DNA from: Balanoglossus misakiensis
Taxonomy: Eukaryota; Animalia; Hemichordata
Direction of reading: 5' to 3'
NCBI GenBank assembly: GCA_040954595.2
Contig: CM082580.2
Span: 3,338,783 to 3,402,782 of the forward strand
Length of the DNA stretch: 64,000 nt
This document shows positions 1 to 64,000 of the stretch, piece after piece. A program made the position numbers and the translations under genes. Under the pieces are notes generated by a model, which did not search any database, was not told the DNA's origin, and saw nothing but the letters and a program-made list of their open reading frames with translations. Position 1 is the first letter of the stretch. Every line of letters begins with the position of its first letter.

Positions 1-13
1 TATGAAACACAGG

Positions 14-356
14 AGGGAGTTCCTGCCTAATTAAAACAACTCAATAAAGTAAATACACACCACTTTGCAAAGCAATCTGACCAGTAGTTCTTGAGTTACT
101 GAGTTTTGACCAAATTCACATTTTTCCAGCTAATTTGCATATTTTTGGCAATGACAACTTCATTTGAACAAACTCCCATCTACAGCCCAGCCTGCATCTG
201 CACACCAAATATCGAGGTTATACGCGCAGCGGTTTTCAAGTTTTTGATGTGGACGGACATACAGACATACATCCATCCATACATCCATCCATACATACAT
301 ACAGACGCAACCGATCCCATAAGGTCCCATGGTAAAAACCAATGGGACCTAAAAAA
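14..356. mobile_element. Non-autonomous DINE/Helentron-like interspersed repeat, copy 1
   Basis: Near-identical to 14911-15247; has an (ATCC/ATAC)n microsatellite and a terminal hairpin aggtcccatggt...accaatgggacct followed by an A-run. Family assignment is inferred from structure. Confidence 0.6.
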
Positions 357-579
357 CCTACAATGGGAACCTACTATATGCTGAATATTTTAGATCAAAC
401 TCGTATTGTTTTATGAGTGTTTTGTTGAAACATTTTCTATAAAATTGTACAGTCATACAAACTCAATTTCAAATTCAATGGTTGTGAAGATTCAACTTTA
501 AAAATGGGTTGAGTTAATCAGAATGCATGGTGTCAGTGGAACAGAATAAAATATTGAAATAAGCTATAGAAGATTGTAC

Positions 580-3500
580 CTTATTTTTGCAGTCAATATC
601 AGCTCCATATTGCAGCAACAGTTTCACAACATAATCCTGTCTCCAAGAGGGGCTCATTGCTGCCATGTGGAGTGCTGTGTTGCCATCCTGTGCAAAAAAA
701 ACAAAAGCAATTACTTCATGTAAGAGATACAGCAAGATCGGGACTATAATAGGTGCGTATAAACAGTGCCGCAAAACATACTGTAGTACCAAGTTACAAT
801 GGTGGTGGTAGTGGTTGCAAAGGACACAAAACAAAACTCCAAAATGAGGAAACCATTATAGTGGTTGGTGTCTCCTCTAAATAGGCTTTTAGTTTCAGTT
901 TGTTGACAGATGAACTGAAAGACTAATCTAAAACTGTCACCATATCTTCTTTACAATAACGATTTCTACATAAATGTCTTTAAAAAAACATGATATGTAG
1001 AATGAAACTGACTATGAATATGGGTACATCCAAAGTTTAATTTGAGTTCTAACAACAATCTGACACTGTATTCATTGCTGCATATTGTAAAGGGGTCCAT
1101 AGTTTCAGTATTATGAAAGATTTCTACAGTATATTAGCATCAATTTCATGAAGAGTTTCCCTATATTAAAAAAATAAAGAGATTAAGGATGTACGTTCAG
1201 TAAAATTGAAAGTATTGTCTTTTTTTTAATTATGGATTTTTGATTCTCCTTTGTATGTATAATGAAAATCCGTAATAAAATATAGGGGTCACCGCGCTTG
1301 TTTATGAAATACAGAGCCATGAATTTGGTCGATAATAGAAGAAATCTGCTGACTCAGCATTTTTCACCAATGGTTTGTCTATGGGCAAAATTTTTAACGC
1401 AATTTATCTCAAAATAGAGCGCGGTGACCCCTATATTTTATTTGACCAATGAATTTATATTTGCTGGACTGAGCTATGTGTAAAATTACGTGAAAATGAC
1501 AATGGTAGAAGTTTGTTTTCTAGCAATTATCAATGTAATCCTATGGGAAAAAGACCGGGCGCGCAGTGTTTCGGGTTTATGTTCTGCGCGTACATCCTTA
1601 AAACAAACAAACAGTCATGTATTTGTATCAGTATAGGTATTTTACCTTGTTTTGTATGTTAACATCAGCTTTGTGTTCCAATAACAATCTCACACGGCCT
1701 TCACCATCAGACCTTGCTGCTGCAAAATGCAAAGGTGTCTCTTCATCCTGTGAGTAATGAAGGAGGAGCATGAGAACAATGTCACAAAAATTGAAATGTA
1801 ATGTGAGGTTTCCTTAAACAAACAAACAAACAAACAAACAAACAAACCAACCAACCAACAAACAAACGTTTGTATGTTGATTAGAATTAACCTGTAGAAG
1901 TCAGGTTGGTATTTACCCAGTTTTGTATGTTAGCATCAGCTTTGTGTTCCAATAACAATCTTACACGACCTTCATCACCATACTTTGCTGCAAAGTGCAC
2001 AGCTGTGTCTCCATCCTGTAAGTAATGAAGGAGGAGCATGAGAACAATGTCACAAAAATTGAAATGTTATGTGAGGTTTCCTTAAACAAACAAACAAACA
2101 AACCAACGGACAAACAAACAAATGTTTGTATGTTGATTAGAATTAACCTGTAGAAGTCAGGTTGGTATTTACCCAGTTTTGTATGTTAGCATCAGCTTTG
2201 TGTTCCAATAACAATCTTACACGACCTTCATCACCATACTTTGCTGCAAAGTGCAAAGGTGTGTCTCCATCCTGTAAGTAATGAAGGAGGAGCATGAGAA
2301 CAATGTCACAAAAATTGAAATGTATGTGAGGTTTCCTTAAACAAACAAACAAACAAACAAACAAACAAACAAACAAACAAACAAACAAACAAAATGTTTG
2401 TGTGTTGATTAGAATTAACCTGTAGACGTCATGTTGGTATTTACCTTGTTTTGTATGTTAGCATCAGCTTTGTGTTCCAATAACAATCTGACACGGCCTT
2501 CATTACCAGACCTTTCTGCAAAGTGCAAAGGTGTGTCTCCACCCTGAATTAAGGAGTGCATAAGAACAATTTCATAAAAATTTAAATGTATGTGAGGTCT
2601 CCTTAAACAAACAAACAAAATGTTTGTGTGTTGATTAGAATTAACCTGTAGACGTCATGTTGGTATTTACCTTGTTTTGTATGTTAGCATCAGCTTTGTG
2701 TTCCAATAACAATCTGATACGGCCTTCATCACCATCCTCTGCTGCTGCTGCTGCAGAGTGCAACGGTGTGTCTCCATCCTGCAAGAAGGAGGAGCATGAG
2801 AACAATGTCACAAAATTTGAAATGTAATGTGAGATTTCTTAAAACAAACAAACACACAAATAAATGTCTCTAAACTGATAGAATTAACCTGTAGAAGTCA
2901 TGTTGGTATTTACCTTGTTTTGTATGGTTACATCAGCTTTGTGTTCCAATAACAATCTTACACGACCATCATCACCATACTTTGCTGCAAAGTGCAAAGG
3001 TGTGTCTCCATCCTGTAAGTAATGAAGGAGGAGAATAAGAACAATGTCACAAAAATTGAAATGTAGTGTGAGGTTTCCTTAAACAAACAAACAAACAAAC
3101 AAACAAACAACTGATTATATGCTGATTAGAGTTAACCTGTAGAAGTCATGTTGGTATTTACCTTGTTTTGTATGTTAGCATCAGCTTTGTGTTCCAATAA
3201 CAATCTTACACGACCTTCATCGCCACACCTTGCTGCAATGTGCAAAGGTGTTTCTCCATCCTGTAAGTAATGAAGGAGGAGCATGAGAACAATTTTACAA
3301 AAATTGAAATGTAATGTGAGGTTTCTTTTAAACAAACAAACAAACAAACAAACAAAAGTTTGTACTTTGATTAGAATTTACCTGTAGAAGTCAGGTTGGT
3401 TTATATTAATGTTGTTAGACCGTCATCTTATGCTCAATGTAAGAACCTTTCAATCAGGTTGTGGAATGCCAGGTCCATTAAGGGACCGTTCAGTTTTTAC

Positions 3501-6500
3501 GGCAGGGGGGGGGGGTCCGGCAAGTTTGTGTCATTGGTTTTCAAAATCAGGCCGACCGCCCCTTCACCCAGCACCAAAAAATGATGACCCCCCCTTTGAC
3601 AGACCCAAAAATATGATGACCCCCCCCCCCCCGCCGAAAACATTCGCCGTCCTGATCCTATAGACTGTATGCAATAAAGGGAATGAGGCTCCTCACACCT
3701 CAATTATAAATTTCTTAAAGTAATTGAAGTATATAATAGTATATCCTTGCAATAAAGAAATCTATGAACTAATTCAAATGACAAGTCAATACAATAGTTG
3801 CTAGAATTGGTAAAACAAGAAAAGTGGCGGGGGTGGGCGTAAGAAAATTTTGTAAAATACAGTGCTCAAAGTTGCATTTTAATGAACTCAAAAGCAAATT
3901 AACTCAATGTTAGGGAGGACAATTTGGGGTGGCAAGAAGTCTGCCCCGGTACACTAGACAAACCAGCGAATAAATGCATGGAGGGGGTGGGTGTAAAATA
4001 AAGGGCGCGAAACTGCAATTTTGTGGACTCAAAAGCAAAAGTTCAGTGGCAAAAGTATGTGACCCCCCCCTAAACGTTTAAAAAAAAACAGATGACCCCC
4101 CCCTTTAGGACTTCAAGATTTAAGTGACCCCCCCCCCCTGGATTTTGCCGGCCCCCCCCCCCCCCCCGGCCGTAAAAACTGAACGGTCCCTAACAACAAA
4201 TTATTGCTACCGTGTGTGGACACATCATTGAAAGCAAGACTGATCATCTTTGTGGTGACTGAAACCTGGATAGCCAAGTCCAATCAGTTCCACGTGATCT
4301 TGTTCATCTTGTCATTGTTTACCGTCCACCATCGTCTCAGACAAATGGTTTGAATGTGTCGACTTTTATGACTGAGTTTGCAACAGTATTGTAATTTCAC
4401 CAGGTCGCTTAATTTTATTAGGGGACTTCAACTTCCATGTAGAAAATGAAAATCGCAACGATACCCGACAATTCATTGACTTGATAGACAGTCTTGGTCT
4501 TAAACAACATGTACGGGCCCCACTCATGAACGGGGGCACACACTGGATTTAGTAATTACTCGTATAAATGAACCATGTGTCATGAAATTTCAGCTGAATG
4601 ACATTCTCCCATCCGATCATACTTTAAAGGCACGTAAGCTGTAACTTTTGGGATAATTTTCATAATTTTTGTTTCACACTGCACTACCATTAGTCCATGC
4701 AGATGAAGGCAGTGAACTATTCACAAGCATTATAAACCCTAAATATGAGTGCATATGCAAGTTTTAACCAGATAAATAATAAAGCTTTGCCGCAAGCGAT
4801 TATGGCCGCAACCGTGGGAAAATGCAAGAAACAATGAAAATGTCGCATTTCCGGCTGTGAAACATCATAAACAAAACATGATCTCATCCACTTGAGGTCA
4901 TGGAAGTAAATGTACACCACTGAGACATCAGATTTTCATTTTTCATTGCAATATTGCACTTTTTTAAAAATTTCAGGAATTTTCGTTTTTCTTTAATTTT
5001 TGACCATTTTGTCATAAATAAGTGTTGAGCTTGATATATTATCATGAAATAGCATTTAATAGATATAATTAAAAGCATATATGAGATTATTTAAAACTTT
5101 AATTTTTTATCCAGTTGCAGCTTACGTGCCTTTAATCAGTTTTGTTACTGATCTGTCACGTCAAGGTGGTATGTGTCACGCGCAAAGCACCATGGGAGGT
5201 CCAACATGAATAAGCGTTCATTTGACTTCTGGCTGGCCTCGAGTACACATGTCAGCAGTGTCTGGACGATCACTTTCTTTGAACCTTTTACGCAGGATAT
5301 TTTGATTTTTGTGACACCGGACATTTAGTTGTGGTACCAAGTTCGTTCTCTGTGATATTTTCGGCTCGCTTGACGTTTTTAACCGTCTATTCGGATCGAT
5401 GTACTGGCCGCGGGGCTAAGCGCATACGTCGACGGGGCGTAGCTGCATAATTATGGAGTGTAATTCATGCCAAAATTAGCACCCAGCTTTTCGATGAGAG
5501 TACGTCAGCTTTTCGATGAGAGTATTCACTTTTCGATGAGAACACCCTCTTTTCGATGAGAGTACGTCAGCTTTTCGATGAGAGTATTCACTTTTCGATG
5601 AGAACACCCTCTTTTCGATGAGAGTACTCTCATCGAAAAGAGGGCGTTCTCATCGAAAAGTGAATACTCTCATCGAAAAGCTAAATAACGGACTGTACCA
5701 CAGTTGATGATTTGGCTGAGTGCTTTCATGCGGACATGTCATCTGTATTTGATATTGTTGCTCCGGCCAAAGTAAAGATCGTTCGTGACAAACCGCGCGC
5801 CCCCTGGTATGATGAGACTCTGCGTGAAGAAAAACGTACTCTTCGGCAATTTGAAAGGAAATGGAGATAACATCAACTTGAAGTAAATAGACAGATTTTT
5901 ATGGGAAAACGTGCGAACTATAATAGACTCTGTAATGAAGCACTTGCATTGTATCATAGGACTCGTATTGAAACAGCTGATCAAACTAAAATATTTAGCA
6001 TTATTGATGATTTAATAGGCGAAAAGAAATCCTCCACTTCAATTTTACCCGTTCATGATGATAAAGCAAAGTTGGCACAGCTTTCGCCGATTTCTTTACA
6101 AGTAAAATATCTAAGCTTCAGAAGCAATTTCCTAGATCTTTGACCTTAGAAAAGGTCAATGAAGTACCAACGCATTCCTTCAGAGAGTTCACTTCTGTCA
6201 CCACGGCCAGTCTTACTAAAATTATTGATGCCATGAACTCAAAATCATGTGCACTTGACCCAATTCCGACTAAACTTTTGAAATTGTGTCTTCCAAATGT
6301 AATACATGATCTAGTCAAAATAGTAAATACTTCATTTGATTCAAGTACAGTTCCTAAAATGTACAAACAGGCTTTAGTCCGCCCTTTATTGAAAAAGTCC
6401 AGTCTCGACTCCAATGTTTTATCTAATTATAGGCCGGTGTCTAATCTTGTTTTCGAACATAAATTTCTGACGAGTATTTTAGTCAGTTTTCATTGTATTC

Positions 6501-9500
6501 TAAATATCAGTCTGCTTATAGACATCATCATAGCACGGAAAGTGCCTTATTGAGAGTTCAAAACGGCATTTTACGTGCTCTTGATAGTCATAAAGAAGTT
6601 ATTCTTACACTGCTTGATTTGACCGCAGCTTTTGACACTATTAACACAAGGTATTGCTGTATCGTTTAGAACATAGGTTTGGTATTAATAGAGGATATAA
6701 TCATTAGACATGCTTTGGATCTTATTTGCTGACGATACTCAGTTGTATTTGATATGTGAACGTGCCATGGACTCGTCATTTATGGTTGAACATTGTATTG
6801 ATGATATTCGTCAATGGATGATTGAAAATCGTTTGGTTTTAAATGATACCAAGACAGAAGTGATCCATTTTCGTTCAAAATTTAAGAAATCTGTTGACCT
6901 GCCATTTCTCAGAGTCGGGAATACTGATGTTACCACGTCTAGATCCGTCCGCGATCTTGGTGCTTATTTAAACCGCTTTGCAGATATGAGTACTCACATT
7001 GTCAAATTATGTCAGTGCTGTGTCATTTGCTCTCCATAGAATTGGCCGTATTAGAAATGTTTTAGATCGCTCAAACACTGAAAGACTTGTGCATGCTTTC
7101 GTAACATCACGCGTAGATTACTGCAACAGTTTGCTGTTTGGTATTGAAGATAAGCACCTTTATAAACTTCAATTACTTCAAAATTCTGCTGCACGTCTCG
7201 TCACACGCACAAAAAGGCATGAGCATATCACACCAGTGAAACGGGAGCTACACTGGCTGCCTATCCATGCTAGAATCAATTTCAAAATTCTTCTTTTTGT
7301 CTATAAAATTTTGCACAACCAAGCTCCTGCCTATCTGTCTGATCTGATCACAGTTCATGAACCTAAACGGCTGACACGCTCAGCGTTCACACCAATTTTG
7401 GAGCCAGTGAACTGGGAGCAGAAACACTTTGGTTACCGTTCATTTTCTAATGCAGCGCCAACTCTTTGGAATGTCTTACCAAAAGAAATTAGATTGTCAC
7501 CAACCGTTGCTTCATTTAAGACATCTCTCCAAACTTACCTTTTTAAGAAGTACATGACTTTATTCACAGTTTTGTTATTTTTAATAACATTTTTATAAAG
7601 TATTAATGCCCAGTAGGCCATTTTATCAGTGTATTTTTCACGGTTTTAATATATAATTGTATTTTATGAGCTTGGTTTTTTATTGTAAAGCGGATTGATG
7701 TTTTTATTGATGGAAATCGCTCTATAAAAATAAATTATTATTATTATTATTATTATTGGTATTTACCTTGTTTTGTATGGTAATATCAGCTTTGTGTTCC
7801 ACTAACAATCTTACACGACCTTCATCACCATACTTTGCTGCAAAGTGCAAAGGTGTGTCTCCCCACTGTAAGTAATGAAGGAGGAGCATGAGAACAATGT
7901 CACAAAAATTAAAATGTACTGTGGTTTCCTTTACACACACACACACACACACAAAAAAAAAAATGTTTGCATATTTATAAGCATCAACTTGTAGAAGTCA
8001 GGTTGGTATTTACCTTGTTTTGTATGTTAGCATCAGCTTTGTGTTCCAATAACAATCTGACACGGCCTTCATCACCATACCTTACTGCAGAGTGCAAAGG
8101 GATGACTCCCCACTGTAAGTAATGAAGGAGGAGCATGAGAATAATGTCACAAAAATTGAAATGTAAGGTAGATTTCCTTAAACAAACAAACAAATGTTTG
8201 TACTTTGATTAGAATTAACTTGTAGAAGTCAGGTTGATATTAACCTTGTTTTGTATGTTAGTATCAGCTTTGTGTTCCAATAACAATCTGATATGGCCTT
8301 CATCACCATCCTCTGCTGCTGCTGCAGAGTGCAACGGTGTGTCTCCATCCTGTATGTAATGAAGGAGGAGCATGAGAACAATGTCACAAAAATAGAAATG
8401 TAATGAGAGGTTTCCTTTAAACAAAACAAAAAAACAAACAAATGTTTGTATGCATGAGTGTATTTGGCTGTAATGTATTTTAGAAAGTTGGATTATTATT
8501 ATTGTTTGTCTAGCATTTAATGCGCACAACATTACAAAGTGCTACATTGTTTTCATATTTGAATTTTACAATTTTTGTCATGGGCTTGATAGTTTGACTA
8601 AAAACACGGATATGCAGTTAAAATTAATAGTATCTTCAACATTACCCCCCCCCCCCAAGACTTTTTAACAATCTTTGATTGTTGATGGGGAGCACTATGA
8701 TGCAGAGATAGTCTGGAAACCAAATGATCATAATTATTAATAATGGTAATTTTTTCTTGTTTGATTGTTATCTGGATGTTTATTGCACAGACAATCACAC
8801 CAGTTGGGAACATTGGGACAGCTTGAGTAGCTTTTGCATATTTTTGTGTATTTCATGTGAAATTGTTCCAACAAGATGCAACAAAGTTGACATTGGCATG
8901 GCAACATGATAAAATGGAAGCCACACAAAGTTAGGAAAATGATTTGCTATAAATGTTCCATAGCTGTAATTTTTTGCTAATAATTTGATATTAGAATTCA
9001 AATTCTTTGCTGTTTCATATGTGTTGATATCCTTTACAAAAGGGCAAAATATAAACACTCACCAGGATCAGGTGATTGTCCACGTATAATTCACCCCTTG
9101 CATTGACATCATATCCATCAGCTATCAGTGACTGGATCTTTGCAATGTCACCATCCCCTGCGGCATTGATGAGAACCTGTAACAATCAACAGGCAACACT
9201 TGTTTTATCAAAATATTCTCAATATGAAATCATAAACAGGAGTTATATTATAGGAAAACATTGAAAACTTCAATGATGAAGGGAATTGAGAAAATAATTA
9301 AACTGTGAAAAAAAGATGACATCATACCATTGGTAAACATTTGGCCATGATTATTCTTCACCAAGCTAAAACAGAACGCTATGGAATGATGAATAATCTC
9401 AGTTAAGCAATAAAACACCCCCAGCCATGGTATACCACGAGATTTTGACCAGTTTACGACATATACGCACGAGCGATAGCGAGTGCGTATATGGAGTTGA

Positions 9501-12500
9501 ACTGGTCAAAATCGAGTGGTATACCATGGCTGGGGTGTTTTATTGCTATTTTATTATGCCAGTATATTGAAACTTTGCATAAAACATTTTAAAAAGGCAT
9601 TTTCTTTGACTATGATATATGACTGTGGTATATGGCTAATATATCACGGTCACGTGTCGTGTCTCGACCAATCAAATAGCGTGATTTACACCATCAATAT
9701 ACTGGTATAATATAATTATAAAGTTTTCCTCTCGATCAGACAGACTATTATTTTCTCTAGTGCAAGCTAGCTGCCCATAACTTCCATTTAAAGGTCACTT
9801 CCCTTATAAAAATGCCAACAAAGCAGCAGCTCCACAGCAGCTCTGCTGTGAAGGCATTGTGGTGATCTTGCAGACACGCTGTGGTGTTCTCGCAGAGAGT
9901 GTCTCTGCAGCAGAGGCAATGCGGCAGGTCGCAACTAAATGTGGCTCTGCAGTAGAGGTGGTAATCCCTGCAATAAGGACACAAGAGCTTGCTGCAAAGA
10001 TGCAAGGCTTTTCTCTATGCAGAAATGATGCAAGAATAATTCTCAAAGTACAAATCCATGCAGCAGGGACACAAGAATTAACCTTTTTATGATCTCCAAC
10101 TTTGGTTGACCTTAATTGATATCAGGTGATGTGAAACAAAGCTAATAATTGGCCAAAGTCATTTTGCCGCCATTTTCTAAACTTGCAAGCTTCAAACTAC
10201 ACAAGTGTCTCCAGCTAGCTGCCAGATCATGAGTATGTTCAGGTGGACTGTCTTTCATTTAATGCTTTTGGATGTACCAGATGCCAACACGGAGGTACAG
10301 CAGAAGACACTGATCATCCAAGTGTACATCTGAAAATATTTTACAAAACTTGGAATGGGAAGACAGCTTGTCGAGGACAGCGCGACATTGCACATTTATA
10401 CGATATCGGATATTTATCGTCTAGTATCGTCTAGAGTCTAGTATCGTCTAAAAACGTTAAACTAGACTGTACTTTAACAACAACTTTGCCTGCTTCCCGA
10501 CTATGTCGGACCTCAAAAATATCCGATAGTATCGATACTAGAGTCTAGTATCGTCTAAAACGTTAAAGTAGACTGTACTTTAACAACAACTTTGCCTGCT
10601 TCCCGACTATGTCGGACCTCAAAAATATCCGATAGTATCGATACTATCTATACTAGAGTCTAGTATCGTCTAAAACGTTAAAGTAGACTGTACTTTAACA
10701 ACAACTTTGCCTGCTTCCCGACTATGTCGGACCTCAAAAATATCCGATAGTATCGATACTATCGATACTAGAGTCTAGTATCGTCTAAAAACGTTAAACT
10801 AGACTGTACTTTAACAACAACTTTGCCTGCTTCCTGACTATGTCGGACCTCAAAAATATCCGATAGTATCGATACTATCGATACTAGAGTCTAGTATCGT
10901 CTAAAACGTTAAAGTAGACTGTACTTTAACAACAACTTTGCCTGCTTCCCGACTATGTCGGACCTCAAAAATATCCGATAGTATCGATACTATCGATACT
11001 AGAGTCTAGTATCGTCTAAAAACGTTAAACTAGACAGTACTTTAACAACAACTTTGCCTGCTTCCTGACTATGTCGGACCTCAAAAATATCCGATAGTAT
11101 CGATACTATCGATACTAGAGTCTAGTATCGTCTAAAACGTTAAACTAGACTGTACTTTAACAACAACTTTGCCTGCTTCCCGACTATGTCGGACCTCAAA
11201 AATATCCGATAGTATCGATACTATCGATACTAGAGTCTAGTATCGTCTAAAACGTTAAACTAGACTTTACTTTAACAACAACTTTGCCTGCTTCCCGACT
11301 GTGTCGGACCTCAAAAATATCCGATAGTATCGATACTATCGATACTAGAGTCTAGTATCGTCTAAAAACGTTAAACTAGACTGTACTTTAACAACAACTT
11401 TGCCTGCTTCCTGACTATGTCGGACCTCAAAAATATCCGATACTATCGATACTAGAGTCTAGTATCGTCTAAAACGTTAAACTAGACTGTACTTAAACAA
11501 CAACTTTCAAATTAGACGATACTAGACGATATTTTTCTTGGTGAACATGCCATGGTCGGCACAGGTCCAGTGAAATAAATTAGACGATACTCGACGATAC
11601 TGGAGGATGTAAGCGATATTTTCTAGTGTCGATACTAGACGATAAATATCCGATATCGTATAAATGTGCAATGTCGCGCCTTCATGGAGGGATGATAGAG
11701 GGAAGCGTTAAAATGCGGGTTGCCGATTGCGGGTTAGCCCGGAGACACAGGCGTCGATCTTTTCCCCAACTACGCCTGTGTCTCCGGGCTAATTGCGGGT
11801 CGTAAAATATGTTTGTGTTTTGATGATGAAAGAATAATAATATTATATGTCAACAGAAACGATCAAATGATTGCCTCCCAGAAGTTCAATTTACACGATT
11901 TGCGCCACAACTCCGGCAGCGGACTTTGACCCTCACACTCACTACTGTGTGCGCGGCCTCATTAGCATAAATTAATCGGCCATAATCCCAGTCACTTCCA
12001 GCGGTAGTACTCGCTGAAATACGTAAACACTGAGTCCAGTGAGTTTTTCACGAAAGGAGTTTTGGGACCAGAAATAATTAGAGTTCAGGCTTGTATAGGT
12101 CGTTTTATTGAATTACGCTCACTTTGCTTTCTGTTGCCGTTCAAATGTTCCTACACAAGTCGGATCGTTGCAACTACACGAATGGGGCTGGCCCGCAGCT
12201 AGCTCTGCGTACAGGTCTGTGTTGTTCCCGGCGTTACACGGCCTCCACCACAGCCCTGCAAGGCGCCATAGAAAAAACTGGTGCTTCTGCGGTCCGGATC
12301 CGGACCGCAGCTTTTTCGGCCGAAATTCGATTTTATCGAAGCAAAATCCTTTCCCTGTCTACTTCTGCCCCCTAACCGACTCCAAATATGATGCGATTAA
12401 CTTGTCCTAACGTCCGAACCACTCGCGTTTGATTCATTTTTGTGTGTTTACATGTTGAGATCGCCATATTAAATATAAGGCTTACAGCGAGTTTATCTCC

Positions 12501-14346
12501 ATGGGTAAACAAAAAAGTTTTAGGCTCGATCTCGATCACACAAAAAAATCAAATGCGTTATTGGCAGATCTTGCTATCTAACACAAATACAATGAATCAA
12601 TGCTAAAATCAACTGTTGATCAAATAAAAGGCTCGACAATCTGTCTCAAAAAGATGGTATGCATTATACACATGATGACTGACAATGAGGGCAACAGTGT
12701 ATTTTGATGACCGAGGGTGCTGCTAGTCACAACTAAAACAGTCTTGTTTTCCCGAGGGCATAGCCCGAGGGAAAACAGACTGTTTTGGTGTGACTGGCAG
12801 TCCCGAGGTCATTAAAAATACACTGTTGCCCGAATATGTCAGCCATCATGTGTTTTATAACACACCAAACCGATCGAACTGATGCCCAAGGCAACAGTTC
12901 GAAATGACTAAGGTCACGTGACGTCGTATTGACGAATCACGATCGAGGGTTCGCTGCATGGTGTGTTATAAACCAAACTGTTTCCTGTACACTGCACTTT
13001 GCGTCCATTGTGTTATCCAAGCAAGCGAGAAAAAGAAACATCTTGTTCATTTGTACGCCCTTCTTCAATAAATTAAATGTGTCCGTGTTCAGTTAATTAA
13101 CACAGCAAAAAACTCATAAAACTTCCGTTCCCCCCCCCCGACTTCAATAAATACAATTGATTCCCTAACTTTACATAAAATGATCACAACTTGGACCCCT
13201 TAGAAATTTTTGTTTCTGCATTACGGCTTTTTTTGTCCTGAACTAAATTTTGCTATTCTATGTGAAATACTCCATGATAGTGATGTAATATATAATCTCT
13301 TATAATTATATATTAATCAAGTGCGTACATGTATGTGTATGCCATGCATGCATAAATGTATGTATGCATTTTTCAGCATCAGTGCAACTGGATGCGGCAG
13401 TGTCTGCGGCAGCTCTGCAGAATAACCTAATTTGCATGCGAAAAAACAGCTCTGCCGCATCTCCACTGCTGGAGAGCTGCAGCAAACCTATTGCAGAGCT
13501 GTCAGTGCGCCGGGGCTGCAGCATGTCTGTAGCGTATGTACTGGATGCGGCAAGGATGCGGCAGTCTCACAGTCTCTGCCGCAGCTTTGCAGAATCACCT
13601 AATTTGCATGCGAAAAAACGGCTCTGCTGCGTCTACCTGCTGTAGAGCTGCAGCAAACCTGCTGTAGAGCTGCTGCAATATATCGCGGCAAGGCCTATAT
13701 TTTCATAAGTGTTACGTATGGGTCTTTATATTCCTGCCAAGCCGCTGTTCCCTCACCAGATTCATTGCCCATTAGGGGTACCTGAAATATCCCCAAAACA
13801 CCCCAAAAGTATTTTGATTAAAAATAGTGCAATGTAATCACAAATAATCTCACTATACTTATATTATTCTGAAACATATGTTAGTATTTAATACAAATGA
13901 ATGTTAAGTTTTCCTCTCGACCAGACAGACTTCTAGTATTATTTTCACTTCTGCAAGCTAACATACGTGTATCTGCCCATAACTTCAGTTCAAAAGTCAC
14001 TTACCTGTGGGTCTTTATATTCCTGCAAAGTCATTGTTCCCTCATCAGATTCACTGTCTGTTAGGTGTACCTGAAATATCCCCAAAACACACCAAAAGTA
14101 TTTTGTCCATCAAAAACAGTACAATACAATGGCATCATGAATAATCTCACTTATACTTATATTATTCTGAAACACTTGTTAGTCTAAGTGTTACCATTTG
14201 ATGAAATTTCCTCTTGATCAGACAGACCATATTTTCTCTAGTACAAACTAGCTGCTGCCCATAACTTCAGTTCAAAAGTCACTTACCTGTGGGTCTTCAT
14301 ATTTCCTGGAAGCCCTGGTTTTCTTACACCAAATATTGCCCATCAT
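580..14346 (-). CDS. Multi-exon ankyrin-repeat protein, 3' end outside the window, with an N-terminal myristoylation/palmitoylation-like motif
   Basis: Phase-0 GT-AG exons in transcript order: 14287-14346 (MMGNIWCKKTRASRKYEDPQ), 14005-14070, 13716-13781, 9063-9176 (VLINAAGDGDIAKIQSLIADGYDVNARG, N-cap ankyrin), 8245-8349, 8014-8112, 7767-7865, 3162-3260, 2914-3012, 2671-2778, 2445-2543, 2173-2271, 1917-2015, 1646-1747, 580-687. Repeats match the ankyrin consensus G-TPLH-AA--G----V-LLL---AD-N. Joining the three 5' exons is inferred from phase and from intron continuity across the 9801-13711 insertion. Confidence 0.85.
1187..1597. mobile_element. MITE with TTAA target duplication (Kolobok-like)
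   Basis: TTAA|ggatgtacg ... cgtacatcc|TTAA, with internal inverted aaatataggggtcaccgcgc / gcgcggtgacccctatattt. Confidence 0.75.
1600..3400 (-). repeat. Tandem ~230-270-bp exon+intron units, 7 ankyrin cassettes, with (AAAC)n microsatellite in the introns
   Basis: Near-identical units, each with a 99-108-nt ankyrin exon and the conserved intron motifs gaaggaggagcatgagaacaatgtcacaaaaattgaaatg and ttagaattaacctgtagaagtc. Confidence 0.95.
3482..4190. mobile_element. PIF/Harbinger-like MITE nested in the LINE endonuclease
   Basis: TIR gggaccgttcagtttttacggc / gccgtaaaaactgaacggtccc with TAA duplication; removal restores ...ARSINNK. Confidence 0.85.
4628..5131. mobile_element. Kolobok-like MITE nested in the LINE
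   Basis: TTAA|aggcacgtaagctgtaact ... agttgcagcttacgtgcct|TTAA; removal restores PSDHTLISF. Confidence 0.85.
5452..5682. repeat. Transposon-terminus-like segment with a TTTTCGATGAGA minisatellite that switches orientation
   Basis: tatggagtgtaattcatgccaaaattagcac, then about 7 direct and 3 inverted copies of ttttcgatgaga. The same terminus occurs at 25787-25818 (+) and 30170-30285 (-). Confidence 0.75.
7756..8450 (-). repeat. Three more ankyrin exon+intron units, same array on the other side of the LINE
   Basis: Same unit sequence as 1600-3400; exons at 7767-7865, 8014-8112 and 8245-8349. Confidence 0.95.
9401..9718. mobile_element. Long-hairpin non-autonomous element (Crypton-like)
   Basis: Imperfect hairpin of ~140 bp at 9406-9547 (agcaataaaacacccc...ggggtgttttattgct), then a tail with cacgtg and ccaatca. 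Classification is inferred. Confidence 0.55.
10380..11679. repeat. Foldback element: 50-bp inverted ends enclosing a ~115-bp satellite (~9.5 copies)
   Basis: gcgcgacattgcacatttatacgatatcggatatttatcgtctagtatcg at 10380-10429 and its reverse complement at 11630-11679; tandem units at 10431-11505 with period 115-116. Confidence 0.9.
11735..11791. mobile_element. 57-bp miniature TAG...CTA element with 9-bp TSD
   Basis: attgcgggt|tagcccggagacacaggcgt...acgcctgtgtctccgggcta|attgcgggt. Confidence 0.8.
12663..12971. mobile_element. Long-hairpin non-autonomous element (Crypton-like)
   Basis: Imperfect hairpin of ~190 bp centred on cccgagggcatagcccgaggg, followed by a gtcacgtgac-containing tail. Confidence 0.55.
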
Positions 14347-14375
14347 GCAGCTGAAACACACCAAAAGAAAACCCA
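13716..14375 (-). repeat. Triplicated ~285-bp exon+intron unit forming the 5' coding exons of the ankyrin gene
   Basis: Three related exons ending EYKDPY / EYKDPQ / KYEDPQ with shared intron sequence (ttttcctctcga..cagacagac, gcccataacttcagttcaaaagtcacttac). Confidence 0.8.
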
Positions 14376-14910
14376 CCAACTTTTGCACTGGTCTCGAGTC
14401 CAACAACTTTTACTTCGTTCTAAGATGGCGTCTTCTGGTCATAATCATGTGATCTTGAAGACTTGAGGGGGTGTAAAAAGTTATAAAGTAACTATGAGTA
14501 AATACACCGCCCTATACACTACAACAGACGTCAGAATATACAATCAGCTATTAATCAAAATCATGATGAGATATGTCACAGCCTGAGGAATTTTTTGCAC
14601 ACAGCCCAAAATATTTTCCCAATACACTCAACAAATTTACCGCATGTAGCACAAAATAAAAAATCGCGTCAAGGACACGGTGGTCCCATTGAGTTATTAT
14701 GCAAGAAAAAGTCTACACCAGAGTACATGGCCATATATAGACAGACAGACAGACACAAACATAGCGAGAGATCAATGGGCAAACACTGACTGACCCATAA
14801 GCTGCCAATGGCATATGTACTGTACATATACTAAATAGAACAGCTGGCCTCTTTAAAACTTAGCCAGTTATGTAATCATTCAGGAATTTGCTGTGTAAAT
14901 CAATCATACC

Positions 14911-15247
14911 AGGGAACTTCCTGCCTAATTAAAACAACTCAATAAAGTAAATAACACCACTTTGCAAAGCAATCTGACCAGTAGTTCTTGAGTTACCGAG
15001 TTTTGACCAAATTCACATTTTCCAGCTAATTTGCATATTTTTGGTGATGACGCCTTCATTTGAACAAACTCCCATCTACAGCCCAGCCTGCATCTGCACA
15101 CCAAATATCATGGTGATACACGCAGCGGTTTTCAAGTTTTTGATGTGGACGGACATACAGACATACATACATCCATCCATCCATACATACATACAGACGC
15201 AACCGATCCCATAAGGTCCCATGGTATATACCAATGGGACCTAAAAA
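14911..15247. mobile_element. Non-autonomous DINE/Helentron-like interspersed repeat, copy 2
   Basis: Direct, near-identical copy of 14-356. Confidence 0.6.
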
Positions 15248-15826
15248 TTGAATACCCAGAAATCTTATTTGTAAAAAAAAATCTAAAATACCATGATAAA
15301 CTTTGTTAACTAGAAAAACAACAATCAAAATATATAGTGTTTACTGTGTTTGCTTGATAAACATTACCAACTCCACCAAACTTTCTATGCATTTGAGAAC
15401 ATATACAGGGTTCATACACCTAGAGCAATTCAAAATTCCAGGAGGGGTTTCAAATTCCAGGAGTTTCCGGGAGCGTACGAACCCTGGTATAAGTTGTCTA
15501 CTGAAACCAACCCAATGATATTAGTCATAACAGCATAACAGTTTCATTTATAATTTATTAATTAATTAACACTAATTACCATAACATAGCATTGGCACCC
15601 TGTAGAATTTCTGTTCTGAGTTCCTTGTTCCAGACATCCCTAAGGTGCAGTACATCATGTTCAAGTAAGTGTACTTTCTTTTTCTGGTTAATATTTATAC
15701 TCCATTAAACCAGGTATTTGTACAACCAGATTGTAAAATAAAACTTAAAAGATAAAAGGAATGTGTTGCAACAATTCTTGTACCGGTATGTAGACCATAA
15801 AATGCACAGTCTTAAGTAGTGTCTTA

Positions 15827-16563
15827 GGCTGCATTCACAAACACCTCTGGAGGGGGGGGGGGTTGAAAAAATTGAGGGTATGTAAGAGGGGATTTTTAAA
15901 TAATGTAGGGACTGAAAGGGGGGACTTGAAAACTTTGACGACTAAATATTTATTTTGAGTCCACAAAAATGCAGTTTCGCGCCCTTTATTTTACAAAATT
16001 TCATCAACACCTTTCAATCATTGACTGGTTTATCTAGTGTCCCAGGTCAGGGGACTTGCCCCCACAGCATGATAACTTTGAGCGGCGACGGTTAAATTTG
16101 TCCTCCCCAACATACCGGTAGTTGAGTTAATTTGCTTTTGCTGGGTTCATTAAAATGCAGCTTTGAGCTCTGTATTTTATATAATTTTCTTACGTGGGAG
16201 GGGGACACCCCCTCCCACACCCACCCCCTTCAATTCTCGGTTTACAATGTCTCCCAACACAGAATACAAATACTTAAAAAATAAAAACAATGTTCAGTTT
16301 TAATACCCACTGATGAGGGGAAACATCAGTTTCAAATTCTTTTCATGGGAGCGCTGTTTTTCTTTTTTACAAGATAGATAGGTGATGTGTTTTGCTCTGT
16401 GAAAGAAAATGGGGGGGGGGGGGGATTTCAAAATTTTGGCAGTTTGGAAGGGGGGATTTGAAAATATTTTGGGTTGTGTACAGGGGGCATGTGAAAATTA
16501 GCGGTAAAAAAAAATAATTCTCCCGCCCCCCCCCCCCCTCCAGAGGTGTTTGTGAATGCAGCC
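15827..16563. mobile_element. PIF/Harbinger-like MITE
   Basis: TIR ggctgcattcacaaacacctctggaggg / ccctccagaggtgtttgtgaatgcagcc, flanked by TTA and TAA. Confidence 0.8.
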
Positions 16564-16596
16564 TAACAAGTTAAAATTTATACTGTCTCTCTCTCA

Positions 16597-17210
16597 AGCT
16601 GTGGAGCTGTTATCAGAGAGGACAGGTACGTTCCACTTGGGCCAAAATAGTGATTATACCCTGACCAAGGATACCTTTGCCTCCTGGTAACACACAGATG
16701 TGGTGACATAAAAATAAGCAAGATGTGTTGGAACAAGTTTGTTTTGGACCAAGCCATGCATTTTATTATTTAATAAGCATATAATAAATACTCCAGTAAG
16801 TAGTGGTAACACAATAACTAATCATGGTTACGATTGGGGAGTTTCAGAGGAGTTGCAACTTTAATTCAACCTCAGGTAAGGTTGCAAACTTTCTGTATGC
16901 AACGGACACAAATAAACACACTAAATCTAAGACTTTTTTCAAGCGTTGTTTTACCTGGAGAACTTTCTTTTTCTGATCAATGTTTTATGGCTTAATTTTC
17001 ACGTACGGCTAGAAAACAGCTTGAGAATTTTATTTGGCTGTGGAGCTCTTATCAAGGAGAACAGGTACGTTCCACTTTGACCACAATACCCTGACTAAGC
17101 ATATCACTGCCTCTTGGTCACACACAAATGCGGTGACTTAAAGTTAAGCAAGATGTGTTGGAACATGTTTGTTTTTGGACTAAAGCCGTACATTTGATTA
17201 ATGTGCATAT
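16597..17210. repeat. Diverged local direct repeat (~180 bp, two copies ~440 bp apart)
   Basis: gctgtggagct...caggtacgttccactt...aagcaagatgtgttggaaca at ~16598-16780 and ~17037-17210. Confidence 0.75.
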
Positions 17211-20136
17211 AAAAGTTGACGTGACCAAACATAGGACTTGTTGTGAATCAATATTATAATTTATATACCACTAAATTTTCACTGGTCTTTCAATTTCATG
17301 GGGCATAAAGTTTTTTTGTTTTTTTTGTTGTTGTTGTTGTTGTTTTTTTTTGGGGGGGGGGGTTGTTTGCTGTTGTTGTTTTGTTTGTTTGTTTGTTGTT
17401 GTTGTTTTAGGGGGGCTTTGCATTTTCATAATGTTATCTTATTAATTCAGTCTTTTTCTTTGTCTTAGTATACTTCGCATTTCCTAAATGTTTTTTTTTG
17501 TTTGTTTGGTTACAGTCCGGTCCCTGTGAGTGACTTTAAAATTATGTTTACAGACATTATCTGCATACTAAAAGTGATTGACTCATATGCTGTTCTGCAG
17601 CACAGCACTGCCAGTGGTAGAATCAAGACAGTAAACTACCCTGGGAGGGGTCATTCGAGGTCACAGCTTACTCTCGAACTCCAAGCGCTATCCAGTCAAG
17701 AATCGGGGATAGGCCAATCCTGCATTCTGTACCGCTACCTTGTGCCATTACCAATCTTTCAAAATTTGAATAAATCTGAGTTGTTTTTCCTCCAAATTTC
17801 ATGTGTGTGCCAATAGTTTTGTTATTTTATGGCAACAGTGTTGGTTTTAACTGACAATCAATAACTGTCATTTTTATCTTTAGAGCTTTTATTTGCCACT
17901 TATATGTATGAAGGAATGAATGAGTAAATGAGTGAGTGAGTGAGCGAGCGTGCAGGCGTGCGTGTGTGTACATACAAATTAAACTCATCTACAGTAAATT
18001 GCTTGACTTACTTTCATTTATGTCCTGTAGACAACCGACTCCATTCCAGATCTTCACACACTAAACAGATCAGGACAGCTTTAAGTTCTGGTTCAGCAGC
18101 CAGATTTTCAAACATGCAGAATCAGATGGTGGTATCACTGAAAAGTGGTGTAAATCCCAGGTAACTGTACAGCACCACAACTTTGACGGAGTTTACTGAA
18201 GCAAAAACTCCTCCAGATTAGAATCTCAACCCTGTGAACAAAAGAAAAATATATTAAAATCACAGTTGAAAATAATTTTAATAGTCATTACTGGTAGCTT
18301 GCCAATGTGGCCTAGAATCATTGAAAATGGCTTGCGATAACTGTGTTTGGTAGAGCAATTAATTTCTACAGTTGTTCAGTTGTCAGTGTGGCCTAAAATG
18401 GCTTATAGTGTCTGTTTCATTTCTCTGGCAAAATTCATGCATTATTCACAAGCTAGAATAACTTTATATGAATGATTTAACAGTGTGGATTTACAGAAGT
18501 ATGGTGAACAACTGACAGTCATTGTTGGTCAAAGAAAACAGTGTACAGTAAATCTTGGAGTGAATACTGCCCTCATGTTGCCACTTTGTTCAAATATATT
18601 GGGGAGGGGACATGAATAGTCTTGTTGCTTGCAATCGTTGCCACACGAGAAAAATCCTATAATGCACCGTTTATAAACCTTCGGTGGCCTACTGACGTAG
18701 TACGTCACTGCACAAATATGTGCGCATATTGTTACCTGGTTAATAGGGCACCCCAGCTCGACAAGCCATCACCCACAGTACTGACAGTATTCAAGTGCTG
18801 ATCTGCTCAGCCGCTGACAACTAGTGTGTTTTATCTTCTCCCACTGCAACTTGTATCTAACTGACTGATTACAACCGGACTGCCTGTTAAAGGAACAAAG
18901 TCTCTCTCTCTCTCTCTCTCTCATATTCACTCGTATGTCACTTGTTCATCTTAATATACAAAGTCATGATTATTTTAAAGAATTACGCTTTAAAGTTACC
19001 ATAAATACTAAGTGTGATATGAAGCAACGAACACCAACATTTTTATTGTGAGAGTAAAGTTCTCGTCACACGGCCAAAGTCCACATCCTCGGAAGCAACT
19101 TCCTATCAATCTTTATTTGAATTTTAATGTAGTATACATCTCATTAAATATATGTGCACTGTCTACTTTTGACCCTCTAGAACCAAAAATAAGTCATTGC
19201 CAACGGTAATGTTTGAAAGTCTTTTCCGGGTATCCAAGGTATCCGACGCAAATGTTCAAAGTCCTGTCACTGGATTGGCCGAAGTTGACCATCGCCTTCT
19301 GTATTTTCAAGGGCAGCTGAAATACGAAGCATGCACCCAGAGATTAGTGAAATACATTTTTGAATCACGTGAGATACTCTTCCGGGCAAACAGACAGAGG
19401 TGTACGTGTGGGTATTGTGAGGCGTTTCTTGGTGATTGGGGGGGGGGTGTGTGTTTTGTTGTGGTGAGATTTTTGCCTTTGGCACGGTTGCTAGTTGTCT
19501 GCTTATGAAGCATGGTGTCAGCATGCCAGGACAAAATTGAACGCGTGATGAAACAGTTACATTCCCTGATGTCTTGGCCAAACAAAAGCCAATGTGTGGA
19601 AGTAACATTGACAAGTGAACACTTCCGTCAGTTAGTTTATTGTCAGCACTAAAAGTAATACTCCAGACATATTCTCTTTTTATGCTCATTTACAGGGCGC
19701 GGACCGAGTTGAAGCAATATGGGATTTAGCATGTTTCAGTGATCAGAATATCAAAAATATCTCACCAAAATAAATGATAATAATGCCAAGAGTGACCATC
19801 TTTGTCCTTTTAAAGCTCTTAGCTGTAACCTCTTGCTATGTTTTCAGTGTTTTTGTTTTGTGTATCTACTTCGGTGTCTTATTCAAATCCCTGAAACACG
19901 ATGAAATGCCAACCATTTAGCTTGTATAATATACGAAATATATTATATGTATGTACAGTCAGCATTTTTAATGTGCAAAATTTGAATTCAAGTCTGGACT
20001 AGAATTCATCTCTCGACAATAACAATGGCCGTTACACGCATACAGACTATGTTGAGTACTGGGCATATAAGCATGTTGTTTGGAGTAGAGCAAGAAATTG
20101 CATTTGGTACACAGCCAAAAGTTACAGCTATTGTCC

Positions 20137-22892
20137 CTAAACAGTCACCCACCTTCCTGGTATAACCCAACTCTCGGCAAACTCTGTGGTATTGGAGGTC
20201 TTTGAACCATCTGACTTCAACAAGTCCCGTCCGCCCTCTACGCTCCCATCACCGAACATTCCGCACAGCCCGCCCTCTAAATCCTCGTTGCCAATGGAGA
20301 CGTCGGCTTCGTGAGCCTTCCCCATCCATCTCAGAGTGACGTCATCTTTGTTGAGGTGCAACTCCACCATGTTGTCGTCTGCTCGAATGTAACCCAAGTC
20401 GTCACCAATGGACAGTGTGCGCGCGTCTACTGGATATCCATTGACCTGTGTGCAGTATTTTACCAAAAACAGACCATTTATGAAACTGAAAACACTGACC
20501 GTAGCTGCCAATTTTTGCATTATTTTCATGATTTTATTTTCCAATTTAAATTGGCCCATCTAAATGAGCTTACTGATAGGTATACATGAACACCTTATCG
20601 ATGCCCGATTGTGACTGCATGTTGCAGTTTGAACACGCTATGTATTAAAACAGGTGCCGCACCGATTTAATCAGCCTCCGTACAAAACAGTACGCAGCTA
20701 TTGTGGTATGCGTCGCCAAGAGATGACAAACTGATGCAAATGCAAGTAACATGGCTTAATGGTGAGGATTTTAGAGGATAGGGAATATATTTGAAGTATT
20801 TTATTGTGGAAAAATATGTAAAAAATGGCAGCTGTAGGAGTTTTCACCTATGTTTTTCTAATTATGTCATTGACACATGCATCTAACCCCCACATGTTTT
20901 ACGGGACCGGTGAAGAGTTGATCTTGCCATACTATAAAGATATTTAAAATAACACTATTTTTTCTGCGATTTTGTTGTTCTCAAAATGATAACGTTTCTA
21001 ACTCACAAGAATAGAATGATCTTCAAGAAAAGAATAAGTGTAGCCTCCGTCAACTTTCGTTGTGACAGACACCATTCTGGTAGGTGGTTTGCTTGGATGG
21101 GATCGACCGCGGAAAGCAGCGGATATTTCGAAAGAGGGTGTTCTTCTCATACAATCCTTCACCAACGTGTAGCTGCAGAAACCCTGGAAACTGTACTTGG
21201 TGCCGCTGAAAGTGCGCATGTGTGGATCCCCGTGACCTCCTGCTCTGATACCTGGAAGAGTAATATGTTTCATAAATCCTTTATCAAACATCCGATCTCA
21301 AGTTAAATTTGAATTATGTGGACAATCTTCATGACCATATTCGATTTGTGTCTGAATCAGCTACCAATTGAAAGTTACCAAAGTTACTGACTGACTGATA
21401 AGTTGGTTGGTAGGTCGGTCGGTCAGTTGCTTGCTTGCTTGATTGATTGATTGATTGATTGACTGACTGACTGACTGACAGACTGACTGGATGATCGGTT
21501 GGTTGGTCGACTGATTTATTGATTGATTGTGTTTCATTATAAAAGACAACTTACCACATGCGTCTGACTTGCTTAAGGTAACATCCCCACCAACAACCAG
21601 AGAAGAAACGTTCCATGCAAATAGATCGCCGTCAAGTGAGCAGTTACCAAACACTTCATCGACTTCTTTGTTGCTCAACGCTTTGGACCATATGTTGAAT
21701 TCCGTCAGGGCGCCGACGAAGGCTTGGTTGCTATCGTAACCGCCTCCGACCGTGCCCTGTCGCTGCCCCAGAACCCAAACGCCCCCGCCGAATATCGTCT
21801 GCTCGCTTCTCAGACCAGTCGCGCTGGTAACCAAGGCGCCATCTTTGTGGACCGTCCAGTTGCCGCCCGCCGAAGACCAAGATGCGCACAAGTGGTGCCA
21901 CTTGCCGTCGTTTAAGTTCGCCCCGGGGTCGGTCTGACGTCGTTCACCCTTGATGACAACGTCAAGCTGTCGCGTGTCGAGCAGCGCGAACTCGTTTGTA
22001 TCGCCCGGAACGGCGTAAGAGACTGGCGTAGAGCTTCGTCCGGTGTCGTTTGATTTCAGCCATAAACACACAGTCATGGCTGACAGTTCAGGAACACTGA
22101 CGTTGACTTTTACATCGGTGTTCGCACTGTTCAAGTTCAGGGTGTCTGCTTCTGCTTGCGTACCTGGGGAGAGAGACAGGCAGACAGAGGGGAGGGAGAC
22201 GGACAGATGGAGAAAGACATATATGGCCAGGGGAAGGTGGGGACAGCGACACACAGAAAAAAAGCCGGTGACACAGTCACATTTTGTGAAGTGGATGAAC
22301 TGATCACAAAATAATCCCTATAACTAAATTGGTAATACGTGCACTGGCCAGGTATACTAGTATAACAACATACACTTTAATTAATACGCTCGTGTCAAAT
22401 TAATATTAGGCCTACTTTTCAGAAGTCGTACATGCAACGCCAAAATGACATTTACACAAAACTTGGGGAAATGTGTTTTGATACTTACCTCTTTTCTGCA
22501 AGTGTACCTTTGTGGGAGTTTTCTGAGAAACAAAAGATAGGCCTACATGTAATTTTAATGGTACAGTTAGCCCCAGCATTTAGCATTTTGTTGACTTTCC
22601 ACCCAAATACATGATTGCACAGTATATCCCTATACTATCAACTATCAACGACATTCAATTGTGGTGGAAAAGGCAAGTGCGTTGTCGATCGCATTTTGTG
22701 ATTTCTCATGTTGACATAGTGTGTTGTGAAGGCTTGATTTTAGCTGTACCGTCAACTTTCAGACGTTCCATCGAGCATTTTGACACTATTTTGTCACGTT
22801 TTTAGCCCTATACTTACATGAGCGTCCCCTCTCAGCGCTGAGACCAACAGCACTAAAGCAAGAGCAACCAGACACACCTTCAGCTCCATCAT
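20137..22892 (-). CDS. Secreted pentraxin + von Willebrand factor type D domain protein, copy 1
   Basis: Exons 22818-22892 (signal peptide MMELKVCLVALALVLLVSALRGDAH), 22489-22522 (KTPTKVHLQKR), 21555-22163 (pentraxin: TVCLW, WHHLCASWSS, LGQ, FVGALTEFNIW), 21007-21251 (GDPHMRTFSG..FQGFCSY), 20153-20445 (GLCG, FAESW). Splice phases are consistent. The 3' end is unresolved: read-through stop at 20137 or a further exon. Confidence 0.88.
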
Positions 22893-25273
22893 ACAGGCCC
22901 ACCTTTGTGTCTATGCACCAAATCAACTTGTATCAAGGCCCTAAGCCTTATTAAATCTAATACCCTCTGAATGGGAGTAATTGTCCATAAAAATGCCAGT
23001 AAAACTTTAATGCAATTACGTGGGTAACCGGCCTGGCCAAATGTTACTGGATATAAAACGATTCTTTGCAAGATCAATGACCATCATGTTTGAAATGTCT
23101 CCCCGGCTCTCCCTCGCCCTATGCCTTCCTCCCCACCCACCCTCTCTCCCCCTCTCTCTTGTTCTCTCCCCTCTCGCTCGCTCTCTTTCGCTCTATCTGT
23201 CTCCCTCCTCCCTGTTCTTTCTCTCTCCCCCCGTTCCCCCTCGCTACCCAGAAGTCCCTCGTCTCTTCTCCCTCCCTCCTCTTTCCTCCTCTCCCGTCCC
23301 TTCTCCGACTTCAGTTGTTCTGCGTGCATTTCTCTGTAAATAATGTTTTTACGTCACATACTTATCATAGTAAGGAATCTATGTTTTTCGTGACGTTTGT
23401 GCCATGCATAAATATGAACTCATTACTCAAAGTTGGGGTTTATAATTTCTCATGTTCTCTTCACACTGATTTGTACTTTCCTTTTGGTCAATTTACATCA
23501 GTAACATTTCTAATTTGATGATGTTCGCATTAAATGCATGGCATGATAATTTTATGATATTCTGTTTTGTCTGGAATAGTTTTAATTTAAATACGCGAAA
23601 GACACATACATGTACTTGATATTAATTATATTTTAAAATCCTCTGCAGTCAGTAGTTTTAATTACCCTATTATCATGAATATAGGATCAAAGATTTCATG
23701 CAAGCACCCCGAATTCCCTCCCACCAGAGGTGTTTGTGAAGATTACCTTTATTCACTGATAATATTGTCGACTGTGACTCCAAATTAACGTATATTACGT
23801 GCGAACTTGACGTCACGGGTATTTAGTTCTGTGCCATTTGGTTGCCCAATGGTCTTATAAGTTTTAAAAACATATTTCAAAGCTGTCGTAGGCTGTAATT
23901 CACTATCATGTTTCTCCGAATCGAATATACCACGTCATGTATTGATCACTGCCAAGTCGACAAACTCTTTCAGAAGATCAGCAACATACAAATTTCAAAA
24001 ACGCAACATAATATTTTGACAACTATATTATTTTCCCTTTTTTCAAATTATACTTAATTTCAACTATGCGGTGTAATATTTTTACTGTGCGGTTTTTCGA
24101 ATTAGCAGAAAAATTTACGATTTTCGATGCATATGATCGTAATACGATTGATTATATTTGCTCAACTGTTATTTTCGTAAGACTAGAATTAGTTCCTGTA
24201 AAATGTATTTACTTTGGGTATTTCTAAAACTAGTATTACCGGTACTCACTGACGTGCAATCATGTTTTGAACATAATTTAGTGACATTATTGAACGAAGC
24301 ACTTCTCAACATTTGACAAGTTTACTCATTTTTTTTTATTTATTTGGGATGCATAAAATTCAGTAGGTTAATTTCATTTCATTACTACCGTTGTGTATGA
24401 ATTGAAAAATAATAATAAAAAGAATGTAAAACTGAGAGAATGTGGTACTTAGTGGCAGCTGTGCCTTGATTTGCCAGTTTGTTGAAAGGAGTGCTGACGG
24501 ATATATGACCGATTAAATTTTGTGTATTTGTTTTTGTATTATGAACACACCATATATGGAAAGTCCACCCACGGAATATGTTTTCACTGAAAAAACAAAC
24601 AAATAAACACATTCGCTCGAAAGATAATCAAGTATGGCGTGACGTGGTCTTTCTGATATCTATTCGGGTCAAATTCAATATGGCGGTACCTGTGCTCTTC
24701 TCGTTTCTATGACAACGACTTAGCTTCATAAATTTAATGACTGTGTTCTTTTGTTTTTATGGCCCACTTGAGTAGATTAACTCCAAACTGAAGGGATTAC
24801 ACATTATTGCAGATTATTCCTTTTTACACTAAAAGTTAAAGTAAGTAGTTTGATTTCTCGGGATTTTAAAATTTAGCTATAGGTAGAACCGCCTACGAGG
24901 TCCGAAGCGTTTTATAGAAAGGTGTGTTGTATTCCATTCTCAATCGCTGATTCTATAGTTAGTGGGTTCTCCTCGTATACACACACATTCGACTGGTTTA
25001 TACAATGTTTAATTTATAATTGTTTAACACTGGTCTCAAATGTTTGTCAACTCAGCTAATCCTGAAAATAAATTATTAGTAATAGTATCCACCAGGTGGT
25101 AAGGCTTTAATGTACCACGGTCCTTCGAACCGTACAGAGCTTTGGCGTGGTTTGGTGTATGTATGAGTGTGGATGGGTGTGCTTTGACAAAACGATAAAA
25201 TATTTGATGAGTAATCGACGACCACAAAAATTTAGGCAAAAAAAAATGGCAAAACAAGCGACCATCGACAGCT

Positions 25274-25402
25274 GTCAGGATGGCCGAGCGGTCTAAGGCG
25301 CCAGACTCAAGGTTCACACCTTCCCATTGTATCGATGGGTCACGACGAAAAGAGCGTTCTGGTCTCCGAATGGAGGCGTGGGTTCGAATCCCACTTCTGA
25401 CA
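25274..25402 (+). tRNA. tRNA-Leu(CAA) with 45-nt intron (25312-25356), copy 1
   Basis: GTCAGGATGGCCGAGCGGTCTAAGGCGCCAGACTCAAG-intron-TTCTGGTCTCCGAATGGAGGCGTGGGTTCGAATCCCACTTCTGACA matches canonical metazoan tRNA-Leu-CAA; T6 Pol III terminator follows. Confidence 0.97.
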
Positions 25403-26184
25403 TCTATTTTTTGCGTTGTTCAACAACACTATAGAGATTTCAAATGTGACAAGATCGGATGATTGTTACCCGTCCAACATCGCTTCTTTTTACAGTTGGA
25501 TTACAAATATGGTTGTATTAAAGGTATACGGTCACTTCCAATTTACATACGCCCATATATGGCTGAAATGGCGTATTGGAGTGTTCTAAAGAACGAATGT
25601 TGGCGCTCTTTTTTCGCGTGTGCCCTCCACTGAAAATCTGTGATAGGCTAGATCTCAGTTTGCCATGGTAACCGAGGCTATATTTGCATAGGTGACCGTA
25701 TACCTTTAAAGACGCACTGGCTGTAATTGCTGTTCTTTTTTCAACAGAGACCATTGTATATTAAAACAGGGTGGTTGGTCTCAGTACTATGGAGTGTAAT
25801 TCATGCCAAAATTAGCACTGTTGGTCTATGGATAATAAGCCCACTGGGAATATGGAACACAGAATCATTGCAATAGAAAAAAAAGTAATTGAAAATAAAC
25901 TACGTCAGTGCAGGAATATGCTCGAATGTTTTCAGCAGAATGTTTTGTCGTCAAGCAGGTTTTCTTCATTTTTACTATGAATCTGTGCCTGTCACAAAAG
26001 AATCGGTAGCCGATGATGTTCCTCTTGTTAATTTTTTGGTTGTTGTTTTATTTAAAAAAAAAAAGCAGTGCTTGGTGGGTTATTCCGTGACGGAAATGTC
26101 TAGTCGAACCACTCAAAACCACTGCGCGGAAGTTCGGTTGGGATAGGCGCCAGCCTTCCGTGTGTCACAGGCGAAGTAGGCGCC

Positions 26185-27015
26185 TGTCACGATAAAAATT
26201 AAACAAACAAAGAAAATACTAGTACATGTGTACATTATTCCTCTGAATAAATATTGGCAGAGCAAAGTCGTATACGATGGATTTAAAGATAAATGTACGT
26301 TTTGTGATCACGTTTATGGATTGTTTTGTTTCGTGGCCAGGTGCACCTATGTTGATTGCTTTATTTAACATATAAGCGTGACCAGGTGTTAATTAGTTTT
26401 GCTCGTATAAAAGCCACCCAGTGCCACGTTGTCGCGTGGCTCATTTGATTCTGGCCTGGTAGCTGTGCCGTCGCCTTGGAGGAGTTTTAGGAGTCCACAG
26501 TACGGAGTTTGCCTCTCGGCTGTGGTAGCTGAGGATTGACACTGCCGAAGGGACTTGTGAAGTCGTGGTGGATGTTTTCGAGGACGCCGCGTGGAATTTT
26601 GGAGCCGTCCTGAGGGTGCGAGTTTCCGTGTCACGGTGGAACACTTCAACTGCATTTGAGGTAATACGTGGCTGTCGTTTGTACACTGGCATAAAACGAA
26701 CAGAAAGGCCAGAATATCGTTGTGCGTCGAGACACAGAACTGTTAATTAGACTTTCAGCTTGTTTGAAATTTTGTTTGGTCACCTGGTCACGCTCGAATT
26801 TTGTTTGTAGTTTAGTGTATTGTGAACATTACTCGTATCTGCAATTAAATTACTATACTGTAAATAGACTGGTATGTTGTACGTGTGCTGTCTTTGACCA
26901 TTTCTTTTGTTGCGCCTGTTGGCCGGTTCGGCTGTAAAACAAGCCACCCGGTCAGGTAAATTGGCCTCTTTATTATCCGCTTATATTTGGCTCGGACGGC
27001 CTGCGGGTCGTAACA
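26185..27015 (+). mobile_element. Probable solo LTR (Gypsy-like)
   Basis: TGTCACGA...TCGTAACA termini, TATAAAA at ~26406, ~830 bp long; no target duplication or PBS found. Confidence 0.45.
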
Positions 27016-27388
27016 GTTTACACCGACAAAATGTAAGTAACGTTTGAGAAACTGGTGTTTGGAACCAGTTAGGCGCCTTCAAGCACTCCGAAAAAAATCT
27101 GCATAAGTAGTTTCATAAATTTGCATATGAATGCATTATTGGTTAGGCAAAAAATACAGCACCTTTGTGAAGTATTAATAGGAAAATGAGTAACTAAATC
27201 ATCTTTCATGGAACAAACCTTTTTTTCCTCATTTTAATTCTTCCCATACCGTTCGTATTCTGCTGTTCAGTACTCTAGCATTCATGATATATCACACTGG
27301 AAGGTACGGTGGAGACTGTATCGCCTAAAACCATAGATAGAGTTTTGTTTCGCTGGATATGGTCGGATCCCCTGAACCAACAGTCGGT

Positions 27389-27577
27389 ATCGCTTCTCGG
27401 CCTTTTGGCTAAGATCATGTGTAGTATCTGTTCTTATCAGCTTAATATCTGATACGCTGCTCACCGAGCAGCTCGATATTAAACTGATTTTTGGAAACGG
27501 GCCATGGAATAGGGGCTTGCTCCGTCCTGGCCACGGATCGACCCGGTATTGCAGTACCTCCGGGAACGGTCCACCAC
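27389..27577 (+). ncRNA. RNU2: U2 spliceosomal snRNA
   Basis: ATCGCTTCTCGGCCTTTTGGCTAAGATCA start, branch-point recognition GTAGTA, Sm site GATTTTTGG, stem-loop IV loop ATTGCAGT; full length (~188 nt). Confidence 0.97.
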
Positions 27578-29511
27578 TTTTTACAAATCTAAAATCAGAA
27601 GAACATTGGGACATGTGGACACACTTCCTATTCGGGTCTTGTATACCATTATGTGTTTACATTTTATAAAATCAGTTTCACTGGAACACGTATGCAAGAG
27701 ACGACGCCAACTTGCAAGATGCAATATTCTTTCCAGTCGATTGTTTTTGTTGACGGTATTTACCGCTCTTATTTTTTTCAAGTACCACATGGCGGGAAGT
27801 TGAGAGTATCGCAAATGTCAGCTGTAATGAACTACAAATACCATTATTATAATTTTTCACGTCCCCAAAATTGTCTGAAGTTGTGAGAACAAGTTTCATG
27901 CCAAGTGGACCACAAAAAAAATCGATTTGCTGGAGACAGAATGAAACCAAATGACATATCATCATACTTGTTGTAAATACGAAGGTGCTTTGAAAGAACT
28001 CGTCTTTCCCACCAAATTTTAATATCGTCATATTTTGTCTGAACACCATCCAATCAGAGGCTATATTTAAAAGCCGATTTTCCCGCCAAATTTGTTTACC
28101 TTGTTGATATTCATATTACCCAGTCAACTTGAGTCTTCTAACTGCAGCAAGCCATTTATAAATGAGTCTCTCTCTCTTTTACGGTCTTTTGTTACTAGTA
28201 GAACTGTGACTAAATTCAGAGAGAGCTTGAATCGGTTGTCAACAATAGCTGGGTAACAATAGACAAAAATGTTTTTCCCCGACACTATTATTCTTCATAA
28301 AAAGTGTAAATGAGTGCATTTTGGGTATGTAAATGTGCGTTATTTAGAGAGGACAAAGGGGACTCGGTTCACACTAAAGCAAAGCTTTGAAAAAATGCAT
28401 GAATCTTGTCGGTTCCACTGTAAAATACTCGGCTTGTGATATGAAGCCCTGTGCTTGCATAAGTCTCCCAGCTTTGACATATTAGCACATCAGTCTTTTT
28501 GTTGCTGTTCTCCAACCCATGCATCCCAGTGGCTCCACGTAGCGCCCAGTAAATAACATCGTCAATGACTATCCTGTTTGGTTTATTTGTCGGGGAGATA
28601 CGACACAACTTCCCTTGGGGTACTAGAGCCGTTCTAATAAATCATGAGGTGTTGGGGCGGGGGAGGGATTTGGAGTAAAGGTGGGTTGCATCAGAAGACA
28701 GGGATATGACCAGCTGGATATGACTATGTTAATATTAGAGCTTTTTTTCACGGAATGAGATTAAACAAGCCCACCATTCCGAGGGCGGACAATAACCATT
28801 ATTTGATCATAATGACCCGGTCCGCATGTGGGTTTATTGGCATCAGGTAATCTTTGTGAACTGGCCGCGTGGATGGCGGAGAGAGAAGGTAGTAAGTCCC
28901 AGGTAGTAATTCACCAACAATAGAATGAAACAGGGTCGCAAAGTGTCGAAAAAAGTTGAGATGAAAGGACAAAAACAACGCGACAAAACTCCGGTGCCTT
29001 TGAGTCATGTCGTCTGATCGACGGAATTTTCTTTGAAGTCTGATGACATCGTGTGCAGTGTTATCTCATGCATGGAAATTTTTTTTTGGAAAACCTGAAA
29101 AACAAGTTAATTAAATTTTATCGAATGACATGCCATGCACATCGAAGAATGCAGCCTCCGGTACTGCTGTGCCTCACTACTAAGCAGCCAAGTGTTGGAC
29201 TGAAGAAAATCCAGGGTCGCAACAACCTGTGGAATTTTGATCGACTCGGAGCTTCCGCACATCCGTCATCTATCACTGGTTTCGGTTTGTTTATTTTGAA
29301 AAGAGCTACGACAAAACACGGTCTGCAAGGAGCTGACGCAAGACTGCGAACACCTGTCCGCACTGAAAAAACAACCCACCAGAACTGAAGATAATTCTCG
29401 TTTCTGGGTACGACTCGACATCACTGAATGCACCTGGTAGTTGTAAAAACAAATGACTTGGATTGCGTGTCTGATGAGGGCGCTTCACACTCCGCGGTTC
29501 CATGGCCAGCC

Positions 29512-29969
29512 TAGTCTCGGTTACCCAGACGCCTTTGCTTCTTCCGATGCTCTCCAGAAAAGGGTCTGGGGAAATGCTATTGAAAGCTTTGTAAAACAAA
29601 ATGGCCGATGTCAGGATTTTGATCATCGCCTGATTGGCTGAGCTGTCTGTATGACCCGGGTCACTGCAATAGTTTTGACAATCGTCTACCAAATATATTT
29701 CATATAATTTCTCCAACAATGCTAACAGAGGACGCCTTTTGCCTTTCGCATCAACCAACAAGTACCGGTCTCTTGATATGAAGATACGACAAATAATCAC
29801 ACATTGTCGAGAGTCAGTGACCCGGGTCATACTGACAGCTCAGCCAATCAGGCGATGATCAAAATCCTGACATCGGCCATTTTGTTTTACAAAGCTTTCA
29901 ATAGCATTTCCCCAGACCCTTTTCTGGAGAGCATCGGAAGAAGCAAAGGCGTCTGGGTAACCGAGACTA
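29512..29969. mobile_element. MITE with ~155-bp TIRs, TAG...CTA ends and 9-bp TSD (AcademH- or MULE-like)
   Basis: tggccagcc|tagtctcggttacccagacgcc ... ggcgtctgggtaaccgagacta|tggccagcc; the arms are almost perfect inverted copies. Confidence 0.88.
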
Positions 29970-30726
29970 TGGCCAGCCGTGACGCGAGTATTTCTCTGGT
30001 TCAGACTTCACCTGCTTCCGTCATAAAACGGTTGAAATAAATAAAGCAAAATAATTCATTTGAGAGAGGAAACATATTTTATTAACGTGAGAAATGAATC
30101 TCATTGTATAGACGATAGTCCGGCTCGTGATGTTGAAAGGCAATGAACCAGAAACTCCCACAGCCTGAACGTACTCTCATCGAAAAGCGGGTGCTCTCAT
30201 CGAAAAGAGGGTGCTCTCATCGAAAAGCTTTAGTGCTCTGATCGAAAAGCTTGGTGCTAATTTTGGCATGAATTACACTCCATAGGTCTACCCCCTCCGT
30301 GTTAATTACGTTTGACCAACAGTTTGTGTTATTGGGGACATTTTTGCAAATTTTGTCAAAAATAGTTTTCTCCGAAAGCGCTTGTCAGATTGCTTTGAAC
30401 TTTGGCAGGCATGTTCCTTGTGGTGATTGAAGTAAGATATTGTACAATTATGGTGATATTTGCATATTTGTGTTTTTTGCCACTTTTGAACAAATATTGT
30501 GATTGCTAGCCGCTATTTGGGATTAATATTTTTTTCAATTGTATAAAATGCAACTTCAAAGCCCATCCCATATATGAATGGTCCATCCCTTAACTCACCG
30601 TCAACACACACAAACAAAAGTATATTTATCATAAACCATTCATTCGGCACGTCCTTGATGCAAGAAAAACAAGCGAGATCACGCCATGTTGGACAAAAAG
30701 TGCTGGATTGCGTCAGTGGAGGGAGG

Positions 30727-30798
30727 GGGGCTTGGCGGGAATTGAACCCGCACATTCTAGTTAGGAGCTAGATCGATTAACCATTATCGTACAAGCGA
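30727..30798 (-). tRNA. Atypical tRNA-like cloverleaf with CCT anticodon (pseudo-tRNA, SINE head or unusual tRNA)
   Basis: Minus strand: TCGCTTG TA CGAT AATGGTTA ATCG A TCTAG CTCCTAA CTAGA ATGT GCGGG TTCAATT CCCGC CAAGCCC C. Perfect D, anticodon and T stems; acceptor stem 5/7 paired; T5 about 30 nt downstream. Confidence 0.6.
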
Positions 30799-31069
30799 AG
30801 TATCCACACGACAAATAGCCAGCACGGGAAATACCCTACAATGCACCGTTTATAAACCTTCGGTGGCCTACTGACGTAGTACGTCACTGCACAAATATGT
30901 GCGTGTATTGTTACCTGGTTAATAGGGCACCCTAGCTCGGCAAGCCATCGCCCACAGTACTGACAGTATTCAAGTGCTGATCTGCTCAGCCTCTGACAAC
31001 TAGTGTGTTTTATCTTCTCCCACTGTAACTTGTATCTAACTGACTGATTACAACCTGACTGCCTGTTGA

Positions 31070-31413
31070 AAAAACAAAGTCTCTATCTCTCTTGATACAG
31101 GACACCGTTTGTGTTATTCTACATGTGGATATACAGTGAATCACCGTTCGACCAAACGCAACTTCCATCTCGTTTGTAGGATATGAGAGTCAAAATCTCG
31201 CCAAAATGAATAAACGGTAAACACCGATTATTCATTTTGGCGAGTTTTTCACTCTCGTGTCTACAAGTGGGATGGAAGTTGTGTGTGGTTGAACGTTGAT
31301 TCACTATATATCCACATGTAGAATACTAGTAACATGGAATTCATAAATGGTGTCTTGTATCAAAGTTTACATAATTAATGGAAAATGGGCAGTGAGAGAG
31401 AGACTTTGTCCCT
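31070..31413. mobile_element. Kolobok-like MITE (agggacaaagtctctct family)
   Basis: Ends acaaagtctct / agagactttgtccct|ttaa; same family at 50233-50416 and 58186-58530; only a stub at ~18890-18920 in duplication copy 1. Confidence 0.75.
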
Positions 31414-32793
31414 TTAAGAAAGTTTGTACTTGACAACCAGATACATGTATTGAACAGCACCCCATGAAACGTGTACATGTATTATGGTTAAATATCGTGT
31501 TGAAATAAATTCCTAAGCGTGCGTTATAACTATCCATTCACACGACTTTAAAACGATCTGTCGCATATTCACTCGTATGTCAGTTTTTCATCTTAATATA
31601 CAAAGTCATGATTATTTTAAAGAATTACGCTTAAAGTTACCATAAATACTAAGTGTGATATGAAACAACGAACACCAACTTTTTAATCGTGAGAGTAAAG
31701 TTATCGTCACACGTCCAGAGTCGACATCCTCTGAAGCAACTTCCTATTAATCTTTATTTAAAATGTTAATGTAATATTCATCTCGCTAAATATATGTGCA
31801 CTGTCTACTTTTGACCCCCTAGAACCAAAAAATAGTCGTTGCCAACGGTTATGTTTGAAAGTCTTTTCCGGGAGATCCGACGCAATTGTTAAAAATCCTG
31901 TCACTGGATTGACCAAAGTTGACCATCGCCATCTGTATTTTCAAGGGCAGCTGAAAAACGAAGAATGCACCCAGAGATTAGTGAAATACATTTTTAAATC
32001 ACGTGAGATACTCTTCCGGGCAAACAGACAGAGGTGTACGTGTGTTGCTCGGTTTTGGTTTGACGGGAAGGGTATTGTGAGGCGTTCCTTGGTGATTAGG
32101 GATGTTGTTTTGTTGTGGTGAGATTTTTGCCTTTGGTACGGTTGCTAGTTGTCTGTTTATGAAGCATGGTGTCAGCATGCCAGGACAAAATTGAACGCGT
32201 GATGAAACAGTTACATTCCCCGGTGTCTTGGCCAAACAAAAGCCAATGTGTGGAAGTTACATTGTCAAGTGAATACTTCTATCAGTAAGTTTAAGGTCAG
32301 CCCTGAAAGTTATACTCTAGACATATTCTCTTGTTATGCTCATTTACAGGGCGCGGACTGAGTTGTAGCAATATGGGATTAAGCATGTTTCAGTGATCAG
32401 AATATCAAAAATATCCCACCAAAAGAAATGAAAATAATGACAAGAGTGACCATCTTTGTCCTTTTAAAGCTCTATTAGCTGTAACCTCTTGCTATGTTTT
32501 CAGTGTTTTTGTTTTGTGTATCTACTTCGGTGTCTTATTCAAATCCCTGAAACATGATGAAATGCCAACCATTTAGCTTGTATAATATACGTAATATATT
32601 ATATGTATGTACAGTCAGCATTTTTAATGTGCAAAATTAGAATTCAAAGTCTGGACTAGAATTCATCTCTCGACAATAACAATGGCCGTTACACGCATAC
32701 AGACTATGTTGAGTACTGGGTATATAAGCATGCTGTTTGGAGTAGAGCAAGAAATTGCATTTGGTACACAGCCAAAAGTTACAGCTATTGTCC

Positions 32794-35510
32794 CTAAACA
32801 GTCACCCACCTTCCTGGTATAACCCAACTCTCCGCAAACTCTGTGGTATTGGAGGTCTTTGAACCATCTGACTTCAACAAGTCCCGTCCTTCCTCCACGC
32901 TCCCATCACCGAACATTCCGCACAGCCTGCCCTCTAAATCCTCGTTGCCAATGGAGACGTCGGTTTCGTGAGCCTTCCCCATCCATCTCAGAGTGACGCC
33001 ATCTTTGTTGAGGTGCAACTCCACCTGGTTGTCGTCTGCTCGAATGTAACCCAAGTCGTCACCAATGGACAGTGTGCGCGCGTCTACTGGATATCCATTG
33101 ACCTGTGTGCGGTATTTTACCAAAAACAGACCATTTATGAAACTGAAAACACTGACCGTAGCTGCCAATTTTTGCATTATTTTCCAATTTAAATTGGTCC
33201 ATCTAAATCGGCTTACTGATAGGTATACATGAACACCTTATTGATGCCAGATTGTGGCTGTATGTAGCGATTTGAACTCTGCCGCACCGATTTAATCAGC
33301 CTCCGTACAAAACAGTACGCAGCTATCGTGGTATGCGTCGCCAAGAGATGACAAACTGATGCAAATGCAAGTAATGTGGCTTAATGGTGAGGATTTTAGA
33401 GGATAGGGAATATATTTGAAGTATTTTATTGTGGGAAAATATGTAAAAATTGGCATTTATGTTCTGCTAATTATGCCATTGGCACATCTGACCTCCACAT
33501 GTTTTACGGGATCGGTGAAGAGTTGATCTTGTCATACTATAAAGATATTTAAAATAACACTATTTTTTCTGCGATTTTGTTGTTCTCAAAATGATAACGT
33601 TTCTAACTCACAAGAATAGAATGATCTTCAAGAAAAGAATAAGTGTAGCCTCCGTCAATTTTCGTTGTGACAGACACCATTCTGGTCGGTGGTTTGCTTG
33701 GATGGGATCGACCGCGGAAAGCAGCGGATATTTCGAATGAGGGTGTTCTTCTCATGCAATCCTTCACCAACGTGTAGCTGCAGAAACCCTGGAAACTGTA
33801 CTTCGTGCCACTGAAAGTGCGCATGTGTGGATCCCCGTGACCTCCTGCTCTGATACCTGGAAGAGTAAATGTGTTTCACAAATCCTTTATCAAAATCCGG
33901 ACTCTAGTTAAATTTGAATTATGTGGACAATCTTCATGACCATATTCGATTTGTGTCTGAATCAGCCACGAAAGTTACCAAATTTACAAAGTTACTGACT
34001 GACTGATAAGTTGGTTGTTAGGTCGGTCGGTCAGTTGCTTGATTGCTTGATTGATTGATTGACTGACTGACTGACTGACTGGATGGATGATCGGTTTTTT
34101 GGTCGACTGATTGATTGATTGAGTTTCATTTTAAAATACAACTTACCACATGCGTCTGACTTGCTTAAGGTGACATCCCCACCAACAACCAGAGAAGAAA
34201 CGTTCCATGCAAATAGATCGCCGTCAAGTGAGCAGTTACCAAACACTTCACCGACTTCTTTGTTGCTCAACGCTTTGGACCATATGTTGAATTCCGTCAG
34301 GGCGCCGACGAAGGCTTGGTTGCTATCGTAACCGCCTCCGACCGTGCCCTGTCGCTGCCCCAGAACCCAAACGCCCCCGCCGGATATCGTCTGCTCGCTG
34401 CTCAGACCAGTCGCTCTGGTAACCAAGGCGCCATCTTTGTGGACCGTCCAGTTGCCGCCCGTCGAAGACCAAGATGCGCACAAGTGGTGCCAATTGCCGT
34501 CGGTTAAGTTCGCCCCGGGGTCGGTCTGACGTCGGTCACCCTTGATGAGAACGTCAAGTTGTTGCGTGTCGAGCAGCGCGAACTCGTTTGTATCGCCCGG
34601 AACGGCGTAAGAGACTGGCGTAGAGCTTCGTCCGGTGTCGTTTGATTTCAGCCATAAACACACAGTCATGGCTGACAGTTCAGGAACACTGACGTTGACT
34701 TTTACATCGGTGTTCGCACTGTTCAAGTTCAGGGTGTCTGCTTCTGCTTGCGTACCTGGGGAGAGAGACAGGCAGGCAGACAGAGGGGAGGGGAGGGAGG
34801 GAGGGAGACGGACAGGTGGAGAAAGACATATATGGCCAGAGGATCAGGTTGGGACAGCGACACACAGAAAAAAACGGTGACACAGTCACTGATGGACTGA
34901 ACACAAAATAATCCCTATAACTAAATTGGTAATACGGGCACTGGCACAAAAATGTGTATAACAACGTACACTTTAATTTATACGTGGTATAAAACATTAA
35001 ACACGAATCGCTCGTGTCAAATTAATATTAGGCCTACTTTTCAAAAGTCGAACATGCAACGCCGAAATGACATTTACACCAAAACTTGGGAAAATGTTTT
35101 TTGATTCTTACCTCTTTTCTGCAAGTGTACCTTTGTGGGAGCTTTCTGAGAAACAAAAGATACATGTAATTTTAATGGTTTCGAAGTGTTTAATGTACAG
35201 TTAGTCGCAGCATTTAGCATTTTGTTGTCTTTCCACCCAAATATATGCCAATACTATCAACTATCAACGACATTCAATTGTGGTGGAAAAGGCAAGTGCG
35301 TTGTCGATCGCATTTGTGATTTCTCATGTTGACATAGTGTGTTGTGAAGGCTTGATTTTAGCTGTACCGTCAACTTTCAGACGTTCCATCGAGCATTTTG
35401 ACACTATTTTGTCACGTTTTTAGCCCTATACTTACATGAGCGTCCCCTCTCAGCGCTGAGACCAACAGCACTAAGGCAAGAGCAACCAGACACACCTTCA
35501 GCTCCATCAT
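32794..35510 (-). CDS. Secreted pentraxin + VWD domain protein, copy 2
   Basis: Exons 35436-35510, 35112-35145, 34147-34755, 33612-33856, 32810-33102, with the same lengths and phases as copy 1 and no frameshifts; 3' end unresolved. Confidence 0.88.
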
Positions 35511-37423
35511 ACAGGCCCACCTTTGTGTCTATGCACCAAATCAACTTGTATCTAGGCCCGAAGCCTTATTAAATCTAATACCCTCTGAATGGGAGTAATT
35601 GTCCATAAAAATGCTAGTAAAACTTTAATGCAATTACGTGGGTAACTGGCCTGGCCAAATGTTACTGGATATAAAACGTTTCTTTGCAAGATCAATGACC
35701 ATCATGTTTGAAATGTCTCAGTCCCGGCTCTCCCTCGCAATATGCCGTCCTCCCCACCCACCCACCCTATCTCCCCCTCTCTCTTGTTCTTTCCCATCTC
35801 ACTCGCTCTCTTTCGCTCTATCTGTCTCCCTCCTCCCTGTTCTTTCTCTCTCCCCTGTTCCCCCTCGCTACCCAGAGCCCCCTCGTCTGTTCTCCCTCTC
35901 TCCTCCTCTCCCACCCCTTCTCCGACTTCAGTTGTTCTACGTGCATTTCTCTGTAAATAATGTTTTTACGTCTAGTTATGTGTCATTTGTTGCCCAATGG
36001 TCTTATAAGTTGTAAAAAACATATTTCAAAGCTGTCGTGGGCTATCATGTTTCTCCGAATCGAATATACCACATCAAAAATGTATTGATCACTGCCAAGT
36101 CGACAAACTCTTTCAGAAGATCAGCAACATACAAATTTCAAAGACACAACATAATATTTTGACAACTATATTATTTTCCCCTTTTTTCTAATCATACTTA
36201 AGAGGTAAACTGAATATTTAATTTCAATTATGCGGTATAATATTTTTACTGGGTGGTTTTTCAAAGTCGCAGAAAACATTACGATTTTCGATGCATATGA
36301 TCGTAAACGATTGATTATATTTGCTCAAATGTTATTTTCGTAAGACTAGAATTAGTTCCTGTAAAATGTATTTACTTTGGGTATTTCTAAAACTAGTATT
36401 ACTCACTGACGTGAAATGTATTTACAGTTTTGAACATGTTTTAGTGACATTATTGAACGAAGCACTTCTCAACATTTGACAAGTTTGCTCATTTTTTTTA
36501 TTTATTTGGGATGCATACAATTCAGTAGTTTAATTTAATTTCATTACTACCATTGTGTATATAATAATAAAAAGAATGTAAATTGAGAGAATGTGGTACT
36601 TAGTGCCAGCTGTGCCTTGATTTGCCAGTTTGTTGAAAGGAGTGCTGACGGAGATATGACCGATTAAATTTTGTGTATTTGGTTTTGTATTATGACCACA
36701 CCAGTGCCCATTTATGGAAAGTCCACCCAAGGAATACGTTTTCACTGAAAAGACCAAATAAATACATTCGCTCGAAAGACAATCAGGTATGGCGTGAAGT
36801 GGTCTTTCTGATACCGATTCGGGTCAAATTCAATATGGCGGTACCTGTGCTCTTCTCGTTTCTATGACAACGACTTATCTTCATAAATTTAGTGACTGTG
36901 TTGTTTTGTTTTATGGCCCACTTGAGTAGATTAATTAACTCCAAACTGGAGGGATTACACATTATTGCAGATTATTCCTTTTTACACTAAAAGTAAGTAG
37001 TTTGATTTCTCGGGATTTTAAAATTTAGCTATAGGTAGAACCGCCTACGACGTCCGAAGCGTTTTGTAGAAAGGTGTGTTGTATTCCATTCTCAATCCCT
37101 GATTCTATAGTCGGTGGGTTCTCCTCGTATACACACACATTCGGCTGAGCCAAACTATACAATGTTTGATTTATAATTGTTAAAAACTGGTCTCAAATGT
37201 TTGTCAGCTCAGCTAATCCAGAAAATAAATTATTAGTACCCACCAGGTGGTACGGCTTTAATGTACCATGGTCCCTCGAACCGTACAGAGCTTTGGCGTG
37301 GTTTGGTGTATGTAGGAGTGTGGATGGGTGTGCTTTGACAAAACGATAAAATATTTGATGAGTAATCGACGACCACAAAAATTTTGGCGAAAAAAATGGC
37401 AAAACAAGCGATCATCGTCAGCT

Positions 37424-37552
37424 GTCAGGATGGCCGAGCGGTCTAAGGCGCCAGACTCAAGGTTCACACCTTCCCATTGTATCGATGGGTCACGACGAAA
37501 AGAGCGTTCTGGTCTCCGAATGGAGGCGTGGGTTCGAATCCCACTTCTGACA
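37424..37552 (+). tRNA. tRNA-Leu(CAA) with 45-nt intron (37462-37506), copy 2
   Basis: Identical to 25274-25402 including the intron; T6 terminator. Confidence 0.97.
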
Positions 37553-38242
37553 TTTATTTTTTGCGTTGTTCAACAACACTATAAAGATTTCAAATGTGAC
37601 AAGATCGGATGATTGTGACCCGCCCAACATCGCTTCTTTTATAGCTGGATTACTACTATGGTTGTATTAAAGACGCACTGGCTGTAACTTTTTACGTCCA
37701 TGCTGTAACTACTGTTCATTTTGCAACAGAGACCATTGTATATTAGTTATCTTTACTGTTTTGTATTTGCTTCGCTTTATATATATATATATTTATTTCA
37801 TTGCTTTTATCGTTTTACTTGGTTGTATGGGTTTACCTGGTTTTGTTCAAATTGTTGCAAAATTTGCAAATTTGTAATATTGGGCAATTTTTGCCACTTT
37901 TGGTCAAGAGTCCCTCGTAAAAAGACACATGAAGCGTCACTCCTGTCTTATTATAGAAACGAAAGATAAGGCTTCATGTCCGTAAAGGGCGCTTTACTTA
38001 TTGCATTTTAAACAGACCATATTTTCGTACATTTGGACGAAATCATCTTCCAGAAAGGGTTAAAATGAAACATCTATTAGTATTTTGTTTATTAAATATG
38101 AATTAAAAATAAAAGTTCGATATCACAATATTTTCAGCAGTACTATAAATAATTGAAGTGCAGTCATAAGAATATTCATGATCATATCTTTACTGGAAAT
38201 CCTACAATGCTTTCTGTTTCCACACGAACATCAATAGATAAA

Positions 38243-41200
38243 ATGGCGGAGGCCGAGACTCAAGCACAGCCAACGGCACAACCAACCCCGGAACCTTCAG
38301 CCACGCCAGAGCCGATTAAACCGGATCCGCCTGAAAATGATACCAATGGTTTAGAATCAATACAGGAGGAAGAACAACGTGAAAGTAGGAGACCTAAAGG
38401 TAGGTGTTATATGCCCCCGAAAATTCAAAATTCGACTCAGACGATAACCTACTGTAGGTGAGCATGAATCCATTCTCACCTGGAATCGTGACACGAAGCA
38501 GTTGACTGTTTGATTGTATTTTGACACCAATTCACTAGATCAACATGCATGTCCGTACTTTTATTGGTTGATGTCACTTAGGATGATGTAGCATAATCAG
38601 CTATCACTGATCTGCAGTTGTGCCGTAGAATGTAGAATACATTAATGGAGCAATGGAGGTCCGAGTATCAGTTCATTCCTTGAAACCATTCACATGTGAA
38701 ATGGGGAAGTTAGAATGCCTTGATTCGTTTCCTAACACAACCCCCCGTGTTATTATTACTCTATGCGACACCTTGTAAGACAAATGGCAAAATGAAACGA
38801 CAATTTGGATATATATTGATAAACAGCCCATTAGATGATGGGATGAGAAGGCGTGTAACCCCACGAATATGTGACGTAATGAGGCTAATCGGGTCATTCT
38901 CGTTGCAATCATCACCACACCCCATGATGTTGTTGTCAAGGTCACAGATCAATACGCTGGAAAAGGGGAAACTATATATTTATATATTTCTTTTAGGGAA
39001 TTGAATGTAAATCATACATGAAGAAACTGGCCACCCAAAGTGCCAGTAGATAGTCAAAAGGGAAAATTGTAAAATAACCCAGTCCCTACACCTGTTAATA
39101 ATACAGTTACAGTGAAATCTATCATTACACTATTTACAGGCACCTCTCTGTTCAGGATACCTAGTATAAGAAAGAAATGATGACAATACTGACACATTTT
39201 TAAGCACAATATAGCATCCAAATGAGTGTACCCGAAGAAATATTTCCATTTAATTTTCGCTAATTAATGTAAACAAATACTAGGTACATGTAATATGATT
39301 TATGTAATGTATGCCGTTCAGTGTTCTGTTTCATACAAAAAACTGCATACTAGTTTTCAATTGATAGTAATCAACAGTTCTGGATAATTATCAAGCCAAC
39401 ATTTAGTTTTATGAGGTTATTACGAAAATACCGCAAAGTATGCACGAGGACATTAGCGCCAAGTATCGCCCGACGCATAGCGGAGGGCGATGCGCTGCGC
39501 TAATGTCCGAGTGCATACTTTGCGGTATTTTCGTAATAACCTTATTATTATACATCTTACATCTCCGTTAGTTCTTGTGTTGCATGTTACTTGGCTTTCA
39601 AAACGCCCCAAATGCCGATAGAATACACATTATTACACAGCTCTATTCTGTACATGTAAACAAATTAAATTCTGCTTTTGTTTAATATTGTAGCTACTGC
39701 CTTCAAACAACAGAGACTACCAGCATGGCAACCTATCCTGACAGCTGGAACTGTACTGCCGACATTTTTCATCATTGGTATCATATTTATACCATTAGGA
39801 GTGGGTCTTCTAATCACATCAGAAAATGTAAGTATTGCCAGTAGGTGGAGTACACTGAAGGTTGAATAGATGAATGATGATTCTCACACTTCTGGCATGC
39901 TGAGAGTGTGGGATCAGAGTGTGAAAACAAATTGATCCCACACTCGCACTGAATCGAAAGCTGTATATGACGCCAGCGCTGATTGGTTGACAAAGTGTTC
40001 TTTTGCCAACACGCACTAAATGTTATCCAATGGCGCGATGTGTATTATACGGACAGAGACTACAACGTGCCAGACGACAGTTCCAGAGTCATTTATTCAT
40101 TGTTTTTAATACGAATTTGGCAAATTTGTGACTGTGTAAGAAATAGAATCTCACACACCAAGGACCAGGGATCATATTTCTCACACTCGTCAGGGATATT
40201 TTGGACCACACTGGCCTGTGGCTCGTGTGGGACAAAAAACCCCGAGGAGTGTGCGAAAAGTGATCCCAGGTCCTTGGGAGTGTGTTGGGTATGCTAGTGA
40301 GTATGTGTGTAGGAATTCATTTTAGTCTCTGTTTACTGTGACATCTACCATTGTTATTCACTGAAGATCCCCTGAATCTGTTTTCGGATTTGTGATCGCA
40401 ACATGCTTACTTGTGCATTATAAAGAAAACACCTGTCATTACTGTTGATTTAGCTCTTATTATAACCCAATAAAGCAGTATTATTCCTATTGCTACTTTT
40501 CTTCAGTTTGTTCGTATAAATGTTGATGTTTCATTTGTCAATTTTAACTTCAGGTGCGGGAGATTCAGCTAGATTATACACAATGCACAATGAACAACTA
40601 CACCCAGGGAAATACAACAGTCAGCCCAACCTCATCTTGTGCCGATTTTGTCAAAAATGTCAGTAACTTTGGAAATCATTGTAATTGTACTGTGACATTT
40701 ACTCTGGATAACGATTTTGAAGTAAGTACATCACTGGGATTTTATAGATTTTTAGATTTTATAGGTGTACAAGTTGTACAACCTCTGATTGTTTTGTGAT
40801 TACCAATCCCAGGCTGCTCAAACAAAATGGCCATGCATGTGAATCAACTTACCAGTACGTTAAGTTTAGGGAATGGATAATTTAACCCTTTCACCACCAT
40901 GGTTTGATCTGTTTCCATTGTTTTCAATAGAAATGCTGGACCTTTAACCCTAATGCTACTGGGTGTCATACCTGGTTAGAGTGTCAAGTCCCTTAAAATA
41001 CGTATTTGCCACTTTATCTTCTAAAACGTATTTTGACTGTCTTGACATGGCTCTCATACATACTTATACACACTTGGCAGTCTGAGCCCCCTGAAAAATG
41101 TACCAAATCGTACTGGTTTGCACTGTATTGGTCTGAAGGTCTTGTATAGGCCCTACTGAATAACACACACTTGGCAGTCTAACAGGCCTGGGAGCCAGGA

Positions 41201-44200
41201 TTCTAGGCACCCTGGAAATCAAACCAGTTTCAACTGACTTGGCAGCATTAGGGTTAATAAGCAAGGCCGAATATTAGGACTACTACTCCATCCAATGCTC
41301 TTATAAAACAACTTGGGTAACCATCCTGTTTTTCATGTCTCCTGCAGGGTCAAGTGTACCTCTACTATGGCCTCACCAATTATTTCCAAAATCATCGGCG
41401 CTATGTGAGATCCAGGGATGACTATCAGCTCGTTGGTCAGAAAACGAATGATATAAGCCAGCTGACTCAATATTGTGACCCATTCAGGTCAACTATCCCA
41501 CCGGGTAGTAATGACTCTGTACCTGTTGCACCGTGTGGGGCCATCGCAAACAGTTTCTTCAATGGTAAGTATTTTCATGTTGACAGGAAATGTTCGCGAT
41601 ATCAACAGAGGCGACTATTTCGTGACGATTAATTTTTACGTTCTCTACGAAAAACATTTTACTACACATTGTCCTTTCTCAGCTATTTATTTTTGCATTT
41701 TTTGGCTTTCGAGAAGTTTGCAAAAATTTATTGTTCACCCTTGGTATAAAATAAAGGTGTTTAGCACAAGAAAACTGATCTCAGACCAGAGATGTGCTGT
41801 TTCCAGACCTTGTATTCAACCACAGTCACACTGAGACATCGTGAATTACCTTCATGAGAACAATTTATCAGCCTACCTGTGTACAAATTATAAATGGTTT
41901 GACATTATTAACCTGTTTAGGAAAAAAATTTTCTTCAAATGATTTGTTTCATCTACAAAAGGCCTGATATGACAGCTTTACTTTTTCAAGGGCACTATTA
42001 TCGAGTTGTGTTGGCAACGGTGTCTTTTGTGTATTGTGACACCTCAGGTGACAATGGACAGTAATGAATAATTGATTAGCTTGGTTGTAAAAATGGCTGC
42101 CAGTGTAGGATACATTAATTATTCATGAGCCTTTAGTCAGTTTGAGTGTAAAGAGCTATTACTTGTATAAAGTAGGCACTTTCCTGATGTGTAGAATAAT
42201 TACCCTATGAATAATAATACTTGTATTAAGATACTTAGTGAAACTTTTTGAAAAACGCTAGAAACCGAATGAAAAATATGGTGTTGATGAAGGCAATTTT
42301 TTCGAAATTCTGAAAAGACAAAAACAAATGATGAAATATATTTTCTAAATTAAGTTGTTTGAAATATTTCACATAAATAACCAATTTGAACTTTGTCAGA
42401 AGCAGCTTCTATAATTTCGGTATGCAAAACACATATGTGAATCCTCATGGTGTGTAATTCAGTTTGATACAAACATGTGGGGTAACAGTGTTGTTGATGT
42501 GTGTAGGGCCTAAATTAGGATATGTATAGACTTAGTATATTGGTGATGGTACGGGTCTGGCAGAATTACAGGTACTTGCCAGCTGTGTGAACCTTGACAT
42601 ATGGTACAGTAAAACCTGTCTAAACTTAACCCTGTCTAATCTAGAATCCTGTGTATACTGAACACATTTTCCCGTCTCTTATGTAGAAGCACATGTTAAA
42701 AGCCTCTATAAACTGGACATCTCTGCAAACCGAACAATTTCTTCAATCCCTTTGGCTAAGACAGGTTTTACTGTTCTTGTAATTTCAAAATCAGTGCTTG
42801 GCCAGAAGCAAATGGAAACCTGATATTTTCTCTCTTTTTGTATTCTTCCCCAATCAGACACCTTTGCATTGACCTACCTTGGTGTGGATAATCAAATGAA
42901 CACAGAAGTCAAACTGCGTTACCAGGGCATTTCGTGGAATTCTGATAAAGGCACCAAGTTCAACAACCCTGGTGATAATCCGGACAATCTCACTGGAGGT
43001 ATGTACAAACCAGATTCAGAATCTTACTTATTCAACTCTACCTGGCATTAGTGTTAGGGCCCAGAGTTGTACAGTTGTCTTTTATTGCCAGTACTTGAAA
43101 GATTCAATTGTCTCTGTCTGCAGCTTTCGAGAACACATACCATCCACCAAACTGGCACAAGCATGTCTACGAGTTGGATCCGGAAGATCCAGACAACAAT
43201 GGATATGAAAACGAAGATTTCATCGTCTGGATGAGAACTGCTGCACTGCCCAAATTTCGAAAGCTGTATCGGAAAGTGTACCACGAGTCGGGCACTGTCT
43301 TTCAGCATAGTCTGCCGGGAGGCAACTATCAGCTGGACATCCAGTATGGTATCCTTGTAGTTTGATAAAGTCATGTGGTATTTTATCCATGGGATTGCCA
43401 GTTTTGCTGTTACACAGAAGTGTTTGCTGGGTTTAACAATGGAAATGTTGAAATTACCAACCAACGTTCAACCACAATAAAATGTCTGGTTTGCAAGTGA
43501 GTGAGAGAGTCCAAAACTCAGAAAGCATCCAGTCTCTAGCTGGCTCACTAGTAAACCAGTTTGAAACGAAGACGGTGAGTGGTTTTGCCAGTAAAAGGAG
43601 GTTAGGATAGATCAATGGGCATATGACGAAGAACGTGGTACCAGTACATGTAACAAGAGTCAAATGCTTTGATTGTCATTGAGAAAAAATAGTCAACTTT
43701 TGATGTCTAAACACTCACTGTATCCTTCACATAGAAGAGTTTACCTTAACAGTTCATGTCAGCTTATCCCGTAACCATGTTTGATGGAACCAAACGTGTC
43801 ATTCTGAGCACTTCATCGTGGCTGGGAGGCAAGAACATATTCCTGGGAGTGGCGTACATTGTGACTGGATCCCTGTGCATCATCTTTGGATGTCTCTTCC
43901 TCTGCATTCATCTCAAACACGGAAGAAGGTACATGTCGGAATATTTTACATCCCATTCTCTTCTTGTGTTCTGTTGCATGTTTTACTCCTGTCCAGTGTA
44001 CATCGGCTGTCAGATTTGAACTTTCATTAAGAAATTCACAATAATGATGGAAATTTTCAAAACCTTTAAATGTCTGATGTCCAGTGATGTTAATTCTGCC
44101 ATAAAGTTTGACGGTTGCAAATTTTGTAAACGTGTGCGTTGCCTGTTCAGTAATTGCTAGATGCCCTCACAGCTTCTAATTCTATTGTGTGTTAAATGTG

Positions 44201-45148
44201 TCTGTCTCTGATACAAAAAATGTGGCTTGCTTGGAAATCTCACAGCTGACTGCTGTTTAAGAACATTTACATGAATTAGGCATGTCACCCTCTTTGTTAC
44301 TCCTACAAAAAATAATCTCCTTCCATGTAATCTATGAGTAATACTATGATTTGTTTTCACCGTACCCTGCAGGGACACTGCATTGACCCAAGTTGTCTTC
44401 AACCGGTACATATTTCAATATATTGGCATCCCACGTTGTTTTCTTTGCTTTTCCCCGCTTTCTTTTGACTTTCCAGCAGCAAATTTTGCACTTTTATCCG
44501 TCAAATAGCATCTTCATTGGCTAGCTATAGCGCAACTTGGTGGGTTTCAAAGCTGTAGCCAAGTGCTATACATGTTCGTGAGAATCTGTTGGCAGTAGCC
44601 AGCCCTTGTTTGTAAATTGTCATGGCATAGTATACTGTAAAACACTTTATTTTGGCGAGTTGAAATTTTGGCGATTTCGAGAGAGGCCAGTGTTCGCGAG
44701 AATTAATTTTCGCGTTGTCTTATTTCATTCACTGCATTGTTATCTTAACAAATAATTTACACGACTTTTTATTTTCACGCTATTTTGGCTCTCGCATAAT
44801 TTCGCGAAAATTTATTGCTCGCGAAAATAAATTGTTTTACAGTATATGATTGTATTTATAAACATTACATTTGATAGAACTTACTGCCTTTTGTTGTGGA
44901 GACAAGACTTACCAGTATCTGGCAGTAAACAGGTACAACTGGTCTGCATGGGGGTATTCTGCACGCTCACCTCTTTAGTTTTGTACTTTGTTTTGCCAGG
45001 TTTATTCCAACCCTCTATGTTTATGCATAATTCACTCTCAAACATTTTGTAAGTATAGTTCTCTCAGCTGATGGTGCTTTGCTATTATAAATCTTATTTT
45101 GTGTTTGTCTTTTACAGGCAAGGTGGTGATGTGAACGCCCTTGGCTAG
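38243..45148 (+). CDS. TMEM30A: CDC50/LEM3-family P4-ATPase flippase beta subunit (cell cycle control protein 50A)
   Basis: Exons 38243-38399, 39694-39827, 40554-40721, 41348-41564, 42858-42998, 43124-43348, 43763-43928, 45118-45148 (last exon less certain). Family motifs [77 protein letters not shown]. Confidence 0.95.
39410..39645. mobile_element. Long-hairpin element (Crypton-like), same family as 49230-49428 in the opposite orientation
   Basis: Hairpin at 39414-39542 (aggttattacgaaaataccgcaaagtatgcac...gtgcatactttgcggtattttcgtaataacct) plus a shared tail. Confidence 0.7.
42608..42773. mobile_element. Tc1/mariner-like MITE
   Basis: ta|cagtaaaacctgtct ... agacaggttttactg; related elements at 44633-44842 and 45293-45471. 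Confidence 0.65.
43349..43762 (+). other. U12-type (minor spliceosome) GT-AG intron in TMEM30A
   Basis: Donor GTATCCTT; branch site TTTACCTTAAC ending 12 nt before the intron end; no polypyrimidine tract. Confidence 0.88.
44633..44842. mobile_element. TA-flanked MITE (Tc1/mariner-like)
   Basis: ta|ctgtaaaaca ... tgttttacag|ta with internal ttcgcgaa motifs. Confidence 0.65.
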
Positions 45149-45292
45149 GAGAGAATGAATGCATTGCAGTGACTGAGGTGATTCCGTGTAAACTGATGTT
45201 GGGATGAATCAATACCTGGTGACTCTATAATTGTAGTGAAATATTGTCGTTTCAACAATGAAACAAATATGATTTAAAACTTGATATGTAGC

Positions 45293-45471
45293 ACAGTGAA
45301 ATCTGTCAATACAGACATCTCTCTAATCAGAACACCTCTCTATTAAGGACAGATTTTTTCAAGACAAAAGTCATGGTTTTAATAGAATATTACCTGTGTA
45401 TTTAAGGACACATGTCTATTAAGGACAGATTTTCTAGTCCCAGAGGTGTCCTTAATAGACAGGTTTCACTG
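45293..45471. mobile_element. Tc1/mariner-like MITE
   Basis: cagtgaaatctgtc ... gacaggtttcactg|ta. Confidence 0.6.
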
Positions 45472-47649
45472 TACTTTAAAGGGATTAAACTGTAGTGTGG
45501 TTGCACTCAAATACCCATTTGATTTGATAATCATGAGGATATTGTATCAGGACGTATTCTGAGATATGACTGTTTTACTGCTTGATTGTCATACATGTAA
45601 CCTGTGGTAAGCCTAAACACCTCAGCGTATACAGTATGCTGTATATATATTCGCTGTGGCACCACACAATATTCCAACACTCAACAATCAATGTAGTCAA
45701 TACCTTCAATGTCAATCTTTGAATTTTTATCATGCAAAAGAGTTGTAGTTGTAGTCAAAAAAAATTCACTACAAGTACAAAATGACTGAACTTTGGCCAT
45801 GTCACCCATGAACATATCTTGTATCAAATGATATTTACCTGTAATTATTCTGTGTCTTGTGATACTGCTGTTTTGTATTAATCATTTCACAGGATTGTTT
45901 TTTGACAGTGCAAATGTTTAAACTGTATAGAACTCTGATGGTTATTACATTACTGGCAATGATCAAGGTAGTATATGCGTCTGGGACAGATTTTAAGAAA
46001 GATAATATTCCTCCAAATCGTTCAATTCTTTGCTATATTGAAATATGTGAGGAATGTTTTTGAAAACAAAAACGAAGACAGAATAATTACTTTTATTTTG
46101 CTCCATAGAGTTAACACAGAATTTGGCAGCCATATTGAATTTCAAATTTTTGGCGGCCATATTGAATTTCAAATTTGATACAATTTGGCTCTCTCATTCA
46201 AAAAATTTCCCGTTGACCCCCATTTTTCCCCCTATGTTAACAGAAATTAATCTGAATTTGCCTTGAGCAAGATACAAGAAAGGTTTGACTAATTTTCAAG
46301 CTGTGTATTGCCTAAAAAATTTGCATGACGCTTAAAAAAATATATTACTAAGGAATCATCAGTATTTGTAATGCTAAGATGACAATAGATGAAAAAAAGT
46401 TTTTTTTATCAAGTGATACTGTGTGCAATGTTTATGTTTTTTATTGCTGTAAATAATTAGTTGATTCAAAGAGATATAAATTTATTGTTTTAAACCAGTA
46501 ATAGAAGATGGGACCATTATAAAAAAACTTGTAAACACTTTCCGTCATCATTGCATGTAGATAGTCACCTTTTCACTAAAGAAATCAAAATTTAGATGTG
46601 TTTATTTAATTGTGACAAGAAAAGGTGATATTCCTCTTGGTAAGTGAGATGTTAAAATTTGGTATTTTGCAGGATTTCTCAAATTTCTGGTGTACTACCA
46701 GAACAGCTAGTGTTTCTACAGTCAATCTCTCTGTACACGTTGTGTCATAGTTAGACTGACTTTGTTGCACTTTGAATGGCCGTCTTATTACTATCAAAAT
46801 AAAAATAGAAGAGAAATTAAAGGTTAACAACAGTGTTTTATACAAATTAGCTAGTCATGGTGAAACATTTTCCAAATCAAAATGCAAAAATTTTCAATCA
46901 GAGATGTTGCAAGTGCAATGCAGCCCTGTGTTCTCCCCAGGGTTTTGAAAAAGCGGAATGGCTAATTTACATAACAATATAATCAATTGTTATGTTAATT
47001 AAGATTTGTTGTCTTCTCAAAATTAAAGAGCGGTGGCCACTATGGAGAGAACACCAGCCTTTTCTGTATGCCGTAAAGATTTCTGTGCGACTTTCTGAGT
47101 ATTGAAGCCAGATAATTTTGATCATATCAGTTCATGTTACTTGAAAAACCAATGCCGATTATATACTTTGTGACAAAAATATTGGTTTTACGGCATGAAA
47201 TCATGTACCCCAGCTTTCCCATCACAAGTAAAGCTTAGATGTTGTTGAAACTCTTCTGGTTATATTACATGAATATTGATAGCAGGAGTAATGTATACTA
47301 AACAGATATTTGAGCACAGTGCCCATGACAGTTTCTCTGCAAACATGCATTTCACTGTAATATTTCATCTTTATTTTGTTCAAAAGTGACATTTTTAATG
47401 TATACCGCTTCTGTAAAGGCATGTGTGAGTAATAAACGTAAATTTTTTTCTTCCACTTTCATATTTTCTGTTTGATTTGTTCACATGCTAGAGACAGACA
47501 TTGTCCATGGTACCACTTGCAATATTATATCACACACTGACTATAGTTTTCGAAGGAAAACAGAAGTTAAAGTATGTGCAACTATTATACATCTGGCACT
47601 GAGAACAATAGAATTTAGCGTGCACTAAAAAGCCGTACGGAACGGTTTT

Positions 47650-49192
47650 GATAATTTTCATGAGCTATAACCCATGATTTTTTCGAAAAATCGACCAAAT
47701 TTTGAGATTTCGCAAAGTCGAAAAATTGTCATCTTTTGATGATTTTCATGAGCTATAACCCATGATTTTTTCGAAAAATCGACCAATTTTTGAGATTTCG
47801 CAAAGTCGAAAAATTGTCATCTTTTGATGATTTTCATGAGCTATAACCCATGATTTTTTCCAAAAATCGACCAAATTTTGAGATTTCGCAAAGTCGAAAA
47901 ATTGTCATTTTTTGATGATTTTCATGAGCTATAACCCATGATTATTCGAAAAATCGACCAAATTTTGAGATTTCGCAAAGTCGAAAAATTGTCATCTTTT
48001 GATGATTTTCATGAGCAAAAACCCATGAGTTTTTCCAAAAATCAACCAAATTTTGAGATTTCGCAAAGTCGAAAAATTGTCATCGTTTGATGATTTTCAT
48101 GAGCTATAACCCATGAGTTTTTCCAAAAATCGACCAAATTTTTAGATTTCGCAAAGTCGAAAAATTGTCATTTTTTGATGATTTTCATGAGCTATAACCC
48201 ATGCGTTTTTCGAAAAATCGACCAAATTTTTAGATTTCGCAAAGTCGAAAAATTGTCATCTTTTGATGATTTTCATGAGCTATAACCCATGATTTTTTCG
48301 AAAAATCGACCAAATTTTGAGATTTCGCAAAGTCGAAAAATTGTCATCTTTTGATGATTTTCATGAGCTATAACCCATGATTATTCGAAAAATCGACCAA
48401 ATTTTTAGATTTCGCAAAGTCGAAAAATTGTCATCTTTTGATGATATTCATGAGCTATAACCCATGATTTTTTCGAAAAATCGACCAAATTTTGAGATTT
48501 CGCAAAGTCGAAAAATTGTCATCTTTTGATGATTTTCATGAGCTATAACCCATGATTTTTTCGAAAAATCGACCAAATTTTGAGATTTCGCAAAGTCGAA
48601 AAATTGTCATCTTTTGATGATTTTCATGAGCTATAACCCATGAGTTTTTCCAAAAATCGACCAAATTTTGAGATTTCGCAAAGTCGAAAAATTGTCATCT
48701 TTTGATGATTTTCATGAGCTATAACCCATGATTTTTTCGAAAAATCGACCAAATTTTGAGATTTCGCAAAGTCGAAAAATTGTCATCTTTTGATGATTTT
48801 CATGAGCTATAACCCATGATTTTTTCGAAAAATCGACCAAATTTTGAGATTTCGCAAAGTCGAAAAATTGTCATCTTTTGATGATTTTCATGAGCTATAA
48901 CCCATGATTTTTTCCAAAAATCGACCAAATTTTGAGATTTCGCAAAGTCTAAAAATTGTCATCTTTTGATGATTTTCATGAGCTATAACCCATGATTATT
49001 CGAAAAATCGACCAAATTTTGAGATTTCGCAAAGTCGAAAAATTGTCATCTTTTGATGATTTTCATGAGCTATAACCCATGATTTCGCAAAGTCGAAAAA
49101 TTGTCATCTTTTGATGATTTTCATGAGCTGTAACCCATGATTTTTTCAAAAATCGACCAAATTTTGAGATTTCGCAAAGTCGAAAAATTGTC
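47650..49192. repeat. 88-bp satellite, ~17.5 highly similar copies
   Basis: Unit gattttcatgagctataacccatgattttttcgaaaaatcgaccaaattttgagatttcgcaaagtcgaaaaattgtcatcttttgat. Confidence 0.97.
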
Positions 49193-49229
49193 AACTGAGC
49201 GGTTTTCGATCGATTGTATCAGCATTTTG

Positions 49230-49428
49230 GGCGTTTTGAAAGCCAAGTAACATGCAACACAAGAACTAACGGAGATGTAAGACGTATAATAATAAGGTTA
49301 TTACGAAAATACCGCAAAGTATGCACTCGGACATTAGCGCAGCGCATCGCCCTCCGCTACGCGTCGGGCGATACTTGGCGCTAATGTCCTCGTGCATACT
49401 TTGCGGTATTTTCGTAATAACCTCATAG
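49230..49428. mobile_element. Long-hairpin element end abutting the satellite
   Basis: Hairpin at 49295-49423; reverse-complement match to 39410-39620. Confidence 0.7.
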
Positions 49429-50232
49429 TATCCAGTCTGAAATAAATAAATAAGAATACAAGTATTCATCAACAGGACACTGAATACTTTGCATTAATGA
49501 CGATAACACATAATTTGATTTGCCTAGGTTTATTACGTCATATTGCACTGAAGCCATAGAACACAATATAATACAATACCATATTGGAATATTTGGGTAA
49601 CAGTAATACCTACACACTGACAATACATTACATTGCAGTATTGGTTTTGTCATGCCCGTTTAACAACATACAATCTTCTGTCTCAACATTCAACAATAAA
49701 TACTATGTACACTAGCCTTCTGTAAAACAATCTCTATACAATATCTAATTTACAAGGCAACCAATGAACAGTTGTGAACTGTGGTTCATGTCAAGTATAT
49801 TTGAATTTACACTAAGATAATCTGAAAAGCAGAGCTAAATGCTTCCACCCACCACCACATATGTTGTGAGATTCCCTGTACTGACACACAAAGTGATGGC
49901 AGGCAGATTTGCATGCATGGCATGCAGCCATTGCACCAACCTAGGGGTCTGTTTTACACCCATTCTGTCGAACAGTCAAGATTTCCCAATTTTACTATTT
50001 TCACAAAATGTGCGTTGTTATTAACTGCAAAACTGCCTGTTGTTGTCGCTGTTTTTTGCATAATTATGACCAAAATGGTGATTCAAAGATATTTCAGTAT
50101 TTGCATCAGAAGAGACTGTCTTTCACTATTTGTGTCTTATGCTAGGGTAGTCTTCAGATTCACTATTTACATAGTTGAGAACTGCGATGTCTATGTACAG
50201 ACATGATACACAAATCATAATCTGGCCATTAA

Positions 50233-50416
50233 AGGGACAAAGTCTCTCTCTCACTTCCCTTTGTGAGTTTTTCACTCTCGTGTCTACAAGTAGGATGGAA
50301 GTTGTGTTTGGTCGAACGTTGATTCACTATATATCCACATGGAGAATAAAATAAATGGTATCTTGTATCAAACATAATTTATGGAAAAAGGGCAGAGAGA
50401 GAGAGACTTTGTCCCT
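50233..50416. mobile_element. Kolobok-like MITE (internally deleted)
   Basis: ttaa|agggacaaagtctctct ... agagactttgtccct. Confidence 0.7.
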
Positions 50417-50832
50417 TTCAGAAAACAATGCAGGAAATCACAGTGGAATAAAAGTCAAGGTTGGTCTGCAATGTGGATTTGACAATGTTTCTAACAAAAC
50501 ATTGAAAGTATGACATACACATGTAAATCACAGTAAATCATGCATTATAATCAAGATATCAGAATTACTAAAACAATATTTTAAAATGCCCATTGTAGTC
50601 TATCACCTTTAAACATATCAATATCAGTTTATTGGAATACGTTGAATGGGCCAGAAAAATTTCAAACCTATCCCACTTTCAATCTCATGACACAGAAAAA
50701 TGCCTCAAAAAATCCACATGATATGCAGGAGAGATTTGCACCAGTTATCATCCTACCAACTTTCAGAAAATGTTTCTGAAACATTTTTGAACGACCGTTA
50801 TCCATTGCTAACAACATACGGCACATTCTGAA

Positions 50833-50915
50833 TCAATCTGATTAAAATCAGATGTAGGGAACGGCGACGTAAAAACCACGTCGCCGTTCCCTACATCTGA
50901 TTTCAATCAGATTGA
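50833..50915. mobile_element. 83-bp near-perfect hairpin insertion with 7-bp flanking duplication
   Basis: ttctgaa|tcaatctgatt.aaatcagatgtagggaacggcgacgt...acgtcgccgttccctacatctgattt.aatcagattga|ttctgaa. Confidence 0.7.
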
Positions 50916-52633
50916 TTCTGAAAGATCACACAAGTTCTAACAAAATCAAAACAAAATGGCTGCTCAAGGGTCATATTAAAGCATATTGTCACACCACAAC
51001 ATGTACATGATACATCATGGTACATTTTCCTAATACACGTACCAACTTTCAAAGAAATAAATTAACACATCTCTGTGAAGTGGATCCTGACATGATCACA
51101 TTGCAACAAAATGGCTGCCCGGCCATGATATCTGATTGTATTGCAACATAAATTGATGTGCATGTATAAATACATCAAATATAAGCACTGGTCCATTTAT
51201 GTTATACCATTACGGAAAGCTCTCTGCAGATGAGGTAAAATTTCAGAAATCAAGGGAATGATGTCAAGGCGTAACTGCATTATGATACACATAGTGTTTA
51301 GTGAGTTTAAAGTAATGTCAATACTTGGCAGTTCAGGTTCATATGCTAGAAAGTCACCTCTGTGACTCCGTTTACCATCATTTCATTGTTTGGCAGTAGA
51401 TTCTAAGGTAAGCTGCAGGACACACATCTACAATGTCTTGTGAGTATGTGTGGTAAATCTTTCTAATGACAGACATTTTACAACAGCACAGGCCTTAACA
51501 TTTCCAAAGATCACACATGTTTACAATTGTGGTTGCATTTAATTTTCCTGCCCAGGCCAAGTTGAGTTATTCACAGAATTTTTCATGCAGGAATGCATCC
51601 CAATTTCAAGTGTTAGGATTTGTTCCCTTTCACATCTACATGTAGTATTTACACCTTTTTTCCATAGCTGTCCCAGAAAAAAGTCATTCATTGGATATTA
51701 TACAACAACAAAAATTAATGTCATGGGCATGGACGTTTAAAATTAAGTGTACTCCTTTACAATAGGACTCCAAGTCAAATGTATCCTTTAAATTGATTGA
51801 CAGAATGTGTACCTCACATGTACCGGTACACTGAGTGAAAGAATTTGTTCTTGCTATGAGTCTACTTCTGGTTTCCAATTTCAGTGCAAGTACACGTCCT
51901 GTTTAACTACAAACATATAGTACTTTTTAAGTAAAGCATTTATGCATTGAAAATTAAAACGTATACATGTACTATAGCATTGCCATCACCTACATGGATT
52001 TCCATCGACATGATGGTCTGTACTTTGGTACTGTAATCTATCTCAAAGGGCAAAGCATTTGTCAAGCTTGTTATATCTTAGAGCAAAAACATACCCTATC
52101 CTATGATCGTAATGTGAACATTTTACATACAATCATTTTACAATATTTGATGATTGTAAAGAGACCCTATCGCAGGGAAAAAATGGTTTTGGTATGCATA
52201 TATATCGCTATCTCAATGTACTTTCGGTAATAAACAATCATGCATGGAGAATTCAGTGTCCCTGGCATAACATAGAATGTCAATGAATTGCAATGATGGC
52301 ACAAAAATCACAACACATTTGTGGTGCTGGACAAAAAAAAATCAGGAACAACAACGCCTCCAGCTCAAATCTTTGGTTTCTTTGATATTAAAACGACGGG
52401 TAAAATGAATTGAAAACTACAAATAAAAGACAATATTGGCACATCACATTGGACAATAAATACTAACTAAAATACTTCAAGTTTTTAAATAGGTAATCTT
52501 CAGTGGAAGTCCTTGGTCTTTGTCAGAGTAATTGTCAAGATTATCATCCTCAACATTTTCAAGATGACCAACTGTAATGTCAGCCACCACACACACTAGC
52601 TGTCATCGGTCACACTCGGAGTCATGTCCAGTT

Positions 52634-55600
52634 CTAGAATGCATCTTTGATGTTATGGAACTGACGGATGGCGAGGTCACTCGGTAAATAGAAGTTCAAG
52701 GGCGTTAGTTTATCCAGGATCTGGATAGCCTTGTCAAAACCTGGTGGAAAATCAGACAGAGAGTCCAAGAATTGCATATGGCTTTACTTACTTCGTGATT
52801 GAAAGGGATGTGGCCAAAGCCAATGAAATCACATTGAAGCTAAGATGTACCTGGTAATTAAAGCGAAGGGGTCATCGCGCCGCATTTGTTTGTTTATAAA
52901 CATTACAATTCATCCACAAATCCCTCAAATAAGATAAATCTTAGAACGAACAAAGCAGCCAACCGTAGCATAGACTGGGCATGACAGCAACTGAAGATCC
53001 TAGTAGGTCGCGGTGACTGCAGTTGGGTTTGTGCTGGTATAGGAGGACATATTCTCATCAAGGGGGACACCCACGCGCGCAGCAATAACAAACATCATAC
53101 ACCTGGTACTGACAGATGTCTGGCGATTGCCACTCAGATGAACACAGGAAACAGAAAAACAAATCATGGACCAAAATGCCAGACAAATTGCCTTGTACGT
53201 GAAAACTGAAATATGAATTTTGTATAAACTGAGTAAACATACCTGTTTTCTGCATGTAACTCCATGATGAATAGTAAGTTTCAATCAGTGATGGCGTCCT
53301 GGCTATAAGACGACACCATGTAGCCAGTTTGTGAGCACTGCAGGAAAAAATGTTGAAATTAAGTCGATGTTAATCTGACTGTCATCTGCTACATACAGGC
53401 TGGGACTACTATACCTTACAGGTATATTCGTCTCAGATACAGGTTTTCAATTCTGACCAACCTGTACCCATTGCTAATATTATTTAACTTTATACCATGC
53501 TGATAAAACATTAACTCCTACCACAGAAATATTGGCATTAGGTATATGCTCCATGAAAAAATGCATAGAGAACACTTTTGTGTCCACAAACACTGATTGT
53601 CACGTTAATTAATTGTTTGAGGTGGAATTTCTTGATAATTACAATCAGTGAATCACCTATTTGAAAAAAGACGGGTAATATTTTCAAATCACACGTCTCA
53701 ACCCTTGGCACCACCATGACCCCATTGACCTATGACATCATTCAGAAATTTACTTCTGGTCAGGTTTCAGAGAGTTAAAGAATTATAATAAACCCTACGC
53801 CAAAATTGCCACGGCAATATCGCTTGAAAGCCGTTATTCGTAAGAAATGACAGAACAGTGTATAAAATTTCATAATATTGCCGAAGGATGCAGCTACACT
53901 TTTAAATTCTATGGCAACGCAGAAACAAAAACTGGTAAAAACCAGCGACTTACTTGAGCCCCTCGCACACAAATGCTTTAAACTGCGAATCGTAACTCCT
54001 TTTCAATGGTTGATGCGTGGATCTGACGTTATCGATGGCTGCAACCATCGTCTGTTTGGCTGTCACTGCAGCGCCGCCGATGATGTCGAGTTTGAAGGAC
54101 TGCGATAACTTCCTTGCAGGAGATGTGGTATATCTACTGCCATTCTGTGTGGAATATAAAAGGCAAAAAGGAAACTTAGATATACATGTAATCAATAAGC
54201 CATGTCTGTTTACATTCAATCTCAAACCATCTACTAACTTGAATTTATTTTAGTTCTGACTTCTGAAAAATACAAATTTCAACTTTTCTTCAAACATTTT
54301 TTTGGTCAACTCCCCTTCAAATATTGAAGGAAAATGTTTACCCAACACTGAGCTGTGCGACATTGCTCCTTATATGCGCTCCGGTTAGATGTGGTGAAAA
54401 TGATACAATAAAATGTAAATATTCTAAATTTTGTGTCAGCTTATTATGTGATTCACACAGACATTGTATGTCCGCCCAAAGTTACTTACTTTCATTTCAT
54501 AATATTCTATGAAGAGTTGCCACGGATGTACGCTTGTAGTGATTTGTGAGGCTCTCGGTACCAGACATGATATCGGTAACACAACACTTCGACTCCGACT
54601 CAGCTGTCAACCAGAATTGAAGGCATAGATGTCACATTTTCTGGACACCAAACAGTTCTATTTCTATGGTTGTCTAAGTGGACGTGTGTAGTACTACATT
54701 GCCATTTTCGATGTCACATACAAAGCAGAAACAATAGCCCTTTCAGGTTATTCTTGAAGTGCAAATAAAACTGATGTTCTGTTGGTCTTTGATTGTATGA
54801 ACTAATGATTAATACTTCTACCATTCTAGCGGGTCTGATAAAATCAACATTTTTTTCTACTGTGTACTCTCATTTTAGTTTTGCTAACAGATGTTGCCGC
54901 ACAACACTATAACCTTACCAGGGATATTTCAGTATAAACTACCGTATGGTACTGGGGTCAGACTAAAATGTGGCCAAAATCTGCTTTTTATTCTACTCTT
55001 TTGAGATCAAGCGTTACAATGCACGACTGGAAGTATCAATGTCACTTACTTTCATGAGTCCATGGTTGAAGAGATCTCTCAACGCTGGAGCCAGTCGTTT
55101 CCTGACAGCAACCATCACATCATCTACAGGTCTTGTCCATGGTGTCTGCCGTACAACAGATATCACATTCAGTACAACAATGTCAAAGCAGCTGTGTTTT
55201 CGAATTACGAATTACTGGATGGAATCACCAGTCAACACCATCTGTCCTCATGTTTGCAGTTCAGACTTTGAATGTATGGAATTTGTTGTACATGTAAGAA
55301 TGCTGCAATAGGACTTTGTGTAATGGTACTTGATCTGCGATGAACAGAATTTCTTTTAGGTGTTTTTTTATATGATTTCTGACTCTGTGTGTGTGTGTGA
55401 GTGTGTGTGTGTATGTATGTATGTGTGTATGTGTATGTATGTATGTGTGTGCGTGCATGCGCGTATGTGTGTGTGAAGACACATGCATGTGTGTGGTGTG
55501 TGTGTGAGCATGTGTGTGTGAATACACGTGTAAATACAGTATGCATCAAATGAAGTCTGGTTGTCTGTGATAAAAAGATGATGTCACACTGATTAGCAGA

Positions 55601-58600
55601 TCTCCATACCTCTTCTGAATCCGAAGTGTAGTCAGTATCTGAGGGTGGAGCTTCATGTGAATGAGCTCTGGCCAGATGTGCAACCTCATCCACGCTTTTC
55701 TCGAGTCTCTTCAGCATTTCTCTGTACAAGAAATAATCATGGGTTACCTCATCAATGTTCATTGTACTTGCAAATCCAACTGATGCACATACTAACATGA
55801 GAATCTTGTCAAGCTGCTAAGTCTATTCTAATACACTGACAGATTGGAGATATTTTTATATTTTACCTCACATTTCATTACAGTCACATACATATTTAAT
55901 GTGACATGATATTCCAACATCTCAGAAATTTATTCATGTTTGGAACAATAACTGCGCAGCACTCTCACTGCTTACTTAAAAACTACAAAAAAAGACTTGA
56001 CTTACTCGTATCCCTTCTCTGTGTTTTTATCCGCTGGTTTTTCTCTCAGTTTTGAAGTGCCACATCCAAATTGTGTTATGGCCACCAACTGTAGCACAGC
56101 TAGAGCTCTCTTCAATACTTTCACATTCTTCTCTCTCGACTGTATGTGGCAATTCGTAAATGAGCAAACACATCAATTAATGAGATTCCAATGTTTCACC
56201 GCAACTACTTGCACAAACACTAAAGCCCATGTCAGGGCTGTAAAACTCCTCATATTGTTTTCTTCAAATCTTCTCCCTATCCTTTACAATCATCACCATT
56301 AAGCCATTTTACTTGTATTTGTATCAGTTTGTTATCTCTTGGCAATGCATATGATAACAGTTGTGTACTTTTTGTATGGAGGCCCATTAAACCAGTGTGG
56401 CACCCGTTTAATATATCACTTGTTTAAATTATTAAGATGGAACAATCTAAGTTAGAAAGTAAAATCATGAAAATACTGGATAATGCAAAAAGGGGCTGCT
56501 CTTGGAGCTTTAAGTACAAAAGCAACTAAACATCTGATATTTCAGCTTCAGACCAATCAGAATGAACTCTCCACACTTTTTGAGCAAAACTGACTAGAAC
56601 ATGTGCAACTGGAAACTATTGATAGTCTCCAGTCAACATTACTGGAACTTTGATAGCATTTAACATATCAATGCAAAGTCATTAAAATACTTATTTCTTA
56701 TGTTCACTTTAATTATTATTATAAATGCATTTTGTTACTTGCCTTGATTTCATCTTGTTTACCTTTGGGTGCATTGGGAGATATACAACACTCTGGACCT
56801 TTGCCATCACCTGCATTCTCATCTTTGCCCTGTAATATATACATATTTTGTTGGAGTGTAGACATATGAGACCTCATTATTTTCACACAGAATGAAAACT
56901 CACAGATCAAAATCACACTAATGCGAAGAAAGTGTGATGGGGAATTCAAAACAACCTAGTTGATCACTAAAACCTGCAGGAAATCACACAGAACTTTTCT
57001 GTGAAATGCCAGTTCCTGTTGTTCCCACCCAACACCATGCTTTCTATTGTACCCTTGATTGACAGTTACAGATAATACACATACACAGGATGAGACTGAA
57101 AATTGGATCTTTTCACACAAAAGAGATGCAGTTATTGTGTAATTCAATATTTCATCACAACTGACATGCACAGACATCATACTGATGTACATGTATGATG
57201 TTACAATACACTAACAGTGTACGACAAACTGCTTCAGGACATTGAATGGACAGATCCCATTCATGGCAGGATGTTCTTCCCACTATTGGGTGACTAAAAT
57301 AGTCAGAAGAATCAATTTTAAGAAAATCAGAGTGTGACTTTCTGCAGGAAGGTAAAGGTATACTTGCAAGCATATTGTGTCATGTCCAGAAAAATTCACG
57401 ATTTGGGGTAAATTTATTTTCTGTAGTGATGTACATGAATTTTGAAAATGACCTTGAACATGGTACATACAATTTCATGCGTGAATCTTTTCACAAAACA
57501 CATTTGAAGTTTTTCATTCAAAATCCATTCTAAAATTATTTTTTTGCACCTAGCACTTCATCCTGTGTATCAGACAAACTTAACCCTAACCCTACCGGGT
57601 ATAATACCTGCTTACAGTGCCTAGTCGTGTGACCACTGGAAGTACTTTGACCGAATTGGATATCTTTTCTTTCTTTGCCACATGTGTATTTTGACTGGGT
57701 TGAATGGCTTGATTCGTTTGTATCTAGCTGGGCCTGATAAAATTACCTGCACATTACACCACTTGATAGCGGTTCAAATTCTCCATGGTCAAGGTACGTC
57801 TGAAACTCTAGGGGGGGGGATATGAAAATGACACTGTTTGCTACTTGACACCGTTAGGTTAATGCAATGCTTTGAGCAGGGAGAATTCTGCACAGTCTCA
57901 CCTCATGAACTGGACATCCACAGGGCTCATCACCTAATGGCCCTGGAGACGCTGCCTCCCCTTGTAAGAATTCGATGAACCTCTCCAAGTCACCAATCTG
58001 ACTCTTCAACTGTTCAATGACCATCCCTTTCACTTTGGCCGGATTTACAATCTGAAACAACAAAGAGGCGCCATGAGTCAAACATTTAAAAAAATCAGAA
58101 ACGGCAGAACTGTCAAGATATGTACAAAAGAAGCTGAAAATCAAGATTTCCATGAAACAGAAGTGTTGAGCATCAGGGTTTTGAAATGGGACGAAGTCTC
58201 TCTCTCTGCCCCTTTTCCATTAATTATGTTTGATACAAGACACTGTTTATGTTATGGACATGTGTATATGTAGTGAATGAACGTTCGACCACACACAACT
58301 TCCATCCTACTTGTAGACACGAGAGTGAAGAACTCGCCAAAATGAATAATTGGTGTTTAACGTTTATTCATTTTGGCGAGATTTTTACTCTCATATCATA
58401 CAAACACGATGGAAGTTGAGTGCGGTCGAATGTTCATTCACCATATATCCAAATGTAGAATAACATAATCGGTGTCTTGTATCAAACATAATTATTGGAA
58501 AAAGGGCAGCGAAAGAGAGACTTTGTCCCTTTGATGCAAGTCAAACCAAGATACTAACCTGACCTATTGCTCCATCCACTTTCTTTTTCAATTCATCAAC

Positions 58601-61600
58601 TGTCAACTTATCCAAGTCATCCAGATTTAATCCCAACTTCTCTTTGAGTTCATCAATGACAACTCTCTGTTTCTCCATCATTTTTGTCTGCGGTAGATCG
58701 CCCGCACCCTCCTGTCAACAGAGAACATCACAGACATCAGATCAAAATTGAAGTTTATACTAAACTAAATACATTGTGTATACAAAAATTAAATAAAATG
58801 AAAATTTTGTCCCATTATCTTATCTAAGATCTTGTGAAAGTTGTGACATTGAATATTCAGCTCACATAACAACCACCCAAAAATGATTTTTCATCCTGCA
58901 AAGTCATGTATTTGAGCAATGTAGGAATATATTAGCCTTTCAGGTGGGATCAAACTCAAGGTTTTTAACCATTTTTACTCCATACAGACAGCAAGCTAAC
59001 ATACTAAAAGCATATTAATTTGAATGCGATCATCAGATTTTGCGAAGTGCTTGACCCAAGTGAATAGGTACCGTACAACTGCTTTTACTTTCAACATATG
59101 TGTAAAGTGTTCACAGTGCTTACCTCATATGCATATTCTTCCAAATCATCCAGTTGCTTCTTGAGTTGACTGATCAATTCCACCTGCTTCTCTCTCTGTT
59201 CGTTCATTTTACTCTCACGTTCCTTTTCACTCTGGTATGAAAATGAAACCAAGACGTTAAGTCTCACTGAAATACCGGTAGGTTTGTCACCCAAAGGTTT
59301 ATACTTAGATTTGTCTTCAGACTTGTGAAGTGCAGTCAGGTTTGCAGGTGTTGACAGAACTATTCAGCTCATCTTACATTAATTATTGTATATTCAGCAG
59401 TGTAAGGGTTTTGGATCAAAGAATTGGTTTGACGAGAGGTTGGAAGACCAACATTTTTTAACCACATTGTAGTTAAAAAAACTCTGCATACATGTATGGT
59501 TACATTTTTGAACGATAGAAGGTAAACGTGTCTCCCTGTGTCCCAATATCCAGTGTGTAGTCTTAACAGTACCCTGCAACCACATCTAAAAACGTTAATT
59601 TACACCCCAAAAACTCTTGGCCAGCATTGACTTTGTTCTTACCAGTGAAAATTACTGTAATTATAACAAGTTTCTTTCCATATTTTTTTTAGAATCATTA
59701 GCAATGTCATCTTGCACCACATCAAACTATTTTATTTATCACAAGACAGAGATAACGGAAGACTTACACAATCTTCCAGCATCTGAGCATCTTGAGCCGT
59801 GCAACCTCTGACATCAGGACAGCCTTGGAAAGCAAACTGTTCCAGCTCTTGTAGCAATGCCTGTAAACATTCAATGAATCAATTAATATCACTGGAACAC
59901 TCTGTGTCATTTCAATGCATTTGTCTCTCTTGATCTCTCTACCTTTTCCCAAGACAAAGAATATCTGTGAAGTGTAGTCACACTGACTGTCAAATGTGCT
60001 TCTTATTAATTCAGAGTGGCATTTCAGCTCAAACACTAAAATCATGGATCCGAAAGACATTAAATAGTAACAAGTTAGTTTAACAAGGTAGCTTATATCA
60101 GTATAAGGCTACCTGGTAATTTAATTTATTGTCACATTGTAAATTGAACAAAGATTTCATTTCCAGTGTTAATTTGACAGTGTTGCTCTATAAATTGGAC
60201 GGCAGTGTGGAAACCTTTCCTGCATATCAAACAAGGATTGATACTTAACACAAGTTTTGAGAAATGTTTACATGATACGAGAAATGCAACTTTTACATGA
60301 ATCTCTACAAGAAGAAAGGAAAATATATTTTTTATGAAATGTTTGAGATACATATTTTGACAAATCAACTGTGTCTTCTGTTTAAATTAATTTAGAACTC
60401 ACCTCTTTATCTTCAGCTGAAGCACTGACAATCTGTTTCAGTCGGAACTGGACTTGTGCAAAGTGTGTAGTGAGTGCAAGCAATGATGAATTCAACTGTT
60501 CCTGCTCATCTTCCAGTTTCTGAAGCTGGCTCCAGGCATCAATATGACTGTTAACGAATAGACAAATATTGATTTGACCTAGATTTAACTTCTCAAACCA
60601 ATGTTCTCTCAACGAATTTCTGAAACATTATCTGCTAATTTGCCCATTTTACCACTGCCAGCAGTATTTTAGCATCGATGGATTGAGCTCTCGTCCAATC
60701 TGAATGTCGGACGGTAGCATGATATGATTTCTTTTAGGGAATACATTTTTATCATTGTTTTTAATTATGTTTTGCCTCGATAATGATACCAGTGATACTT
60801 TGTGCTGGGCGTAGCTGTTCTTGTGATTTTCAAATACTGGTGAATTTCACAAAGTTCTTGTAATCCTAAATTTCAAATGGTGATTCACCAGAGTAAAGTG
60901 TCCTTGGGGAAAATATGAGCAGACATACATTGTACAACTTGAATTTTTGTATAGGTCAAGCAACAAGCTAGAAATGGACAGAACATAATATGCATGTTCA
61001 TGTATTGTCTACTAATACACTGTACAACACTGTCTGGACTTTTAACAGAAACAAATTATCCATCACTGTACATGCGTCTTGCTAAAATATAAAAACTGAC
61101 CTTAACTTCAACAATCTCTCTGCACCAGCCATGTATTTTCTCTACCACACACACACCACACAGGCAATCACTAATCTATCCGATCTTACTGTACAACTGA
61201 CACACTACAAGTACCACAAACGTAAGAATTAATGTATGAAGTCTGCTAATACTTCCCTCGTTGTGAATAAAATAATGACTGATAAATAAACAATGTTTGT
61301 TGATCTTACTATAAAAAGAGAGAATTAAAACCAATATAAACCACAATACTCAGTACAAAAATAACTTATTTCAAAAGAAAATCGGTACAAAATTGAATTA
61401 TTATTGGATATTTTAAAACCTTTTCACAGGCAAATGAGAAACATACTTTTAGAATATTTATTCAAATTACTTGGCTACCTTTTCTTTCCCTTCATTTTAA
61501 CTTCACCATTCAGAAAATGTATTTATCTACAAACAATTTTCTTACATTTTCTTCACGTCCTGTTGGAAGTTCTTAGAATACGGAAATAAAAGATGTCATC

Positions 61601-62473
61601 TGACTCATGCTGATTGATTTCACAGAACTTAAAATTTCAATATGTACAGGATATGACCATTGATTTCAAAGTATCTGTTACCAGAATATAAATGCTGAGG
61701 TCAGCATTATCAGATTTCGTGTGCATAAAATGGACGTATCATGTGACACGATTCCAACAATTTAAATTCACTACATCTGTCAAATGATTTTATTGAGATA
61801 GATGCTGAGGTATAAACAAATGGAGATTTGTAACATATGTTTCATCAGAGTGTTTCACCAGATGTGAAAACTGCTCATATAAAATATTGGTACATGGTTT
61901 GTACAGAGCACCCAAGTCTTATTGTGTGTGGGTTTTTTTTAAAAGACACGCAGTGCATAGATTAGCAGAGACAGCTTATGATAACAAATGATGCAGTTTA
62001 CAAATCATTCTGAAATTTGGTTTTCCAACTCAATTTGAAAACTTCATGGGTTTTACTTTTAGTGTACATTTGATAAATAAGTAACAACTGCGTCTTGGAA
62101 AAACCTGCTGTATCTCACCAGAGTATAAACCTAACTGGGAGGCATGGTACCATTGGCAAGGCATACAAAGTACACAAAAAAGTGGAAATATATTTCTGGA
62201 AACCTGTCTATATCGAACATATTTTCCGGACTCTTCACATAGAACCATAAACCAGACTTCTCTGCACACCAAACAATTTCCCTTGTCCTCTTTGTTCAGT
62301 GCCTGATTTAAACATTTTTTACTGTACATGGAAATTTACCTGTGTTCTGCTGTTGATGGTGGTGGGCTGGCTATGGCTCCAAGAGGTGCCCATCTCTCTC
62401 CTTTCGGTCTTTCCATCATCTGTTCATCCAGGCTGTCGTAGGAGTCATCACCAGGTGCTGTTTCCTCCATCAT
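52634..62473 (-). CDS. RUNDC1: RUN domain-containing protein 1
   Basis: Exons 62340-62473, 60403-60547, 59768-59860, 59124-59231, 58559-58711, 57902-58051, 57608-57733, 56743-56829, 56006-56139, 55610-55721, 55050-55145, 54490-54603, 53954-54144, 53243-53337, 52634-52740, all phase-consistent. Motifs ERWAPLGA, LNSSLLALTTHFAQVQFRLKQIV, ELEQFAFQGCP, IVNPAKVK, QFGC, HPWQLF, SPARKLSQSF, C-terminal NIKDAF*. Confidence 0.93.
55385..55530. repeat. (TG)n/(TATG)n compound microsatellite
   Basis: Visible dinucleotide and tetranucleotide runs in a RUNDC1 intron. Confidence 0.9.
58186..58530. mobile_element. Kolobok-like MITE, full-length copy
   Basis: gggacgaagtctctct ... agagactttgtccct; internal sequence matches 31070-31413. 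Confidence 0.75.
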
Positions 62474-64000
62474 TTTGTCGTCTACAAAGGACACAAAATA
62501 TCACATCATGCCAGAAACAGAAATAATTGTGTAAAGCCTCAAAGGTTACTGCTAATATATTACTGAAAAATTTGGATCAAACATAAACCCCTTACATGCA
62601 CAGTAGCATAGCTTCCAACAATTTACTTGGCCATGCTGTGTGTGAATTAAAGGTACTGTTTATTTTCATGTATAATTCACACACATAGTTTTGAGATTAC
62701 ATTTAAATCAATAAATACTAGACAGCTGAGTGCTACGATGACAAAGTGCCACGTTTTATTTGGAATACCAGAAATCTGCCAACACTACTTGTATAAATTT
62801 GCATTGCCTTGCCACTGCTAGTGGTACCCAAAAATGAACAAGTATTTTCCTCTGTAAAATGTCAACACATCAGCTGTTATTTTGGCTACGACTCATCTGA
62901 ATTAAAAGTCACGGAAAAAAAACAGCATTTACATGTTGTATTTCAGAAAATCAGCCGTATGAGTCAAGTTTATTAGTGATGTCACCCCCTCAATTACACC
63001 CACCCATCCTGCTACACATGAAAAACACTCATGAAACAATGAAAGGATACTTTTAACAAAAAAGTGTATTCATGTGTGTGGGGGCAGCCTTGGTATTTTA
63101 TTTAGAAACTTACATGTATGTAGCTACATTATTTAAATGAAGCCCTAGCATGTATTCACTGGAATGGCCTGTAAATTCACACAAGCTTAAATTTCTTTTG
63201 TGAAAATGCAGATCAATTCAAGCTACAACTATAGTATAAGCAGACAAACTGTGATCAAATGCAGACAATTGTTTTACTCCCAGTCACAAGCAATGGAATA
63301 CACCTGTAGCAGTGTAGGGCTTCAGTAATTTAATTATTAAACTCAGTATCATATAAATTTAATTACTGAGTTCTATGGGGGATCATCACTGGACCGACTT
63401 TCATAAAATGTAGTAGTACGTCAGAGATTCTTGTGTCTGTTGTCTTACAGTAATTTCTACTACAATGTGATATTATCTCTCACTAGTCTCAGCTGTATTT
63501 CTGAAGAGTATATTTGTATGTGACCTTGTGCTGACAACAACTTTGCAATGATGAGATTAGCTGCAGATTTGTAGCTTGAGGTTTTATCTGGCATTATAGC
63601 CAGTGGTTTTGCTGTCCACACTCAATACCAGGCAAATCCCGAGCTACGGTTCTGCGGCTAGTTGTGTGATATGTGACCTCTACAATGTACATGCTATTGA
63701 CTGTATCCCCCAACTCAGTCCATTGACAAGTCAAGAGATTGGTGACCACAATTTTTTTACTGGGCTTATTCAATGAACATATTACACATGCCGGTAAAGT
63801 GCACTACGAAATTAATAAACGAAGAAGGCATGTCCCTGACAAATGGTTAGATCATTGGTAGACTGGTATCAAAACACCTGTGTGTGAATCTAAAACACAC
63901 TGCGGTCTGGATACCAGGCTAACTGGATGGGTACCTATCATTATATAAACCATGTCATGGAGATTGAAGTAACAGTTAAGTAGATTTGTGAGATAAGACA

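What the first reader, a model, noticed from the sequence alone, without database searches (positions are those of the whole stretch)
1646..8349. DARPin-like array of ten interchangeable single-ankyrin exons with variation focused on the binding surface
Seen: ten tandem exon+intron units, each exon one ankyrin repeat (99/102/105/108 nt), all phase 0-0, all open and all with GT-AG. They sit between a distinct N-cap exon (9063-9176) and a divergent exon (580-687). The scaffold RLLLEHKAD.NIQN is nearly invariant. Variation concentrates at the turn (K/W then D/W/G) and in helix 1 after TPLH: SAAAAED, SAVRY, FAAKY, IAARC, FAAKY, SAAAAAED, FAERS, FAAKY, FAAKY, FAAARS. Established: the beta-turn and inner helix form the ankyrin ligand surface and are the positions randomised in DARPin libraries. 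Inference: any subset of exons stays in frame, so exon skipping plus unequal crossover could generate a repertoire of binders, i.e. a natural variable ankyrin recognition system, possibly immune.
Basis: partly seen in the sequence, partly recalled or inferred. Interest (0 to 1): 0.85.

Follow-up and report, generated by a model that had tools for sequence, protein, structure and literature searches.

The report
Fast-evolving ankyrin exon-cassette sensor gene
An animal gene builds its binding domain from ten copied one-repeat exons whose target-facing positions change faster than the introns beside them, and the genome likely holds hundreds of such exons, so it is likely one member of a fast-diversifying family of intracellular recognition proteins, although mix-and-match splicing within one animal is untested.

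Summary
There are ten intact phase-0 ankyrin exons with AG/GT ends. Corrections: a 4.5-kb insertion splits the array, a decayed eleventh cassette lies near 1025-1107, and three small upstream exons may add a lipid-anchored N-terminus. Surface codons vary more than the co-duplicated introns (0.30 vs 0.11, P 0.0001-0.001). The scaffold varies less (0.07, P about 0.05). Exon 1 and exon 6 are near-identical between diverged introns, which points to DNA exchange. DNA contigs suggest hundreds of related cassettes genome-wide, with changes piled on positions 10, 13 and 14; this is a rough figure. No RNA run was listed, so skipping is untested. No orthologue was found, and the gene runs off the window, so the effector domain is unseen. 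The scan has noted such arrays before: twice in this genome and once in a feather star, with a Roc-COR GTPase and a death-fold domain (unchecked AI notes). Best reading: a germline-diversified ankyrin sensor working like brown-algal LRR-ROCO genes and fungal high-identity-repeat NLRs. Verdict: new variant of a known kind.

The parts
14287..14350 (-). Candidate first coding exon. The ATG at 14343 opens a Met-Gly start with Cys at position 6 and several basic residues, a predicted myristoylation/palmitoylation membrane anchor; ends in phase 0
   Evidence: AG/GT ends and translation; the lipid-anchor reading rests on recalled motif rules; splicing to the array is inferred
14005..14070 (-). Candidate 66-nt phase 0-0 acidic spacer exon, tandem duplicate of its neighbours
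   Evidence: open, AG/GT; self-BLAST 13702-14028 vs 13989-14311 at 77%
13716..13781 (-). Second candidate 66-nt phase 0-0 spacer exon, weaker donor
9063..9176 (-). N-cap-like ankyrin exon, 38 codons
   Evidence: open, AG/GT; matches repeat-protein stretches at up to 55% identity; no Pfam hit
8245..8349 (-). Cassette 1 (two extra Ala codons)
8014..8112 (-). Cassette 2
   Evidence: Pfam Ank
7767..7865 (-). Cassette 3
3261..7766 (-). Standard cassette intron split by about 4.4 kb of inserted repeats, with LINE-like reading-frame pieces on the + strand at 6065-7598
   Evidence: intron resumes at 3410-3261; frames; very high depth at 3410-5215; the LINE label is from recalled motifs, and Pfam gave no hit on the two pieces scanned
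3162..3260 (-). Cassette 4
2914..3012 (-). Cassette 5
2671..2778 (-). Cassette 6 (three extra Ala codons; 2 differences from cassette 1 over 99 aligned nt)
2445..2543 (-). Cassette 7
2173..2271 (-). Cassette 8
1917..2015 (-). Cassette 9 (2 nt from cassette 8)
1646..1747 (-). Cassette 10 (one extra Ala codon)
1025..1107 (-). Decayed eleventh cassette, frameshifted by a deletion in helix 1
580..687 (-). Divergent 36-codon ankyrin exon; the gene likely continues beyond position 1
   Evidence: no stop at its end and a GT donor; no Roc-like sequence elsewhere in the window

Best explanation
This is the 5' part of an ankyrin-repeat gene whose ten one-repeat exons are copies of one exon-plus-intron unit and vary fastest at target-facing positions; it likely encodes the sensor end of an intracellular, probably membrane-anchored recognition protein that is diversified mainly in the germline. 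Shown: the cassette anatomy, the surface excess over introns, one exon pair nearly identical between diverged introns, and one dead cassette. Inferred: unequal crossing-over and gene conversion change cassette number, order and sequence within and between many paralogues; phase-0 boundaries keep every product in frame; selection keeps the stacking scaffold and favours new residues at positions 2, 3, 5, 10, 13 and 14, so the stacked repeats present a changing concave surface. Inferred from unchecked notes on other pieces of this genome, not tested here: the downstream part is a Roc-COR GTPase switch plus a death domain, so binding of a foreign ligand would trigger defence or cell-death signalling. 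Exon skipping could add variants but is untested.
For: Intact coding: 10 of 10 cassettes are open with only whole-codon insertions, while 5 of 10 acceptor-side intron flanks carry gaps of 1, 1, 5, 7 and 1 nt. Per-site diversity: surface first and second codon positions 0.297 (11 of 14 sites variable), introns 0.112 (39 of 97), scaffold 0.071 (14 of 52), third positions 0.100. Permutation P for surface above intron is 0.0001, or 0.0012 without the near-twin cassettes 6 and 9. pN surface 0.27 against overall pS 0.12. Star-tree neutral simulations give P of 0.001 or less. Exchange: cassettes 1 and 6 differ at 2 of 99 exon sites but 16 of 106 flanking intron sites (Fisher P 0.0009; 0.04 after correcting for 45 pairs), and 62 of 171 site pairs fail the four-gamete test. 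Large family: in DNA run X1 single-copy contigs have depth about 27-31, cassette 8 draws 184 contigs with summed depth 20,000-259,000, one 126-nt contig alone has depth 1,473, and the GGT form of codon 16, carried by 5 of 10 window cassettes, is only 285 of 61,202 depth. Of 17 variants listed, 12 change the residue and 11 of those are at positions 10, 13 and 14; 5 of the 11 are absent from all ten window cassettes. A single-copy-depth contig has two cassettes 399 nt apart, a spacing not in the window. Precedent: near-identical repeats with hypervariable sites mark fungal NLR sensors and are enriched with NLR-type ATPases (PMC13449251); one-repeat exons under diversifying selection mark brown-algal ROCOs. 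Ankyrin arrays followed by a Roc-type motif exist: 12 of 270 fetched proteins, with a weak Pfam Roc hit in 2 of the 4 scanned.
Against: By minimum mutation counts, surface non-synonymous over synonymous is only about 1.7, P about 0.10, and over the whole exon pN equals pS (0.112 vs 0.117). The star-tree simulation overstates significance and neighbouring sites are not independent. Position 30 is variable but off the DARPin surface, and position 33 is invariant. Surface bias is generic (39 of 39 controls, ratios up to 4.6 against 3.4 here). Four-gamete failures can also come from repeated mutation. The tool states that summed contig depth is no copy number; overlapping short contigs inflate it, X2 has uneven depth, and X1 may be the assembled sample. 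Variants were listed only for codons 7-19. No Roc-COR or death domain lies in the window, and DNA look-ups did not link this gene to the two Roc-COR notes from the same genome (0 windows), so the effector may differ. No orthologue was found.
Confidence: 0.6

Rival explanations
1. Combinatorial splicing is the main diversity generator: each animal or cell skips different cassettes of one gene to make a DARPin-like repertoire.
For: All cassettes are phase 0-0 with shared splice signals. Brown-algal ROCO genes with one repeat per exon have annotated splice variants (PMC11378527 section 11).
Against: All ten cassettes keep near-identical acceptors and GT donors, which fits constitutive use as well. 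Four of ten share one helix-1 motif. Frame compatibility is a by-product of duplicating a phase-0 unit.
Confidence: 0.15
2. A fast-evolving binder in a non-immune conflict or recognition role, such as self/non-self or gamete recognition, a ubiquitin-ligase substrate adaptor, or transposon control.
For: Diversifying selection does not name the ligand. The C-terminus is unseen. High-identity ankyrin arrays occur with other effectors (TRADD-N-like; HEPN plus nSTAND3), and fungal high-identity repeats are known from allorecognition (PMC13449251).
Against: The other effectors seen are themselves defence-type domains. Unchecked notes report Roc-COR-death behind similar arrays in this genome.
Confidence: 0.15
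3. Neutral tandem expansion: a repeat-prone exon-intron unit with an intronic (GTTT)n tract amplified like a minisatellite; the scaffold is under ordinary constraint and the surface merely tolerates change, or the gene is decaying.
For: Whole-exon pN equals pS. Count-based surface excess is not significant (P about 0.10). Surface bias is universal in the controls. A relic cassette and a large insertion are present.
Against: Tolerance predicts surface diversity at or below intron level; it is 2.4 to 2.7 times higher. No stop or frameshift in 10 of 10 cassettes. Multi-base changes to Trp arose at two neighbouring turn positions. Three or four bases segregate at single surface sites genome-wide.
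Confidence: 0.1

Closest known systems
[quoted passage not shown]
   Same: One repeat per equal-length exon, frame-compatible; diversifying change on the concave face; exchange within and between genes; inactivated copies inside introns; multigene family.
   Different: Ankyrin instead of LRR or TPR; phase 0 instead of phase 2; an animal; no inverted cassette found in this window; ROC-COR and splice variants not shown here.
Fungal NLRs with high internal conservation (HNWD and HIC-ANK genes; PMC13449251: passages and section 12 read)
   Same: Near-identical repeats (78% amino-acid identity here) with a few hypervariable ligand-facing residues, repeat exchange, non-canonical repeat lengths of 34-36 residues.
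   Different: Here each repeat is its own exon with a co-duplicated intron; the array is N-terminal; no NACHT or NB-ARC domain is seen in the window.
DAPK1-type ankyrin-ROC-COR-death proteins (PMC4917528: passages read)
   Same: About ten ankyrin repeats; if the unchecked notes hold for this gene, the same ankyrin, ROC-COR, death order.
   Different: No kinase exon recognised upstream; a predicted lipid anchor instead; repeats are young, near-identical and hypervariable; apparently a large family.
DARPin libraries (PMC8229355 and PMC4308713: passages read)
   Same: 33-residue module between caps; variation at the beta-turn and helix 1 (positions 2, 3, 5, 10, 13 randomised in ANK-N5C; the 2, 3, 5, 13, 14, 33 set is recalled).
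   Different: Natural and DNA-evolved; position 33 is fixed, position 30 varies, helix 1 takes Ala insertions; diversity is far below a random library.

Membership tests
Ankyrin-repeat protein | 33-residue repeats matching the ankyrin profile | tested here: met
   Pfam Ank above cut-off for the 2 repeat exons scanned; PDB hits are ankyrins and DARPins
Exon-shuffled repeat receptor (brown-algal type) | One repeat per frame-compatible exon | tested here: met
   10 of 10
Exon-shuffled repeat receptor (brown-algal type) | Diversifying selection on the ligand face | tested here: met
   Surface above introns, P 0.0001-0.0012; count-based test only P about 0.10; no codon-model test run
Exon-shuffled repeat receptor (brown-algal type) | Exchange of repeats within or between genes | tested here: inconclusive
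   1 of 45 pairs significant after correction; 62 of 171 four-gamete failures; paralogues not available as sequence
Exon-shuffled repeat receptor (brown-algal type) | Non-coding or inverted repeat copies in introns | tested here: inconclusive
   One same-strand relic; no inverted copy in the window
Exon-shuffled repeat receptor (brown-algal type) | Alternative splicing of repeat exons | not testable with these tools
   No RNA holder listed
ROCO / DAPK-like | ROC-COR tandem domain (and death domain) | not testable with these tools
   Gene leaves the window at position 1; no genome held; none inside the window
HIC NLR | High repeat identity with hypervariable sites | tested here: met
   78% mean identity; most variable positions 14, 13, 30, 10, 5, 3
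HIC NLR | NACHT, NB-ARC or other STAND ATPase domain | not testable with these tools
   Downstream exons unseen
Somatically rearranged receptor (VLR type) | Cell-specific DNA assembly from a cassette reservoir | not testable with these tools
   Only contigs were available; the germline gene here is already filled with cassettes, unlike an empty VLR locus (recalled)

The most novel reading that the evidence does not exclude
The genome carries a reservoir of several hundred to over a thousand ankyrin cassettes, many more than its close N-cap exons would need at ten per gene (N-cap bins about 20-24 single-copy depths against 680 or more for a cassette). This pool feeds membrane-anchored Roc-COR-death sensors by conversion and by regulated skipping or somatic exchange, giving each animal an anticipatory intracellular binder repertoire: a natural DARPin immune system in an invertebrate deuterostome.
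Probability: 0.12. Interest if true: 0.93.

Novelty: new variant of a known kind. Interest (0 to 1): 0.62.

Why it matters
Exon-per-repeat diversified sensors are published for brown algae (LRR, TPR), and high-identity hypervariable repeats for fungal NLRs. An animal family doing this with ankyrin exons, at the positions engineers randomise, would extend the strategy to invertebrate animals and show natural selection using the DARPin surface. I found no paper on such an animal family in six searches; the library lacks most subscription papers. The short, regular cassettes make the open question, germline versus splice-level or somatic diversity in invertebrate immunity, directly testable with long reads.

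Tried and rejected
No whole genome is held, so the 3' end and paralogues could not be read. No RNA holder listed; this says nothing on expression. Homologue searches: the cassette profile returned only unrelated many-repeat proteins (best 120 of 4,485 shown); the N-cap gave 26 candidates and no hit; the divergent exon gave no candidate; the representatives search with the N-cap gave nothing above 55% identity among the 150 listed of 836. The Atlas gave generic ankyrin clusters and pentraxins for the neighbour gene, so the taxon was not fixed; 'acorn worm' comes only from earlier AI notes. A Roc-COR profile from 12 fetched proteins found nothing in the window. Look-ups of earlier findings by sequence and by nearby place were blank. 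The first control regex was too strict (3 of 270 proteins) and was relaxed (39 of 270). I dropped the idea that 18640-18913 is this gene's promoter: its duplicate at 30818-31092 abuts a vault-RNA-like hit. The depth-1,473 contig has 13 differences from cassette 8, the same count as cassette 7 gives, so it is not claimed as a new variant. Runs X3 and X4 each gave one cassette contig at depth under 5 (8 differences in 120 nt; 268-nt spacing in X4): a weak hint only. No structure was predicted, because no single stretch of the window encodes more than one repeat. No supplementary files were read; the site-model tables of the two algal papers were not seen.
Full report
OBSERVATION. The minus strand carries ten ankyrin exons at 8245-8349, 8014-8112, 7767-7865, 3162-3260, 2914-3012, 2671-2778, 2445-2543, 2173-2271, 1917-2015 and 1646-1747. 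All ten are open, phase 0-0 and bounded by AG and GT; the lengths above 99 nt come from one to three extra GCA codons in helix 1. The introns are copies too: a shared donor side, a variable (GTTT)n tract and a shared acceptor side. Eight are 127-173 nt. The third is 4,506 nt because repeats were inserted into it. A frameshifted relic cassette lies at about 1025-1107 (score 97.5, maximum of 300 shuffles 74). No other or inverted copy is in the window.

GENE ANATOMY. Upstream lie the N-cap-like exon (9063-9176) and three small tandem-duplicated candidate exons (14287-14350, 14005-14070, 13716-13781). The first has an ATG at 14343 giving Met-Gly with Cys6 and basic residues, a predicted lipid anchor (motif rules recalled). 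All join in phase 0, but their splicing to the array is inferred. Downstream is a divergent ankyrin exon (580-687) that ends in a donor. The gene likely leaves the window; no genome is held and no Roc-like sequence is inside the window. The window is animal DNA by its content (U2 and vault RNA hits; pentraxin exons). 'Acorn worm' is from unchecked notes only.

SELECTION. Numbering sets TPLH at 6-9. I fixed the surface set before testing as positions 2, 3, 5, 13, 14, 33 (recalled DARPin design) plus 10; PMC4308713 randomises 2, 3, 5, 10, 13 and 33 on the beta-turn and helix 1 (passages). Pairwise pN is 0.27 on the surface and 0.07 elsewhere; pS is 0.12 and intron divergence 0.11. Per-site diversity is 0.297 at surface first and second codon positions (11 of 14 variable), 0.112 in introns (39 of 97) and 0.071 in the scaffold (14 of 52). 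Permutation gives P 0.0001 for surface above intron, 0.0012 without cassettes 6 and 9, and about 0.05 for scaffold below intron. Star-tree simulations agree but overstate significance. Against: by minimum mutation counts the surface excess over synonymous change is 1.7-fold, P about 0.10, and whole-exon pN equals pS. Position 30 is highly variable and 33 is fixed. Surface bias by itself is ordinary: 39 of 39 fetched proteins with six or more regular repeats show it, median ratio 1.7, range 1.3-4.6 among the nine most repetitive, against 3.4 here. The excess over introns is what argues for diversifying selection.

EXCHANGE. Cassettes 1 and 6, 5.6 kb apart, differ at 2 of 99 aligned exon sites but 16 of 106 flanking intron sites (P 0.0009; 0.04 after 45 tests; the only pair to pass). 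62 of 171 informative site pairs fail the four-gamete test. Gene conversion or unequal crossing-over is the simplest cause; repeated mutation can add to the second count.

FAMILY SIZE. Five runs were listed, none RNA. Run X1 holds a 652-nt contig with no difference from intron 8364-9015 at depth 31, so it may be the assembled sample, and single-copy depth is about 27-31. Laid on cassette 8 at 80% likeness, X1 gave 184 contigs and summed depth 20,408-259,406. One 126-nt contig has depth 1,473, about 49 single-copy units. The GGT form of codon 16, carried by 5 of 10 window cassettes, has depth 285 (about ten units, as two haplotypes would give) against 60,918 for GGC. The tool warns that summed depth is no copy number, and overlapping short contigs inflate it, so I conclude only 'likely hundreds'. 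Of 17 variants listed, all in codons 7-19, 12 change the residue; 11 of these are at positions 10, 13 and 14 and one at 16; five of the 11 are in none of the window's cassettes. Sites near contig ends are not listed, so positions 2, 3, 5 and the C-terminal scaffold were not examined. A depth-27 contig has two cassettes 399 nt apart, a spacing absent from the window: another haplotype or paralogue. N-cap bins reach only about 20-24 units at 88% likeness; this gap may mean longer arrays, diverged N-caps, or overcounting.

RELATIVES. No orthologue was found. Twelve of 270 fetched proteins are ankyrin arrays followed by a Roc-type motif (weak Pfam Roc in 2 of 4 scanned), and others carry TRADD-N-like or HEPN plus nSTAND3 domains. 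They show that such architectures exist, not that this gene has one. Unchecked notes describe ankyrin cassette arrays with, or likely leading to, a Roc-COR-death core on two other pieces of this genome and in a feather star. My DNA look-ups did not link this gene to them.

MECHANISM. Shown: cassette anatomy, intact frames, surface excess, one conversion-like pair, one dead cassette. Inferred: duplication of a phase-0 unit makes gain, loss and swap frame-safe; recombination among many copies and selection on the concave face renew binding specificity in the germline; the stacked repeats act as the sensor of a membrane-anchored protein. Borrowed from notes: a Roc-COR-death effector and hence a defence role. 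Untested: transcription, skipping, somatic change. Confidence 0.6; splicing-driven repertoire 0.15; non-immune recognition 0.15; neutral expansion 0.1.

COMPARISON. It works like brown-algal LRR-ROCO genes, where each repeat is one exon, shuffled, positively selected on the concave face and alternatively spliced (PMC3341825; PMC11378527), and like fungal HIC NLRs (PMC13449251). Membership of the ROCO or NLR families could not be tested. DAPK1 has ten ankyrins, ROC-COR and a death domain behind a kinase (PMC4917528). PMC8195603 (passages) treats ankyrins fused to death-fold adaptors as likely invader sensors in marine animals. Six literature searches showed no paper on an animal single-exon ankyrin cassette family (listings and abstract starts only).

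VERDICT. Real, under surface-focused diversification, probably one of many copies. New variant of a known kind; interest 0.62. The boldest open reading, a cassette reservoir giving an individual anticipatory repertoire, has probability about 0.12.

Noticed in passing
window 18640-25523 and 30818-37672: A tandem duplication at about 90% identity holding two copies of a minus-strand gene with a pentraxin exon (Pfam PF00354) followed by VWD-like exons (VWD label recalled, no Pfam hit on the piece scanned).
   Followed up: partly
window 30696-30825 (-): Vault-RNA hit just above Rfam's cut-off, overlapping a tRNA-Arg-like hit (30725-30798); its upstream region is duplicated at 18640-18913 without the RNA.
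   Followed up: no
window 27389-27579 (+); 25274-25402 and 37424-37552 (+): A U2 snRNA gene and two 129-nt tRNA hits, one in each duplicated block, likely intron-containing.
   Followed up: no
window 10431-11507 and 47646-49143: Tandem arrays of 115-nt and 88-nt units at about 96% identity; the first lies inside the ankyrin gene's long upstream intron.
   Followed up: no
window 55232-58219 (-): Reading-frame pieces that resemble RUN-domain-containing protein 1 (recalled; no Pfam hit).
   Followed up: no
window 9721-9804 (-): A piece of the small-exon intron unit (similar to 14207-14288 and 13906-14006), suggesting about 3.9 kb was inserted just after the third small exon.
   Followed up: partly
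window 18012-18230 (-): An AG/GT-bounded stretch that could be a 5' untranslated exon of the ankyrin gene; no support beyond splice-like ends.
   Followed up: no
proteins P0006, P0008, P0009, P0011, P0014, P0016, P0023, P0038, P0052, P0055, P0096, P0106: Unnamed 1,345-1,956-residue proteins from public assemblies with long ankyrin arrays followed by a Roc-type GTPase motif.
   Followed up: partly
window 20-355 and 14918-15247: Two copies of a dispersed repeat at 95% identity, one in the intron after the divergent ankyrin exon.
   Followed up: no
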